DNA of 64,000 nt, from positions 1-64,000 of the forward strand of contig CAXXSM010000050.1 of the NCBI GenBank assembly GCA_963663405.2. Direction: 5' to 3'. Within the stretch, counting starts at the first letter, position 1. Each line of letters opens with the position of its first letter. The notes beneath the pieces are model-generated. The model searched no databases. It had not been told where the DNA came from and was given only the letters and a program-made list of their open reading frames with translations. This document shows, piece by piece, positions 1 to 64,000 of the stretch. The translations under genes and the position numbers were made by a program. This DNA comes from a bacterium (GTDB lineage Bacteria > Hinthialibacterota > Hinthialibacteria > Hinthialibacterales > Hinthialibacteraceae).

Positions 1-175
1 TTACCCTGATTGTATTCTTTATTATCGGACTGGTGTTTCTATCCAAATTGCCATCTGCCAAAACGAAATCTGGTAAGGCGGAGTCAAATGTTTGTGAATA
101 AATCATGCGGAGCCAAACAAAAGTTTCTCGAAGCACAACGTTATTTGAAGCAGTAAAATAGAAAGATGACCGTAT

Positions 176-1012
176 TTAATGTTCTGGCTTTTTTAATTCT
201 TTGTGGGTTTTCTTTAAATCGGACTTAATCTTTTTGATGTCCTGCGAAGGTGGTAAATCCTCTGGCAATGTTGATCCATGCTTTTTCATTACATCTCTAA
301 CCGATCTACCAACATCATACGCAGCTGTCTCGCATTCATCTTGCCCGTATATTCGTTCATTTTCAATTTTAGCCTCTGTTTGGGTGATGCGGAATAAATT
401 TGCTGCAAGTTCTCTTTTTCCCATGAAATCTAATGGCGTCCTATCACTCGGAATACCTTTTAATTTTTTTAATTTTTTGAGACACATATTATAGAGCCCT
501 ATGTATCCTTCATTTTGAAAGAATGCATAGTTATGTACGCCAGCCTGTTTAGCAATCCCTGAAAGGCTTTTTTCATGCTCGGAAACTTCCCCTCTTATAT
601 AAACTCTCTCAACATCCTCGACCTCTTCTATATATCGTTGAAACGCTTCTGTTATAGTAGCAAAATATGCTTGCGCCTTGGCAACATTCGGCTTTTTCGG
701 ATCGCCGTTCATCGCCACCAGATAGCATGCAAATTTTGAAAGTTTGTAATCAGTGATAGTTTTCCCGCTAACCTCACGCCGCTCTTGTATGAAATTCTCC
801 GCTACATTTATATTCAGAGTCATGCAACTCGTCATGGCCTTATTTATCGTTTTTTTAAATGTCTCGAATGAATTGTAGCCAAGAAATTTCATAAAATCTG
901 TGGCATACCAATAACGAAAGCCGTTATCCTGCCCAAAATCATCGAAATTCTCTTTTTCTTCATCGAAATGGAATACGTCTGGTTGGATCCTCATTTTTTT
1001 TTTGTTCTCCAT
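176..1012 (-). CDS. dinD: DNA-damage-inducible protein D (BRO-N family)
   Basis: Motifs YWYA..FM..LGY, DYKLSKFACYLVAMNGDPKK..VAKAQAYFA and ELAANLFRITQTEAKI are typical of DinD; AT-rich gene. Confidence 0.85.
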   Translation of the reverse strand: MENKKKMRIQPDVFHFDEEKENFDDFGQDNGFRYWYATDFMKFLGYNSFETFKKTINKAMTSCMTLNINVAENFIQERREVSGKTITDYKLSKFACYLVAMNGDPKKPNVAKAQAYFATITEAFQRYIEEVEDVERVYIRGEVSEHEKSLSGIAKQAGVHNYAFFQNEGYIGLYNMCLKKLKKLKGIPSDRTPLDFMGKRELAANLFRITQTEAKIENERIYGQDECETAAYDVGRSVRDVMKKHGSTLPEDLPPSQDIKKIKSDLKKTHKELKKPEH

Positions 1013-1270
1013 CGTCTTTAGCCAATCCTATATTATATTATATTGCTTGAATAGGGGATTCTGAAATCATAGAGATACTTTTTGACGCTCTCCAATGCGC
1101 CATCTACGATCTACAACCCGATTTGCTTCTCACTGATTAAACACAAATTCCCCATTATTATTAATATCTTGACTTTCGCTGGAAAGTGTTACTATATGGA
1201 TATTTAATTCCGGTAAAGGGGGGATGCCGTCATGGGCTATTGATTCTATATGAATAGGAATCTTTGGTAA

Positions 1271-2713
1271 TTAGTAATCATTTTTAAACAAATCAAACAA
1301 CTGTCGAAACCCATATCGCAAATAATTCACAAAGACTTTTGGGGAGCGGGCTTTTGCTAGTGTGCGAAAGATATAACTTGGCCGGAGATAAAAGGCGCGG
1401 AGGGCTTCGCGGCGGAGGGGTTCTAATTCTTTAATGGATAGATACTTTGTTGGAATTGCGGGGTGGTTGTACGCTGCTTTTGGTAATTCTCCTTCTTTTA
1501 GAAGTCCTTCTTTTACTGCTTCCTGGTAGAAATCTGAGCCATAGAAGGGATAGGCGTAGAAATATTCGATGAAGTCCGGATTGAGTTGAACCGCCATTTT
1601 TTTTGTCGCTTCAAAGGTCCGCCGGTCTTCCCACGGTAGGCCGATTAGCATATACACACTGCTTTTTATTCCCACTTTGCGGCACAGTTTGACCGTGGGT
1701 TCGATCGCTTCAAAGCGGACATTTTTGCGCATTTTTTCCAACATGCCGGGATCGCCGCTCTCCACGCCGAATGAAATCAACCAACATCCAGCGGCCTTCA
1801 TGGCGCGCAGCGTATCTTCATTCAACGTATCGACGCGGCTGTTGCACGACCATTGGATATCAAGTCCCTCATGTTGAATGGCTTGGCAGAGTTCGATCAC
1901 CCATCGTTTGTTCGCCGTAAACAGATCCGACCGGAATAGAAAATCACGAATTCCATGTTCTTCGACACAGTTCCGCAGTTCCGCCAGGACATTCTGTGGG
2001 GAGCGATTGCGCGCTTTGGAGCCGGAGACGACTGGCGCGAGGCAGAAGATACATGAAAATGGACAGCCCCGGCTGGTCACAATTGTGGTTTGCAACTGGC
2101 CGGTGTCGGGACGGTAATAGGGGGAGTTGTCGATCCGGCGCCGGGCCGGAAATGGAATGGAATCAATAGATTCGATGAATCCCCGGTCCGGATTGCGGAC
2201 AATTTCAGCGCCGTTCCGGTATGTGATCCCATTGATGTCATTCCACGATCCGCCCTGGCATAAATCGCTGATAGTCTCCTCATATTCCCCCCGCATAATG
2301 AGATCGAGTTGGGGATATTGCTCCAATGCTTGGCGGTCGAGATGTATAAAATGAGCGCCTTTCGTGATCGTGATAATGGATGAATCAATCGCTTTCGCCC
2401 GTTTCGCGGCTTGCAGATCTTCCTCAAGAGTCGGTGTTGTTATAGAAAGAATCAGAACATCTGGTTGAAAATCCCGAATGGTTCGCTCGAAATCCTCCCA
2501 GGTCAGTTCCTTCGCGGGATAGTCATCAATCCGGCATTCCACACCCTTATCTTCAAGAGAAGCGGCCATGTAAAGCAGATCCATCGGCGGCCTTAACGCG
2601 ACGGTGTGCAATTCTTCCAACGGAGTCTGGCAGCGGTCTTCCCGGATATATCGGCCGGTGGGCGGCACAATGAGATAGGCCTTTTTCCACGCTCTTTCCA
2701 ACAACGAAATCAC
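1271..2713 (-). CDS. Cobalamin-binding radical SAM protein (class B, HpnJ/BchE-like)
   Basis: N-terminal B12-binding domain (PPMDLLYMAA..GAH..GEYE), SRGCPFSCIFC CxxxCxxC, FGVESG. Confidence 0.85.
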   Translation of the reverse strand: MISLLERAWKKAYLIVPPTGRYIREDRCQTPLEELHTVALRPPMDLLYMAASLEDKGVECRIDDYPAKELTWEDFERTIRDFQPDVLILSITTPTLEEDLQAAKRAKAIDSSIITITKGAHFIHLDRQALEQYPQLDLIMRGEYEETISDLCQGGSWNDINGITYRNGAEIVRNPDRGFIESIDSIPFPARRRIDNSPYYRPDTGQLQTTIVTSRGCPFSCIFCLAPVVSGSKARNRSPQNVLAELRNCVEEHGIRDFLFRSDLFTANKRWVIELCQAIQHEGLDIQWSCNSRVDTLNEDTLRAMKAAGCWLISFGVESGDPGMLEKMRKNVRFEAIEPTVKLCRKVGIKSSVYMLIGLPWEDRRTFEATKKMAVQLNPDFIEYFYAYPFYGSDFYQEAVKEGLLKEGELPKAAYNHPAIPTKYLSIKELEPLRREALRAFYLRPSYIFRTLAKARSPKVFVNYLRYGFRQLFDLFKNDY

Positions 2714-2753
2714 TCCTTCTAAACAAACATACGGGCAAAACGCCCACGCATCA

Positions 2754-4160
2754 TTAATCCACTATCCTATAGTCTTTAAATTGCGGTAATTCGTCGTACC
2801 ACGAATCGAAATTCGTTGGCGATCGAGTCATCGATTCAGCGATCCGCAATCCCATTTGAATGGATAGGTCAATATTATTATGGTGGAACAAACCCTGCCG
2901 GCCAACGGCGCCGCAGTTTTTCAACGAACGCATATACGATAACACTGTCTGCAAATCGGTCTCATATCCTGTATGATAGATAGGATACCCATCCCGTATG
3001 CGAAGCGTGAACGCGTCAACGGACCGTCGCGAAATCAGACCGGTTTCGATCAACGCGCCTTCCGCGTCCTGGACAATCCGCTCCACGCTGTGGCGCCACA
3101 TCTCATCCCCTTCAGCGCAGGGGAATTCCAAGCAAAGACAGGTTCTTCCTTCCCGAACCGGCTTTGGTGAGAAATTATCGGGGATACTGATTCGTGAAAA
3201 CGGGATCTCTTTTTGAGGATAATACAACCACGTATCGTTCAAACCGAGATCTTTGTCAAATAACAGATAGAGAAGAACGATTGAACGGAATTTCAATTGT
3301 GACGCGGTGGATAGAATTTCCGGCGGCGCGGCGGGTGAGATCGAGCGGATTAAATCCGGGAGAGGGATTGTGGAAATAATACGATCAAACGAATATTCCA
3401 TAATGCCTTCATTTCCTTTGATTTGCGCGCTTCTCATTAATCCATCTTCGACCTTGATTCCAATCAATTCTTGATTGAGTTGAATCGATGCGCCCAGGCT
3501 TTGAATTTTCTCCGCGAAAAGATCGGATATCGAACCGATTCCATTCTGTGGATAGAGGAATTCTTTAAGAGATGTTTCGCCTTTGGAGAAAAGAATATCC
3601 TTCATTGTATGCCAGATATTATTCCCAGAAATACGGACACGGGCGGTTTCGGCTGAGATTTTCTGCGCGTCTATACCCCACACTTTTTCTGCAAAGGATT
3701 TAAAAATATGAAGATACAATTCATTCCCGAATTTGTTTTGAATATATTCCTCATAATTCTTCGCTTCTCCCCCTGCGAATGGATTGAGCACGCCTAATGC
3801 GGAAAGAAAGAAGCGGAAAGAGGAACCAATTCCAAGCGCCCGCAACGTTTCCAGGATTTTTATCGGATATTGGATGTATCGCCCATTGAGATACATCCGG
3901 CTGTGACGGATAACCGGAGCCATGATATCGTCACAATGGCTTTTAATAAAATCGCTGACTTCGGGAATATCCGTATAAAAACGGTGGGGGCCAAGATCAA
4001 GGTTATATCCATTCCATTGAATCGTTTTCGCCAATCCTCCCGGCGCATTATTCCGCTCGATTAATGTCACTTCGTATTCATCTGTTGAAGAGAGCAGTTT
4101 CCACGCCGCGATGAGTCCTGTAATTCCCGCGCCAAGGATCAGCGCTTTTTTCTTTTGCAT
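2754..4160 (-). CDS. FAD-dependent oxidoreductase (HemY/UDP-galactopyranose mutase-like, glycan-cluster type)
   Basis: GAGITG Rossmann motif, GGLA, DLGPHRF, C-terminal GRQGLF. Confidence 0.75.
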   Translation of the reverse strand: MQKKKALILGAGITGLIAAWKLLSSTDEYEVTLIERNNAPGGLAKTIQWNGYNLDLGPHRFYTDIPEVSDFIKSHCDDIMAPVIRHSRMYLNGRYIQYPIKILETLRALGIGSSFRFFLSALGVLNPFAGGEAKNYEEYIQNKFGNELYLHIFKSFAEKVWGIDAQKISAETARVRISGNNIWHTMKDILFSKGETSLKEFLYPQNGIGSISDLFAEKIQSLGASIQLNQELIGIKVEDGLMRSAQIKGNEGIMEYSFDRIISTIPLPDLIRSISPAAPPEILSTASQLKFRSIVLLYLLFDKDLGLNDTWLYYPQKEIPFSRISIPDNFSPKPVREGRTCLCLEFPCAEGDEMWRHSVERIVQDAEGALIETGLISRRSVDAFTLRIRDGYPIYHTGYETDLQTVLSYMRSLKNCGAVGRQGLFHHNNIDLSIQMGLRIAESMTRSPTNFDSWYDELPQFKDYRIVD

Positions 4161-4235
4161 GATTCAGAGATCCGATTCAATTCCCAGCGTTGAAACGCTG
4201 GATTGTTTCTTAAATTAAAACATAAAGTCGATCGA

Positions 4236-4958
4236 TTATGAGCGCCAGAAAAACCGAATTTTGAGCAGAGTCCAAACGGCGGTAATAAAATCGGGCCAAC
4301 CGATTTTCTTGCCTTCCGCAATCGTACGAGCCACGAATGAGACCGGGACTTCCAAGATCGTAAAGCCTTTTTTCAGCGCTTTCGCGGTCACTTCAGGACA
4401 AAATTCAAACCCTTGGCATTCAAGAGGTATTTTTTCAATGACTGAGCGATGAAACGCTTTATAAGCCGTCGCTTCATCCGTGATTTTGCAAAGAAAGAGG
4501 AGCGAGACCATTTTAGCCAGAATCCAATTGGCGACACGATTGGCAAGCCGCATATCTTTCACGGATCCCATGAATCTAGAACCATAACAGATCAACGTTT
4601 CTCCATCAATGATGGGTTGAATAACGCTGATGATATCATTTGGATCGTATTCAAGATCCGCGTCTTGAATAATTACAATATCACCGGTGAATCGGCTCAA
4701 ACCGGTACGGATCGCGGCCCCTTTACCCTGGTTTCGCGTATGCGAAAGAACAATAACATCGGGATGAGATTTTTCCAATTCAAGAATCGACTCGGTTCGA
4801 TCCGTCGAACAGTCGTTCACGAGAATGATCTCACGATTCGCCCATTCAATAGCCCGGACTTTTTTCAAAACTTCCGGCAGCAGTTCTTCTTCGTTATAAA
4901 TTGGGATAATGATGGACAGTTTTGGAAGCCGGTCACTCACTCGTTCTTGATTCTCCAA
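4236..4958 (-). CDS. Glycosyltransferase family 2 (DPM1-like)
   Basis: LSIIIPIYNEE, VNDCSTD, NQGKGAA, QDADLEYDP, GSRF. Confidence 0.9.
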   Translation of the reverse strand: MENQERVSDRLPKLSIIIPIYNEEELLPEVLKKVRAIEWANREIILVNDCSTDRTESILELEKSHPDVIVLSHTRNQGKGAAIRTGLSRFTGDIVIIQDADLEYDPNDIISVIQPIIDGETLICYGSRFMGSVKDMRLANRVANWILAKMVSLLFLCKITDEATAYKAFHRSVIEKIPLECQGFEFCPEVTAKALKKGFTILEVPVSFVARTIAEGKKIGWPDFITAVWTLLKIRFFWRS

Positions 4959-5092
4959 AGGACGCTCCTATGCAATAAACAATGGATAGGGACACAAGAA
5001 AAAATAATACCCTAAAAGAATAGAGAGTGAATGATCGTGGATTCTTTTTCACAAGACGTGACAACATCTTTTGGATATCTTGGTTTATTCCA

Positions 5093-5563
5093 TCACAAAA
5101 GGGCGCGTAAATCCTTCAGCAAAAAGAATAATTGCATTTCATTCAATGGCGATGGGGAAAATCCAAAATGTTCATAGAAAGCGCGAGCGTCTTGATCCAA
5201 AGCATGTACCAACAATGCGCGCACACCCATAATATCCGCCGCCCGATTAATACGCAACATAGCGTCTTTTAGCAAAGCCGCTCCCAATCCTTTACCATGC
5301 TCAGATGTATCAACGGCGAGACGAGTCAATAACGCGACCGGAATCGGATAATTGGGGATTCCTTTTTTTACCCGAAGAGGAACATCCTTCCTATCCACGC
5401 TACCGGCGGAAAGAGCATAATACCCAACAACCTTACCGGATCGTTGTACTACATAGGTTTGAGTCATTTGGCTCCGCTGATTAACAAGCGCATACTTGCG
5501 CAGCCATTCATCCATGACCGGCTTTCCACATGAAAACATGGAAAGATCATGTTCAGGAGTCAA
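5093..5563 (-). CDS. GNAT acetyltransferase toxin (TacT/AtaT family); true start probably further upstream (up to about 5621)
   Basis: HDL..FSCG...D.WL, RLAVD..HGKGLG acetyl-CoA motif, FYEHFGF; directly downstream of a DUF1778 antitoxin. Confidence 0.9.
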   Translation of the reverse strand: MTPEHDLSMFSCGKPVMDEWLRKYALVNQRSQMTQTYVVQRSGKVVGYYALSAGSVDRKDVPLRVKKGIPNYPIPVALLTRLAVDTSEHGKGLGAALLKDAMLRINRAADIMGVRALLVHALDQDARAFYEHFGFSPSPLNEMQLFFLLKDLRALL

Positions 5564-5617
5564 TTTCTCAATTTCTGAGTAAGGTGAATTCGCTTCCAGG
5601 TTTTTGTTCTTTCGTAA

Positions 5618-5914
5618 TCACTTTGGTTCTTCCAAGATACTCGGTTCTTCTAAAAGACGTTTCATTCGAAGCTTGGGTTGGGGAGGTTGGTCAAGAGCCT
5701 CAAGAAAAGCCTTCATTTGTTCTTCGGTCACATAAAAATGGCGTTGATCGGCTAAATCCTGTTCGGCCTGTTTACAAACAGATTCCAGAATGTATTGACT
5801 AATTTTCTTACCACAAGAAGCAGCGCCGGATCGGATAATCTCGGCTTCATATGGAGTCGCCCGGAGATTGATTCTCTCCGTACGAGCTGAATCGTGAGAC
5901 TGTGATGCAGGCAT
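5618..5914 (-). CDS. DUF1778 ribbon-helix-helix antitoxin (TacA/AtaR family)
   Basis: RTERINLR...AA..G..ISQYIL, F..FLEALDQPPQP; AGGAAGG RBS before ATG at 5914. Confidence 0.88.
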   Translation of the reverse strand: MPASQSHDSARTERINLRATPYEAEIIRSGAASCGKKISQYILESVCKQAEQDLADQRHFYVTEEQMKAFLEALDQPPQPKLRMKRLLEEPSILEEPK

Positions 5915-5935
5915 TTTGTGATTCCTTCCTTGTGA

Positions 5936-5968
5936 GTACATTGTACGTCAAAACATTTGTGATGTCAA
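5936..5968 (-). promoter_or_regulatory. Sigma70 promoter of the TA operon with overlapping GTAC palindromic operator
   Basis: Minus strand TTGACA-17nt-TACAAT; palindrome GTACAATGTAC over the -10 box. Confidence 0.75.
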
Positions 5969-6100
5969 ACACTAAGAATGGTCTATAAATTTGGGGGATT
6001 ACATAAGCGCGGACTACATGGATAAGTACAATTTAATGCGTCAATACCACAATCAAACGATTTTCGATCGTGTTTCTTGGGATTGAGAAGCTCAAACGTC

Positions 6101-6376
6101 CTATTCACTGACGATCTCCCGGTAATTCCGGGCGTCTTTCATCATCCGATTCGTCGGTTTTGGTGGATTATCAATCATTTCGAAAAACGCATGCCAGTCC
6201 TCTTCACTCAACCGAGTATTCTCATACTCATCAATCACGGCTTGCGCCATCCGCTGGATACTTTGCCGGATAAATTTACTCTTATCCAGTTTTAGATGCT
6301 TCCTTGCCTTCTCCATCATATTAAAAGTAACTGTATCCATTCGAATTTTCAGTGTATTCCCTTTTTGTATATCCAT
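6101..6376 (-). CDS. Second, orphan DUF1778-like antitoxin
   Basis: LKIRMD...KAR....KSKFIRQS and LSEEDWHAFFEMIDNPPKPT match the DUF1778 pattern; no toxin follows. Confidence 0.75.
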   Translation of the reverse strand: MDIQKGNTLKIRMDTVTFNMMEKARKHLKLDKSKFIRQSIQRMAQAVIDEYENTRLSEEDWHAFFEMIDNPPKPTNRMMKDARNYREIVSE

Positions 6377-6552
6377 GATCAAGTACACATCCTTTTTACT
6401 GTATTGTACCCACATTTGTGCCCTTAAGTCATACAAATTCAATACCCATGCCACAATCACAGAGTAAACATCATTTCTCAAACAATACAACCATTTTATT
6501 TCATTACTCAGAATTCTTTACACCTCAAAATTTTATTAAAAACTACAGTCAA

Positions 6553-6864
6553 TTATGATGAATGACTGGTGGCCAGAGCCCGGCGCACAGCCTCTGGTTC
6601 TTTATCCAACACGACAAGGAAATTCCTGGCCGCGCCGGAAGGCGTCATTCGTCCCTGTTCCCATTCTTGAATAGTACGCAGGCTGAAACCGTAAACCTCA
6701 GCAAAACGTTTCTGGCTCATACAAAGTTTTTCGCGGATACGTTTCACATCAATTTCCTCAGGAATATGAACGCGGTATTTCTTTAGATCGGCTTCCCCTT
6801 TAGCAAAAGTTAATGCTTGCTCTGCGCTTTCGATCAATCGTTTTCCAAACTCAGTCATTATCAT
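6553..6864 (-). CDS. XRE HTH protein (YiaG/HigA-like antitoxin), no adjacent toxin
   Basis: IDVKRIREKL.MSQ..FA..YGFS.RTIQEWEQGR..PSGAA..FL.VL..EPEAV. Confidence 0.85.
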   Translation of the reverse strand: MIMTEFGKRLIESAEQALTFAKGEADLKKYRVHIPEEIDVKRIREKLCMSQKRFAEVYGFSLRTIQEWEQGRMTPSGAARNFLVVLDKEPEAVRRALATSHSS

Positions 6865-6905
6865 CCATACCTTCTATACATATATGTACACCAATCCAAA
6901 TTAGA

Positions 6906-8312
6906 TTATATCGCAATATCGGAATCCTCATCATCCAACGGCCTCTCTAAAACAAGATACCCTACACTCGATGGAGTCAATCGTTTGGAATTTGCTGCTG
7001 GGCGAAAGAAAAGCAGCGCTAAAAGCGGCTGGATCATTTGAGGTAGATGACATCCAATAGGATGTTTGAGCGGATCAAGCCAGCGGCGGCAAGGTAGGAA
7101 ACCATCATCATAGAAGCCGTATTCCACAATTCTCCAGGGCGCGGATTCTCCCAAGCGTTGAATCATATCCTGTGGAGAATAATTCCGGCAGAAGACTTCA
7201 TGCCATTGTATTGCTGGTTTAGGCTGAGCGCTTTTTGAATCGGCGCCGGTTTGATAGCCGATTTCATAGGGAGTTTCCATCCATGATTCGCTTAAACATG
7301 GTCCACTCTCCACTGTGACCACTGCCCTCCCACCAGGTTTGGTAACTCGGTAGATTTCCCGCATACATTCGATATCGCCGTTTCCTGGAATATGTTCCAA
7401 GGCGCAGAGAGCGGAGACGCCATCAAACTGATTAGATTTGAAAGGCAGTTTTAAACCATCTCCAGCGGCGAATGTCACATCACTTTTAATCCCTCGCTGT
7501 CCTATCTTCACAAGCGCCTCGTTTAAATCTGCAAAGCCATATAGGGAACCATCTAAAGCGGTTATAGACGGTCCGCGAGTGGACCAATATAATGGAAGCG
7601 GATTCTTCCCCGTTCCGATATCCAACAATTTTACGCCTGACCGATCCGTTGGGAGCGCGCGGGAAGCGATCATCGCTTCACGATTTTTATGATAGGTAAA
7701 GAGGATTCGCGGATAGGATGGATCAAACCGCATGGTGAAACGCAGAAACTCACTCAATCGAAAGCGGGATGATCCCTTCTCCGGAGCGATCCATCCGGGA
7801 GCGGCCCTCTCCAATGCGCGGATTAGAATCCATGTTTTCCAAGCGGCGATTCGTTTTAATAACAGAATGAGAGAGTGGAATGGATGAGAAAGAAACCACA
7901 ATGGTTTTAAGAAATTGGATACGATCTCTTTATTACGGATGACAATAATGTGACGCAAAAGCCGCCGGTCGAGATCACCCAATTTCCTCGCTTTTTGAAG
8001 CCATTTCCTTTGCGCTGTATGTTCCCCTCGTGCGGCGCTCATCTCCGCCAAGAGGCGGCAGAGTCCATAATCCGGTTCTTTGAATTGCAACCGGTGAGAG
8101 AACGCTTCAAACGCACGACTGTATCGTCCGGTTTTATAATAGAAATAACCGAGATGAGACCAAGCGTCAGCGGATTTAGGAAACCGGTTAACAGTTTCTT
8201 TTAAAATCGCTTCCGCCTCTCCTAAATTACCGGACTGAGCCAACCGCGCCGCTTTCTCGATGTAAGTATTGAATTCGGGAGCGGATGGATTCACTTCGTT
8301 TCCCAAAGCCAA
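6906..8312 (-). CDS. TPR-repeat plus class I SAM-dependent methyltransferase protein
   Basis: N-terminal TPR helices; LLDIGTG, GDGLKLPF, ALEHIP, RVTKPGG. Confidence 0.75.
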   Translation of the reverse strand: MALGNEVNPSAPEFNTYIEKAARLAQSGNLGEAEAILKETVNRFPKSADAWSHLGYFYYKTGRYSRAFEAFSHRLQFKEPDYGLCRLLAEMSAARGEHTAQRKWLQKARKLGDLDRRLLRHIIVIRNKEIVSNFLKPLWFLSHPFHSLILLLKRIAAWKTWILIRALERAAPGWIAPEKGSSRFRLSEFLRFTMRFDPSYPRILFTYHKNREAMIASRALPTDRSGVKLLDIGTGKNPLPLYWSTRGPSITALDGSLYGFADLNEALVKIGQRGIKSDVTFAAGDGLKLPFKSNQFDGVSALCALEHIPGNGDIECMREIYRVTKPGGRAVVTVESGPCLSESWMETPYEIGYQTGADSKSAQPKPAIQWHEVFCRNYSPQDMIQRLGESAPWRIVEYGFYDDGFLPCRRWLDPLKHPIGCHLPQMIQPLLALLFFRPAANSKRLTPSSVGYLVLERPLDDEDSDIAI

Positions 8313-10123
8313 CTCCGGCGGATTTTACGCGCCAATGGAGGGAAATCACTGCTTTCTTCGATTTTGTATTTCACAACATTCCATCCTTCTTGCAGATGAA
8401 GAACTCGTTCGAGCAGCCGGTCGTCCCGCAGGAGTGTGATTTCGATTTCTCCATCGATAGCATGGCGGCGCAAGACAGTATTGAAATCCCCATACAACAC
8501 CCGCTCTTTATCCAGCGCAATCAAGAGATCATGGCGATCCAATCCGGCTTGTCCCGCCGGGGCTTGATCGTGAATGGATGTGATTTTTGGAAATCCACCT
8601 TGACCGGACGCAAGAGTCAGGCCTGTGTAGGGCAGAGGCGGATCGTGATCTTCCGTCTTTAATTTCAATGCGGCGAAGGAAAGATAGTGAGCGAGATTGA
8701 TTTCTCCAGGCGATGCGACAAGCGTCTCATAGAAATGATCCCAGCGGGTACCCGTAGTATCTTCCAGCGCTTTTAAAACATCCTTAGTTGTATAAGCGCG
8801 GCCTTTGAAATAATAACTATCCGATTCGGCTTCCTCATAACAGCGCTGATAAAGGAGCCGGAAAAAGTCTTCGAAGGTTTTTTGATTTTTCGTTTGATGG
8901 CGGATTTCAAAATCGATGCACATCGATACCAATTGGCCGGTCAAGTAATACGAGAGCCACGTGTTTTCCCAGTTGGACTCACCATACGTGTCGCCTAATC
9001 GCTGCCAGAGAAACGTGTCGTAGCTAGCCTGTTCGGGGCTGCGCTGAAAACGGGCCGGGGAATTTCGAAAATCCTGAATGTCGTTCTGCAAACGTTCATA
9101 TAACTTTTCTTTTGTCCAGACTCCGGAACGAGTGATAATCATATGCGCGAAGTAATTCGTTCCCCCTTCCGCCAACCAGAGCAACGGAGTCCAGGCTTCC
9201 TCTTGGTAATCCCAAGGCCCCAGTTCCTTGGGACGCAGGCGTTTGACGTTCCATGCGTGCGTCAGTTCATGAGCGGTAACCCAGAGGGTCCAATCCATCA
9301 GCGTTCCCGTATCGCTGATATCATGCTTGCGCGTAAGTTGGCAGCAATTAAGGTGTTCCATCCCCGCGCTGTCCCGTGAATCCGGAAGGAAATGATAAAA
9401 ATAGGTATAACATTCCGTATCGAGAGGCCCCAGCATCTCCACCACTGTTTGCTGCATTTTATGTACTTTTTCCACAAATTCAGGAATCGGTTCGCGTTCA
9501 CCGTTGTTGAGAATACAGACACGATATTCGGTATTTTCGATCTTGAAGCGCTCAACAAAGAACACACCCAACTGCACGAGATCATCAATCATCAAATCAT
9601 AGTTCGGGAACGTAAATTCCGTCTGTCCCAACTCCCCGGCGCTGGAGAGAATCATCCAATCATCCGGGGGAACCACAGTCAACCGAACAGGATCGGGTTT
9701 ATGCCCCACAATATACATATAAAGGCTTCCCCCATCCAGGAACGCATGGAAATCATTCAATTGAGAAAAATCACCCGCTAAATTATTGCCATAAACTTTA
9801 TAATGGATCGTAATTTGGGATTGCCCCTTTGTATCAATCCGCCATGTATGTTGATCGATTTTACGCGAGCGCAATCCTTCCCCCTTCCCCTTTGCGGAAA
9901 AATCACGGACATTACGGGCGAAATTACGGATTAAATACCGCCCTGGCGACCAAGCAGGCATCCGCACGTCAATGTATACAGCCGCCACATCCGTCAGATC
10001 AATTTGTACGTGAAAATAATGCGTGACAGGCTGGGGCATAGAGATCGTGTATGCGATCTCCAAAGCGCACGCTGGAAGAGAGAACAAAGCAAAGACAAAT
10101 ATTAAAAAAGCGATTCGTTTCAT
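8291..10123 (-). CDS. Secreted M61 family aminopeptidase with PDZ domain
   Basis: Signal peptide, MPAWSPGRY, GMEH, HELTHAWN (HExxH), LLWLAEG, C-terminal PDZ (PAGQAGL). Confidence 0.9.
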   Translation of the reverse strand: MKRIAFLIFVFALFSLPACALEIAYTISMPQPVTHYFHVQIDLTDVAAVYIDVRMPAWSPGRYLIRNFARNVRDFSAKGKGEGLRSRKIDQHTWRIDTKGQSQITIHYKVYGNNLAGDFSQLNDFHAFLDGGSLYMYIVGHKPDPVRLTVVPPDDWMILSSAGELGQTEFTFPNYDLMIDDLVQLGVFFVERFKIENTEYRVCILNNGEREPIPEFVEKVHKMQQTVVEMLGPLDTECYTYFYHFLPDSRDSAGMEHLNCCQLTRKHDISDTGTLMDWTLWVTAHELTHAWNVKRLRPKELGPWDYQEEAWTPLLWLAEGGTNYFAHMIITRSGVWTKEKLYERLQNDIQDFRNSPARFQRSPEQASYDTFLWQRLGDTYGESNWENTWLSYYLTGQLVSMCIDFEIRHQTKNQKTFEDFFRLLYQRCYEEAESDSYYFKGRAYTTKDVLKALEDTTGTRWDHFYETLVASPGEINLAHYLSFAALKLKTEDHDPPLPYTGLTLASGQGGFPKITSIHDQAPAGQAGLDRHDLLIALDKERVLYGDFNTVLRRHAIDGEIEITLLRDDRLLERVLHLQEGWNVVKYKIEESSDFPPLARKIRRSWLWETK

Positions 10124-10218
10124 GATAGGACCACCGTACTTGTTTTTTACTACAGAAAATCATAGGGGAGGTATGATACTTTGTCGATAGGAGGCTATGG
10201 CGAACGAAAATGATTCAA

Positions 10219-12594
10219 TTATGGGATTTGAAATTGATTCCCAATAGTATTCCAATGCGGAGCCACAAGTTTCCCATTTAGCTCCGTTGGAATTGTGCGT
10301 TGTGGGGAATAGATCGAACAATTAATAATCGGCTGTCCTTGAAAAACAGCATTCAATCGTCCACCACTCCATGAGAAAATGGAATAAACTTTTGAGAGAG
10401 AATCCAACACGATGTGACGATCGTTCCGTAGATAGCTTCCACAAATCACAAATCCCCGCTGAATAGCGTTGACAGTTTTTGGCATATTTGCTTTATATGT
10501 AAAACCAAATAAATAGGCGTCCGTATCCCAGCCCTGAATCACTTTGTTGCTATTCCGGTGCATGCGTCTGCCATCCGCTCGAAGATTTAAAAAGACATCG
10601 GTTAGCGTTTCATCGCTTACAATTTGGACGCCTAGCATTTCATCACCTTCCAACAAACGGACATCATAATCTGAATGTTCATTGGTTTCATTAAGTGGAA
10701 GAATAGCGGTGATAAATTTCGATTCACGCATTTTCTCTGGAGGCGTCACAGCCAAATACTCCACTTCCCGGTCAGGATCGTGGTCTTTTAATCCAATCTT
10801 TCTTACAAATGATTTCTCTTCTGGATAGAGAAACTGAACGACTACGCGAGATTGGTCTCCATTGGAGATATGGAGATTCGATCCATCCTCCAGCGCGGTC
10901 CCTTCGTAATGAAACAACCACTCCAACTGCGCAGGCTCATGAGTTCTGATGTCATCGACGATCAGTATGACATCATCGATCCAAAGGAAATGGCGGTAGT
11001 TCCGCGAACATTTCCATGCTGTAGGGCCGGTATTATCAGCGAGCGCATATTTGATACCCTTGGAATCCATACGATGTAAAATCCGTCCAGGCTGAACCAC
11101 TCCCCGATCGCCATGCCCCACATCTTCCGGATTCTGCCCTTCACCGTCGAACAGAATAACGTTATGCGCTTTGCTGTGCCGGTAATAGGATGTATATTCA
11201 CGGCGGCTATATGAACAGTTGCCTGAATCGATTAACAGCGGTTTTCCGTTGTGAAACAGGATAAACGATCCCGCGTCAGGATGCGCGTGGTTCCATGAAA
11301 AGCCTGACTTAATAGCGAGCATAGTGGCATCATTCTTCCAGGATGACCGCATCATACACCAACCAATATCAAGATAGATTGTCGAATTCGCGAGTGTTTC
11401 CGGCGCTTCATTACAGACCTGCACATCTTGATAGACTAAACCGATGGGATCTCGCAATCCCCAATCGGTTCGCGTGAGATACCAGGAATAGGCAGGCTTG
11501 TCAAATCCATTCGCTTTCAACAATTGCAGTGTCTTCGCGCCTGTGCTCCGCAGACTGCTATCTCCAAAATTGACAGAGAGAATTGAATCGGATGTTGGAT
11601 AGGCGGTATGGACAAAAAAATCTCCTGCATTTCCTAAGAGCGGTATATCCGGCATAGTCGAACTGGGGAATATGTTAGTATATGCAAGACGAAACAGTAA
11701 ATATTCGGACAGGGCGTAATTCGCATAATTGACACTTTCATAGAACGCGCCATACCGGTCAAAGTTCGGGCTCTTGTTTTGTAAGACGTTTCCCTGATAC
11801 GCAAACCACTCCGTAAAAGAATCACGGACCAACTTAACCCACCGCTCCGCATCCGGATGATCATCAAGGATAGACAGCGATGCGGCGCCGGCCATCGCCA
11901 CGCAGACGCTCCACCAATTATGTCCCATAGAGTCTAAAGCGTGGATTCTCTGTTCCGGCAGGATCCAATCCTGCAGTGTTGGAAGGATTCCCAGCCGTAC
12001 AATCGCATTGACGATTTCTTCTCGATCGGATTCATTTAAGTAATCATGGATGCTGTCATATCCCACGGCGTACCCAAAACAAAACCGGGCGGTATTTAAC
12101 TCGGAATGCCAGGGTGGATCGTGATGCGCGTCCCCCGCCCATCGTTTTAGGCGCGAAAAATGCAACATGGCCAACCGCAGTTTCTCCGCATATTTCTCAT
12201 CGCCTGTCATCTGGTACGCCAGCCCGAGTACAGCGCCCATTTGACTCATTTGTTGGCTGGGACGTCCATAATTACCATGCTGCCCCTGGCCGGATTCGGC
12301 GTATTCTTTAGAAACCAGCGTGTCATTCATATTTCGATCAGCCCGTTCCAATAGAAACGCCCATGCTTTTTGCGTCTCTTCATCACGCGATATTTTCTCT
12401 TTCAAATTCTCAATTTTTTCATGGGTAAAAAAAAGTCGGGGAAAAGTTGGCTTCCAAACGAGTGCCGATTCTGACAGAGAGGAAGCGAATACGCAATACA
12501 TTCTGCCGAGTGGGGATAAAAAAAGTATCCCATAAATCAATGCAATCCAAAGTACGCGTAAACGATCGATCTGTTTTTCCTTTGTCTGATTCAT
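10219..12594 (-). CDS. Heparinase II/III-family polysaccharide lyase (DUF4962-type)
   Basis: HNWW, ESVNY, NFGD, RSSW, NHAHPDAGSF, AHNVILFDG. Confidence 0.8.
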   Translation of the reverse strand: MNQTKEKQIDRLRVLWIALIYGILFLSPLGRMYCVFASSLSESALVWKPTFPRLFFTHEKIENLKEKISRDEETQKAWAFLLERADRNMNDTLVSKEYAESGQGQHGNYGRPSQQMSQMGAVLGLAYQMTGDEKYAEKLRLAMLHFSRLKRWAGDAHHDPPWHSELNTARFCFGYAVGYDSIHDYLNESDREEIVNAIVRLGILPTLQDWILPEQRIHALDSMGHNWWSVCVAMAGAASLSILDDHPDAERWVKLVRDSFTEWFAYQGNVLQNKSPNFDRYGAFYESVNYANYALSEYLLFRLAYTNIFPSSTMPDIPLLGNAGDFFVHTAYPTSDSILSVNFGDSSLRSTGAKTLQLLKANGFDKPAYSWYLTRTDWGLRDPIGLVYQDVQVCNEAPETLANSTIYLDIGWCMMRSSWKNDATMLAIKSGFSWNHAHPDAGSFILFHNGKPLLIDSGNCSYSRREYTSYYRHSKAHNVILFDGEGQNPEDVGHGDRGVVQPGRILHRMDSKGIKYALADNTGPTAWKCSRNYRHFLWIDDVILIVDDIRTHEPAQLEWLFHYEGTALEDGSNLHISNGDQSRVVVQFLYPEEKSFVRKIGLKDHDPDREVEYLAVTPPEKMRESKFITAILPLNETNEHSDYDVRLLEGDEMLGVQIVSDETLTDVFLNLRADGRRMHRNSNKVIQGWDTDAYLFGFTYKANMPKTVNAIQRGFVICGSYLRNDRHIVLDSLSKVYSIFSWSGGRLNAVFQGQPIINCSIYSPQRTIPTELNGKLVAPHWNTIGNQFQIP

Positions 12595-12944
12595 TCTATA
12601 TATCCCAATCCTAGAAAGCGTTCAATGTATACGAATTAGTTTCTCAGCTCATAGTTACCGTGACAGGACAAGCCGTCAAGGTACTGAAAAATGAGAATTC
12701 CCGCCGTTTTCTATTTTTACTCGTCTTTATTTAGAATGGCCAATCAACTACAATTTTCAAACATGTTATAAGATCGATATATTCAGCGATAAGGTTGAAT
12801 GACGTTTTGATTCCAACGATTTATCAAGCCGGTCTAAGAAGAAATGATCCGTTATCCCGAATCTCAGTCTTGGAGAATAGAGCAAGAAAGAGGATAGTAT
12901 TTAAATTGAAAGATTATATAGAGAACATAGGAGAACAGTCACAC

Positions 12945-15900
12945 ATGAGTCATTTAAAGAAAAGATGGAATTATGTATTGGCCCTTTCACTCATCGTTTT
13001 TTCGATTTGCGTGGCGCTTAACGCGCAGGAAACCGGCGCTCAATCCGTCAAAGTGTGGGAAGAGGAGATGACCCTCCCAACTTATCTAGTCGGCGCGCCG
13101 GAAGTCAACCCAGTTTTTTATACGAATGAATCCTATCAAGGCGCGCAGAAACGCGTCTATCCATACGCCCTGATTGAACGCTTGAGCCAAGACCGGCAAG
13201 ACAAAACATACAAAGCTCTATACCTGGAAAACGAATACATTCAATTAATCGTCCTGCCCGAGATGGGCGGCCGCCTGTTCTCCGCCCTGGATAAAACCAA
13301 CAATTATGATTTCTTTTACCGCCAACACGTGATTAAACCCGCTTTGATCGGCATGCTTGGCGCTTGGATTTCCGGCGGGATCGAGTGGTGCGTCTTTCAC
13401 CATCACCGGAACACCACCTTCATGCCGGTCGATTACCGGTTAGCCGAAAATGAGGATGGCAGCAAAACTATCTGGTTCGGAGAAACCGAACGCCGCCACC
13501 GGATGAAGTGGATCATCGGCCTGACACTCTATCCAGGAAAATCCTATGTCGAAGCCACCGTCAAGATGTTCAATCCAACCGAGTTTCCGCATTCGATTCT
13601 CTATTGGGCGAATGTCGCGGTTCACGTAAACGAAGACTATCAGGTGATCTTCCCGCCCAGCGTTCAGGTGGCGGACTACCATTCAAAAATCGATTTTACC
13701 AATTGGCCCATCTCCCAAGGCCGTTATCGTGGCCATGATTATACGGATGTCGATATCAGCTGGTGGAAAAATTCCTCATCCTCCAACTCCTTTTTCGCTT
13801 GGAATCTGCAGGAAGATTTCATGGGCGGTTACGACCACGGGAAAGAAGCCGGCGTTGTTCATGTAGGAAACCATCACATTGTCTGTGGCGCGAAACTGTG
13901 GGAATGGGGAACTGGAACCACTGGAAGGCGATGGGATGATATCCTGACCGACGATGACGGCCCGTACGCGGAACTGATGGTCGGCGCGTACTCCGACAAT
14001 CAGCCGGATTACAGCTGGATCAAACCACATGAAGTCAAAACGTTCAAACAGTATTGGTATCCTATTCAAGAGATTGGAGGCTTCAAAAACGCTAACATTA
14101 ACGGGGCTGTCAATCTCGAATGCCTGCCGGATAACAAAGTCCGATTCGGTTTTCATGTCACATCGCCTCATTCAAACGCGCAGGCGGTGATTACTGCGAA
14201 AGACAAAATCCTAATTCAAGAACGTATCAATATCAGCCCTGAAAATCCATTTTGCAAAGAACGGGAAATTCCTGAGGGGATCGAGGAGACCGATCTCCGG
14301 ATTTCACTCGTCACCTCGGACGGAAGCGAGTTGATCGCATACCAGCCGGTTCATCGTGAACCTGTCGAATCACTGCCTGAACCCGTTCAAGCCCCGCCCG
14401 AACCCAACGACATCAAAACCATTGAAGAACTCTATTTTACGGGTCTGCGGATCGAGCAGATTCACAATCCAACCGTCGATCCAATGAAGTTTTACGAAGA
14501 AGCGCTGCGCCGTGACCCTTCCGACTCACGAACGAATACGATCGTTGGCGTTCATTACAACAAACGCGCTCTCTTCACCAAGGCGGAAGAACATCTCCGG
14601 CGCGCGATCGAACGGATCACAATCGACTACACCCGTCCAGGAAACACCGAAGCGTTTTTCCAATTGGGCGTGTCGCTCCGCACGCAGAAACGTTGGGATG
14701 AAGCGTATGATAAGTTCTACCGGGCAACATGGGACACAGCCTTCCATTCCGCGGCTTACTATCAGCTGGCCGAACTCTCCTGCCTCAAAGGCGAGATAGA
14801 AACCGCGCTCGAACAGATCGATCAATCCCTCTCGACAAACACGCTCGATACAAAAGCGTTGAATCTCAAAACGATCCTGCTGCGGAAACTAGGATACTAC
14901 GAAGAAGCGTCATGGATTGTGGATCGCGTTCTCTCCATCGATCCGCTTAACTTTGTCGCCATGAATGAAGGCTGCTACCTCTCCCTCAAAGCGCCAGGTG
15001 GTGAGGTCAATTCTGGGCGGATTTTTGATAATCTAAAGGGTCTGATGCGGGACGACGCGCAATCCTATCTGGAATGCGCCTGTGATTACATGGGAGCCGG
15101 ATTCTGGGACGAAGCCATTGATATGCTGGAACGCGCGCAACGCTCAGAAAACGAGTTAACGCGTCAATTCCCGCTGGTTTCCTATTACCTTGGCTATCTC
15201 TATCAACAGAAAGAGGATCAGGAGACCGCGCAGTCCTATTTCACGCAAGCCATGAATCAATCCAGCGATTACTGTTTCCCCTTCCGCCGGGAGACAATCG
15301 ATGTCCTCAACACGGCGATAAATACGAATCCCAACGACAACCGCGCTTATTATTACCTCGGCTCGCTCCTCTATGAGATTCAACCGGAAAAGGCGATCGA
15401 GTATTGGGAACGATCGAAAGAGGCCGATCCAGATTTCGCGCTGGCGCACCGGAATCTCGGTTGGGCCTATTTCCGTACACAAAACGATATCCCCAAGGCG
15501 ATTGAATCCTATGAGAAAGCCGTGTCGGTCAATCCAAACGATCCACTCTTCTACTTGGAATTGGACCGCTTGTATGAACTCGGAAACACCAAACCCACGC
15601 GCCGCCTCGCTCTTTTTGAGAACCGGCATGAAGTTGTCAAACAACGAAAAGAGAGTTTTGTCCGTGAAATCCGGGTATTCATCTTGAATGGCCTTTACCC
15701 CCAAGTCATTGAATATTTATCCAACAATTATTTCGCCGCACGGGAAGGGGGAGAAAATATTCATGACCTGTACGCAGACGCGCATCTGCTCCAAGGTCTT
15801 CAAGAATTAAAACACAATCGCGCGGATGCGGCGCTGCGGCATTTCGAACAAGCGGCGGAGTATCCAGAAAACTTATCAGTCGGTCAACCCGAATTCGATT

Positions 15901-16352
15901 GGAGAACGCCCCAATACGCCTATTTCAAGGGCCTTGCCCATGAAGCGATAGGTGATACGGAGAAAGCCAAAGCATGCTTCGAAGAAGCCGCCGGTCAATC
16001 CGATGGAAGAGGCCGTGGACGCCGGCGCTTTGGGAGAACCTCCGATATCCAATACTATCAAGGATTGTGTCAACAAAAACTCGGACAAGAGGAAGAAGCA
16101 AAAACCATCTTTGATCGTATGATTGAAAGCAGCCAACAGCGCCTAACTGATGAAGACGAAAGTGTTGATTACTTCGCGAAATTCGGTGAACAAAATTCGA
16201 GACGAATCCAAATGGCTTCCGCTCACTTCACCCTTGGATTAGGTTTATTAGGCGCTGGTAAAAAAGAAGAGGCAAAAGAAGAATTTCAAAAAGCCGTGGA
16301 AATGAATCAAAGCGATGTCTGGGCGCGTTATTACTTACAATCTCTTGATTAG
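12945..16352 (+). CDS. DUF5107 domain plus TPR repeat protein, secreted
   Basis: LENEYI...LPEMGGR, YRQHVIKPALIG..GAWISGGIEW; long TPR tail; AGGAG RBS and signal peptide from 12945. Confidence 0.85.
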   Translation: MSHLKKRWNYVLALSLIVFSICVALNAQETGAQSVKVWEEEMTLPTYLVGAPEVNPVFYTNESYQGAQKRVYPYALIERLSQDRQDKTYKALYLENEYIQLIVLPEMGGRLFSALDKTNNYDFFYRQHVIKPALIGMLGAWISGGIEWCVFHHHRNTTFMPVDYRLAENEDGSKTIWFGETERRHRMKWIIGLTLYPGKSYVEATVKMFNPTEFPHSILYWANVAVHVNEDYQVIFPPSVQVADYHSKIDFTNWPISQGRYRGHDYTDVDISWWKNSSSSNSFFAWNLQEDFMGGYDHGKEAGVVHVGNHHIVCGAKLWEWGTGTTGRRWDDILTDDDGPYAELMVGAYSDNQPDYSWIKPHEVKTFKQYWYPIQEIGGFKNANINGAVNLECLPDNKVRFGFHVTSPHSNAQAVITAKDKILIQERINISPENPFCKEREIPEGIEETDLRISLVTSDGSELIAYQPVHREPVESLPEPVQAPPEPNDIKTIEELYFTGLRIEQIHNPTVDPMKFYEEALRRDPSDSRTNTIVGVHYNKRALFTKAEEHLRRAIERITIDYTRPGNTEAFFQLGVSLRTQKRWDEAYDKFYRATWDTAFHSAAYYQLAELSCLKGEIETALEQIDQSLSTNTLDTKALNLKTILLRKLGYYEEASWIVDRVLSIDPLNFVAMNEGCYLSLKAPGGEVNSGRIFDNLKGLMRDDAQSYLECACDYMGAGFWDEAIDMLERAQRSENELTRQFPLVSYYLGYLYQQKEDQETAQSYFTQAMNQSSDYCFPFRRETIDVLNTAINTNPNDNRAYYYLGSLLYEIQPEKAIEYWERSKEADPDFALAHRNLGWAYFRTQNDIPKAIESYEKAVSVNPNDPLFYLELDRLYELGNTKPTRRLALFENRHEVVKQRKESFVREIRVFILNGLYPQVIEYLSNNYFAAREGGENIHDLYADAHLLQGLQELKHNRADAALRHFEQAAEYPENLSVGQPEFDWRTPQYAYFKGLAHEAIGDTEKAKACFEEAAGQSDGRGRGRRRFGRTSDIQYYQGLCQQKLGQEEEAKTIFDRMIESSQQRLTDEDESVDYFAKFGEQNSRRIQMASAHFTLGLGLLGAGKKEEAKEEFQKAVEMNQSDVWARYYLQSLD

Positions 16353-16401
16353 TCAAATCATCAATGTGTAATTTCAAGTAAAAAACATATTATCCAATCT
16401 C

Positions 16402-17871
16402 CTACGAATACATAAAATAAACCGTCGCCACACAATCCTCTCCTGCAGTGATACGCACCCATTCCGCGGTAAATCCATCGGGAAATGTATGATAAGCGTA
16501 TCCTGAAGCGGGAACTAAAATGGTTTGATAGGGAACCCATGTCCCATTACCCATAAAATCGATTTCGATTGTGAAAGAAACCGGTTTTCCTCCTTCATGT
16601 TTAAAATGCGCCACTTTCTTATCAAATCCCCGCATCAAAAATGGATCTGAATGTTCACCCGCTTTTACAGAGGTATTCCGCCATACGCCGCCAGTGCCGG
16701 CCGGTTTTCCAAAAGTCCATAAATCATCCGTCTTTCCAAACCAAAGGCCGGCCTGCGGCTGACCGGCGGTTAAATTCCGGTCGGTTTTCCCAAACCACAT
16801 CGGCGTCGCTTGATTGCCGCCCAACACCAACATGCCACGCCACGAACAGAAATCCGGGATCACTCGAAGATGCGTCGCGATCGGACGGATTCCCCAGATT
16901 TTACCATCATACGCATGATACGGGATTTCGTAAAACATCCCATGACAGTCCATCAACGCGCGTTCGGTTTCCACTTCTCGAATCCGCATCCACTCCGTGC
17001 AGCTGGTTTGATCGAATGTATGGCTCGCTTTCGGCAAACGGTAGGTGGACCATTTGTTATGTGTATGGACTTTGAGAATCACAGACTTGTTATCCCAACC
17101 GGTTGCGAATAGAGCATTGCTGAATGATTGCGGACACCAAACTTCTGTATAAGGATTTTCATCGATCACAGTCCATTGTTTTCCATCCCAGGCGCCGAGA
17201 CGTCCCGCCCGCCACGATTCGTTGTAATCCCGTTCATCATATGTATTATTGGCGACAACCACCCGCCCATGCGCCGTAAAGCCACCTTTAAAATGAGGCT
17301 TCGCTTCCTTTGGAACGTTCAATTCATCCAGCAGATTAAAGAGGAGTTTCGTCTCCATCGTGTGAACGTCAACTTCAAACAGTTCACCCTCCATGGCGAG
17401 AAAATAGACTTTTCGCTCCGGTTCGGTAAGATGCCGCATCGTTGCAGTCAACCGGTGTTCTTTGACTCCATCGATCGTGCGCACATTCCCATCTGAATCG
17501 ATCAGATGAGGCCCGATAATCAATTGCTGACTTTCCGTATGTATCATACGATTCGCATATGTTCCTACTACACTTTCCGGACGTTTGCGCAGATTCAAGT
17601 TCTCATCGATTTCATACAATCCCGTTCCCGAACCGGTGCCTTTCATATGGGCGACGTATGTAACAATCCACAACCGGCCCGCCCAGGGAACCATCGCTCC
17701 GGTTCCCGCTTCCGTGCGTGGACTATGATCGGCCCCCATAGCCAAATGGGGAAACACCCCACTCACATTGATTCGAGAGCCAATCCCTGGTTCCTCTTCC
17801 GCGAGCGCAAAACAACTAGATATTAAAATATACGAGAAAATGATAAACAAAATCTTATGGAGATTCATCAT
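16402..17871 (-). CDS. Conserved secreted hypothetical protein (probably all-beta)
   Basis: Long ORF, signal peptide, aromatic-rich beta-strand pattern. Confidence 0.6.
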   Translation of the reverse strand: MMNLHKILFIIFSYILISSCFALAEEEPGIGSRINVSGVFPHLAMGADHSPRTEAGTGAMVPWAGRLWIVTYVAHMKGTGSGTGLYEIDENLNLRKRPESVVGTYANRMIHTESQQLIIGPHLIDSDGNVRTIDGVKEHRLTATMRHLTEPERKVYFLAMEGELFEVDVHTMETKLLFNLLDELNVPKEAKPHFKGGFTAHGRVVVANNTYDERDYNESWRAGRLGAWDGKQWTVIDENPYTEVWCPQSFSNALFATGWDNKSVILKVHTHNKWSTYRLPKASHTFDQTSCTEWMRIREVETERALMDCHGMFYEIPYHAYDGKIWGIRPIATHLRVIPDFCSWRGMLVLGGNQATPMWFGKTDRNLTAGQPQAGLWFGKTDDLWTFGKPAGTGGVWRNTSVKAGEHSDPFLMRGFDKKVAHFKHEGGKPVSFTIEIDFMGNGTWVPYQTILVPASGYAYHTFPDGFTAEWVRITAGEDCVATVYFMYS

Positions 17872-18046
17872 AAATCCTTTCCTGTTTTTTGATTGAATAC
17901 CGGCATAGATCGTAAATCTATTTTAAACTGGATCAAAGATCCACTTCGTTCCAATTTATTGAAATGCATAGATACGATAGAATGCGCCTTAGATCTGGTA
18001 GATGTGAATTCCCTTAAATTCAAGAAACGCGTCTAGGAGGCAAGCG

Positions 18047-19066
18047 ATGAAACTAAGTCTTGACTGTGTAGGATACGGCGGTTACTTCACCGATGGAGAG
18101 ACGATTCCCGCGGAAGAAGCGTTGGAGCGCGCCGCGCGTTTTGGATATGACGCGATGTGCATTTACGCCCATCGTCCAATTGGATTCCCAATGGATTTTA
18201 ACGCGGATCGGCGGAAACGTTTAAAAGAAAAAGCCGCGCAGCTGGATATGGAATTGGGAGCCGTAGTCTGCTGTACGAACTTCATGGAAGGAGACCATGT
18301 ACTCCTCTATCCGCAGGAGAAGGAAATCCTGTACGTGCGCGATGCGATCCAGTTAGCGAGAGACCTGGACATGAAGATTGTCCGCGTACTCGCCGCGTTT
18401 TATGGTTATTTTTGCAATCCGTATGCGCAGTCAGGCTATGGCAATCCAGCCTTTGAAAGCCGCTCCCGGCGTGTCTCTCAAAGCAAGGATTGGCTGGAAG
18501 CATGGCATCAAGTACGCCGTGGATTGACCGAAGTGGCTAAAATTGCAGAAGACAGCGGAATCATCCTGGCGTTGCAAACCCACCCGGAGATCACTTGCAA
18601 TAACGAAGAAACACTGGAAATGATCGAAGAAGTAGGGGCGCCCAGTTTAAAAGTCGGACTCGACCTTCCTCTGCTCGAATCCCAAGATCCCGGATTTATC
18701 CGGAAAACCGTTCAGGATATGAAGGACTTGATGGTTTACTCACATACAATCTCGATCGTCAACAAACGTACCGTGGGCGGCGCTGTTTTCGGCTGGGAGG
18801 AAGTCGTCCCCGGAAGCCCGAAAGATCAATGCGAGTGGGAAGTGTTCATCAAAGCCGCGATGGAAATTGGATACGAGGGTTACCTTTCCCACGAACAATG
18901 TTCACCGATGATCGTCAAAGGACATACGATCGCCGATATTGACGAAGTTGACCGGCGCTATGTGGAAGCGATTAATTTCTTTAAACCTTTATTAAACAAA
19001 TTGGGCTGCTATACAGGACATAAAGAAAAATACTTGACTGAAGAAGAATTGTTAGCGTCCCGATAA
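18047..19066 (+). CDS. Sugar phosphate isomerase/epimerase (xylose-isomerase-like TIM barrel)
   Basis: AARFGYD, IVRV, LALQTH, VGLD, GYEGYLSHE; AGGAGG RBS. Confidence 0.75.
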   Translation: MKLSLDCVGYGGYFTDGETIPAEEALERAARFGYDAMCIYAHRPIGFPMDFNADRRKRLKEKAAQLDMELGAVVCCTNFMEGDHVLLYPQEKEILYVRDAIQLARDLDMKIVRVLAAFYGYFCNPYAQSGYGNPAFESRSRRVSQSKDWLEAWHQVRRGLTEVAKIAEDSGIILALQTHPEITCNNEETLEMIEEVGAPSLKVGLDLPLLESQDPGFIRKTVQDMKDLMVYSHTISIVNKRTVGGAVFGWEEVVPGSPKDQCEWEVFIKAAMEIGYEGYLSHEQCSPMIVKGHTIADIDEVDRRYVEAINFFKPLLNKLGCYTGHKEKYLTEEELLASR

Positions 19067-19114
19067 TCAAAATCGGTCAAAGGATCAAGATAAAACAAGT
19101 ATAGGAGGATTATT

Positions 19115-20563
19115 ATGAATGAGAATCGATTCTCACTGGGCGCCGTTTTTGCGTTATTTCTTCTAACTTTATCCTTCGCAGTGTTTGAATCGGAAGCGCA
19201 AGCGGACCGTATATTTAAGGCCGGCGCCGTGGCCAGTAATATCACTCCCCCGCTGGGGGGAATGATCATCGGAGGCTGGGCGCCGATCGAGGCGGAGCAT
19301 ATCCACGATAATCTCTTCGCGAAATGTCTTGTTTTAGATAATGGGGAAACGCGGTTGGCATTCGTTGTTTGCGATATCTTAGGACTCCCGCGAGAAGTGT
19401 GTGACGCAGCCAAAACGATCATTCACGAGAAAACAGAAATTCCTGTGGAAAATATTATGATCTCCGCGACACACAGCCATTCCGCGGTCTCCGCTCTTGG
19501 CCCAAACCGTCTAATTCCCGATACATCATTCAATGAATACCAGCGTTTTATCATTCAAAGAATCGCCGATGGAGTCCGTTGCGCGTTGAACAATCTCGAA
19601 CCAGCCAAGATCGGATGGGGCTCCGCAAAAGAACCGAAATCCGTCTTCAACCGGCGCTGGTATATGAAACCGGGAACCGATATCCCGAATCCGTTTGGAG
19701 GGAAAGACCAGGTGCGGATGAATCCACCCCGCGCCAGCGAGAATCTACTGCGGCCGGCGGGACCAACCGATCCAGAGATCGCGTTTCTTTCGATTCAGTC
19801 CGTGGATGGGCGTCCCATCGCGCTTTTAGCGAATTATTCGCTGCATTACGTAGGCGGCGTCGAAAGAGGCGCTGTATCCGCTGATTATTATGAAATATTC
19901 GCAGACCGGATTCAGGAACTAATCAACGCGGACCGGCAAACCCCACCTTTCGCCGCCATGATGAGCAACGGAACCAGCGGGGATATCAACAATATCAATT
20001 TCACTCAAAAACACAAACAGCTGCCGCCGTATCAGAAGATGCGAGAAGTGGCTGAATTAACAGCGCAGGCGGTCTATAATGTATATCCGGATGTTGTCTA
20101 TCAGGATTGGGTAGAATTGGGCGCTAGACAAAAAGAACTTATTCTCGCCGTCCGGAAACCCACTCAAGAAATGCTTGCGTATTTCGAAGACGTTCTCGCG
20201 AAACCGGAAGACGCAAAACCGTATCACCAGCACGAAAAAACCTATGCAGGGCGGATCAAGCAGTTAGATGAATCCCCAGACCAGTTGGCGATCTTGCTTC
20301 AAGCGTTCCGGATCGGCGATACCGCTGTTTCCGCCATCCCATTCGAAGTATTTGTCGAGATCGGTTTGGAATTAAAAGACAATAGCCCATTTAAACATAC
20401 ATTTACAATATCGCTGGCAAATGGATATTACGGCTACCTCCCAACCGTTCACCATCATGAGTTAGGAGGATATGAAACATGGATGGGAACCAACAACGTG
20501 GAGATCGAAGCCGCTCCAAAGATTGTAAAAACTTTGTTCGATCTACACAAAAAACTTCAATAG
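19115..20563 (+). CDS. Neutral/alkaline ceramidase-like secreted hydrolase
   Basis: ITPPLG, IHDNLFAK, SATHSHS, NYSLHY, GTSGDIN, ANGYYGYLP. Confidence 0.8.
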   Translation: MNENRFSLGAVFALFLLTLSFAVFESEAQADRIFKAGAVASNITPPLGGMIIGGWAPIEAEHIHDNLFAKCLVLDNGETRLAFVVCDILGLPREVCDAAKTIIHEKTEIPVENIMISATHSHSAVSALGPNRLIPDTSFNEYQRFIIQRIADGVRCALNNLEPAKIGWGSAKEPKSVFNRRWYMKPGTDIPNPFGGKDQVRMNPPRASENLLRPAGPTDPEIAFLSIQSVDGRPIALLANYSLHYVGGVERGAVSADYYEIFADRIQELINADRQTPPFAAMMSNGTSGDINNINFTQKHKQLPPYQKMREVAELTAQAVYNVYPDVVYQDWVELGARQKELILAVRKPTQEMLAYFEDVLAKPEDAKPYHQHEKTYAGRIKQLDESPDQLAILLQAFRIGDTAVSAIPFEVFVEIGLELKDNSPFKHTFTISLANGYYGYLPTVHHHELGGYETWMGTNNVEIEAAPKIVKTLFDLHKKLQ

Positions 20564-20607
20564 GAAAAACACGAATACGCTTATAATCGACGATAATCAC
20601 GACTCAA

Positions 20608-23600
20608 TCAACTCTCCTCCGGCGCATAGCAAATCAACGAACCGTCCATAGTCGTCATATATAATTTCCCATCCGATGCGATCAAGCCGTCAAAAGCAGG
20701 CATGCAATCTAATGAATAGGAAGCCAGTTTCGCTCCATCTTTTTTCGATACGACTTGCATGATACTGCCATATTTGCCCTGCAGCCATTCTGCTTGTTTA
20801 TGCATTTTTTCCTGATACGTCTCTTCATTGGAAAGGCCCCACAATTTCTTTTCATCCGCCAAATCACGTGGCCCGGCGATAAAAAGAAGATCGTTAGCCA
20901 TCACCATCGCTTTAACTTGGATCTCTGGCTCCTCATCGATCCAGTTGTAATCCAAGGCGGTCAGCTTGCTCATGGGCTGCTTCGCCAACGCTTTCCAGTC
21001 AACCGTATTGGGAGCTAAAAGGTCCTTTTCTTCGGTGGGATATTTCCCTTTGGGCCATCGAGTCCCTTCCAAGTTGGGAATACCGACTTTGCGTTTGGGC
21101 CGTTTCCCGGCGCTGTAAAACCGGTATTCAGTAACCGACGTGTTACATAGCAGTTCCGGATCACGCGCATAGGAATAAGCGTTGTTCTCATCTAAGCAGA
21201 GGATGCGCCCATACGGCACGCGCTTTGGAGGCAGTTGAAATTCCGCCCAACCTTCTCCAGCGGCCCGTCCATAGATCCAATACGTTCGTTGGTGCCATGC
21301 GTCATCCAAAAATGAGATCGGTGAAAAGAGATGAACCTCCTCATCGTACTGCGTATCCGGCCGCTGCGGTTGAATTCGGAGCCGCTTTCCGTCCTTCGTG
21401 AAGGTTTGAGATTTCATATAAATGTATTCGCCATCGCTGGAAAGGATATCCGGCATCGCTACCGGCATATGTTTGCCCATTAACAGATCCTGCAGGGAAT
21501 CATCACTATCCGGGACTTTATCATCCATTACGTTTTCATAGAGCGTCTCTCCAGTTTCAGGATTGAGCACGACCATCCGCAATCCACCATCGAGAAACAT
21601 GGAACGCCCCGCTACACAGTACAATTTCTCATCTTGGATCAAAACACTACCAGCGATCGGCCAGACTGATTCGAGTTGATCGAAGGAAATCAACTGCCGG
21701 GAGTTGGGCGCGGCCTGGTATTTCCATGCAAGGCGCCCATCCGATGCGTTGACCGCATAAACACAGCCATCCGCGCAACCGAAGAGCGCCATTCCCTTAT
21801 ATAAAGCCGGTGGAGAATTGACACGCCCGCCCGCAATGAAACGCCAAACCACTTCACCCGACGCCGCGTCCAAGGCGTAGATCGTATGCTCATCAATAGC
21901 GCTCAGAAACACTTTGCCGTTCGCGGTGACCGCTTGACTCAGTTTTGTCTTGAATTTCTTATCCCACGCTGGCGCAATCTTATAGCCTATATCCGTCTTC
22001 ACGTATCCACTGCGCGTGTTGTCATGCCGAAAAACAGGCCATTCGGACGTGGAGTATTCTGTCTGTTGATTGCGCTTTCCATACGCCGGTCCCTTGATCA
22101 ATCGCGTGTCAACGGGTGGAGCTACGTTGGATTGAGGATCTGGAGCGATCGCGTTAAATCCATTCAGTTTTGATTGGTAATAGCAGGCGCAAGCGTTCGG
22201 GCCTGCGTAAATCATGCCATTAGCAGGCATCGCGCCATAAACACAACACCCACGAACCCAATTGTTAATAGCCCACTCGTCTTTTTCAATATCATAGATC
22301 GTCATGCCCATAATCGGCGGCAGCAGGTATCGCTTCGTCGCTTTGCCGGGAAAGCATCTCTGGTGAATGTAGAAAGAGTCGATCGGATTACTGTATTCGT
22401 TGAGAATCGTTCCATCGGCAAGATCATAGGTAGTAAACACGCCTTTGTTCGCCCGTCCCATGGCCCAGATTTTATCACCGATCACATAAAAGTCTTCCAA
22501 ACTGTAGTGACCGGAAAGAGGCTTATTTTTAGCGTTCCAAATGATATTCCCCGTCTCCGCGTCGAGAACAAAAATCTCTTTTTGGGGAGCGAACACAATT
22601 TGCTTTTCACACAGAATCAACCTAGGCCCCGCATAGCCCGTTAAAATGCGGGGCGTATCCAACACATCGGTCCGCCAGAGTTCATCACCGGTCTCTCGAT
22701 CGAATGCGTAAATAGAATCACCGTCATAAAGACAGACTCTCTTTGCGTCGGCGGACAGCGTCATCGGAGCGGTGGGCATTTCCCGTTTCCAGATGGTTTC
22801 TCCAGTCTCTGCGTTCAGCGCTTTGACTACACGCGTTCCATTCTCCCTGTGCCAGCCCCAGCGCAGGTTGGCTCGGTCTCGTTCTTTCCAACAATTCGCA
22901 TTCTCCTGTTTGTAATCGCAGGGCTCTTCCGCTGGATTGACTGCGGCGAATATCACACCGCTGGAAACGATCAGTTCAAACGTAGAGGCGGTATTCTCAT
23001 ACTGGCGCAGAATCTTCCCCGTAGCCGCGTCTAAACAGAGAAGATCTTCGCCAGTTCCTGGCGCGATGTAAACTTTGTCATCAATGGCGACGAGACGCCT
23101 GGGAAGCCAGCCAGGGCCGCTTTTAAGCGGATAGAGATGATTGTGCCAATTTGGAAGCGGCCGTTTCCAGAATTCGACTCCATTAAAGGCGTCGCGGGCG
23201 GTCAGGTAATTTTCAGCGGGAAGTTGAATCGATTCCGTTGATCCTTCATCCATCACATAGAAGATCTTGCCGCCTGCGGATACCATAGCGTTCATACTGG
23301 CTGTATGTTCGTGGCTTCTAGCCCAAAATGGCCCGCAAGTCCACCGCAGGCCTTTTGGCTGTCCAGCGATCAAGTCGTTTGAAAGAGATGTCCCGCAGGA
23401 ATCATGCAAATAATGTGTCCATTCATCCATCGCTTCCGGCCAGGGCTTTTCGTAGATTGTCCAACCATCCATCGTTTTTAAGGATCGAGTCTTAAGACCA
23501 GGGATTTGTACATTGTTCTTCAGCAACGCCAAACCTTTCGGAGCCAGCACACGCGTAATCTCATCACGAGTCAATTTCCCTGGCTTAGAAATAAGCAATA

Positions 23601-23910
23601 GATTGACCATACCATCAACGTAGGGCAGGTTACGGCCGTCAAACTGCGCGATCGAGACCGGTCCATATCGCTCCGCGCTCATCACTTGTTCCCTGGCCGC
23701 CGCCAAAACGGCGGGATTCTCCGTCAGTCCTTGCACAACGAAGGAATGATCCATACCCAGCGAAGCGGCGAACGCTTCATCTTCACAACCCACGTAAACC
23801 AAAACGCCGCCACTGACGCCGGTTTCGTTAAGGATCGTTGGTAAGGACGCCGGATCGGCGTAACTCATCGAGCCAATCAAGGTGAGTACAATAAAAAGTG
23901 TTTTTCGCAT
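20608..23910 (-). CDS. Secreted PQQ-type beta-propeller repeat protein with N-terminal methyltransferase-like domain
   Basis: Repeated LDAxTG..W motifs, WPVFRHD..RSG, LPYVDGMVNL, RVLAPKG. Confidence 0.8.
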   Translation of the reverse strand: MRKTLFIVLTLIGSMSYADPASLPTILNETGVSGGVLVYVGCEDEAFAASLGMDHSFVVQGLTENPAVLAAAREQVMSAERYGPVSIAQFDGRNLPYVDGMVNLLLISKPGKLTRDEITRVLAPKGLALLKNNVQIPGLKTRSLKTMDGWTIYEKPWPEAMDEWTHYLHDSCGTSLSNDLIAGQPKGLRWTCGPFWARSHEHTASMNAMVSAGGKIFYVMDEGSTESIQLPAENYLTARDAFNGVEFWKRPLPNWHNHLYPLKSGPGWLPRRLVAIDDKVYIAPGTGEDLLCLDAATGKILRQYENTASTFELIVSSGVIFAAVNPAEEPCDYKQENANCWKERDRANLRWGWHRENGTRVVKALNAETGETIWKREMPTAPMTLSADAKRVCLYDGDSIYAFDRETGDELWRTDVLDTPRILTGYAGPRLILCEKQIVFAPQKEIFVLDAETGNIIWNAKNKPLSGHYSLEDFYVIGDKIWAMGRANKGVFTTYDLADGTILNEYSNPIDSFYIHQRCFPGKATKRYLLPPIMGMTIYDIEKDEWAINNWVRGCCVYGAMPANGMIYAGPNACACYYQSKLNGFNAIAPDPQSNVAPPVDTRLIKGPAYGKRNQQTEYSTSEWPVFRHDNTRSGYVKTDIGYKIAPAWDKKFKTKLSQAVTANGKVFLSAIDEHTIYALDAASGEVVWRFIAGGRVNSPPALYKGMALFGCADGCVYAVNASDGRLAWKYQAAPNSRQLISFDQLESVWPIAGSVLIQDEKLYCVAGRSMFLDGGLRMVVLNPETGETLYENVMDDKVPDSDDSLQDLLMGKHMPVAMPDILSSDGEYIYMKSQTFTKDGKRLRIQPQRPDTQYDEEVHLFSPISFLDDAWHQRTYWIYGRAAGEGWAEFQLPPKRVPYGRILCLDENNAYSYARDPELLCNTSVTEYRFYSAGKRPKRKVGIPNLEGTRWPKGKYPTEEKDLLAPNTVDWKALAKQPMSKLTALDYNWIDEEPEIQVKAMVMANDLLFIAGPRDLADEKKLWGLSNEETYQEKMHKQAEWLQGKYGSIMQVVSKKDGAKLASYSLDCMPAFDGLIASDGKLYMTTMDGSLICYAPEES

Positions 23911-24078
23911 GAGCCTTCTCCTTCTTTGAACATTGCGCTATTCAATAACAGCCGTATCATCCTATCACTTTCAGGAAAAATTGTGGAGGAGTATAATCGG
24001 TCGCACGGGATGAACTGAGATCTACCGCGCTCAGTGCAAACAGGAGGGATTTTTCTGGGATATATCTGGAGACCAGCG

Positions 24079-25299
24079 ATGATAGATAAAGACCATACAC
24101 TCCATTCCCGCCGTTCGTTTCTGCAATGGGGAACCGCATTGGCGATTGGCGGAACGATTCCCCGCGTCTATGCGGAATCTGACCAAAAAGCCGAAACGAC
24201 AAAGAAGAAATCAAATCAAAACGCGAAAGTCGCGATCGCGCGGTGCAAATCATACGGGCAGGAAGTAAAGAAGGCATATGAACAATGTTTCGACCTGCTC
24301 GGTGGTATCGGCGCGATGGTAAAAAATAAAACCGTCACAATTAAAGTGAACCTGACGGGTTTCGAAGAACGGTCACGCGATCCCAGCATCGGCAAACCGG
24401 GGGAGACCTACATCACCCACGGCGACACCGCTATCGCGCTCACATCCGTTCTATTTAACAATGGAGCCAAACGCGTCCGGATCGTCGAATCCGCCTATAC
24501 CCGGAACAACATGGAAGACCTTCTTGAAAAAGCCGAATGGGATGTCGACGCGCTCTACGCCCTTGGTGATGTCGAAATCGAAAATACCCGCAACCTGGGC
24601 TATGGAAAGAAATACGCTACGCTTCCCGTTCCAGGTGATGGCTATCTCTTTTCCTCTTTTGAATTGAATCATTCGTATCAAGACACAGATGTTTTTGTTT
24701 CGCTCTCAAAAATGAAAAACCATCTCGTCGCAGGTGTCACTCTAGCGATGAAAAACATTTTTGGTATCACACCCAGCAGCCGGTATGGCTCGGAAGCGGG
24801 GAGTGAAGACGCGATCGCCGGACGGATGCCCCTACATGGATATCGCCCACGAAGAAGACGCTGGGGAGGCCCGCGTAATGAAGAAACCATCGAACTGCCT
24901 GGCGCGAAAGATGGAGATTTCCCGATGGATCAAGGCTACCGGGTGCCCCATATCATCGCGGATCTATGCGCGGCGCGTCCAATCCACCTATCAATCATCG
25001 ATGGAATCATCGCCATGAGTGGACAGGAAATCCCAAACCGCTGGGGGGGCTCGTTGACAAAGCCGGGCGTTCTCATCGCCGGCCTGAATCCCGTATCCAC
25101 CGACGCCGTCGGAACCGCAGTCATGGGATACGCCGATCCGCGCGCCCAAAGAGGAACTACCCCATTTCAACGGGGTGACAACCACATCGCCCTTGCGGAA
25201 CAATGCGGGCTGGGAACCGCCGATCTCGCTGAAATCGAAGTGCTCGGAGCCTCAATCAAAGATGTGATCTATCCCTATGAAAAAAAAGAGGACCAATAA
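24079..25299 (+). CDS. DUF362 domain protein with Tat signal
   Basis: SRRSFL twin-arginine motif; VTIKVNL, KMKNH..AGVTLAMKNIFG, IIDGI, NPVSTDAV. Confidence 0.85.
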   Translation: MIDKDHTLHSRRSFLQWGTALAIGGTIPRVYAESDQKAETTKKKSNQNAKVAIARCKSYGQEVKKAYEQCFDLLGGIGAMVKNKTVTIKVNLTGFEERSRDPSIGKPGETYITHGDTAIALTSVLFNNGAKRVRIVESAYTRNNMEDLLEKAEWDVDALYALGDVEIENTRNLGYGKKYATLPVPGDGYLFSSFELNHSYQDTDVFVSLSKMKNHLVAGVTLAMKNIFGITPSSRYGSEAGSEDAIAGRMPLHGYRPRRRRWGGPRNEETIELPGAKDGDFPMDQGYRVPHIIADLCAARPIHLSIIDGIIAMSGQEIPNRWGGSLTKPGVLIAGLNPVSTDAVGTAVMGYADPRAQRGTTPFQRGDNHIALAEQCGLGTADLAEIEVLGASIKDVIYPYEKKEDQ

Positions 25300-25596
25300 A
25301 TCAACACAAAATACAAATCTCTTCCATCGAAAATTCTTAAATTAATCCTAATCCAACGCATAATATAATCCTGAATCAGTTCTATGATCCCTTAAAGGTG
25401 ATAATAAATATGAACAAATTATCTTTTCATCGCGACAAATATTAGATTTTTGTTAGCATATATTTCATAAATCACAATAACAGATATTAAATGTCCGTAT
25501 CATTAGTAATCCTCTTTGAATGGTTTGGATAATTTTGATAGACTTTCATACCTCTTCAGGTATGAATATGACTATTTAATTACTCAGGAGAGATGA

Positions 25597-28134
25597 ATGG
25601 TGAGAATAGGTATTGTTTTGTTAAGTGTAACGATGATCTGCTCCATTGTTTGGCCGGACGTAGTGATCAACGAGATTCATTACAATCCCCCTGACGAACA
25701 ATATACGTCAGGCACATTCCGGGAATTCATCGAATTGTACAATCCAGGTCCCAGTTCTATCGATATATCCGGTTATTACTTCGATAGAGGAATAACATTT
25801 GTGATTCCGGATGGTACGATCATGGAACCAAACTCTTATCTAATCTTGGCTCGTGATCCAGAAAATCGAATTTGGAGAAACACCCAATCCCTCGTCATGG
25901 GGCCGTATGAAGGACAATTATCCAACAGCGGAGAATGGTTATCAATACTGCGTCCCGATGGAACGATTGTAGAAGAATTTCGGTATAACGATAATTCACC
26001 CTGGAGCCGTTCCGCCGATGGTTATGGTTCCTCATTAGAGCGGATCGCCTGGGATTTACCAGCCGATGATTATCACAGCTGGCGGGCTTCCCTCTATGAT
26101 GAAGGCACCCCCGGTCAAGAAAATTCCGTTATTGGGACAAAGTCCAGGCCTGTTATTCTCTCACATGAAGTAATCCCCGCCCATCCAACATCTAATGATG
26201 AGGTCACGGTCCAACTCGGATTCGACGCCGCAAACATTATCCAATCAGTTACTTTACAATGGCTCAAAGCCGAACAAGGAGTCGAAGGTGGAAGTAATGA
26301 AGGGCCGGAAGTCTACGTCTCGTCCAGAGATAATTTTCAATATTGGAAAGGAACAGACGCGCCCTCGGAAGGTATCCTTTGGGCCGATCCAGATTTTGAC
26401 GATTCATCCTGGCGGCGGGGACGGGGCACATTTGGATACGGGGGGGGATGGTGGAGCCGGAATGGCACTGAACTGAATGATATGCGGAGTAATTATTCAA
26501 CCGTATACTTGCGCCGGAATTTCTCCATCCCTGACGCTGGGACAATGCAAAATGTTTTTATTCAAGTTCGTTACACGGGTGGTTTTATCTGTTATCTGAA
26601 TGGCGTCGAAGCCGCCCGCGCGAACGTCCCCGAATCATTTACCCACGAATCCCTTGCCACAGGCGCTCACGACATGAACGACTGGGAAATTTTCTCCATC
26701 CCAAACACCAACGGTTTATTGCAGGATGAAAATAATATTCTGGCGATCGTGGGTTTGAATTCCAGTTTGTCCGCCAATCAATTCTCATTGGGGATCAATC
26801 TCTATGAAGGAGAACGGATTATCACAGAGGTTGAACCGGATTACAACCAAACGTTAATGACCCGCGTTGCGGAGAGCGCCGATTCAGCTACATACGAAGC
26901 GAAAATCCACGCTATGCCATCTCAATCCCTAATTCGGTTCAACGCGAATCTGACATTGAATGACGATTCCTCCCTGCTGCTGCCTCATGTGAAGAATCTG
27001 CGGCCTTTTGAATCATATTTCGTTTATGATGGAGAAGTCGATACACTCTTATCGGTGATCTGGCCCTATTATGAAAGCACAGTCACATTAATGGAATTCG
27101 AACGCATTATGAGCGGCGCGGTTATCCTCCCGCCCGGCGAACGGAATCCCCTCGTTTTCGACGGCGCCTTGATCCGCACCTCCCGCAGTGGACAAAAAAT
27201 CAAGTTTCTTAAAGGTGAAGAATATCGGGGAGACCGGACTCTGAACATGCTCCCGGAACGCAATCAAACAGGCAATACATCCGGTCCAAGCACTCCCCAC
27301 CGGGAAGATCTCGGCTTCTGGTTTTTCCGTGAAATGGATATCCCTTCTCCCCGGACCGATTGGTTCCGAGTGATTGTCGATGGCGTTCACACCCAGCGGA
27401 TCATGATTGAGCAAGTCAACGAACGATTTCTAGAAATCAACGGCCGGAATCCTGACGCCGATCTATTTAAACGGAATTATGTGAGCCCCAACTGGGAACC
27501 TCATAACAATTTGGAGAACGGCACGGAAAGTATTGATACTCTGGAAACAGCGCTAAGGCGAGAACGCGATCAAACCAAACTGCATGAATTGCTGGAAACG
27601 AACCTGGTTGTAGATGAGTTCCTTCAGTACATCACCGCTTGTGTTCTACTGAGTAATTGGGATGGTTTTCATAACAACCATTGGATATATCTCGATCCAG
27701 ACACTCAGAAATGGGAGATGATCCCCTGGGATCTGGATAAAGCTTGGGGATATACCGATTCAAATCCCATGTTTACCGAAATGCCTATTGAATTCCCCCT
27801 GAATGGAAGAGCCGAACACGCGTCCCGTGAAACCGGACCGATTACCGGACCGCTATGTCAGGATGAAATATACTACCAGCAATACGTTGACCTATTGGGA
27901 TACGAATTCAACCACGCGTTCACCGAAGAACGAATGTTCGCCAAAATCTCGGAAACCGAAGAACTTCTTTTAGACGATCTTATTCTTCTTGAAGAGTATA
28001 CCGGCTCCACACGCGAACAACGCCGCGAACAGATTCTTGATTCGTATGAGACGCTTCGCACCTTTGTTCTATTAAGACGTGAGTTCCTAAGCGCTTACCT
28101 TCCCACGTCTGTGTCAAATTGGAGTGTGTATTAA
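25597..28134 (+). CDS. Secreted lamin-tail-domain plus CotH kinase family protein
   Basis: VVINEIHYNP..EFIELYN (LTD), ADGYGSSLER; CotH motifs NWDG..NN and IPWDLD; ends SVSNWSVY. Confidence 0.85.
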   Translation: MVRIGIVLLSVTMICSIVWPDVVINEIHYNPPDEQYTSGTFREFIELYNPGPSSIDISGYYFDRGITFVIPDGTIMEPNSYLILARDPENRIWRNTQSLVMGPYEGQLSNSGEWLSILRPDGTIVEEFRYNDNSPWSRSADGYGSSLERIAWDLPADDYHSWRASLYDEGTPGQENSVIGTKSRPVILSHEVIPAHPTSNDEVTVQLGFDAANIIQSVTLQWLKAEQGVEGGSNEGPEVYVSSRDNFQYWKGTDAPSEGILWADPDFDDSSWRRGRGTFGYGGGWWSRNGTELNDMRSNYSTVYLRRNFSIPDAGTMQNVFIQVRYTGGFICYLNGVEAARANVPESFTHESLATGAHDMNDWEIFSIPNTNGLLQDENNILAIVGLNSSLSANQFSLGINLYEGERIITEVEPDYNQTLMTRVAESADSATYEAKIHAMPSQSLIRFNANLTLNDDSSLLLPHVKNLRPFESYFVYDGEVDTLLSVIWPYYESTVTLMEFERIMSGAVILPPGERNPLVFDGALIRTSRSGQKIKFLKGEEYRGDRTLNMLPERNQTGNTSGPSTPHREDLGFWFFREMDIPSPRTDWFRVIVDGVHTQRIMIEQVNERFLEINGRNPDADLFKRNYVSPNWEPHNNLENGTESIDTLETALRRERDQTKLHELLETNLVVDEFLQYITACVLLSNWDGFHNNHWIYLDPDTQKWEMIPWDLDKAWGYTDSNPMFTEMPIEFPLNGRAEHASRETGPITGPLCQDEIYYQQYVDLLGYEFNHAFTEERMFAKISETEELLLDDLILLEEYTGSTREQRREQILDSYETLRTFVLLRREFLSAYLPTSVSNWSVY

Positions 28135-28176
28135 TCCATCATTCCGGATACTCACATCCCACAGCTCTCACAACCA

Positions 28177-28729
28177 TCATATCGTAAACTCGATTGTATG
28201 CCGTTGATAATAGACACAGTCTATGCTAAACGCTTCTATTAAAGGCAGTTTTTTTTTGCTGGGATACGACAGCGCGAATAGGGCCTGCATGGGTGATCCA
28301 TATCTCGGCTCTTGAATGTGCTTTTCGTTCCTCCAAAAATTCGATCACTCGTTGGCGCATATCGATAAAACTTTCTCCGTTGGGTGGTCTTTCATGAATC
28401 CAGTCATCAAAGAATTGTTTCAATTCTTCCGGTTGCTTCGCTTTTACTTCATCCCACGTCATATTCTCCCAATCGCCGAATGATTGTTCCCGGATTTGCT
28501 CTGTTTGTAAAAGTTGAAGGTTGTATTGCTCCGCGAGAAATTCGGCCGCCATACTGCAGCGTTTCAAATCGCTTGTAACAATCAAAGAATTTTTTTTAAG
28601 AATATTTTTATCAATTAAATCTATAATCCCTTCAGGTGGATTGGATAAAGGGATATCGCTCCAACCATAAATGCGGTTCTCTGGATTATGCACGGAACCG
28701 TGACGGATTAGATCGATTTGTTTCATCAT
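28177..28729 (-). CDS. cobC: Alpha-ribazole phosphatase (histidine phosphatase), frameshift in A9 run near 3' end
   Basis: LIRHG, SDLKRC, E..FGDWE, PPNGES, THAGPIR; removing one base from the 28249-28257 run gives the tail LPLIEAFSIDCVYY...; cob operon context. Confidence 0.8.
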
Positions 28730-29478
28730 GCCGCCGTTGCGAAGACGTGGAGAATGGTTTCAGTTATATGGATGACACAACCAGCGCAATCCCCTGTTAT
28801 ATACCCAATCCTTTTAAGAAAATACATGCGCGCCAGAAAAGGGATACCAATCAATAAAAGAGGGATGAGAACTGGATTGGAGGGCGCCACAGTTAAAACA
28901 ATGATGGTTGTAAATAGCATTCCCAAAACACAGCATCCCCATTGATTGGAAAACGGAATTGTTCGACTTAAACTTTCCGGAGGAATTTCTTTCGTTTGAG
29001 TCAGTGTCAAAAAAAGAACGCCTGTCATTCGTGACACGGCGGCGTATGAGATGATGTTACGGATAGCCATGTTTGGATCAATTGATGTTAACGCGGCATA
29101 ACGGAGCACATACATCGAGATCATTGCGAATGAACCATAAGATCCAATGCGGCTATCACGCATGATTTCCAGAATTTTCTTTGAATCGTATCCTCCCATC
29201 CCATCCGCGGCATCGGCCAACGCGTCTTCATGGAACGCTCCCGTGATCCAGCCATAAGCCAGCAAGGTAAGCGCTATGGATACTGGATATGGAAAGAAAA
29301 TATTCGCAGTGTATACAACAAACGCAGCCAATCCTCCAAGGATTCCACCAACAAGGGGGAAAAATATTCCCATTCGATAGAGGGCTTTGTCTGTGACCGC
29401 CCATTGTGGGATTGGTATCCATGATAGAAAGGCAATCGTTGAACACAATAATTTGAGAGGGTACAATAGCGTAGTCAT
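28726..29478 (-). CDS. cobS: Cobalamin synthase (adenosylcobinamide-GDP ribazoletransferase)
   Basis: FPLVG, TGAFHEDALADAADG, IMRDSRIGSYG, GYITGD. Confidence 0.93.
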   Translation of the reverse strand: MTTLLYPLKLLCSTIAFLSWIPIPQWAVTDKALYRMGIFFPLVGGILGGLAAFVVYTANIFFPYPVSIALTLLAYGWITGAFHEDALADAADGMGGYDSKKILEIMRDSRIGSYGSFAMISMYVLRYAALTSIDPNMAIRNIISYAAVSRMTGVLFLTLTQTKEIPPESLSRTIPFSNQWGCCVLGMLFTTIIVLTVAPSNPVLIPLLLIGIPFLARMYFLKRIGYITGDCAGCVIHITETILHVFATAA

Positions 29479-30521
29479 GACGTTGTTTTCGAACTGACTC
29501 CAGCGGATTCGAAGGTTGCCATCTCGTTGTAAATAGTGGCGGCGGCGTCAATAATTGGCAGCGAAATCAACGCGCCGCTGGCTTCGCCTAAACGCATATT
29601 CAAATCGAGAATCGGTGTGAGACGCAGATGATTTAGTATCTGCCGATGTCCAGGTTCAACAGATACATGACCGGCGAGGAATCCCGTTCGCGCAACAGGA
29701 TCGGCGCTTGCCGCAATTAGAGCGGCGGTGGAAACGATAAAGCCATCCAGCAGAACGATTAAGTTATGTTTACCTGCTTCAATCATGCCCCCAACCATCG
29801 CGGCGATTTCGAATCCACCAAGGCAAGTCAAGATAGAATATGGATCGGTCAACTGATCAGCATGAGTTTGCATCGCCCGTTCAATCACAGAAATTTTATG
29901 TTGAAGACCGGCATTATCCAGCCCCGTTCCCCGGCCCGTGATTTCTAAAACGGAGCATTGAAGTATCGCCGCGCAAATGGCTGACGCGGATGTCGTGTTC
30001 CCGATTCCCATCTCTCCAAATATAATCAGTTTAGCGCTCTGGGCGGCCTCTTCCTGTACAATCTGTTTGCCAATTTCGATGGCTTGCTCCATTTCCGCTT
30101 TCGTCATGGCGGATTCTTTCATCATATTCCGGGTTCCCGCTCGAATCACATGACGCTCTACCCCTGCAAATGATTGATCGACGGGAAGTTTCACACCCAC
30201 ATCGATCACACGCAGCTTCGCTTGGTGAAGTTTTGATAATACACTGACCGCCGCGCCTCCGCTGGCCATGTTCTTAAGCATTTCACCCGTCACAGATTGA
30301 GGAAACGCGCTGATCGCTTCTTCGCATACACCGTGGTCTCCGGCGAAAACAAGCACGCTCCGTGGCTTCGTTTTTGGAGTATCCGTCTGTTGAATCTCAC
30401 ACAATATAGCTGCGATATCTTCCACACGGCCAAGGCTGCGTGGAGGTTTTGTCAATCGATCCAAATGTTCCCACGCACGATCGATGTAAGATATGTTTCG
30501 TTGATCCATCACTCTATGCAT
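29475..30521 (-). CDS. cobT: Nicotinate-nucleotide-dimethylbenzimidazole phosphoribosyltransferase
   Basis: LTKPPRSLGRVE, FAGDHGV, GEMGIGNTT, MRLGEASGA. Confidence 0.95.
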   Translation of the reverse strand: MHRVMDQRNISYIDRAWEHLDRLTKPPRSLGRVEDIAAILCEIQQTDTPKTKPRSVLVFAGDHGVCEEAISAFPQSVTGEMLKNMASGGAAVSVLSKLHQAKLRVIDVGVKLPVDQSFAGVERHVIRAGTRNMMKESAMTKAEMEQAIEIGKQIVQEEAAQSAKLIIFGEMGIGNTTSASAICAAILQCSVLEITGRGTGLDNAGLQHKISVIERAMQTHADQLTDPYSILTCLGGFEIAAMVGGMIEAGKHNLIVLLDGFIVSTAALIAASADPVARTGFLAGHVSVEPGHRQILNHLRLTPILDLNMRLGEASGALISLPIIDAAATIYNEMATFESAGVSSKTTS

Positions 30522-30530
30522 TCCTCAGAA

Positions 30531-31061
30531 TCATTCAGGTAAATGACCTTTGATCGCAGTAGGGATTCCAGCAACAAAAAGTAGAACATTGCCGCAGGCT
30601 TGAGCGAAGCGTTGGTTCACCAATCCGAGCAAATCCCTATACTGCCTTCCCGATTCATAGGCGGGATGCACTCCCATGCCCACCTCATTGGTTACGATTA
30701 TTACATCCTTAGAAATTGCTTTGATTCTTTCCACCATAGGTTCTACCCATTTCATGATAAGATCATCGTGGGATTTTGATTCTTCCATGATACGGGCTGT
30801 CCAAATAGTCAAGCAATCAATGACAATACAATCATATGGATCTCCCGCTTGTTCTAAGGCGTACAAGATATTTGTTCCCGCTTCAATTGTAGTCCAACCT
30901 TCACCACGTTCCTGTTGGTGTTTTTGAATACGCATCCGCATATCGGCGTCACATGGTTCGGCGGTTGCGATGTATAACTTACTTTTATAATGTTGCGCAT
31001 AGTTAACAGCCCATGAACTTTTTCCGCTTCTTACACCGCCGATGAGTAAAAAAGAAGCCAT
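30531..31061 (-). CDS. cobU: Adenosylcobinamide kinase/guanylyltransferase
   Basis: GGVRSGKS P-loop, YIATA, RI..HQ..R, IDCLT, VTNEVGMG; true start MASF at 31061. Confidence 0.93.
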   Translation of the reverse strand: MASFLLIGGVRSGKSSWAVNYAQHYKSKLYIATAEPCDADMRMRIQKHQQERGEGWTTIEAGTNILYALEQAGDPYDCIVIDCLTIWTARIMEESKSHDDLIMKWVEPMVERIKAISKDVIIVTNEVGMGVHPAYESGRQYRDLLGLVNQRFAQACGNVLLFVAGIPTAIKGHLPE

Positions 31062-31063
31062 GT

Positions 31064-32041
31064 TTACGCTCCCTTCCGGATGAATATCCATAAGAAAGTC
31101 AAACTGCCAATAAGCCCTGTAATCACGCCTAAAGGCAATTCGATGGGAGAAAGAATTGTTTTGGCCGCGAAATCGCAAATCAATACAAAGGCCGCCCCAC
31201 CCAGCATGCACATGGGAAAAAGGAGAGCGTGTTTGGGACCCAGAATATTTCTTAACACATGAGGGATGATAAGACCGACGAATCCCACTACGCCCATCGC
31301 CGCCACACAAGTTCCGGTGACCAGGCTCGACCAGAAAAAGATTTGACGTTTCAGAGACGATATATGGATTCCTAACGAAGCGGCTTTTTCTTCTCCCATG
31401 GATAAAAGATCAAGGGCGGAAGATTGACGTGTCAGAAAAAAGCAGCCAATGATGCAGAGCGACGCTGTAACCACTAACATATCGATTGGCGCAGAATTCA
31501 AATCGCCCAGCAACCACATCATTGCGCCATGCGCCCGGTTGCTTGGTGATAGAGCGACTAACAACATCAGAGCGGATTGAAAAAAATACCCCACCATAAC
31601 GCCACAGAGGATTAACGCCGTTCTAGAGAACAAGGTTCGCTGCATCAAAATAAACACAAGCAAAGTGACGGTAATGGCGCCAGCGAACGCAAAGGCGGAA
31701 ATTCCAATGCCAGAAGAAATCCCAATCACAATGGCGAAGACGGCGCCAAATCCGGCGCCGCTTGAAATACCAAGTGTGAAAGGTTCCGCCAATGGATTGC
31801 GGAAAAGGCCTTGCAGAGACAATCCACATACAGCCAGACTCGATCCAAGTATAATCCCAAACAGCGCGCGGGGCAGCCGCAATTTCCACAATACCCGTCC
31901 TGCGGATGTGGATGGATTCATCAATCCCTCATACAGTTCTTTGAACGAGAAATCCGCCGGGCCGGATAGGACATGAACGATCAAGCCAGTGAGAAAAATT
32001 AAAGTAAGTAATAAAACAAAGGCAGTAGTTTTTGATATCAT
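31064..32041 (-). CDS. btuC: FecCD/BtuC-type ABC permease (cobalamin)
   Basis: LRLPR, LQGLFRNPLAEP, GEEKAASLG, GFVGLIIPH; cob operon context. Confidence 0.88.
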   Translation of the reverse strand: MISKTTAFVLLLTLIFLTGLIVHVLSGPADFSFKELYEGLMNPSTSAGRVLWKLRLPRALFGIILGSSLAVCGLSLQGLFRNPLAEPFTLGISSGAGFGAVFAIVIGISSGIGISAFAFAGAITVTLLVFILMQRTLFSRTALILCGVMVGYFFQSALMLLVALSPSNRAHGAMMWLLGDLNSAPIDMLVVTASLCIIGCFFLTRQSSALDLLSMGEEKAASLGIHISSLKRQIFFWSSLVTGTCVAAMGVVGFVGLIIPHVLRNILGPKHALLFPMCMLGGAAFVLICDFAAKTILSPIELPLGVITGLIGSLTFLWIFIRKGA

Positions 32042-32919
32042 TCCGGTTTGGCCGCTTCATTTCTTAACTGATTTTCACTTTGTTTTATCTTAATTGTTGG
32101 ATGAAGGATGGATAGAAAGTATTCTGTTGATTTCAAGAATGATGAAAGGCTGGGTTGAGAAAATTCCGGCGCGTTGGCTTGTTGAATGATCGCATCGTCA
32201 AAATCAGGGAACTCCCGGTACCGTTTCACGCGTGTGTCATCGATTAGGGAATGCGTTAATATGAGAATGACTTCCGGTCGCATCGCGATGACTGACTCGA
32301 TGGAGATTTGAGGATAGGCGGCCGGCGCGTCCGCAAAGACATTGATCCCCCCCGCCCTTTCGATCACATGATGAATGAAACCTCTCTTAGAAACGGTCAT
32401 CAATGGTTTGGGCCAGATTTCAACAAATACCCGCTTTCGTTTTACCTGTTTAAGCGCTGTGTCAATGACGTTTAAGCGTTGATTCAACAGTTGGACATAC
32501 GATTTCGCAAATTCTTCCCGATAGGTCACTTCGGCGATCTTCATGAAATCCTGCGTGATATCCTCCAAGTTTTGTGAGGGACCCAATCGGAGGACGTTGA
32601 GTCCCAGCGTTTCCAGCCGGTCAAGGATATCGGGCCGGTTCGATTCCACATCCCCCAAGACCAACGTGGGATTCAAAGTCGCGATCAACTCAAGATTGGG
32701 GTTTGATAATGTTCCAATTACGACAGCGTCCGTAGCGTCAGCTGGCTGTATACAGAATTTCGTAATCCCAACAAGGTATTCACTGAGGCCCAAATCACTG
32801 GCTTTTGTCGTGTTGGATGGAGCCAGTGAGACAATCCGATGCGTCTTTTCAGCGGCGCCCGCATATAATGAAAACAAGACTATAAAAAAAGCAGCCGTGT
32901 ACAACAATCGGTTTCGCAT
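32038..32919 (-). CDS. btuF: Cobalamin-binding periplasmic protein
   Basis: RIVSLAPSNT, LVGIT.FC..P, AGGINVF, YPQISIESV. Confidence 0.85.
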   Translation of the reverse strand: MRNRLLYTAAFFIVLFSLYAGAAEKTHRIVSLAPSNTTKASDLGLSEYLVGITKFCIQPADATDAVVIGTLSNPNLELIATLNPTLVLGDVESNRPDILDRLETLGLNVLRLGPSQNLEDITQDFMKIAEVTYREEFAKSYVQLLNQRLNVIDTALKQVKRKRVFVEIWPKPLMTVSKRGFIHHVIERAGGINVFADAPAAYPQISIESVIAMRPEVILILTHSLIDDTRVKRYREFPDFDDAIIQQANAPEFSQPSLSSFLKSTEYFLSILHPTIKIKQSENQLRNEAAKPE

Positions 32920-32932
32920 AGATTTTTTTCCT

Positions 32933-34450
32933 TTACCGCGCTAGTTTTTTCGCGTGATCAATCGCATGGAGGATTGGATCGAGATTGAGATGACACGCCA
33001 GCGTTGAGGCGATCGTTTCGTATGGATCGTGTTGACGCCGATCGATAACGCTATTGGCGCCCAGTTGTTGGCAAAGAGTATCCCGAATCCCCTCATTATT
33101 AAAAAAACCGTGAAGGTATGTGCCCCATACCCGGCCATTCGTCGCTATGGCGCCATCCTTCCGGCTGCAGGGACTTGATTGAACGGTGTGGATGGATACG
33201 AGAGGCTGGTTTGTATCTTCACCGGACGAACGGCCGCAGTGAATTTCATATCCGGTGATCTCAATCGAAGTATCCATCAATGTGCCTTGAACGTTTTCCG
33301 TGATTTTGAATGGGACCAATTCGGTATCGACGTAAAGCAGAGAAAATCCGTCTATACTTCCCCGCCGGGTTTCTATCCCATGTGGATCGGTAATCCTGCG
33401 GCCCAGCATTTGATAGCCACCACAGACACCAATGATGAATCCATTTTTGTCATAATGATTCTTCAAAAAAGATTCAAAACCACATTGTTTTAATTCAACT
33501 AGATCATCAATGACATTTTTTGTACCAGGAAGAATAAGAAGATTATAGTTATCTTCCTCGCGCGGCGCGTACAATGTTTCAATATAAAAGCGGGGATCAG
33601 CGATAAGCGGTTCGATATCATCGCTATTCGAAATATGGGGGGGCATGATGACGCCAACCCGAACCGCGTGATCATTTTGAACCATATTGAATTTTCTCGC
33701 CTCAAATGAAGCGTTGTCTTCATCGGGCATATGGTGATTCGGGATATACGGCACAACGCCTAGAACGGGTTTTCCCGAACGATGCTCCAGAATTCTCACG
33801 CCCTCATCAAAAATCTCTTTGGAACCGCGAAATTTATTGACCACAAGGCCAATGATACGCTCTCTCTCGGTTTCTTCCAACAAATCGAGGGTTCCCAAGA
33901 TAGAGGCGAAGATTCCACCACGTTCGATATCGGATATTAAAATAACACGCGCGTCTGTATACTCCGCAATCCAAAGATTGGCTAGATCACGATGGCGGAG
34001 ATTGAGTTCCGCGCATCCCCCGGCGCCTTCGATCAGTATCACATCATATTTCGACGCGAGCCGGTTGTAACTTTCAGCAATGCGCCGTTTGAATTCATTG
34101 ACGCGATGGATACCAAAATCGGAGCCGATTGTTCCATCGACTTTTCCTTGAAGCACAACTTGTGACTGCATATCGCCCGTTGGTTTTAACAAAAGGGGAT
34201 TGAGGTCATTGCACAGAGGAACCTTGCACGCTTCGGCCTGGCACGCCTGCGCCCGGCCGATTTCACCACCCTCGATGGTCACGGCTGAATTGTTTGACAT
34301 ATTCTGCGCCTTGAACGGCGTGACCGACATTCCACGATTGTAAAGCAACCGTCCCAATCCCGCTGTGAACAAACTTTTCCCTGTATTGGAGGCGGTTCCC
34401 CAAATGCAGATCGCCTGCGCTGTATGGGGTGGATTATCCAGCGAGTTCAA
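32933..34450 (-). CDS. cobQ: Cobyric acid synthase
   Basis: GTASNTGKS, PFKAQNMSNN, GEIGRAQ, EGAG, GVCGGYQMLG, GYEIH, GTYLHG. Confidence 0.95.
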   Translation of the reverse strand: MNSLDNPPHTAQAICIWGTASNTGKSLFTAGLGRLLYNRGMSVTPFKAQNMSNNSAVTIEGGEIGRAQACQAEACKVPLCNDLNPLLLKPTGDMQSQVVLQGKVDGTIGSDFGIHRVNEFKRRIAESYNRLASKYDVILIEGAGGCAELNLRHRDLANLWIAEYTDARVILISDIERGGIFASILGTLDLLEETERERIIGLVVNKFRGSKEIFDEGVRILEHRSGKPVLGVVPYIPNHHMPDEDNASFEARKFNMVQNDHAVRVGVIMPPHISNSDDIEPLIADPRFYIETLYAPREEDNYNLLILPGTKNVIDDLVELKQCGFESFLKNHYDKNGFIIGVCGGYQMLGRRITDPHGIETRRGSIDGFSLLYVDTELVPFKITENVQGTLMDTSIEITGYEIHCGRSSGEDTNQPLVSIHTVQSSPCSRKDGAIATNGRVWGTYLHGFFNNEGIRDTLCQQLGANSVIDRRQHDPYETIASTLACHLNLDPILHAIDHAKKLAR

Positions 34451-35025
34451 AACTCAATTCCCCTTTGCGCTTTAATACCGGAATGATATGGATGTTTGAT
34501 TTCGTTGATTTCTGAAACCAGGTCCGCGGCGTCAATCAACTCTTTGGGCGCCCCCCGTCCCGTACAAATGACATGCATCCAAGACGGCCGTTGTTTAAGC
34601 GTTTCTATTACTGTATCAATAGGAAGATAGTGATACGAAAAAAGATAGTTGATTTCATCCAGGATCACTAAATCATGCTCTGCGTTTTCAATCGTTTCTT
34701 TGGCAAAATCCCAAATTTTCTCCGTGGTTTTAATATCTTGTTCTGGATTTTTTGAATTCCATGTAAATCCATCTCCCATGGCGTACAGTTCAATATCCAA
34801 GGGCAAACAATCGCTGATTCGTTTTTCGCCTGTGATCCATTTTCCTTTCATAAATTGTATGATGCGCACTTTCCAATTCCACCCTAACGCGCGATAAGCG
34901 GCGCCTAACGAAGCGGATGTCTTTCCTTTGCCATTGCCTGTATTCACGATGAGCAAACCCTCACGCCGTTCGCGCGGTGGTTGAGGCGCTTGCTTCTTTA
35001 AATCTTCGAGTGTTCGCGCTTGCAC
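34447..35025 (-). CDS. cobO: Cob(I)yrinic acid a,c-diamide adenosyltransferase
   Basis: NTGNGKGKT, QFMKG, LDEI, TGR, KHPY..GIKAQRGIEF; likely GTG start at 35025 after AAGGA. Confidence 0.93.
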   Translation of the reverse strand: MQARTLEDLKKQAPQPPRERREGLLIVNTGNGKGKTSASLGAAYRALGWNWKVRIIQFMKGKWITGEKRISDCLPLDIELYAMGDGFTWNSKNPEQDIKTTEKIWDFAKETIENAEHDLVILDEINYLFSYHYLPIDTVIETLKQRPSWMHVICTGRGAPKELIDAADLVSEINEIKHPYHSGIKAQRGIEF

Positions 35026-35029
35026 TATT

Positions 35030-35236
35030 CTAAGATCCTTCAATTTTGAATCGCTGTATCCATTCGCCACCGGAATCAAACATCATTGATCCCCAAGTGT
35101 TCGGAGTCAGCCACACATCATATTCTGAAAATGTCAGTTGTTCTGGAGCCTCGAATATTGGAACATCGGCCTGCGCGTCATTAGTAAGCGCAATGATAAA
35201 TACGATATGTACAAACCAGAAATTTTTCATAGTCAT
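35030..35236 (-). pseudogene. Truncated secreted protein, apparent paralogue of the 38418-39707 propeller
   Basis: RBS, signal peptide MTMKNFWF...AQA, then SEYDVWLTPNTWGSMMFDSGG aligning with SESAIEFSRNTSGSIGVDSMG; stops after 68 aa. Confidence 0.55.
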
Positions 35237-35246
35237 AATTCCCCCT

Positions 35247-35960
35247 TTAATTCCGGACCAGTTGCACGGCGCGTTCACGAATGGTTCCGTAGATCGATAA
35301 TTCATATTCGCCATACCATGTCAAACGGGGATTGTCTTCGTCTTGTTTGATGCGAAAGGGGAAGCGAATCTCTCGATCGGGATAGTACTGCCCAATATCA
35401 ACGCTCATGCAACGAACCAACCATGCGTCACTGTCCCAATCTTTTTCGATGTTGTGATCACCGCCTTCATATCCGCCAACGTCCTCCGCCGCCGCATTGT
35501 AGGCGTATCGCAGAAAACGCCATTGAGGCACTTCTTTCCCGGCGAATTCTGTATCGCCGCAGCTGGGCCAAGCTTCAATGATTTGTTGGTTTTGCCGTTT
35601 CAAGGCAGGACAATACAGGCTGGCTTCCTGGCAATACTGATATTTCACCAACAAAAGGGAAATCCCACTCCAATACCCATTGGCCGAGGGTCCGCATCCC
35701 CATTCTGTATGATCAGGATGAGGAACCACATCCGCAGTTCCATCCGCCGGTGGAAATTGGTTATAATCCAACCGGTATGCGTTTAACGCAGTGTGAATCG
35801 TTCTTAAATTTTGTTGACAGGCGGCCCGGACGGTCCGTTCAATGGCTTGAAGGTAATTGGATGCGACGATCGACGCGAGGATACCAATAATCGCCACAAC
35901 AATCAGTAGTTCGATTAATGTAAAACCATCATCACGATCTTTCGGGGATAAAGAGTACAA
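35247..35960 (-). CDS. Prepilin-type N-terminal cleavage/methylation domain protein (type IV pilin/pseudopilin-like), first gene under a B12 riboswitch
   Basis: G|FTLIELLIVVAIIGILA class III signal with E5; amphipathic helix ..NLRTIHTALNAYRLDY..FP; LYCPA; AAGGAG RBS. Confidence 0.9.
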   Translation of the reverse strand: MYSLSPKDRDDGFTLIELLIVVAIIGILASIVASNYLQAIERTVRAACQQNLRTIHTALNAYRLDYNQFPPADGTADVVPHPDHTEWGCGPSANGYWSGISLLLVKYQYCQEASLYCPALKRQNQQIIEAWPSCGDTEFAGKEVPQWRFLRYAYNAAAEDVGGYEGGDHNIEKDWDSDAWLVRCMSVDIGQYYPDREIRFPFRIKQDEDNPRLTWYGEYELSIYGTIRERAVQLVRN

Positions 35961-36096
35961 TCCACGATACTCCTTTAGATAAGTACAACCGAAAGCAGGA
36001 AGAATTATTCCACCGGAAAGACAGTTATATAAACCTACTTAAAAGCGGGATCATTCAACTCCAGCCGGCTTCTTTCCGGTCGGCTTTCGGTCTTTC

Positions 36097-36250
36097 AGTA
36101 AAAGGCAGGTATCCTGGCTTCCGGGCCTGAATGTCACCTAATCCCTTGCCTTCTCATTCGTATATGCGAACAATGGCGTGTAAGGTTTCGTTCCCGGTTA
36201 CAGTGGCGGGTCCGCGCCGGACTTTCACCGGCTTCCCTGTTACTTTTACT
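36097..36250 (-). ncRNA. Cobalamin riboswitch 1 (apparently lacking P2)
   Basis: Minus strand AGGGAAGCCGGTGAAAGTCCGGCGCGGACCCGCCACTGTAACCGGG...GAGAAGG...B12 box AGCCAGGATACCTGCC; P1 AGTAAAAG/CTTTTACT. Confidence 0.95.
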
Positions 36251-36260
36251 ATACTTTACA

Positions 36261-36289
36261 ATCATACTAGAAGAGATTCTTTCTGTCAA
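36261..36289 (-). promoter_or_regulatory. Sigma70 promoter for the riboswitch 1 operon
   Basis: TTGACA-17nt-TATGAT just upstream of the riboswitch. Confidence 0.8.
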
Positions 36290-36355
36290 GAAATGAAGAG
36301 ATAGCTTAATAAGATTCTCGATTCAATTCCATTTTTCGTATCCATCAATTGTCTG

Positions 36356-37318
36356 TTATATTGAATCAAATCCAACAACGATCAACCAATTCATAATGTA
36401 AGTTAATGCAATGAATAAAATCGATGTAAGCAACAAAGTATTCCATGATTTGAGAATATGAGACGGTTGCGCCGAATCTCCCTCTACATTGAGAATCGGC
36501 TTTTGACTTACCAGGCCTTGGTACACATTTCTTCCACCCAAGCGGACACCTAATGCGCCCGCGTACGCCGCTTCCGCATGACCCGCATTAGGACTGGTAT
36601 GTTTCAACCGGTCTCGAAATCCAATTCGAAATGAGTTTCCTGCATTTTGTCCCACAAGAATGGCTGCCAAGGGAATCAATACGATCGATAACCGAGCTGG
36701 AATCCAATTAACTAGATCATCCAATTTCGCGGAGGCCCATCCAAAATCCATGTATCGTTCATTTTTATATCCCACCATGGAATCCAGTGTATTGACCGCC
36801 TTATACGCTAATGCCAAAGGAGCGGCGCCAATCGCGGCAAAAAATAGCGGAGAAAGAACGCCATCGACCGTGCCCTCCGCAACGGTCTCCACAGCGGCGC
36901 GGGAGATTTCCGTTTCCTCCAAACGATCTGTATCCCGGCCGACTATCATCGCTAACAAATGACGGGCTTTTTCCATATGCCCATCGTGCAACGCGTGATA
37001 CACTTTTCGTGTCTCGCGAATCAATCCCTGCGCGGAAACGCATTGATAAACCAGCCAAATTTCTATCAGCCATCCAGCGGTTACATTCAATTGATACAGT
37101 GTTTTTAATAGAAAGAACGAGATAAGCCATACACATACGGGAAATCCAACCGCAAGAACAATCCCAGCCCATGTTAGAGAATACTGTCTCGATCGAACAT
37201 GTTTTTCATAGATTACGATACACTGCCCCATCCACCGGACCGGATGAGGAAGCCAATGGGGATCTCCCAAAATTAAGTCCAAAAGAAACGCAATGGGAAT
37301 GACAGAATTTTCTACCAT
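36356..37318 (-). CDS. cbiB: Adenosylcobinamide-phosphate synthase
   Basis: GDP.WLPHPV, IVGRDT, RAAVETVAE, YKAVNTLDSMVGY, SPNAG. Confidence 0.93.
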   Translation of the reverse strand: MVENSVIPIAFLLDLILGDPHWLPHPVRWMGQCIVIYEKHVRSRQYSLTWAGIVLAVGFPVCVWLISFFLLKTLYQLNVTAGWLIEIWLVYQCVSAQGLIRETRKVYHALHDGHMEKARHLLAMIVGRDTDRLEETEISRAAVETVAEGTVDGVLSPLFFAAIGAAPLALAYKAVNTLDSMVGYKNERYMDFGWASAKLDDLVNWIPARLSIVLIPLAAILVGQNAGNSFRIGFRDRLKHTSPNAGHAEAAYAGALGVRLGGRNVYQGLVSQKPILNVEGDSAQPSHILKSWNTLLLTSILFIALTYIMNWLIVVGFDSI

Positions 37319-37321
37319 ATA

Positions 37322-38404
37322 TTAACTGTTACATAATTGTATAACCGCTTCTATAAACCGCTGGTTCTCCGCCGGTGTTCTCGCGCCCACGCGAAAATAC
37401 GTTTGATCCAATCCTGAAAAATCATCACAACAACGGATCATAATTCCTTGTTGCCCGGATGAGACGTAAAACGCTTTCGCTATTCTTACATCCGCAATCC
37501 GAAAGAGAAAATAGCTGGTAGAAGAGGGGGTCACATCAATAGCAGAAAACTGTCTTAATGTTTCCATGATTCGCTGGGTTTCTTTTAACCACGCGATTTT
37601 ACGCTGATTATAATACTCTATATTCGTTACTACCCACTCACCAGCGGATTGCGCAAAAGAACTTACCGACCACGGTGGAATAAACCGCGCCATCCGGCGC
37701 GCGGTTTCTGGATGGGCGATCGCGTATCCAACGCGCAGGCCCGCCAGCCCAAAATACTTTGTCAGCGAACGCAATACAACTAGATTCTTTTGATCCGATA
37801 CCCATTGGACAACGGTACGATCCGGAACGAAATCAATAAACGCTTCATCAACAATCAATAGACTATCATTTTGATTGACCAATTCGATTAATTTCTGCAG
37901 TATTTCATTAGGGATCGCTGCGCCTGTTGGATTGTTTGGGTGACATATAAACAGGATTTGGTTCTTTTGTATTAACTTTTCCAAAGATGTCAAATCAATT
38001 TCATACTTATTTGAATGAAAACAATGGATAGATGTATGCGATTTTTGATAGAATTCAGCCGCTCGCCGGTACTCGTTAAATGTAGGTTCAAACGTTATCA
38101 CGCTTTGATAGTGTGGAGAAGAGCATAGCGCATAAATCAGTTGTATTGAACCATTGGAAGGAATGACGCATTCTGACGGGATCCCATGATGGGTGGCGGC
38201 AGCGTTTTGAAAACGCTCCGCGTGGATATCCGGATAACTGGATATATCATCCAATTCCGCAACAAGACGTATTCGCAATTCATCGGGAATCTCAAAAGGC
38301 CATGTATTGACACTAAGATCGAGAATCGCGTTGACATCATGTCCATACTGCCGTGAGAAAGCAAGACGATCTCCACCGTGTTTGTAGTGGTTCATAAGAA
38401 TCAA
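37322..38404 (-). CDS. cobD: L-threonine-O-3-phosphate decarboxylase
   Basis: HGG, LDLSVN, YPD, PNNPTG, VDEAFIDF, RSLTKYFGLAGLRVGY (PLP lysine); next to cbiB. Confidence 0.9.
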   Translation of the reverse strand: MILMNHYKHGGDRLAFSRQYGHDVNAILDLSVNTWPFEIPDELRIRLVAELDDISSYPDIHAERFQNAAATHHGIPSECVIPSNGSIQLIYALCSSPHYQSVITFEPTFNEYRRAAEFYQKSHTSIHCFHSNKYEIDLTSLEKLIQKNQILFICHPNNPTGAAIPNEILQKLIELVNQNDSLLIVDEAFIDFVPDRTVVQWVSDQKNLVVLRSLTKYFGLAGLRVGYAIAHPETARRMARFIPPWSVSSFAQSAGEWVVTNIEYYNQRKIAWLKETQRIMETLRQFSAIDVTPSSTSYFLFRIADVRIAKAFYVSSGQQGIMIRCCDDFSGLDQTYFRVGARTPAENQRFIEAVIQLCNS

Positions 38405-38417
38405 TGTTTAAGAATTG

Positions 38418-39707
38418 TTAGTAAAGAAGCCATGGTGTGACATCCGCTTCCTCCGTTTCACGTAAGACAATAGAATACTCACCATCCCATCCATGTTCGA
38501 TCCAAGCGGCAACGGTTTTTCCAGAACCGGGATGCGACGATATTGCAGGTGTTTTTGCGTCTCGATCGATTTGGCTAAGAATGGTTCGATTATTGATGAC
38601 CATTGTTAAGGGATTCACTTGAGCCAAAACAATTTGATTAAGGCCACCCAAATCTTCTTGCCACACAATAAGCAATTCAGTTGGCGATCGAAACGCCGCG
38701 CAGGGTTGGGAAGCGTCCAGCGTCCCATCGTTCACAATAACCGGGCCCTGCCAATCGCCTCCAAAAGATTTGTAATGAAGATTAACCTGATAGAAACCAT
38801 CTACATATTCAGTAGACACAAGGGCTAGATTGCCTTCCGAATCAGCAACTAAGCGGGGTGGATCGTTAAAACGCCCTCCTTTGGGCGCGATTGTTTTTAT
38901 TGAGGATAAGACTCTATCCGAATTGACAGATACGCCTTTGAGTTCATACGCTCCCTGCCATCCTCTCAAGAATCCCCATATAACATAGATCGAACCATCG
39001 GGCAGAGCGGCAAGATCGGGAGCCCAATTGGATGTGTAATCATCGGGATTTTGCTCTACAGACGTGATACGAAACGATTCGATCCCTTCCTGAATTGGAA
39101 AATCTCCATTGCTATCAGAACTAATCAGATAAATATCGGCGTTGTTTCCATTGAGAGAAAAATCATACCATGCGATGTGCAATTGATTTTCGATTCCGGC
39201 GGAGATTTGAGGGACGTATCCGTTATCTCCCTGATGACCGGCGTTCGTTGTCGTCAACCGGATATCCATATCCGAAAAGGAATGATTTACTGTTTTTTTG
39301 TCATAGTAGATTTCAACATTATCCATGTAATTCCCCGCCACCGAGGTGTGCCGGTAATCATGCCACACGACATGGATGGTATCTTCAGCGTCAATGACGA
39401 GAGAAGGGTGTCTTCCCCCACCCATATCACCACTGTCAACACGGACGGGGGATGATACAGAATTTTCCTCAATCATTTGATAAAGGATTTGATTGGCCGG
39501 TGGTTTTGACACTTCATCAGGAATCCCATACACGATATGAATCCGTCCCATCGAATCGACGCCAATCGATCCGCTCGTATTTCTTGAGAACTCAATAGCG
39601 GATTCACTCGTATAAAGAACGATTTCTTCCTTAAATTCCTGCGCCCACGTTGTGTAACCCATCAGCGCAGGCAAAAGGATGAAAATAGTACGTAGAATGA
39701 CTATCAT
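38418..39707 (-). CDS. Secreted beta-propeller-like protein with about 7 repeats, B12-riboswitch controlled
   Basis: Signal peptide; repeats ending IHIVY, IHVVWHD, LHIAWYD, IYVIWG, LALVSTE, LLIVWQE, VAAWIE; ends ADVTPWLLY. Confidence 0.75.
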   Translation of the reverse strand: MIVILRTIFILLPALMGYTTWAQEFKEEIVLYTSESAIEFSRNTSGSIGVDSMGRIHIVYGIPDEVSKPPANQILYQMIEENSVSSPVRVDSGDMGGGRHPSLVIDAEDTIHVVWHDYRHTSVAGNYMDNVEIYYDKKTVNHSFSDMDIRLTTTNAGHQGDNGYVPQISAGIENQLHIAWYDFSLNGNNADIYLISSDSNGDFPIQEGIESFRITSVEQNPDDYTSNWAPDLAALPDGSIYVIWGFLRGWQGAYELKGVSVNSDRVLSSIKTIAPKGGRFNDPPRLVADSEGNLALVSTEYVDGFYQVNLHYKSFGGDWQGPVIVNDGTLDASQPCAAFRSPTELLIVWQEDLGGLNQIVLAQVNPLTMVINNRTILSQIDRDAKTPAISSHPGSGKTVAAWIEHGWDGEYSIVLRETEEADVTPWLLY

Positions 39708-39711
39708 GCGA

Positions 39712-39884
39712 TTATCTCATACACTCCCAATCGGGAACATTGGATGTCTGTCCCAAAATATCTTGGCGGGAGATTGGCGGTTGCGCCGATCCCCAAACAG
39801 CATAGAAATATCCGTGAACATCGTTATCATACACAACGGAAATAGAACAAACAGCCCAAACACACTTAACCATACTCGTTTCAC
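39712..39884 (-). pseudogene. Internally deleted secreted-protein relic (signal peptide joined out of frame to a C-terminus)
   Basis: AAGGAG plus GTG start MKRVWLSVFGLFVLFPLC; another frame reads YDNDVHGYFYAVWGSAQPPISRQDILGQTSNVPDWECMR*. Confidence 0.5.
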
Positions 39885-39950
39885 AATCATTCTCCTTAAT
39901 GAAAAAGTGTATACAGGAAAAAGAGAGAAGAGATTCAATAGGCAGAAACA

Positions 39951-39987
39951 GAAAAGAAAAATCCCAGCCACCGAGGTGAACTGGGAT
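39951..39987 (-). terminator. Intrinsic terminator in the riboswitch 2 expression platform
   Basis: Hairpin ATCCCAGTTCACC-TC-GGTGGCTGGGAT followed by TTTTCTTTT. Confidence 0.75.
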
Positions 39988-40041
39988 CGTATGTTTCTAC
40001 GAAACAAGCTACCCTCTCAATTCCCGAAGAGGCGCTATATC

Positions 40042-40208
40042 TCAATGAGGCAGGTATCCTGGCTCCCGGGCGTTGCCATCCTACTCCCTCACCTTCTCAT
40101 CCGTATGGACAATGGTCACGAGGTTTCGTTCCCGGTTACAGTGGCGGAACCGCGCCGGATTCTCACCGGCTTCCCTTTTCAACCGCTTTTCAGCGGTCAC
40201 CCCACTAA
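40042..40208 (-). ncRNA. Cobalamin riboswitch 2
   Basis: GGT-P2(GACCGC..GCGGTT)-GAAAAGGGAAGCCGGTGAGAATCCGGCGCGGTTCCGCCACTGTAACCGGG...AGCCAGGATACCTGCC. Confidence 0.95.
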
Positions 40209-40224
40209 GTTATGTCTAAAGAAA

Positions 40225-40253
40225 ATAATAGAAGATTCTCCACTTGCGATCAA
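40225..40253 (-). promoter_or_regulatory. Putative sigma70 promoter for the riboswitch 2 operon
   Basis: TTGATC-17nt-TATTAT. Confidence 0.6.
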
Positions 40254-40402
40254 GAGGACCAGAGGAAGCGTATAGATCAATTGACTGAATATATAGAATT
40301 TAATGAAACACTGTATCCCGAATCTACAAGCCATGTTATAATCCATTATATCAGCAGGCGCGCAAAAGCCGCCGCTTTTCATTTTAGGAGCAGAATGATC
40401 CT

Positions 40403-42372
40403 ATGAGCGTATTTCAGGTAAGGCTGCTATCCTCTGATTCCATCTCTATCGGCGCATGCGCGTGTTTACATAATCATCCCACATACCGTATCGTTAAAGT
40501 TGACTCGATGCGGGAACTACTCCCAGAAGATAGAGATTCGCTGGCCGTATTGTCTCTCCCCACCGCGAATAACGCGCCGGACAAATTAGGCGTTACTACG
40601 CCGCTGCTTCTTCTGGTTGATGAACAAGAGCAGGAAGTTCCGCCCGTCATTACGTCCCGGCCTCTCTGCGCCATACTTGGAACCCGGCCAGGGAAATTGG
40701 TCCTTCAAAAAACCCTTCAGTCTCTTGCGCGGCATGCGTCATCTCACACAGAAATTGAAACACTATCAAAAAGGATACGGTCAGCCCAAAAGGAACTCGA
40801 CAAGTTTAATCGGATCGGCATGGCCCTTGGCTCCGAACGGGACACGGAACGCTTATTTGATTTAATCCTGCAGTATGCGCGGCAAATTACAGACGCCGAC
40901 GGGGAAGCATCTATATCATTCGAGAGAAGACCGATGGGGATGGGAAGACAAAGAAAATTCTCTACTTCGCCAATACGCAAAGCGAAACGCTCTCGATCCC
41001 ATCGAAAAAAATGGAAATGGAGATCTCCGAACAATCAATCTCCGGCCATGTGGCTCTGCATGGCGATATTGTCAATTTGCCGGATGTATACAATCTCCCT
41101 CCAGACAGTGTATTCCGATACAATCCTTCATTTGACCGGAAAATGAATTACCGGGCGAAATCAATGTTAACCCTGCCCATGCGAAACCAAGAAGATGAAG
41201 TGATCGGCGTGCTCCAATTGATCAACAAGAAAAAAAATCCCGGCGTTCCGCTTCGTCCCATTGAAGTGGTGGAAAAGGAGGTAATCCCTTTTACAAAACG
41301 GGATGAGCAACGGGCGCTCGCGTTGGGGGGGCAGGCGGCGGTGGCGCTGGAGAACCGCATTCTCTACGAAGAGATTGAGCAATTGTTTGAGGGCTTTATT
41401 CGCGCCTCGGTAAACGCGATTGAAGCGCGGGATCCGGTCACGTCCGGTCACACGGAACGGGTTACACAGTTGACGCTGGCGCTGGCGCAAGCGGTCAATG
41501 ATATCACCGAAGGGCTGTACGCGGATACAGTATTTACCAGCGACCAGATGCGGGAATTGCGTTACGCCGGTCTATTGCACGATATCGGCAAGATCGGTGT
41601 GCGCGAAGACGTTCTAACCAAGGCGAATAAACTCTATCCCGGTGAGTATGCGGTTCTTTTACATCGTTTTGAGAATATTCGTTTGAGTCTCTGCTCTGAA
41701 CAAAGCCAAGTGATGTTGAAGAACGCGCTGGGCGAGGGCTCAGAAATCTATCAAGAATTCGAAGAGCGATACAAGAATCAATTAAAAGTACAAATTGAGG
41801 AGATCGATTCTATATGGGAACTGATCGAAGCGTTCAACCAACCCAAAGTCCTGCCGGAAGAAGCGTCCGATCTGCTCCCGAAAATCGCTCAACGCACGTA
41901 CCGGAACGCCAAAGGGGAAGAGCAACGATTTTTAACCGATCATGAACTGCACTGTCTTTCCGTCAAAAAAGGCAGTTTGACACCCGAAGAGATTGAAGAA
42001 ATTCGTTCGCACATCATCCATACCCGCAACTTTTTAGAACGTATCCCTTGGACCCGCAATTTAATGGGATTAACCGATATCGCTAGTGGACATCATGAAA
42101 TGCTGAACGGCACCGGCTATCCCCAGCATTTAGAAGGCAAAGAAGTCGTCACGCAAATGCGTATCATGGCGATTGCCGATATCTTTGACGCCTTAACCGC
42201 TTCCGACCGGCCATATAAAAAAGCCGTGCCAGTGGATCGCGCCCTTCGGATTCTGGAATTCGAAGTGAAAGACAATCGCCTTGACGCCGAACTGGTTCGA
42301 ATTTTCAAGGAACAGAAGGTGTACGAAACACTACCGGCCTTTGCAAATGAGAGATCAAATCAAACCACATAA
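40403..42372 (+). CDS. GAF plus HD-GYP cyclic-dinucleotide phosphodiesterase (one frameshift near 40900)
   Basis: GAF (VIGVLQLINK), LLHDIGKIG, HHEMLNGTGYP, ADIFDALT..RPYKK; one extra G in the run near 40901 joins the two ORFs. Confidence 0.88.
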
Positions 42373-42375
42373 ACC

Positions 42376-44355
42376 ATGATTGTCACTCCAAAAACAAGAC
42401 GGCGTCTCGCTGGAATGGGTATCGGGAGCCTGATCGCGTTTCTTGCGGTCAATCTGCTTTTCGATCCAAATCCGAACTCCCATGAACCCTTATTTGCGTT
42501 CGACGCCTGGTGTTACGACCGCCTGTTGATCCATCGTTCCGTTCCACCTCAAGAGGAAGGGGCGCCCATCCCTGAAGTGTTCATTCTTGCCTTCGATGAA
42601 GACAGTTTTGACAACCTCAAAACACTCCCCGATCCCCGTCTTGCGCAATGGCCGTGGCCGCCGTCTCTATTCGCGCAGGTCATTAACCGCCTGAAGCGCT
42701 TGGGAGTAACGGCGATCGGTATCGATAAATTATTCAATGAATCTCATCTTCTCGATCCTTTAGACAATCCCAATCAGTTGGAAAAAGAACTGGCGACGGC
42801 GTGTGAGAATCATGGAAAGGTGATACTGGCGAGTAAGTTTGAGACAGTTTTTCCTGATGGGATCAGTCAATATGAATTGATCCGGGAACCATTGGATATC
42901 CTGCTCCAAAGCGCAGCCTCCGGGTTTACCTCTCTGCCAAAAGATCCAGACAAGAGCATCCGCAGCGCCTATATTTCCCGTAAACTCGATAACATGGAGT
43001 ATCTCTCTTTCGCCGCGCAAATCGTTCGCCAGTATAAGAATCTAAGCGCGGAGGATCTCGTTCTCAATCAGGAAGAGTATTCCATTCTTGGGGATATCAC
43101 CATTCCTCTGCGCCACGAGACTTTTTCCATCGCCTATGATGGAGAACGTATTCAAACGTTTCCGTTTTATGTATTTGTTGATGAATTCTACGAAATCTAT
43201 TCCGAGATACTCTTCAGTCCCGCGGTGGATGTAGGAGTCGAATCGTTCGACATCAATCGTTTCAAGAACAGTATTGTACTCCTGGGAGCCACCTCCGGCG
43301 AATTGATCCACGACCAACATAAAACACCGATCCAGGCCGATATGATACCGGGCGTGGAGATTCACGCCAATATCATAAAAACACTGTTATCAAAATATTT
43401 CATCCGTCACGCCGATGATGCGCTGCAGATGTGGGGAACGTTTTTCATAACCGTGGGAATCTGCGCTCTATCAGCGTTCGCTTCGATCCGGAACAGTATT
43501 ATCGCAAGCATTTGTGCGATTTTTGGCTGGATTGCAGGAGCTTCGTTGGCGCTCTTGTATGGGGTGTTGGCGATTCGGATTATCACTCCCGTAGTTTGTA
43601 TTTTTACGGGCGCGGCGGCGTCAATCTCCTATCGATTCATTTTTGAAGAACGTGAAAAGCGGTATCTAAAACGTCTCTTTTCCAAAGCGACCGATACAAA
43701 ACTCGTTGAACAGCTATTAGCGAATCCAGAACTGGTCAAGCTGGGAGGAGAACGGCGGCGTGTGACAATTCTCTTTAGCGATATTCGTTCGTTTTCCACC
43801 CTCTCCGAGACGATGGATCCGGAAGCGCTGCTCACTTTTCTCAACCAGTATTTTTCATCGGTCACCGAAGTCATCTTCCGGAATCATGGGATGATCGACA
43901 AGTTCATCGGTGACGCGGTCATGGCGATCTTCGGGGCGCCGGTTCCGTCGGATGACCACACGTATTGGGCCTGTAAAACCGGCGTCGAAATGCTGCGCGT
44001 CCAAAAAGAGATCGCTGAATCAAGGGGGGATGAAACTCCATTCCGGATCGGAATTGGGATTCATACCGGCTTTGTGGTATTGGGTAACCTGGGTTCTGAA
44101 AAACGCAGCGATTATACCTGCATCGGCGACGCGGTCAATATCGCCTCCCGGATCGAAGGGATTAACAAAACACTGAAAACCGAACTATTGATCAGCGAAG
44201 ACACATACAATGAGATCCGTGATCTCGCCGAAGTGCGGAATGTGGGAGAAACCGAAATCCGTGGGCGAAAAGGAACCGTTTTACTATACGAATTACGAAA
44301 CATCCGCGAGGGCGGTATACTGGACGGCAATCAAGAAGGCAAGGGAGACCAATAA
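42376..44355 (+). CDS. CHASE2-domain class III adenylate/guanylate cyclase
   Basis: WPWP, PGVEIHAN, TM helices, LFSDIRSF, DKFIGDAVM, GDAVNIASRIE. Confidence 0.92.
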   Translation: MIVTPKTRRRLAGMGIGSLIAFLAVNLLFDPNPNSHEPLFAFDAWCYDRLLIHRSVPPQEEGAPIPEVFILAFDEDSFDNLKTLPDPRLAQWPWPPSLFAQVINRLKRLGVTAIGIDKLFNESHLLDPLDNPNQLEKELATACENHGKVILASKFETVFPDGISQYELIREPLDILLQSAASGFTSLPKDPDKSIRSAYISRKLDNMEYLSFAAQIVRQYKNLSAEDLVLNQEEYSILGDITIPLRHETFSIAYDGERIQTFPFYVFVDEFYEIYSEILFSPAVDVGVESFDINRFKNSIVLLGATSGELIHDQHKTPIQADMIPGVEIHANIIKTLLSKYFIRHADDALQMWGTFFITVGICALSAFASIRNSIIASICAIFGWIAGASLALLYGVLAIRIITPVVCIFTGAAASISYRFIFEEREKRYLKRLFSKATDTKLVEQLLANPELVKLGGERRRVTILFSDIRSFSTLSETMDPEALLTFLNQYFSSVTEVIFRNHGMIDKFIGDAVMAIFGAPVPSDDHTYWACKTGVEMLRVQKEIAESRGDETPFRIGIGIHTGFVVLGNLGSEKRSDYTCIGDAVNIASRIEGINKTLKTELLISEDTYNEIRDLAEVRNVGETEIRGRKGTVLLYELRNIREGGILDGNQEGKGDQ

Positions 44356-46422
44356 TGACAACACAAGCACAGAACCGTCTCACGAGAAGATTCTCTCTTT
44401 TTTCAGCGATTGTCTTCTATCTGCTGGCGCCGGTTATTCAATGCCAGCCGGCTCAACCGGAGACATACGCGAAAGTGATGTATGTGAAAGGCGCGGTGGA
44501 ACTCTACCGGCAAGGGGAAACGGAGCCACTTTCTCCTTCCCGTGGCGCCGATGTGTTCATAGGAGACCGCATGATTACGAAAGCCGCTTCCAAAGCGGTT
44601 CTCATCACAAATGCGCAAAAAATGATCAACCTTCCCGCCAATGCGGAACTCAATATCGGACAAGCGCAAGGCCAATTGATCGCGGGCCTTGGCATGGGGA
44701 TGTTCGCCAGCGGGACAGGCCGGCGGAATATCGGCGCACAGGCCGTCACACGGGATTCGGACCTTACCCCTCAACTCATCTATCCGCGAAATAGCATGAT
44801 TCGAGGGGAGACAATCGTCCTACAATTCGCGCCATTGGAGAACGGCGAGTATTACGAAGTCAAGATGATCGGCGTCGTCCCACAATTCGTCAAGAAAACA
44901 ACCATTGAAACACCAAAACTAACTCTCAGCAAAGAATTAATTGGAAAAGAACTGCTGCCCGGAAAAGCCTATTTTGTCTATGTGACCAAGCGAAACGAAC
45001 AGGGAGAGGAACTAATCCCAGAAGAAAAAATCCGTGTTGGAATGGTTACACCCGAAACACAAAAAGAGATTGAAAATGTCGAAAAGGAATTACAAGCGCT
45101 GATCGAAGAAGAGAAAGAGAACCTCGCCTATCCCACCCTTTTGGCGGAGACGTATGAAGCGAACTATCTCTATCACGACGCGATCGCGCTCTATGAGAAA
45201 ATCTACAACGAACTTGCTCCGGGCGATTCTTACTGCCTGGATCGGCTGAAACATCTTTATACTATCACCAACAATCCACCGGCCTTGCGTATATTGATGG
45301 ACGAAGAGAAAAAGGCAACGGATCCGATCCCATTTGAATGGCAACCATCTCCGCCTAGTGAACAGGGATTCAATGAGGAAAAACTCGCCGAAGCGCTTGC
45401 GATAGTGAGGGAACATTCCACACAAGGTCTGTTCGTCGCGCGCGGAGACCGGGTCGTTTGTGAATGGTATTCCCCAGAATTAGGGCCTAAAAAATCCCAC
45501 TACACCGCATCCCTAGCCCAAAGCGTTAGTTGGCGGCATGTCGTTGCTCTTAGCGCTGAATGACGGCCTGATTGAGATTGACGATCCAGCGGAGAAATAT
45601 ATCTCCACCTGGGAAAGACGATCCCACCCGCGCAGGGATCACGATCCGCCATCTCGCGACGCACTCATCCGGTGTGGAAGATGCGGAAGTTGCCGGGAAT
45701 GGGGCATCTTGAATCCGGCGGCTGGAAATCCCGATTCTGGAAACGCGATCCAGACCCATTCACGATCGCGCGGGATTGGGCGCCGATGAAGTTTAAACCC
45801 GGCGCCGGTTTTGAATACAGCAATCCAGGAATGGCCCTCTTGTCGTATTCGATAACCGTGGCCCTTCAAGATACGCCTCATAAAAACATTCGCCAATTGC
45901 TCCATGAACGAATCATGAATCCAATCGGCGTAGCGGACGAAGACTGGTCCATCGGATATGGAAAAACCTATCCCGTTGAAGGATACGGCATGGTCGCCAA
46001 TTGGGGAGGTGGCTCGTACACAGCCCGCGCTGTGGCAACTCCGCGGTGGGACGTTTAATGCTGCGTAAAGGCGATTGGCAGGGCCAGACTCTCATTAATC
46101 CATTCTTGGGTCGATCGTGTCACAACCGACGCAGGAACGCCCGATCCCTACCGGGGACCAGGAGAAGGCCCTTGCCCCCGCGCTGGGCTGGCCTGGTGGG
46201 TCAATTGCGGATGGCGTATTATCCAAACTGCCGAAAGACGCGTTCATGGGAGCCGGCGCAGGGAATCAGGTCCTCATCGTTGTTCCCAGTTTAGATTTAA
46301 TCGTTGTACGTTTTGGAAGCCAAATGGAAAAAGACAGTTTTTGGGGAGGGATCGAAAACTGCCTTGTCAATCCATTAATGGACGCCATTATGAAAATAAA
46401 AACAAAAAGAGGACTGTTATGA
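44355..46422 (+). CDS. Secreted FecR/DUF928-like plus TPR-like protein continuing into a class C beta-lactamase-like serine hydrolase domain (several frameshifts after about 45520)
   Basis: N-terminal VKGAVE..G..V.IGDR.IT; later ASLA(K) SxxK, HLATHSSG, YSNPG, GAGNQVLIVVPSLDLIVVRFG spread over frames. Confidence 0.65.
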
Positions 46423-47437
46423 TACGTAGATTCGTTTTACTCCTTTATTATACCATTGTCAATCGAGTGCGTTTCATCCGAAGCGCCTTATCCTCCAAGC
46501 CCCGTAATCGCAGGTTATCGTATGGGCGCCATCCACCACGATCCAACGGCAAGCGAAGGGAAGCGACAACTGGCCGATCACCTGGGGCGCCGATGGGAAC
46601 CTTTACACCGCCTACGGTGACGGTTTCGGATTTGAGCCCCATGTTCCAACAAAGTTAAGCCTTGGATTGGCCAAAATCATTGGTCCTCCCCACGCCTGTA
46701 AAGGAATCAATATCCGGTCATCCAGCGCCGAACAACTCGGTGACGGCGTCAAAGGCAAAAAAGCCAGTGGTATGATCGCGATCGATGGGATTTTATACAT
46801 GTGGGTACGAAACGCGGGTAATTCCCAACTGGCATGGTCATCCGATTATGGGAAAAATTGGACGTGGAGCAACTGGAAGTTTGAGATAAGTTTCGGCTGC
46901 CCAACGTTCTTGAATTTCGGTCAAAACTACGATAATGCGCGAGATAACTTTGTTTATATCTATTCCCAGGACACAGACAGCGCGTATGAACCCGCGGACC
47001 ACATGGTCATGGCGCGGGTTCCCAAAGACCAGATCACCATTCGCAGCGCCTATCAATTCTTCCAAAAACTCGATGAGAAAGGGAATCCCCGCTGGACAAA
47101 TGACATCGAAAAACGAGGCGGTGTTTTCTTCCATCCCAATCGATGTTACCGATCCGGTATCTCATACAACGCCGGTCTCAAACGATATCTCTGGTCTCAA
47201 GTTCTCCCCGGTGAATCCCCTCGGTTCGAAGGAGGCTTCGGCATTTACGACGCGCCGGAACCCTGGGGACCGTGGACCACGGTTTTTTTCACGGAAAAAT
47301 GGGATGTAGGGCCAGGAGAGACAAACTCATTTCCCCCCAAGTGGATAAGTCAAGATGGGAAAACCGCATACCTCGTTTTTTCCGGCGATGACTATTTCTC
47401 TATCCGGAAAGCCCAATTCAAAACCACTTCCCGTTAA
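46419..47437 (+). CDS. DUF4185-like secreted protein (frameshifted N-terminus)
   Basis: PYPPSPVI, GSDNWPITWGADGNLYTAYGDG, DAPEPWGPWT, FPPKW. Confidence 0.65.
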
Positions 47438-47565
47438 TATAATTAATTAAAACAGCGGAAAGAGAAATTCAGAACATCCCATCCAGAAGGAACATTTTAA
47501 TCCCAACCTGTATATATTACGTTATTTTTAGTAGTAAATAATTATTACTATTCTTAATTTGACGG

Positions 47566-47595
47566 TTGACAATTGATTTGAAATACTATTATAAT
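47566..47595 (+). promoter_or_regulatory. Consensus sigma70 promoter in AT-rich intergenic region
   Basis: TTGACA-18nt-TATAAT. Confidence 0.55.
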
Positions 47596-47961
47596 GTGTA
47601 ACAATTTATTTTTGGAGCAGAGCCATAATCTTTACAGGCGCAAAAGAGAAAGATTATAAAGATGTATTTGCGGATTTTATATCCCAAATCATTACAACAC
47701 CATTGATTCTCCCCTTCGTATTTCTTTTTTGCTTACTTTTTGATCTATATTCTCAATCTCCTGTGAATCCCGGATGAAGTGGCAGACGCTTCCACAAATT
47801 CATTAGCCATTCAAAAAAATCTAATTGCAGTGTGATTCCCATAAAGAATATTGTACGCTGAGAGAAAATTAAAATCAAAAAAAAATTGATTTTAAATTAA
47901 ATTTAGTGTAATATGAGATTGATTTTTATGAATTATTCTTAATGTGAATAGAGGGAATAAA

Positions 47962-48039
47962 ATGAAAGGGTGGATACTGGCAATTTTTATAGGGATTTTA
48001 ATTTGGATGGGAGTGTTTGCCGCTTTCTTTGGTGTATAA
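47962..48039 (+). CDS. 25-aa hydrophobic single-TM peptide MKGWILAIFIGILIWMGVFAAFFGV
   Basis: GAGGGA RBS, TTGATT-17nt-TAATAT upstream, GC-richer than flanks. Confidence 0.55.
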   Translation: MKGWILAIFIGILIWMGVFAAFFGV

Positions 48040-48362
48040 CGGCGACACTACTAACAGTAAAAGAACGATTAAGCACAATAAAATACTTGGATGTATGTGA
48101 GTATTTCTGAGAAAATGAATTTCGATTGCTTTCTCAATCGAGATATCTCCCGAAACTCATTTTCTTATGCTGGTTGTAACCTCAAATCATGACGGATTGT
48201 ATGGGATAATCATCTAAAAATAGTCTAAATATCATCTTGCGGTTAATAGATTAATTCCCATATTCACAACAAAATACGTCTTGCTTGATTTAAGAAGAGG
48301 CCAAGCTGAGGAGAAGGCATTAGGAGTAACAGTTTGAAACTTTCATAGTCCTTAGAGGATTC

Positions 48363-48545
48363 TTAAATATCTGTACGAATACGGGACCGGATGCGGCTGC
48401 GTTCTGAGGTTGGATCTTCGCGTAGATAGATACAATGTAAATATTTTTCCATTTTAGAAAGAAAAAAGAACGGGCACTTCGTTCCACCGAGTAAACAAAC
48501 TTCTGATAAATGACATTGATTAAGTTGTTGTTTTGTTTTTTGCAT
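48363..48545 (-). CDS. Small Cys-containing hypothetical protein (60 aa)
   Basis: C-x5-C-x6-C-x13-C pattern, basic tail; weak RBS. Confidence 0.35.
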   Translation of the reverse strand: MQKTKQQLNQCHLSEVCLLGGTKCPFFFLSKMEKYLHCIYLREDPTSERSRIRSRIRTDI

Positions 48546-49072
48546 GGCGTTTTTTCCAGTCATGAAGAGTGATAAAAGATTAAACAATCATGACTCCACA
48601 TGTAAAAGATCCATTATTGACGAAATAGCATTACGACAAATACATCGTTTCGTATCTAAAAAAAATTGATATAAAAAGAATAATTCCATACAAGATATTA
48701 TTAAATCATCTCACAGGAACCTTTTACCGCCACTCCATTATATCACATTATCGACGGCACCAAAGAAAACTTGTTCTGAGTAGATAAAAGAAAATTATAA
48801 ATCGATATGTTTCTTTACTGAATACGATCATTATAAAAACATATTCTTCTTATATTATAGTATAATTTTAAGAAATGAAAAGAGATTTTTTGTTTAATTC
48901 TCGTTGGAATAATTCAAATTATATGTGTCTACACTCCAATAACCTTTCTAAACAGATAAAACGCTATTTAACTATTAATTGATAAATAGCCACCAACCTT
49001 CTTCAATTAAGATAAAAGCAATAAGGAAAGATATGAAAAACCGATGGTAAGAATGTCTTTTTATACGCCTAT

Positions 49073-51429
49073 TTACCGATTCTCCGCCGAGCGTCGTAAT
49101 TCGCGGCTGCAAGTATAAAATTCCTTCAAATCCAGTTCTTTCAAAAAAACAATCCCACGAGTCGCGCGGATCTGAGCGCTGGGATGTTCTTGAAACCACT
49201 CACGGCCTAGACAGGTTTTCAGAGTTTGATACTGTTCGACTTGGATTTTCTGCGCCAACTCACAGAATGGCCCATCATGCTCATAACTGGGAAATGACGC
49301 TTCTTTTTGGGAGATAAATGTATTCATAAACGCGCTGCGCATGGTTGAAAACATACTCAGAGAAACGGGGATATACCGGTTCGCTTCGCTGGGATGAAAC
49401 CGGTACCAAACGTTACGGTATCCCCATACTCGCAGATCCGAGGCGCCGGTATTTTCCTCATATTGGCGCAACGCTTCCGAGACCGCCTGCATGACTTTGT
49501 AGTGTGTATCCGGTCCACTCGCTTCTGGATCCAACGCGACACTGACAACGCGGGGTCTCACTTCCTCCAGCAAGGAGACAATCGGGGGAATATCTCGTCC
49601 CACGGCCGGCTCTTCGGTGAAAATATCACCCGTGTAAAAACCAAGACGAAGATGACGCACCCGTTCACAGTTCCACCCGAAATACCCCCACAGGCATTCC
49701 GCCTCCCATTCCCGGCACATGCCTTTCAGACGCTGTGTGTGAGCAGGATCTTTCTTGCCTGGATAACCATGTTTTATACTATGTTCGATATCGCCGATTC
49801 GCGCTTTGATATCCGCCAAACCCGACCGGCCGAAGATCTCGATTAGATCCCGCAGCAACCGGCGGGCGGAGCCTTTTTGTTTCCGGCTTTCGCTGCCCGC
49901 CGCCACACCGTCAAGGTATTGCCAGACATCCCGGTTTCGGGCCATGTCGTTCTCTGGATCGAAATATCCCTCCCGCATCAACGCCGCAAAAGGCGGCGTA
50001 TCAATAAATGCGCGCAGAATTTCAAACCGGCGAGCTAAATACCCATTGGTCACAGCGGTAAATCCACTTGTCATGGTGGCGAAATAGTGGGAATTGCTTG
50101 TATCACGGATACTCCGCACAACCGCGGGAAGATAACCAAGCATGATATCATCATGATGGGGTTCTGTATGCAGAAAACTGGTGTTCGAATACAGCCGCTC
50201 TCCTTTTTCGATTCTTTCGATCAACCGGTCCCCGAACGATATTCGCCATTGTCTCCGCCGATTCGGGACGTTTTTTCAGCAGTTCCGCCGCAAATCGGTT
50301 GGACTCGAAGTCTTGGCGCCGAAGATCCACAAGGCGTTTGTTCTTATCAAGCGCCAAATTGATAACGATCCGTTCCATGTCAGGATCTTCGATTGTCTCC
50401 AGCAGGGTAATGGAATGATACTGGCGTTCTTTTAATTTTTTCGCGGCGCCATGGGTGAGATAAAACCGCGCGTTCGGGAGGTCCTGCAAAGCCGAGGCCG
50501 GTATCAATACATTCTTTTTCCCCTGAGCCGCTGAGGAAACGACATCCGCTTTCGCTTCTCCAGCCGCGATAATGATTGCCGTACAATCGGGATTATAAGT
50601 AATCGTCCCCAAGCCGATGGTAATCACAAGCCGGTTGCGCGATATCTCGATCCCCCCCAAATCCCCCGCCGCAGCGGCTTGGGTCATGTAGTTCGTCGCG
50701 GCCAAGCGTGTCGTGCAATGATGATAGGAACCACGAACATTGAATCCGATATGCCCATCCGGTCCGATCCCACCTAAGAAAAAGCCGATCCCGCCCATTT
50801 CCCGGATTTTCTCTTCATACTCCTGACACCACTGGTCGATCCGATGCAGGAGCAACTTTTGTTCACATTCAAGCGGTGTTTTTCCCGGACGGCGGCGCAG
50901 CGATAAATCGACAACGCCATCCGGCCAAGCGGCGTCCAATGATTGATCGTATCGAAGACCGATCTTGTAACAATCGATTAACAGAGCCTTATCCAAATCC
51001 AAACCGAATCCATTGATATAAAACCGGTTCACATAATTATAAAAACTATTTTCCTGCCAAGGGTGAATGGGATAGAATTCATCGATCTGAACAAAACGCA
51101 GGCTTTTCATGTCCGGCCGTATCGCTGGATCAATCCCTCCGCTCTCTAGAAGCGATTGCGTATCGGGACGATTCCACGTTTTTAGCAGACGCATGACCCA
51201 TTGAATAAAATGTTCGGGGGTTTTCCCTGTCGGTAGGGGAAATCACACCGCCGGGATTCCGCTGCGCCCACTCCAGGAAACGCAATGCGGTGAATTTTCC
51301 CAGCGAGGGAAAACTATCTACAAGAATCGATTTGATCTTTTCAACCGGCGGATACAGCAACTCAAAATTAGACGCATCCAACGCCACCCGCTCCACACGG
51401 CTCTCTTCCTGAACTCGTTCCTCATTCAT
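49073..51429 (-). CDS. nagB: Long-form glucosamine-6-phosphate deaminase with PIG-L-like C-terminal domain (two frameshifts)
   Basis: Reconstructed GVISLPTGKTP, QIDEFYP, GGIGPDGHIGFN, EPHHDDIMLG; extra bases in runs near 51238 and 50230. Confidence 0.85.
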
Positions 51430-51800
51430 TCGAATTTCTCCTTCATCCAGCGAAAGAAATACTTTTTGGGGAGGATAGTAATCTTGCAGGACAGGCAAAT
51501 ATCGGTTCGCGCGCCAGAGCCTTTTAGCTAAGCGCGGTCTGCCAATACTTAAAATTTCCTTAACACTGCGTCTCACTTAAACACACCATAATATCTATAT
51601 AGATAAAAAAAATACAATCGAAATAAAGCAAATAACGCTATATCGCTCCGTTTTTTATATAGTCTTATATACAGTATTGTAGAAACCATTTCAATTTCGA
51701 AAACCGCGTCGTAGACTTTACTCGATAAAAAGATCGGGCTAGATACACAAAGAGGCTTTCATCTCTCTCTCGATCTTCTCATATCGAAAGGAACAATCCA

Positions 51801-53621
51801 ATGAAAATCTGTATAAAAAAGTATGTTATCTCTCTCATTGAACTCGCGGCGTTTTTCATGGTTCTTGAGGTTTCATGCGCTGAAAAACAAACCTCCCCGT
51901 ATCATGGTAAGCTTTATACGGGAAGAGACGTTTTTTTCGGATACGTGGACCGTGGAGGACGCGCTGGGGAGACAATCGCCCGGATTCAAAGAATGCGGTC
52001 CTGTTAAAAAAGACAAATGGGTAGGCGTCTTCTATTGGACTTGGCACATTCCTGGACGGGGTGGACCTTATGACAATACGAAAATCATTGCAAAAGCCGA
52101 AGATGGCGTTGTGAAATGGCCGGAGAAACAAAGCGCGCATCACTGGGGAGAGCCGGAACTGGGATACTACCTAATGACCGATCCATTCGTGATTCGGAAA
52201 CACGCCACTATGCTCACGGACGCTGGCGTCGATGTCATCTTATTCGACACCACCAATCCCCCTTTCACCTGGAAAGACCAGTATGAAGCGTTGTGCCGCG
52301 AATACACGGCTATGCGAAAAGAGGGCGCCCGCACACCATCAATCGGTTTCATCGCGCCGTTCGGCGATCCCTGCCCCGTCACCGATCAACTTTGGCGCGA
52401 TTTATACAAACCCGGACAATGGAAAGACTTGTGGTTTATTTGGGACGGCAAGCCCTTTCTGCTAGCCAATAAAGAGTATATCAAAGATCAGGAGATGCTG
52501 AATTTCTTCACTTTCCGGCGCCCGATGCCCGATTATTGGATCGGTCCCACGGGCCCGGATCAATGGAGTTGGCTAGAAGTGTACCCACAGCATATTTTTA
52601 AAAACAGCCGGGGAGAGATCGAACAGATGAGCGCGGGTGTCGCGCAGAACGCTTTGCCCAATACCCCTGGACCAGCACCCATGAGTCATAAATCCGGCGC
52701 GATGGGCCGCAGTTGGCATAATGGAAAAAAAGACAGCCGGGAAGACGCAGTCAACTGGGGGCTGAATTTCGACGAGCAATGGACACGCGTGATGGAAGTG
52801 AATCCAAAATTCGTTTTCGTGACGGGATGGAACGAATGGATTGCGGGCCGGTTTTTTAAAATGGTCTAAATACACCGATCAAGACAGTTACTATCCTGGT
52901 GGATTATTTGTCGATCAATACACGCAGGAATACAGCCGTGACTGCGAACCTATGCGTGGAGGGCATGGAGATAATTATTACTACCAATTGGCGAGTTGGA
53001 TACGCCGCTTCAAAGGCGTCCCGGGAACGTCCTAAGGCCCAAGGCCCCAGTTCAATCTCCATCGATGGATCATTCAGCGATTGGCGCAACGTTGCCCCCG
53101 AATTCCGTGACACGATCGGTGATACCATCCACCGCGATCACAAAGGATACGGCGATCTCGTCTACCAAAACAATACCGGCCGCAACGATTTCGTTATCTC
53201 CAAAGCTGCGTATAATGAACAGAATCTCTTCTTCTTCGCTCAAACGAAAGATCCAATCACTCCTCATACGGATCCACACTGGATGTTATTACTCATCGAC
53301 GCCGATCAAAACACAAAAACCGGCTGGCTCGGATACGATTACCTCATTAATCTTGAAACGAAAAATGACAACATGACATCCATTCACGAATGGATCGACA
53401 AACAATGGAAACGGACAGGAACCGCAACATACCATGTAAACGGCAACGGCCTGGAACTATCCATCCCAAGAACAGCGATTCAAGAAATCAAAGATCCCCC
53501 CTCCTTCGATTTCCACTGGGCGGACAACATCCAAAGTTTTGAAGGTGTATCTGAATTCGGCCTCAACGGAGACAGCGCCCCAAACCGGCGATGGAATTAC
53601 CGATATGAAGTGGAGAAGTAA
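51801..53621 (+). CDS. Secreted putative glycoside hydrolase (GH71/GH99-like barrel), frameshifted
   Basis: VGVFYWTWH, WGEPELGYY, VIRKHATMLTDAGVD, TGWNEW, EYSRDCEP spread across several frames. Confidence 0.6.
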
Positions 53622-53780
53622 GTTTTTCTAATCTTTAAAGAAAAAAGACATTTCAATTTATACTAATATGATTCAACATGGGGCTATTTTGGAGTAGGTA
53701 TAGATCATGCTAGAAGACAAACTTGAAATTCCTAACAGCATAAATGGCTAAAAAAAATGGTGATTATGATTTTTATGAGC

Positions 53781-54176
53781 TTATTCTTCACATTGTGAAA
53801 GAAGTAATTTTATTACATTCCTCACAGAGTCAGACTGTAAAATTTCCTCTAATTTAAGGATAAAAGCATCCTCATCTATACAATTATGCCTCCTGTCATT
53901 AACACCATCCCATATTTTAAGAGGATATAATTTTGGCGGATACACAACACGTAACATATCATAGCTATAATTACCGAGTGGAGGCACGATTATTCTTAAT
54001 ACATTCTCGAAATAATCACCACCAATTTTACTCACTTTTACATCTCCCATGAGGACATTATTCGTCAATTCTCCTAACATTCTTGCCTGTTCCCGCAGAA
54101 TATTAGCCGGTGTTCGGAATGTGCCTAAATCTCCTAAATCACCCCAAAGATTTCTCTTTACAGTGTTCGTAACCAT
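53781..54176 (-). CDS. Conserved hypothetical protein, partner of the EEP nuclease
   Basis: LW...TP..ILREQA..L..LT...L.G.V pattern; overlaps the upstream gene; AT-rich. Confidence 0.7.
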   Translation of the reverse strand: MVTNTVKRNLWGDLGDLGTFRTPANILREQARMLGELTNNVLMGDVKVSKIGGDYFENVLRIIVPPLGNYSYDMLRVVYPPKLYPLKIWDGVNDRRHNCIDEDAFILKLEEILQSDSVRNVIKLLLSQCEE

Positions 54177-55009
54177 TTTTTATTCCTCAATCGAAATAAG
54201 ATAGGCAGATGATCGGATGATATTTCTTTATCTGGAATACCTTGTGAATCGACAAGATTCATCGAATCCACTCGCGTTATTATCTCAACATCCTCTGTAC
54301 AAAAACTATCGAGCAATTCAGGTCGGACCAACACCTGATCGAACAGATTCCAGAAATAATTAACCTGACCTGTATTATTATAATAATATGTGCCAGGAGA
54401 ACCTATAGAAGTGTCTCCAAAAAAATTCCACATTGGATTGTAAAAGAATTTTCGCTCATCTCCTTTTACATTACGCGATCCTTTTTGTGCAATCCGACGG
54501 TCCATCACACCATGAAGCGCATCCGCGCCAGCGATTCCTGACTCAAATGGGTTCATATTAAAATCACCAACAATAAGTGTTCTTGCATGGCCAACTTTCT
54601 GTTCCGCCTCCTCGATAATGCTTATCAAACGGACACCGTTAATAAATTGATCGGATTCATCTTGATACAGTTTACTCGGTAAATGAACAGCTGCAAAAAG
54701 AATATCGTCCCCAATTGGAGGCTCGAAGTGATAAAGACTCACGTAACTATTTATCCCATGCATGATATGTTCAGAAACAGGATGCAGCAATTCAGCGGAA
54801 AAACGAGTAAAGACTCTAAGGCGTTCAGACATACTAAAACAATTTTGAAATTTATACTTTTGACCATCATTTAAAGAATCTAAAAGAGTGGTAATAGGAA
54901 TCTCGCATTCGGCAAGGATCAATATATCCACATCCCGCTCATTCGCAGCCGATGCGATGAGTTTTTCTATTCTTCGCCTGCCAATATTCCAAAAAAGAAA
55001 CGTCAACAT
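54158..55009 (-). CDS. Endonuclease/exonuclease/phosphatase (EEP) family protein
   Basis: FWN, DILILAE, VHLPSK, GDFNMNP, DQVL, SDHLPI catalytic motifs. Confidence 0.88.
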   Translation of the reverse strand: MLTFLFWNIGRRRIEKLIASAANERDVDILILAECEIPITTLLDSLNDGQKYKFQNCFSMSERLRVFTRFSAELLHPVSEHIMHGINSYVSLYHFEPPIGDDILFAAVHLPSKLYQDESDQFINGVRLISIIEEAEQKVGHARTLIVGDFNMNPFESGIAGADALHGVMDRRIAQKGSRNVKGDERKFFYNPMWNFFGDTSIGSPGTYYYNNTGQVNYFWNLFDQVLVRPELLDSFCTEDVEIITRVDSMNLVDSQGIPDKEISSDHLPILFRLRNKKWLRTL

Positions 55010-55213
55010 AATTCAATCCAATATGGATAGAAACCAAAATCACTTACTTTGATGTTTTTCGCCGAACTCAATCAATCCCTTATTCTATCAAATCCTTCAA
55101 GGCCATAATAGAGCTACACAATATCCCCCCCCCTCCTCCGAAAACATTGACAGAATCGTCCAAAACTGGGTTAATATAAGTTTTATTCCTGAGGAAAACG
55201 AGGCTGGAAGGAT

Positions 55214-56689
55214 ATGGTTGAAGCCTTTGAGTTAACCGCTTGTGAGGCGGCGGACGCGTTGCGGAAAAAGGAACTTTCGGCGCGGGAGTTGGTGGCTTCC
55301 ACGCTGGGACGGATCGAGCGCGTTGAGAAAGATATTCACGCGTATCAACTCGTGCTAAAGGATTACGCGGAACAACGGGCGGCCGCCATCGATGAGCGGC
55401 GAGCGAAGGGAGACGATCTCCCCCCCTGGGCGGGGATTCCGATCGCGTTGAAAGACAATTTCTGCCTGCGTGATTTCCCAGCGACTTGTTCGTCAAGAAT
55501 CCTGGAAAATTTTATCCCCCCCCTACAATGGAACCGTTGTTCAGAAGATCCTCGACGCGGGGTTGATTCCGATTGGGAAAACCAATCTAGATGAATTCGC
55601 TATGGGATCCTCGACGGAAAACTCAGCGTTCGGCCGTACGATGAATCCGTGGGATTTATCCCGTGTGCCCGGTGGATCGAGTGGCGGTTCCGCCGCCGCG
55701 ATTATCGCGGACGAAACAGCGCTGGCGCTCGGTTCCGACACGGGAGGATCGATCCGGCAGCCCGCCGCATTCTGCTCGATCACCGGTATTAAACCTACGT
55801 ATGGGCGCGTTTCCCGGTATGGTCTTGTGGCGTTCGCCTCTTCGCTGGATCAAATCGGTCCGATGACAAAAGACGTGAAGGACGCCGCCGGGCTTTTGCA
55901 GATTATTTCCGGTCCCGATCCAAACGATTCCACTTCCATCAATCAACCTGTCCCCGATTATCCCGCCGCGCTGACGGGTGATGTCAAAGGACTCCGGATT
56001 GGAATACCAAAGGAGTATACTATCGAGGGAATGAATCCGGAGATCAAAACGGTTTGGGACGCGGCGGCCCGGTATTATGAAGGGCAAGGCGCCATTTGTA
56101 CGGAAATCTCTCTACCCCACACCGAATACGCCATCGCTACCTATTATATGATCTGCACGGCGGAAGCGTCGAGTAATCTGGCGCGATATGATGGCGTTGT
56201 GTATGGATATCGCGGCTCATCCGCGGACAATCTGATCGACATGTACTGCAAAACCCGCAGCGAGGGATTCGGCGCGGAGGTGAAACGGCGGATTATGCTG
56301 GGAACGTATGTGCTCAGCGCCGGTTATTTTGAAGCCTACTACCGCCGGGCGCAGCGGGTGCGGAATCTAATTAAACAGGATTTCGATACCGCGTTTCAGA
56401 GCGTCGATGTGGTTCTCTGTCCAGCCACGCCTTCACCGCCATTCAAGGCGGGAGAGAAGACCGGCGATCCGCTGGAGATGTATCTTTCGGATGTGTTTAC
56501 CGCGCCATTGAATTTGGCGGTCTGCCGGGAATTGTCTTGCCGGGTGGTTTCAGCGCTGATGGATTGCCGATCGGCGTCCAGCTGATCGGCCCGCCGCTTA
56601 GTGAGGAAAGGCTGCTTAACATATCCCACTGCTTCCAGCTGGGAACCAGTCATCACACAAAGAGACCTTCCTTAAACGGCTCCGGTTGA
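55214..56689 (+). CDS. gatA: Glu/Asp-tRNA amidotransferase subunit A (two frameshifts)
   Basis: [64 protein letters not shown]. Confidence 0.95.
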
Positions 56690-56774
56690 TCCGTTCTCCA
56701 CAAAACACGATTAATTATATTGGGAGAATCGCCCGGTAAGCGGGGATTGGACACATCACGGAAAAAGGTTTGGA

Positions 56775-57719
56775 ATGAACGCTCCGTTTACAATCAACAT
56801 GGTTTGCACGGGAAACACGTGCCGCAGCCCTATCGCAGAAGTTCTTCTCCGGAAGCGGCTGCAAGACGAAGGCCTATATAATAATGTAAAAGTTCTCTCC
56901 TCAGGCACGGCGGCATGGGAAGGTATGGCCGCTTCGGGAGGCGCGGAAGAAGCGGTGATGAAACGTGGCGCTTCACTGGATGGATTCCGCTCGCGAGTTC
57001 TGACGAAAGAATTGGCGGAAGAGTCCGATCTGATCGTGGCGATGCATCGCAGCCATCTTGAATTTATCGAAGAACATTATCCATCCTGCGCGGATAAAGT
57101 CCGAATTCTAGGTGGCTTTCTCCCTCAAAACGCCCCTTTGGATATCCCCGATCCTATTGGAGGAGACGAGGCGTGTTTTGAGAACGCCGCCCGGTTGATT
57201 GATGAAGGAATCACCCAACTTATTAAAGAGTGGCCTCAAGTGAAAAGCAGATTTTATGACAACAAAGAGTTGACTCTCGCCATCGGCTGCGATCATCGCG
57301 GCTTTCAAGCGAAAGAAGCGCTGAAACAATCGCTCGAAAAAGAAGGCGTTTCTTACATTGATTGCGGCGCCTATTCAGCGCATTCCTGCGACCACCCGGA
57401 TTTTGCGTTCCAAGTATCGGAGTTGGTTTCCCTTGGGAAGGTGGACCGGGGTGTGCTGATCTGCGCGACCGGCCACGGGATGTTACTGTCGGCCAACCGA
57501 GTGACCGGTGTCCGCGCCATTCTCCCTATCAATACAGAACACGCCATTCTTTCACGCACTCACAATAATTCCAACGTGCTGGCGTTTGGCGCTGATTTCA
57601 TCGCCCAGGAAGAAATTCTGAATATAGTCCACGCGTGGTTGAAATCGGAATATTTTGGTGGAAAATATCAGCGCCGTGTCAATAAAATCTCTGCATATGA
57701 AAGAAACGCGCGGCGTTGA
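56775..57719 (+). CDS. rpiB: Fusion of LMW protein-arginine/tyrosine phosphatase (YwlE-like) and ribose-5-phosphate isomerase B
   Basis: CTGNTCRS and DIPDP; then GCDHRG, ICATGHGM, SRTHNNSN, RRVNKI. Confidence 0.88.
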   Translation: MNAPFTINMVCTGNTCRSPIAEVLLRKRLQDEGLYNNVKVLSSGTAAWEGMAASGGAEEAVMKRGASLDGFRSRVLTKELAEESDLIVAMHRSHLEFIEEHYPSCADKVRILGGFLPQNAPLDIPDPIGGDEACFENAARLIDEGITQLIKEWPQVKSRFYDNKELTLAIGCDHRGFQAKEALKQSLEKEGVSYIDCGAYSAHSCDHPDFAFQVSELVSLGKVDRGVLICATGHGMLLSANRVTGVRAILPINTEHAILSRTHNNSNVLAFGADFIAQEEILNIVHAWLKSEYFGGKYQRRVNKISAYERNARR

Positions 57720-57860
57720 CCGGGAATCCTGGACAATCCTCCCATTCGGTTTATTATGTCGAAGAGAAGTTCCGGTGGACAATATGTCTTCAATAACAGC
57801 ATTGAAGCAATTACGTATTTTACATTTTTACTAATGAATTGGAAATAAAGGAGCAGGCTG

Positions 57861-59108
57861 GTGTTGGAACATGTACAACAGATCGACCCAGAGATCTACA
57901 AGGCGCTGCGGCTGGAAGTGAACCGGCAGCATTCCAAATTGGAAATGATCGCGTCGGAGAATTTTGTGTCCGAAGCCGTTCTAGAAGCAATGGGCACGCC
58001 GCTCACAAACAAATACGCCGAGGGATATCCACGAAAACGGTATTATGGCGGCTGTGAATTTGTGGATGTCGCGGAACAATTGGCGATCGACCGGGCGAAA
58101 CAGCTCTTCAATGCCGATCACGCCAACGTGCAACCCCATTCCGGCTCGCAGGCGAATATGGCCGCCTACCTGGCGCTCGTGAAACCCCATGCCAAACTGA
58201 TGGGATTGGACTTGGCGCAGGGAGGTCACCTCACACACGGCAGCCCCGTCAATTTTTCAGGCGGCCTGTTTGAATTCGCTTCCTATGGAGTGAACCGGGA
58301 AACGGAACAGATCGATCTTGGTGAGTTTCAACGGGCGCTGGAGGAATTCCGCCCGGAACTCGTCATCCTCGGCGCCTCGGCTTACCCGCGCACGCTGGAT
58401 TTCAAAAAAATGGCGGAGATTATTCACAATGTTGGCGCCAAGGCGCTCTCGGATATCGCCCATATCGCCGGATTGGTCGTCGCGGATCTCCATCCACACC
58501 CGTTTCCTGAAATTGACGTGGTGACGACAACGACTCATAAAACCCTGCGCGGCCCACGCGGCGGATTGATCCTTTGCAAAGAAGAGTACGCGAAAGCGAT
58601 CAACAAACATATTTTTCCCGGCAGCCAGGGCGGTCCTCTCATGCACATCATCGCGGCGAAAGCGGTCGCGTTTCAAGAAGCCCTTCAACCAGAGTTTAAA
58701 ACGTATCAAAAGCAGATTATCGACAACGCCAAGGCTCTTGAGAATACCTTTAACCAGAGAGATATCCGCATGATCTCCGGCGGAACGGACACGCACCTGC
58801 TTCTCTTGGATGTGGGACATAATGGTTTGACAGGAAAAGAGTCGGAAAAAGCCTTGGACCGCGCGTTTATTACCGTCAACAAAAATATGATCCCGTTCGA
58901 CACTCAAACTCCATTTGTCACCAGCGGGATCCGTATCGGGACACCAGCGCTGACATCGCGGGGCATGGGTGTGGATGAAATGACCCAGATCGCCAATTGG
59001 ATCGCCGATATATTGGAATCGAAACTGGATGAAAATGTGCTCGAAACTGTGGGTCAAAAAGTTGCGGAATTGGTAGACGCATTTCCACTCTATACGCGCT
59101 GGCGGTAA
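57861..59108 (+). CDS. glyA: Serine hydroxymethyltransferase
   Basis: [41 protein letters not shown]. Confidence 0.98.
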
Positions 59109-59164
59109 AATCCGTCGAGCATGGTTGACAAAACCGGTTCGATTTTTGAAGGGATGAGCGTACG

Positions 59165-59725
59165 ATGAAATGTCCATTTTGCGGGGCCGGGAATGACAAA
59201 GTCGTTGATTCACGGTCGATGGGAGATGGAGTCAGCATCCGGCGCCGGCGGGAATGCCTGCAATGCAACAATCGCTTCACCACCTATGAGCGGATAGAAG
59301 ATATCCCGCTGAAAATCATTAAACGCAACCAGAATCGCGAAAGCTACGATCGGAGAAAAATAGCCAAAGGGATTCAAATCGCCTGTCAAAAGCGCCCGGT
59401 CTCGACTCAGCAAATCGAAGAGATCACGGATAAAATCGAACATAAACTCCTTTCTGGCTCCGACCGGGAGATTCCCAGCCATGTCATCGGCGAAGCAGTA
59501 ATGAAAGAATTGAGTCAATTGGATCAAGTCGCTTACGTCCGCTTCGCCTCGGTCTACCGGCAGTTTAAAGACGTCAATCAGTTCTTCGAAGAACTGTCAC
59601 GCATGATGGAAGAAAAACAAAACACGAGCGCCGTCCACGACACACAACTGTCACTTCTTAACCTTCAACACGAACAATTCGCGCAAGAGACCGCCCGGAA
59701 ACGGGGTGGCCGGAAGATGAAATGA
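59165..59725 (+). CDS. nrdR: Transcriptional repressor NrdR
   Basis: MKCPFC, IRRRREC..C..RFTTYE, VAYVRFASVYR. Confidence 0.97.
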   Translation: MKCPFCGAGNDKVVDSRSMGDGVSIRRRRECLQCNNRFTTYERIEDIPLKIIKRNQNRESYDRRKIAKGIQIACQKRPVSTQQIEEITDKIEHKLLSGSDREIPSHVIGEAVMKELSQLDQVAYVRFASVYRQFKDVNQFFEELSRMMEEKQNTSAVHDTQLSLLNLQHEQFAQETARKRGGRKMK

Positions 59726-59735
59726 ACGTGGCGAC

Positions 59736-61641
59736 ATGACAGAATTGTTTGAAAGCAACCTACGCCTTTTATCCGAATACGATCCAATTCTCGCGGATCT
59801 GCTTCGCTGGAACGAACCGGGCGGCGCCGTTGAAACATTTCCCACACCCGCCGGGGCGCCTTCTCTGCGATATAAAAAGGACGGTATCTTTCAACCGATC
59901 CATAGCGCCCATGATCCCATACGCGAAGCGCTGCGATGGGCCGCCAGGATCGAATTAAATCCACCTGTCTACAACGTAATGATCTTCGGCGCGGGGATGA
60001 TGTATCACTGTTTTGAATTGGTTTAAAAAATATCTCGCCAATATGCAAAACGTCGTGATTGTGGAACACAGTCTTGAAATCCTGCGCGCCGCCTTCACAT
60101 ACGTCGATCTCAGCCCGTTTTTACGCACGAAATCCACTTTTTTCCTGATCAATCCATCCCCTCAGGATGTGCGGGATTTTTTCAACCAGCGGATGACCCA
60201 ATTCACCTTAAACGGTTTAGAAATCGTCAAACATCCCGCGTCTTGGGAACTGGCGCCGGATTTCTACTTGCACACATTCAAGACCGTCGAGGAATGCCTT
60301 CAGGGGGGAGAGATTCTTCTCCGCACCAAAGTGCAAATGGGAGGGATGATCCAAGAGAATATTTACCGTAATCTGCCCGCCGTTCTCTCCAATCCCAACG
60401 CCTCGGCGCTTCACTCCATTTTATCCGGCGTACCCGCTTATGTGGTTGGCGCGGGGCCATCGCTGGATTGGAACGTTCACCAATTAGCCGGTGTGAAAGA
60501 CAGCGGTGTCATCATCGCGGTAGACACGGTTTGGAAAAAACTGCGGGAACAGGATATTCATCCGCATCTCGTCGTCACAAGCGATCCCACATACTTAAAC
60601 GCGCGGCATTTTGAAGGCATGGAAGAGCTGGGAGAAACGATCCTCATCTTCGCCCCTAGCGTCTATCATGAAATCCCCAAAAAACTGATGGGCACAAAAA
60701 TCTCCCTGCCAATGCCCGCATCGAAATTCCTCAATGCGCTGAGTGATGTCTTGGGGGATATGTCCTATATGGCGGTGGGGACTAACGTGGGTCAAACCTG
60801 TTTTAACCTCGCCCGATATCTTGGCTGCTCACCCATCATTCTAGTAGGCATGGATCTCTCATTTCCCAAAGATGGAGGAACCACCCACGCCGCTGGAACC
60901 GCTTTCCGCCGTCGGATTGAGACTGGGCAGACACCCGGTAAAATGACCGTCGAATTGATCAGCGAGACGCCGGAGTGGGAAGAATTTGATCCGATCCTCA
61001 TTCCCGGCGTTCTGGGAAATGAAGTGGCGACCAACAAATTCTGGCTCGCCTACCTCCGCTCGTTAGAGGTGGAAATACAGAAGACCGAATCCAAAGTAAT
61101 TAATTGCACCGAAGGGGGAGCGCGCATTGATGGAACGGAAATCCGTACTTTAGCTGATGTGGTGGAAGAATACGGCGGCAAAGAGCGCATGGTTCAAAAC
61201 ACTCTCCAAATGTCCGTGGGATTTTTCTTCGGAGCCAGCATGGACGATGGAAAACCACTTCTTAAAGAAGGTTTGGACGTCTTTGCCTTCGCAGCGGAGA
61301 AATCAGAGGAGGGACTAAAAAGACTCAACGCCTTGGAAACAATCGCTGAAAGTCCTTCACCCAATCCCACGTTGCTGAAGGAGCAGATGGACGAAATACA
61401 GAAAATTCACGAAGCCTTGATCCAAGAGCATAAAATCTATGGGTTTCTGGATGAAGCCGCGGACCGGGTTCTCTTCCCTTTCTTGCGGCTGGAAAATCGT
61501 CCAAGCGGCAAAGAAATCACGGATGCGAATATCAAAAAAACAATCACGCGCTACCGCCCCTACTTTAAAGGCATGAAAGAACTCTGCGATCAGTTCAGCG
61601 CAATCGCCCGGGAAACATTGGAAACAATGAAGGATGAATAA
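59736..61641 (+). CDS. Motility-associated factor / MptE-like (DUF115) protein (frameshift near 60022)
   Basis: HSAHDPIREA, VVGAGPSLD, IIAVD, LGCSPIILVGMDL, INCTEGGARI. Confidence 0.8.
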
Positions 61642-61642
61642 T

Positions 61643-61664
61643 GGAGCGCGGGCGTCCCGCCCGT
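61643..61664 (+). repeat. REP-like palindrome
   Basis: GGAG followed by hairpin GCGGGCG-TCC-CGCCCGT just after a stop codon. Confidence 0.55.
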
Positions 61665-61740
61665 GAATTCGAATACCTTAAAAACTCCCTCAAGTTAATA
61701 GACAAACGATCAATATCGTGTAACATCAGATAGATACATC

Positions 61741-62277
61741 ATGATTATTCAACAAGAAGACCATCCAAATGTGACCGTGCTGGCGCTCACAGGGGATTTT
61801 ACAAATCCTTCAATTTCCGAATTGAAAACACGGATTGAAAAACTCCTTAATGAAAATCGGTGTAATATTGTAATGGATATGGAGGGTGTCAGTTTCATTG
61901 ACAGCCGGTCTATCATGCAGTTGCTGCGATTGAACCGCGAAGCTTTAGGCGCGGGGGGGGAGATCAAACTGCTGCGTCCGCGGAATATTGTCAAACGGTT
62001 TATGAATATTGGACATGTACTTGATCTGTTTGAACGATTCGAGACCAAAATCGAAGCGATCCAATCATTCGCCAATTCAAAAAGAAGCGGACGCGGAAGA
62101 ATCGAGCCTGTCAATAAAATCGCCGAAGCGAGTCTGCGCCAAAGACAAGTCTTGCTTCGTCTCATCGAATTATTACAGAAAAAAGGATATCTACATACTG
62201 AAGACTTTCAAAAAGCGCTGAAACAGTCCTCACAAAAGATCCTGGATATTTTCAGCAACGAGTTCCGATTTATATAA
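61741..62277 (+). CDS. STAS-domain anti-sigma factor antagonist with C-terminal extension
   Basis: LTGDF, IVMDMEGVSFIDS, GGEIKL. Confidence 0.8.
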   Translation: MIIQQEDHPNVTVLALTGDFTNPSISELKTRIEKLLNENRCNIVMDMEGVSFIDSRSIMQLLRLNREALGAGGEIKLLRPRNIVKRFMNIGHVLDLFERFETKIEAIQSFANSKRSGRGRIEPVNKIAEASLRQRQVLLRLIELLQKKGYLHTEDFQKALKQSSQKILDIFSNEFRFI

Positions 62278-62358
62278 TAAAAAACTAAACTATTAGAATT
62301 CTACTTGCACGTTCATTTTAGTTATAACCAAGGTGGAAAGAATTATTTATCAATATTA

Positions 62359-62457
62359 GTCTGAATCTGGATAGTCAGGATAAACAGGATTATAAAGATA
62401 TAGCAATCAATAAAAATCCTGGGTATCTTGTTCAATCCAGTATATCCAGATTCAGAC
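62359..62457. repeat. 99-bp element with perfect 15-bp terminal inverted repeats (MITE/REP-like)
   Basis: GTCTGAATCTGGATA ... TATCCAGATTCAGAC with internal CAGGAT/ATCCTG submotifs. Confidence 0.7.
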
Positions 62458-62535
62458 AAAAAATCCTCTTTGTTCCACTCGGCGCCCCAATCAAAATGAG
62501 CGTACTTATTTTCAATAGAGGTTCAAAAAAACACA

Positions 62536-63980
62536 ATGAATGACAAGTCGTATCGTGTCCGATTCGCTCCCAGTCCAACCGGGAATCCTCATGTAGGCAA
62601 TTTTCGCACAGCCCTGTATAACTATCTTTTCCGCGCGTCATCATGGTGGCGCGTTTCTGCTCCGGATCGAAGATACGGACAAAGAACGCTCAAAACCCGA
62701 ATACGAAGAAGCGATATTAGACAGTCTGCGATGGATGGGTATGGAGTATGATGAAGATCCCATCCGGCAAAGCGCCCGCATTGAACGGCACATCGCGGAA
62801 GCGAACCGCCTCTTAGCGGAAGGCAAAGCCTACCGCTGTCGATGTACCCCGGAAGAAGTGGACGCCCGCCGGAAAGAGCAAATGGCCGCCGGGCAGAATC
62901 CAATGTACGACGGGCGCTGTCGTGACGCGAACCACCCCGATGATGGCGCCCCGTTTTGCATCCGTCTCAAAACTCCCCGCGAAGGCGTCACGACGATCCA
63001 TGATCCAATCCGGGGCAATGTCGCGGTCCAAAACAATGAATTGGACGATCTCATAATCGTACGCACCGATGGCTCTCCAACCTATAATTTCGCCGTCGTC
63101 GTGTGACGATTACGATATGAAGATCACGCACGTCATCCGAGGCGACGACCATCTTAAAAACGGCGCTCGGCAAGCGATTATTTACCAAGCGCTGGGTTGC
63201 CCTCAACCCGTCTTCGCGCATCTGCCACAAATTCTGGGGGAAGATAAAACACGTCCTCTCCAAACGCCACGGCGCTACAGGTGTTCTTGAATACCGTGAA
63301 CAAGGCTATCTGCCACAGACGCTGATCAACTATCTCGCCCGGCTTGGATGGGGACACGGAGACCAGGAATTCTTCACAAAAGATGAACTGATCGAATTAT
63401 TCGAATTAGAAAATGTGAATAAATCCTCCGCCGTGTTTGATCCGAAAAAACTGGAATGGTTGAATGGAGAACATATCCGCGCGCTGTCCGTCGATGAATT
63501 AACGAATCATTTCACCGGCCATATTCATCGAAAATGCTATCTCACCCAAGATGAAGTAGACAAAGCGAAAGAAAGCGGGCTTCTTGAGAAATGCCGCGGG
63601 CGTGTACGCAGGTGCGCTCCAGCACGTTGGATGAGATGTTCGATTTCGTCCGATTCGTTTTTCAGGACAGCGTAACCTATCCTGAAAAACCGGCCCGAAA
63701 AACGTTCAAACCGGACGCGATGCAAGCCGTCGAAGACCTCGCGCAATACGCCGCCGGTTGTGGAGCCAAAGCGCCCAGCGATGAAGAGTGGGAAGCCAAG
63801 TTCAATGAAATCATGGAAACACGCGGCCTGAAGATGAGAGCCCTCGCTGGAGCGGTGCGGCTGGGATTGACCGGATCAACCATCAGCCCCCCCATCTTTG
63901 ACATTCTCAATCTACTTGGGCCGGAACGGGTAGCGCAACGCCTGCGCGAGGCGGTGGAGTTTTCGAAGACGATTTGTTAG
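62536..63980 (+). CDS. gltX: Glutamate-tRNA ligase (about 4 frameshifts)
   Basis: [50 protein letters not shown]. Confidence 0.95.
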
Positions 63981-64000
63981 GTTCAGACCTCCTGATCTGG

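Follow-up and report, generated by a model that had tools for sequence, protein, structure and literature searches.

The window, that is, the whole stretch of DNA analyzed here, comprises 64,000 nucleotides from a Hinthialibacteraceae bacterium (assembly GCA_963663405.2, contig CAXXSM010000050.1, positions 1 to 64,000, forward strand). The sole Rfam matches in the 64 kb were two cobalamin riboswitches (RF00174), both on the minus strand. The first-pass annotation had placed each of them at the head of a salvage operon, and the cob and btu families downstream bear this out. The features of the locus are as follows.

40032..40219, minus strand: cobalamin riboswitch 2 aptamer (RF00174, 120.9 bits, E 8.4e-30, full model 1-189)
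39715..40007, minus strand: remnant of a decayed gene for a secreted tandem-domain protein, rs3prot (tblastn with the 278-aa orthologues of G004/G012)
38418..39707, minus strand: secreted 7-bladed beta-propeller (propeller 1, P0002), 429 aa, signal-peptide-like N terminus (structure model)
37322..38404, minus strand: CobD-type aminotransferase-fold enzyme, class I/II (PF00155, E 1e-47)
36356..37318, minus strand: CbiB, adenosylcobinamide-phosphate synthase (PF03186, E 7e-105)
36087..36273, minus strand: cobalamin riboswitch 1 aptamer (RF00174, 101.1 bits, E 4e-24)
35247..35960, minus strand: type IV pilin-fold protein of 237 aa (P0001), linked to a B12 riboswitch (PF07963, TIGR02532)
35030..35236, minus strand: N-terminal stub of propeller 2, with signal peptide (matches propeller 2 of relatives)
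34447..35079, minus strand: CobO, corrinoid adenosyltransferase (PF02572, E 1e-63)
32933..34450, minus strand: CobQ/CbiP, cobyric acid synthase (PF07685 and PF01656)
32038..32919, minus strand: BtuF-like periplasmic binding protein (PF01497, Peripla_BP_2, E 6e-21)
31064..32041, minus strand: BtuC-like permease (PF01032, FecCD, E 7e-82)
30531..31310, minus strand: CobU (PF02283, E 5e-54; NF004469, 172.9 bits, cut-off 161)
29475..30521, minus strand: CobT (PF02277, E 9e-125)
28726..29478, minus strand: CobS (PF02654, E 4e-42)
28226..28729, minus strand: CobC-type phosphatase (PF00300, E 5e-32)

Riboswitch 2 is followed by the open reading frame 39717-40007, the propeller, the aminotransferase (named CobD from its gene context) and CbiB, and riboswitch 1 by the prepilin, a short open reading frame and cobO, cobQ, btuF, btuC, cobU, cobT, cobS and cobC. 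The import genes scored below the NCBIfam cut-offs for their closest families (BtuF NF002894, the top match, 111 versus 234 bits; BtuC NF003001, 211.5 versus 334 bits). In CobU the domain starts at residue 88 of the reading frame, so the true start probably lies later. The genome as a whole contains three riboswitches, all of them heading genes of this system. It also encodes 12 B12-binding domains above cut-off and one TP_methylase match, which speaks for dependence on uptake and marks the organism as a heavy corrinoid user in which the de novo pathway was not found. In the folded leader of riboswitch 1, a 9-bp hairpin holds the Shine-Dalgarno sequence AAAGGAG and the TTG start codon (z -2.92). 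A terminator-like hairpin (39975-39963) lies 57 nt 3' of riboswitch 2; it is a consensus match only, of a kind equally frequent in shuffled sequences.

The first gene under riboswitch 1 had been described as prepilin-like on account of its G|FTLIE motif, and this proved correct. Its product exceeded the cut-offs of the N_methyl family PF07963 (35 versus 21.2 bits) and of TIGR02532 (36.5 versus 16.3 bits), and it has a 12-residue leader ending in DRDDG|FTLIELL with Glu5 present. The structure model (pLDDT 93.2) retrieved only type IV pilins and pseudopilins among its top 20 structural matches, with modest Z scores of 3.2-6.1, and no known ligand pocket was recognized in it. Membership in DUF1559 was not upheld: the score of 20.2 bits was below the Pfam cut-off of 23.3 and covered residues 45-80 alone. 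At E ≤ 0.001, a profile of the head domain retrieved only 27 sequences from 1.84 billion representatives; the head is a narrow family of its own, tied to tetrapyrrole loci.

The 7-repeat propeller noted under riboswitch 2 was modeled with seven blades (pLDDT 88.4), and its best structural matches were likewise 7-bladed (CylK, Z 35; GH145 and PLL lectins, Z 28-29). No Pfam match was obtained for the protein itself; its orthologues bear PF15892 (BNR_4), and it is riboswitch-linked across the class. The N termini of the propeller and of rs3prot are of the plain Sec type and lack a lipobox cysteine, so that these proteins may reside in the periplasm or at the surface.

The stub and the relic that the first-pass annotation had recognized were compared with the two closest relatives, G004 and G012. 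Positions 35075-35230 match the N-terminal part (residues 1-53/68) of propeller 2 in these genomes, a protein of 442/443 aa (40-51% identity, E about 5e-11), and in blastn the window is colinear with their loci apart from the deletion in propeller 2. The open reading frame 39717-40007 was assigned to no family. In tblastn, residues 2-21 of rs3prot align to 39822-39881 (60% identity) and residues 234-278 to 39715-39849 (73%, E 1e-20), in different frames and with about 212 codons gone; an intact gene occupies the same place in the relatives. Both are therefore decayed genes, as had been supposed, and the loss of two accessory genes indicates that they are dispensable or redundant here.

To relate the pilin to the riboswitch, 34 full-length homologues (E ≤ 2.4e-74, genomes G000-G025) were crossed with the RF00174 matches of 41 genomes and with synteny tables. 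A riboswitch lies directly upstream of 16 homologues and 1.9-3.5 kb upstream of seven, with rs3prot and/or the propeller in between and at one locus (L045) also a weak btuF-like match (28%). Three homologues are at contig ends, and eight belong to a paralogous module with an HmuS-like protein. Hence all 23 assessable non-paralogue copies in these related genomes are linked to RF00174. The same was found for 9/9 pilins of more distant genomes (G023 and G027-G034; seven direct, two at 1.3-1.4 kb). A head-only alignment scan of metagenomes yielded 39 further pilin loci, 22 of which are preceded by RF00174 in the same orientation (directly in 12, at 0.9-2.2 kb in 10). Twelve of the others were too short to judge, and no riboswitch was present within 1.5-4.3 kb of the pilin in the clade L169-L171 or within 1.0-1.5 kb in L174 and L175.

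The linkage of pilin and riboswitch survives rearrangement of gene order. Observed arrangements include a monocistronic pilin, pilin-btuC-btuD (L160), riboswitch-pilin-btuC (L040), propeller-pilin-btuD-btuF-btuC (G028) and rs3prot-propeller-pilin. In four genomes (G029, G030, G031 and G034) the propeller is riboswitch-linked though the pilin stands apart, and one operon (G024) reads riboswitch-rs3prot-propeller-btuF. The pilin is under riboswitch control, with conserved linkage to the propeller, to BtuFCD and to cob genes. Its link to B12 is strong, and part of the association is explained by shared ancestry because the genomes are kin.

In all eight loci of the paralogous module, a pilin-propeller pair is followed by a MotA/ExbB-like protein, DUF2149 (on the basis of a scan of the single locus L050) and a homologue of CobN, whose best solved relative is the heme dechelatase HmuS (PDB 9d26, E 2e-137). 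The Bacteroidota hmu operon (PMC12094164, PMC12583661) encodes HmuY, R, S, T, U and V, with HmuR as TonB-dependent receptor and HmuY as hemophore. With this operon the module shares the HmuS-like CobN homologue, a MotA/ExbB-like counterpart of HmuU and the small DUF2149 protein, and it is a Bacteroidota-type hmu module minus HmuR and HmuY. In contrast to that operon, the pilin-propeller pair replaces HmuR/HmuY in 8/8 loci, and no HmuT counterpart was seen.

The first-pass annotation had found the window devoid of btuB, tonB and btuD. Consistent with this, the 18 open reading frames scanned between 25.6 and 44.4 kb include none for an ABC ATPase, for TonB or for a TonB-dependent receptor, and a genome-wide search with TonB_dep_Rec gave no match on this contig. 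The search for a riboswitch-linked btuB elsewhere was made by comparing the RF00174 and Plug match tables of the genomes by eye. None was found in this genome, which is 82% complete, or in its 34 class relatives: no riboswitch lies within 46 kb of a Plug match in any of the 35. The classical riboswitch-BtuB pair was seen in 4/4 outgroups with both features, where the riboswitch is 0.1-3.2 kb from the Plug gene. The class therefore lacks any riboswitch-linked TonB-dependent receptor. Eleven of the 35 class genomes have no Plug match, some of them being 96-98% complete. The other 24 encode Plug-domain receptors, and this genome has two, one of which (C106) has a plug region weakly like that of BtuB (TIGR01779, 92.5 bits versus a cut-off of 599.7); receptor-borne uptake without riboswitch control may thus operate. 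TonB_C and btuD were not found in this genome, absences that are weak at 82% completeness.

Machinery of the T2SS/T4P type is present: the genome has eight secretin matches above cut-off, two prepilin peptidases and seven T2SSE (T2SS/T4P-type) ATPases, of which two occupy open frames of 365-378 aa. Pilus assembly genes were absent from all riboswitch-linked loci examined, and the sole nearby T2SSE gene is at L170, a locus without riboswitch.

We propose, with a probability of roughly 60%, that the locus is the regulon with which a corrinoid salvager responds to B12 starvation, and that in it the pilin, the propeller(s) and the tandem-domain protein fill the slot of BtuB or of BtuB plus BtuG. 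On this reading, the pilin-fold protein and its secreted partners would capture corrinoids or pass them through the outer membrane before BtuF takes over. The pilin itself quite probably helps to acquire corrinoids at the cell envelope; a retractile-fibre route specifically is put forward tentatively. Along that route, scarcity of adenosylcobalamin would keep the riboswitches open and the pilin would be made, cleaved at G|F by prepilin peptidase and built into a short fibre by a secretin-containing T2SS/T4P-type machine of the genome. The pilin head, alone or with the propeller, would hold a corrinoid at the outer membrane or on its far side. Shortening of the fibre would bring it via the secretin into the periplasm, where BtuF/BtuC would take over and CobO, CobQ, CobD, CbiB, CobU, CobT, CobS and CobC would complete the cofactor. 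Corrinoid binding, filament assembly, retraction and secretin passage are thus the conjectural steps. The original interpretation of the locus stands with respect to riboswitch linkage, the lack of a riboswitch-linked btuB, the machinery and the decayed genes, and falls with respect to DUF1559.

A rather unlikely alternative is that the pilin N terminus is an inner-membrane anchor only and that the head acts in the periplasm, perhaps together with the propeller, as a high-affinity corrinoid trap or hand-off for BtuF/BtuCD; there would be no fibre and no outer-membrane role, and B12 would cross the outer membrane otherwise. In several lineages the pilin gene directly adjoins btuC-btuD or btuD-btuF-btuC, which fits such a trap, as do the Sec signals alone on the accessory proteins, the operons without assembly genes and the filing of DUF1559, to which the pilin has a weak N-terminal match, as SBP_bac_10 in Pfam. 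However, one BtuF-type binding protein is already present in 5/5 genomes checked, riboswitch-linked in G024 and G022, and the model gives no account of outer-membrane passage for the 11 genomes that lack Plug matches. Glu5 and the class III signal are tied to filament assembly in type IV pilins, and this pilin retains Glu5 and the full signal.

Still less probable is a T2SS pseudopilin or adaptor that carries no B12 itself and exports the propeller and tandem-domain proteins as corrinophores. The top NCBIfam match of the pilin is GspG (53.3 bits, cut-off 88.85), EpsG (Z 5.5) and PulG (Z 4.5) share its N-terminal signal and fold, and the gene is conserved beside Sec-secreted proteins in a genome with many secretins. 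But the pilin stands outside any gsp operon, its head of about 180 aa has a large insertion unlike those pseudopilins, and in family f5 it is monocistronic and far from a propeller. A secreted binder also needs a return route, and none is linked. T2SS are not known to use cargo-specific pseudopilins encoded with the cargo. Adhesion is a common role of type IV pili, and the f5 unit has unrelated neighbors (GH95, transposase), but a non-transport role under B12 starvation, such as adherence to detritus or to cells that produce B12, linked to uptake by regulation only, is improbable given the repeated co-operonic placement with btuCD/btuF and cob genes, the paralogue in a heme-processing module and the narrow head family tied to tetrapyrrole loci.

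The proposed BtuB-like role has a partial precedent in Bacteroides, where BtuB and BtuG share with this locus the riboswitch-proximal slot, a seven-bladed propeller partner (BtuG2, PDB 3DSM) and a position upstream of BtuFCD (PMC6143338); the same paper describes BtuG homologues as exclusive to Bacteroidetes. Here, in contrast, there is no linked TonB-dependent barrel, and the central protein has a pilin fold. Unlike the lipoprotein BtuG, the propeller has no lipoprotein cysteine and no sequence match to BtuG; its profile found only a xylanase (E 0.006) among PDB sequences. Competence pili and pseudopili (ComP, ComGC) resemble the proposed system in the G|FxxxE pilin fold (ComP matches the model with Z 4.5 and 2.5) and in the proposed pull of cargo through a secretin by retraction. 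They differ in that they carry DNA, where the cargo here would be a vitamin of 1.3 kDa, and that the pilin gene is under riboswitch control and accompanied by genes for an ABC importer and for salvage instead of pilus genes. The DUF1559 (PF07596) proteins of Planctomycetes likewise have a prepilin-type N terminus followed by a globular domain and occur in genomes rich in such genes, but the pilin belongs to a separate family. We found no published account of a riboswitch-controlled pilin for B12 uptake, and a pilin and propeller in the usual B12 receptor slot point to an undescribed way of vitamin uptake. Prepilin-headed genes are numerous in this genome too, with 162 first-look candidates.

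Two cobalamin riboswitches (RF00174), both full aptamers above the gathering threshold, were the sole Rfam matches in the 64-kb window, which is contig C50 of the 8.44-Mb assembly G000 (170 contigs, 82% complete). Riboswitch 1 is followed on the minus strand by a prepilin gene, a short ORF, cobO, cobQ, a btuF-type and a btuC-type gene, cobU, cobT, cobS, and cobC. Riboswitch 2 is followed by a 96-aa ORF without a family, a 429-aa secreted protein without a Pfam match (P0002, propeller 1), a CobD-type aminotransferase, and CbiB.

Features of the two riboswitch-headed operons
40032-40219, minus strand, riboswitch 2 (RF00174, model positions 1-189, 120.9 bits against a threshold of 31.5)
38418-39707, minus strand, propeller 1 (P0002)
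36087-36273, minus strand, riboswitch 1 (RF00174, model positions 1-189, 101.1 bits against a threshold of 31.5)
35247-35960, minus strand, prepilin P0001, 237 aa
35030-35236, minus strand, short ORF with a signal peptide

The BtuF-like and BtuC-like genes scored above the Pfam cut-offs and below those of the NCBIfam BtuF and BtuC equivalogs. An ABC ATPase gene was absent from the cob/btu operon of the window; btuD does not follow btuC there or in the two closest relatives, and other relatives carry btuD adjoining the pilin gene. The longest cobU ORF (30531-31310, minus strand) overlaps btuC (31064-32041, minus strand) by ∼250 nucleotides; its CobU domain begins at residue 88, and the true start probably lies near 31050. 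A promoter and terminator scan of the window gave the same counts as shuffled sequences.

The first-pass annotation had described a secreted-protein stub behind riboswitch 1 and a relic behind riboswitch 2. Both proved to be decayed genes, since the window retains partial remnants of two genes that are intact in the closest relatives: propeller 2, a second propeller gene, and rs3prot, which encodes a tandem-domain secreted protein. Only the first 53 or 68 residues (1-53/68) remain of propeller 2 (35075-35230), and rs3prot is reduced to residues 2-21 (39822-39881) and 234-278 (39715-39849) in two frames. The window aligns colinearly with its two closest relatives (G012, contig C117, and G004, contig C85), at 68-72% identity on the DNA level, and the order in these relatives is riboswitch, rs3prot, propeller 1, cobD, cbiB, riboswitch, pilin, propeller 2, cobO, cobQ, btuF, btuC, cobU. 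In these genomes rs3prot is a secreted protein of 278 aa with two tandem domains of ∼125 aa, and propeller 2 has 442-443 aa and is 25-27% identical to propeller 1. An intact rs3prot paralogue of 400 aa, P0005, was found behind the third and last riboswitch of G000 (C53:70063-70263); all three riboswitches of the genome therefore head members of the pilin/propeller/rs3prot gene set.

Intact rs3prot paralogue in G000
C53:68705-69907 (locus L007, 12706-13908), minus strand, P0005, headed by the third riboswitch

P0005 has one conserved N-terminal domain and two extra C-terminal repeats of ∼110 aa each, which are absent from the 278-aa orthologues and present in locus L047. Pfam and PDB sequence searches with rs3prot gave no match. 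By eye, it has a possible likeness to DUF4430; none of 11 rs3prot members matched the Pfam DUF4430/SCO2322-like families at E ≤ 1, and the Atlas offered no more than leads (feature scores 0.82-0.89, TM 0.37-0.47 by query).

P0001 and RF00174 were searched in one common set of 41 genomes, made up of 35 from the class (G000 among them) and 6 outgroups. Around every full-length match, ∼9 kb on each side were retrieved, and the proteins of the window were compared with these loci. The first-pass annotation had tied the product of 35247-35960 to cobalamin through its place behind a riboswitch, and this placement recurred. RF00174 lies directly upstream of the pilin gene in 16 of 34 full-length homologues and 1.9-3.5 kb upstream in 7, with rs3prot and/or a propeller gene between; 3 copies are at contig ends, and 8 belong to a separate paralogue, pilinB. 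All 23 assessable non-paralogue copies are therefore riboswitch-linked. An earlier Rfam search, limited to 1.5-kb flanks at 19 loci, had yielded nine direct cases. In the distant members G023 and G027-G034, the best pilin match stands behind a riboswitch in nine of nine genomes (seven direct, two at 1.3-1.4 kb), and in G026 no pilin orthologue was found beyond the N-terminal helix.

The arrangement varies while the riboswitch link persists. In family f5, the pilin gene is the sole gene behind its riboswitch (a monocistronic unit), and the genes beyond it are unrelated; G028 has the order riboswitch-propeller-pilin-btuD-btuF-btuC, and genus g21 has riboswitch-pilin-btuC, with a matching metagenome locus (L160) that runs on into an ABC ATPase gene. 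Where the pilin gene stands alone, a second riboswitch heads the propeller: the propeller lies downstream of a riboswitch in G029 and G034, and G030 and G031 have a 386-404-aa protein without assignment between the two. Further orders are riboswitch-rs3prot-propeller-btuF (G024), riboswitch-rs3prot-propeller (G019), and riboswitch-rs3prot (G014). A role of the pilin as BtuF replacement in pilin-btuC-btuD operons was considered and rejected, since each of five genomes examined has exactly one Peripla_BP_2 gene; in G024 and G022, this BtuF-type gene sits behind the second riboswitch.

Metagenomes were scanned with a head-only alignment (A5, 30 sequences); the full-length query matched unrelated pilins through the N-terminal FTLIELL pattern. 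The scan gave 39 loci, whose counts are non-independent: one organism recurs in several loci, and at two loci the protein is identical to a row of the genome set.

Sequence upstream of the pilin gene in 39 metagenome loci
12 loci: RF00174 on the same strand, direct
10 loci: RF00174 on the same strand, at 0.9-2.2 kb
12 loci: less than 700 nucleotides of sequence
5 loci (L169, L170, L171, L174, L175): at least 1.0 kb, without a riboswitch

In a distant clade (L176-L184, L197), the riboswitch is followed by two uncharacterized proteins (370-407 and 256-262 aa) and then by the pilin. Neither interposed protein matched Pfam, and comparison of those from L176-L184 with the propeller and rs3prot profiles by hhalign indicated no relationship (probability <1%). 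Near the pilin homologue of L166, an Acido-Lenti-1 sRNA match was observed (3198-3244, minus strand; 37.1 against a gathering score of 37).

On this genomic evidence, we interpret the pilin-fold protein as a dedicated, B12-starvation-induced part of corrinoid acquisition, which would act upstream of BtuF together with the secreted propeller and tandem-domain proteins. Counted against this reading is the nature of the sample, as the genomes are all incomplete MAGs and mutually related.

P0001 carries a class III prepilin signal (KDRDDG/FTLIELLIVVAIIG) with a short basic leader, G at position −1, and a hydrophobic N terminus that includes Glu at +5. It exceeded the cut-offs of PF07963 (35 against 21.2 bits) and TIGR02532 (36.5 against 16.3), and F13, T14, L15, I16, and E17 are nearly invariant among 70 homologues. 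The model built with these homologues (pLDDT 93.2) consists of a helix at residues 15-66 and C-terminal strands forming a sheet. In an exhaustive structural alignment, the best 20 of 48,161 chains were all type IV pilins or pseudopilins (Z 3.2-6.1), led by 9iuf_A (Z 6.1, rmsd 4.2, 135 aligned residues); matches included the ETEC type IVb pilin, Thermus thermophilus PilA4, EpsG, PulG, and ComP. A Foldseek search of the PDB with the pilin model gave no match at E ≤ 0.001, and the pilin matches were weak. In the model, P0001 has the fold of a pilin and a distinctive head. The GspG model TIGR01710 scored below its equivalog cut-off (53.3 against 88.85 bits) and covered residues 12-84 only. Membership in DUF1559 (PF07596, SBP_bac_10) was rejected at 20.2 against 23.3 bits, with only residues 45-80 aligned, to profile positions 9-44 of 268. 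The head-only profile found 27 of 1.84 billion representative proteins at E ≤ 0.001, and the pilin head therefore forms a narrow family and not the broad DUF1559. Pilin homologues with 39-43% identity come from "Candidatus Sumerlaeia"; "Candidatus Omnitrophota/Omnitrophica bacterium" is a further source name among the homologues collected.

Propeller 1 was modeled as a seven-bladed β-propeller (pLDDT 88.4) with CylK as best structural match (Z 35.1, rmsd 2.9, 337 aligned residues) and GH145 hydrolases and Photorhabdus lectins at Z 28-29. Its orthologues match PF15892 (BNR_4); one of them, P0139, is 55% identical and comes from "Candidatus Hinthialibacter sp." A Hinthialibacterota-like lineage is the likely placement of G000. 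P0002 shares with BtuG the seven-bladed propeller, a likeness of fold class only. Many seven-bladed propellers matched P0002 at Z 26-35; BtuG was not among the matches listed (Foldseek, VIA; at most 50 per list), which is no evidence that the folds differ. An 18-sequence propeller profile run against all PDB chain sequences returned one match at E ≤ 1, the xylanase 7erl_A (E 0.0056), and none named BtuG; the BtuG2 structure is deposited as 3DSM (PMC6143338). BtuG is a B12-binding surface lipoprotein of Bacteroides with an N-terminal lipoprotein Cys, and its gene adjoins btuB; P0002 has no Cys in its first 30 residues, and no TonB-dependent receptor was found in its operon or on the contig of the window. 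BtuG is described as confined to Bacteroidetes (PMC6143338). Co-folding of the pilin head with residues 24-429 of propeller 1 (score 0.00, mark 0.32, controls unfolded) spoke neither for nor against binding.

No Plug and barrel gene was found behind the three riboswitches of G000, whose genome is 82% complete. Two good TonB-dependent receptor genes occur in this genome, one on C18 and one on C106, and no riboswitch is close to either. One lies in a YfiR-like/histidine kinase cluster and has a weak likeness to BtuB in the plug region only; the other has 995 aa and is of the TonB-Xanth-Caul type. A TonB_C domain was not found in G000. Plug and riboswitch tables of the 35 class genomes were matched by eye. 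None of these genomes had a Plug match within 46 kb of a riboswitch, the closest pair on one contig being 46 kb apart (G010, contig C6), and 11 were without any Plug match, including G006, G019, and G029 at 96-98% completeness. At C6:1102272-1113169, G010 has six tandem TonB-dependent receptor genes, 46 kb from the nearest riboswitch. The remaining 24 class genomes have unlinked TonB-dependent receptors, which counts against the proposed role of the pilin. All four outgroups with both features showed a riboswitch-Plug pair, and these pairs serve as an internal positive control for the method.

Riboswitch-Plug pairs in the outgroups
G035: riboswitch 3861-4055, Plug 3463-3726
G036: riboswitch 48208, Plug 47004
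G037: riboswitch 100508, Plug 99884
G038: riboswitch 148273, Plug 151692

G000 is, by its gene content, a heavy corrinoid user. Twelve B12-binding domains scored above the cut-off, most of them in frames of ∼500 aa, which fits B12-dependent radical SAM enzymes; one of the 12 lies in the window (2261-2590, minus strand). A single TP_methylase match was obtained, and de novo corrin ring synthesis was not found in G000, only late salvage steps.

Machinery of the pilus type is encoded in G000, with nine secretin matches (eight above the cut-off), seven T2SS/T4P ATPases (T2SSE; two in open frames of 365-378 aa), and two prepilin peptidase genes (Peptidase_A24). In a first look, ∼160 candidates matched the prepilin N terminus, a very large prepilin-headed complement. 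By analogy, we favor a route in which a short fiber of the pilin would be assembled by a T2SS/T4P-type machine and would bring corrinoid bound to it in through a secretin, comparable to the DNA transport of competence pili. The riboswitch-linked operons contain no pilus assembly genes, which counts against a role of the pilin in such uptake; alternatively, the protein might stay anchored in the inner membrane as a periplasmic corrinoid trap, which we consider unlikely. The accessory proteins carry plain Sec signals, a further point against the uptake reading; that the pilin is instead a secretion adaptor for secreted corrinoid binders seems to us improbable. A starvation-induced adhesin is the least plausible alternative, with very little probability attached to it.

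The eight pilinB homologues, which lack a riboswitch, group together in the tree (bootstrap 100, SH-aLRT 100), and their clade falls within the order's riboswitch-linked copies; rows L161-L163, L165, L177, and L179 were removed as duplicates. At all eight loci pilinB is followed by propeller 2, a 182-aa MotA/ExbB-family protein, and a CobN homologue of 1329 aa; the best match to the latter among solved structures is the heme dechelatase HmuS (9d26, E 2e-137). In the one locus scanned (L050), the MotA/ExbB-like and CobN-like genes flank one for a DUF2149 protein.

Paralogous module in G000
C149:74714-81238 (locus L053, 9000-15539), pilinB, propeller 2, MotA/ExbB-like, CobN/HmuS-like

The CobN/HmuS-like gene is a single 1329-aa ORF in relatives and two overlapping ORFs (831 and 407 aa) in G000, a split that may be a frameshift or an assembly error. 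The hmu operon of Bacteroidota comprises the hemophore HmuY, the TonB-dependent receptor HmuR, CobN-like HmuS, HmuT, MotA/TolQ/ExbB-like HmuU, and HmuV (PMC12094164, PMC12583661). HmuS-like and HmuU-like proteins are common to this operon and the pilinB module, but the latter begins with the pilin-propeller pair, and neither HmuR nor HmuY was found in the eight loci by blastp with the proteins of the window and of L053. The same substitution thus appears in two systems, each for a different tetrapyrrole, and the module beside the HmuS-like dechelatase suggests that the device also serves heme.

Pilin-propeller pairs could, tentatively and by analogy, constitute a general TonB-independent device for tetrapyrrole import, with a riboswitch-controlled version for corrinoids and a duplicated version in the HmuS-type module for heme; a T2SS/T4P-type machine would assemble the cargo-binding pilin, which would then retract through a secretin in the manner of DNA uptake. 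If true, a small nutrient would for the first time be seen to enter by way of a pilus, and the huge prepilin-headed protein families found in these and in PVC-type bacteria would gain a first clue to their function. To our knowledge, BtuB, a TonB-dependent receptor that in some cases works with surface lipoproteins, is part of every described route of B12 across the Gram-negative outer membrane, and no uptake system for a vitamin or tetrapyrrole that has a pilin-fold protein at its core is known to us. Here, a whole uncultured class has a pilin-fold protein under B12 riboswitch control and lacks a riboswitch-linked receptor. Should the pilin carry or hand over corrinoids, vitamin uptake would here follow a new principle, and the type IV filament superfamily would acquire a new function; one member of very large, unexplained prepilin-headed families would gain a concrete, testable function. 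In the literature on pilins, prepilins, pseudopilins, or DUF1559 proteins in connection with cobalamin or its riboswitch, judged by titles and abstract openings, nothing relevant was found. The description of the phylum Hinthialibacterota, in the sections available, mentions flagella, Tad pili, and an ABC transporter for cobalamin, and no riboswitch-linked pilin (PMC9324843).

Two further gene groups border the operons. Adjoining the cob operon, 25597-28134 (plus strand) encodes a protein of 845 aa that combines lamin-tail and CotH kinase domains. Divergent from riboswitch 2, 41011-44355 (plus strand) encodes two proteins, first one of GAF plus HD-GYP type and then a CHASE2-adenylate/guanylate cyclase.
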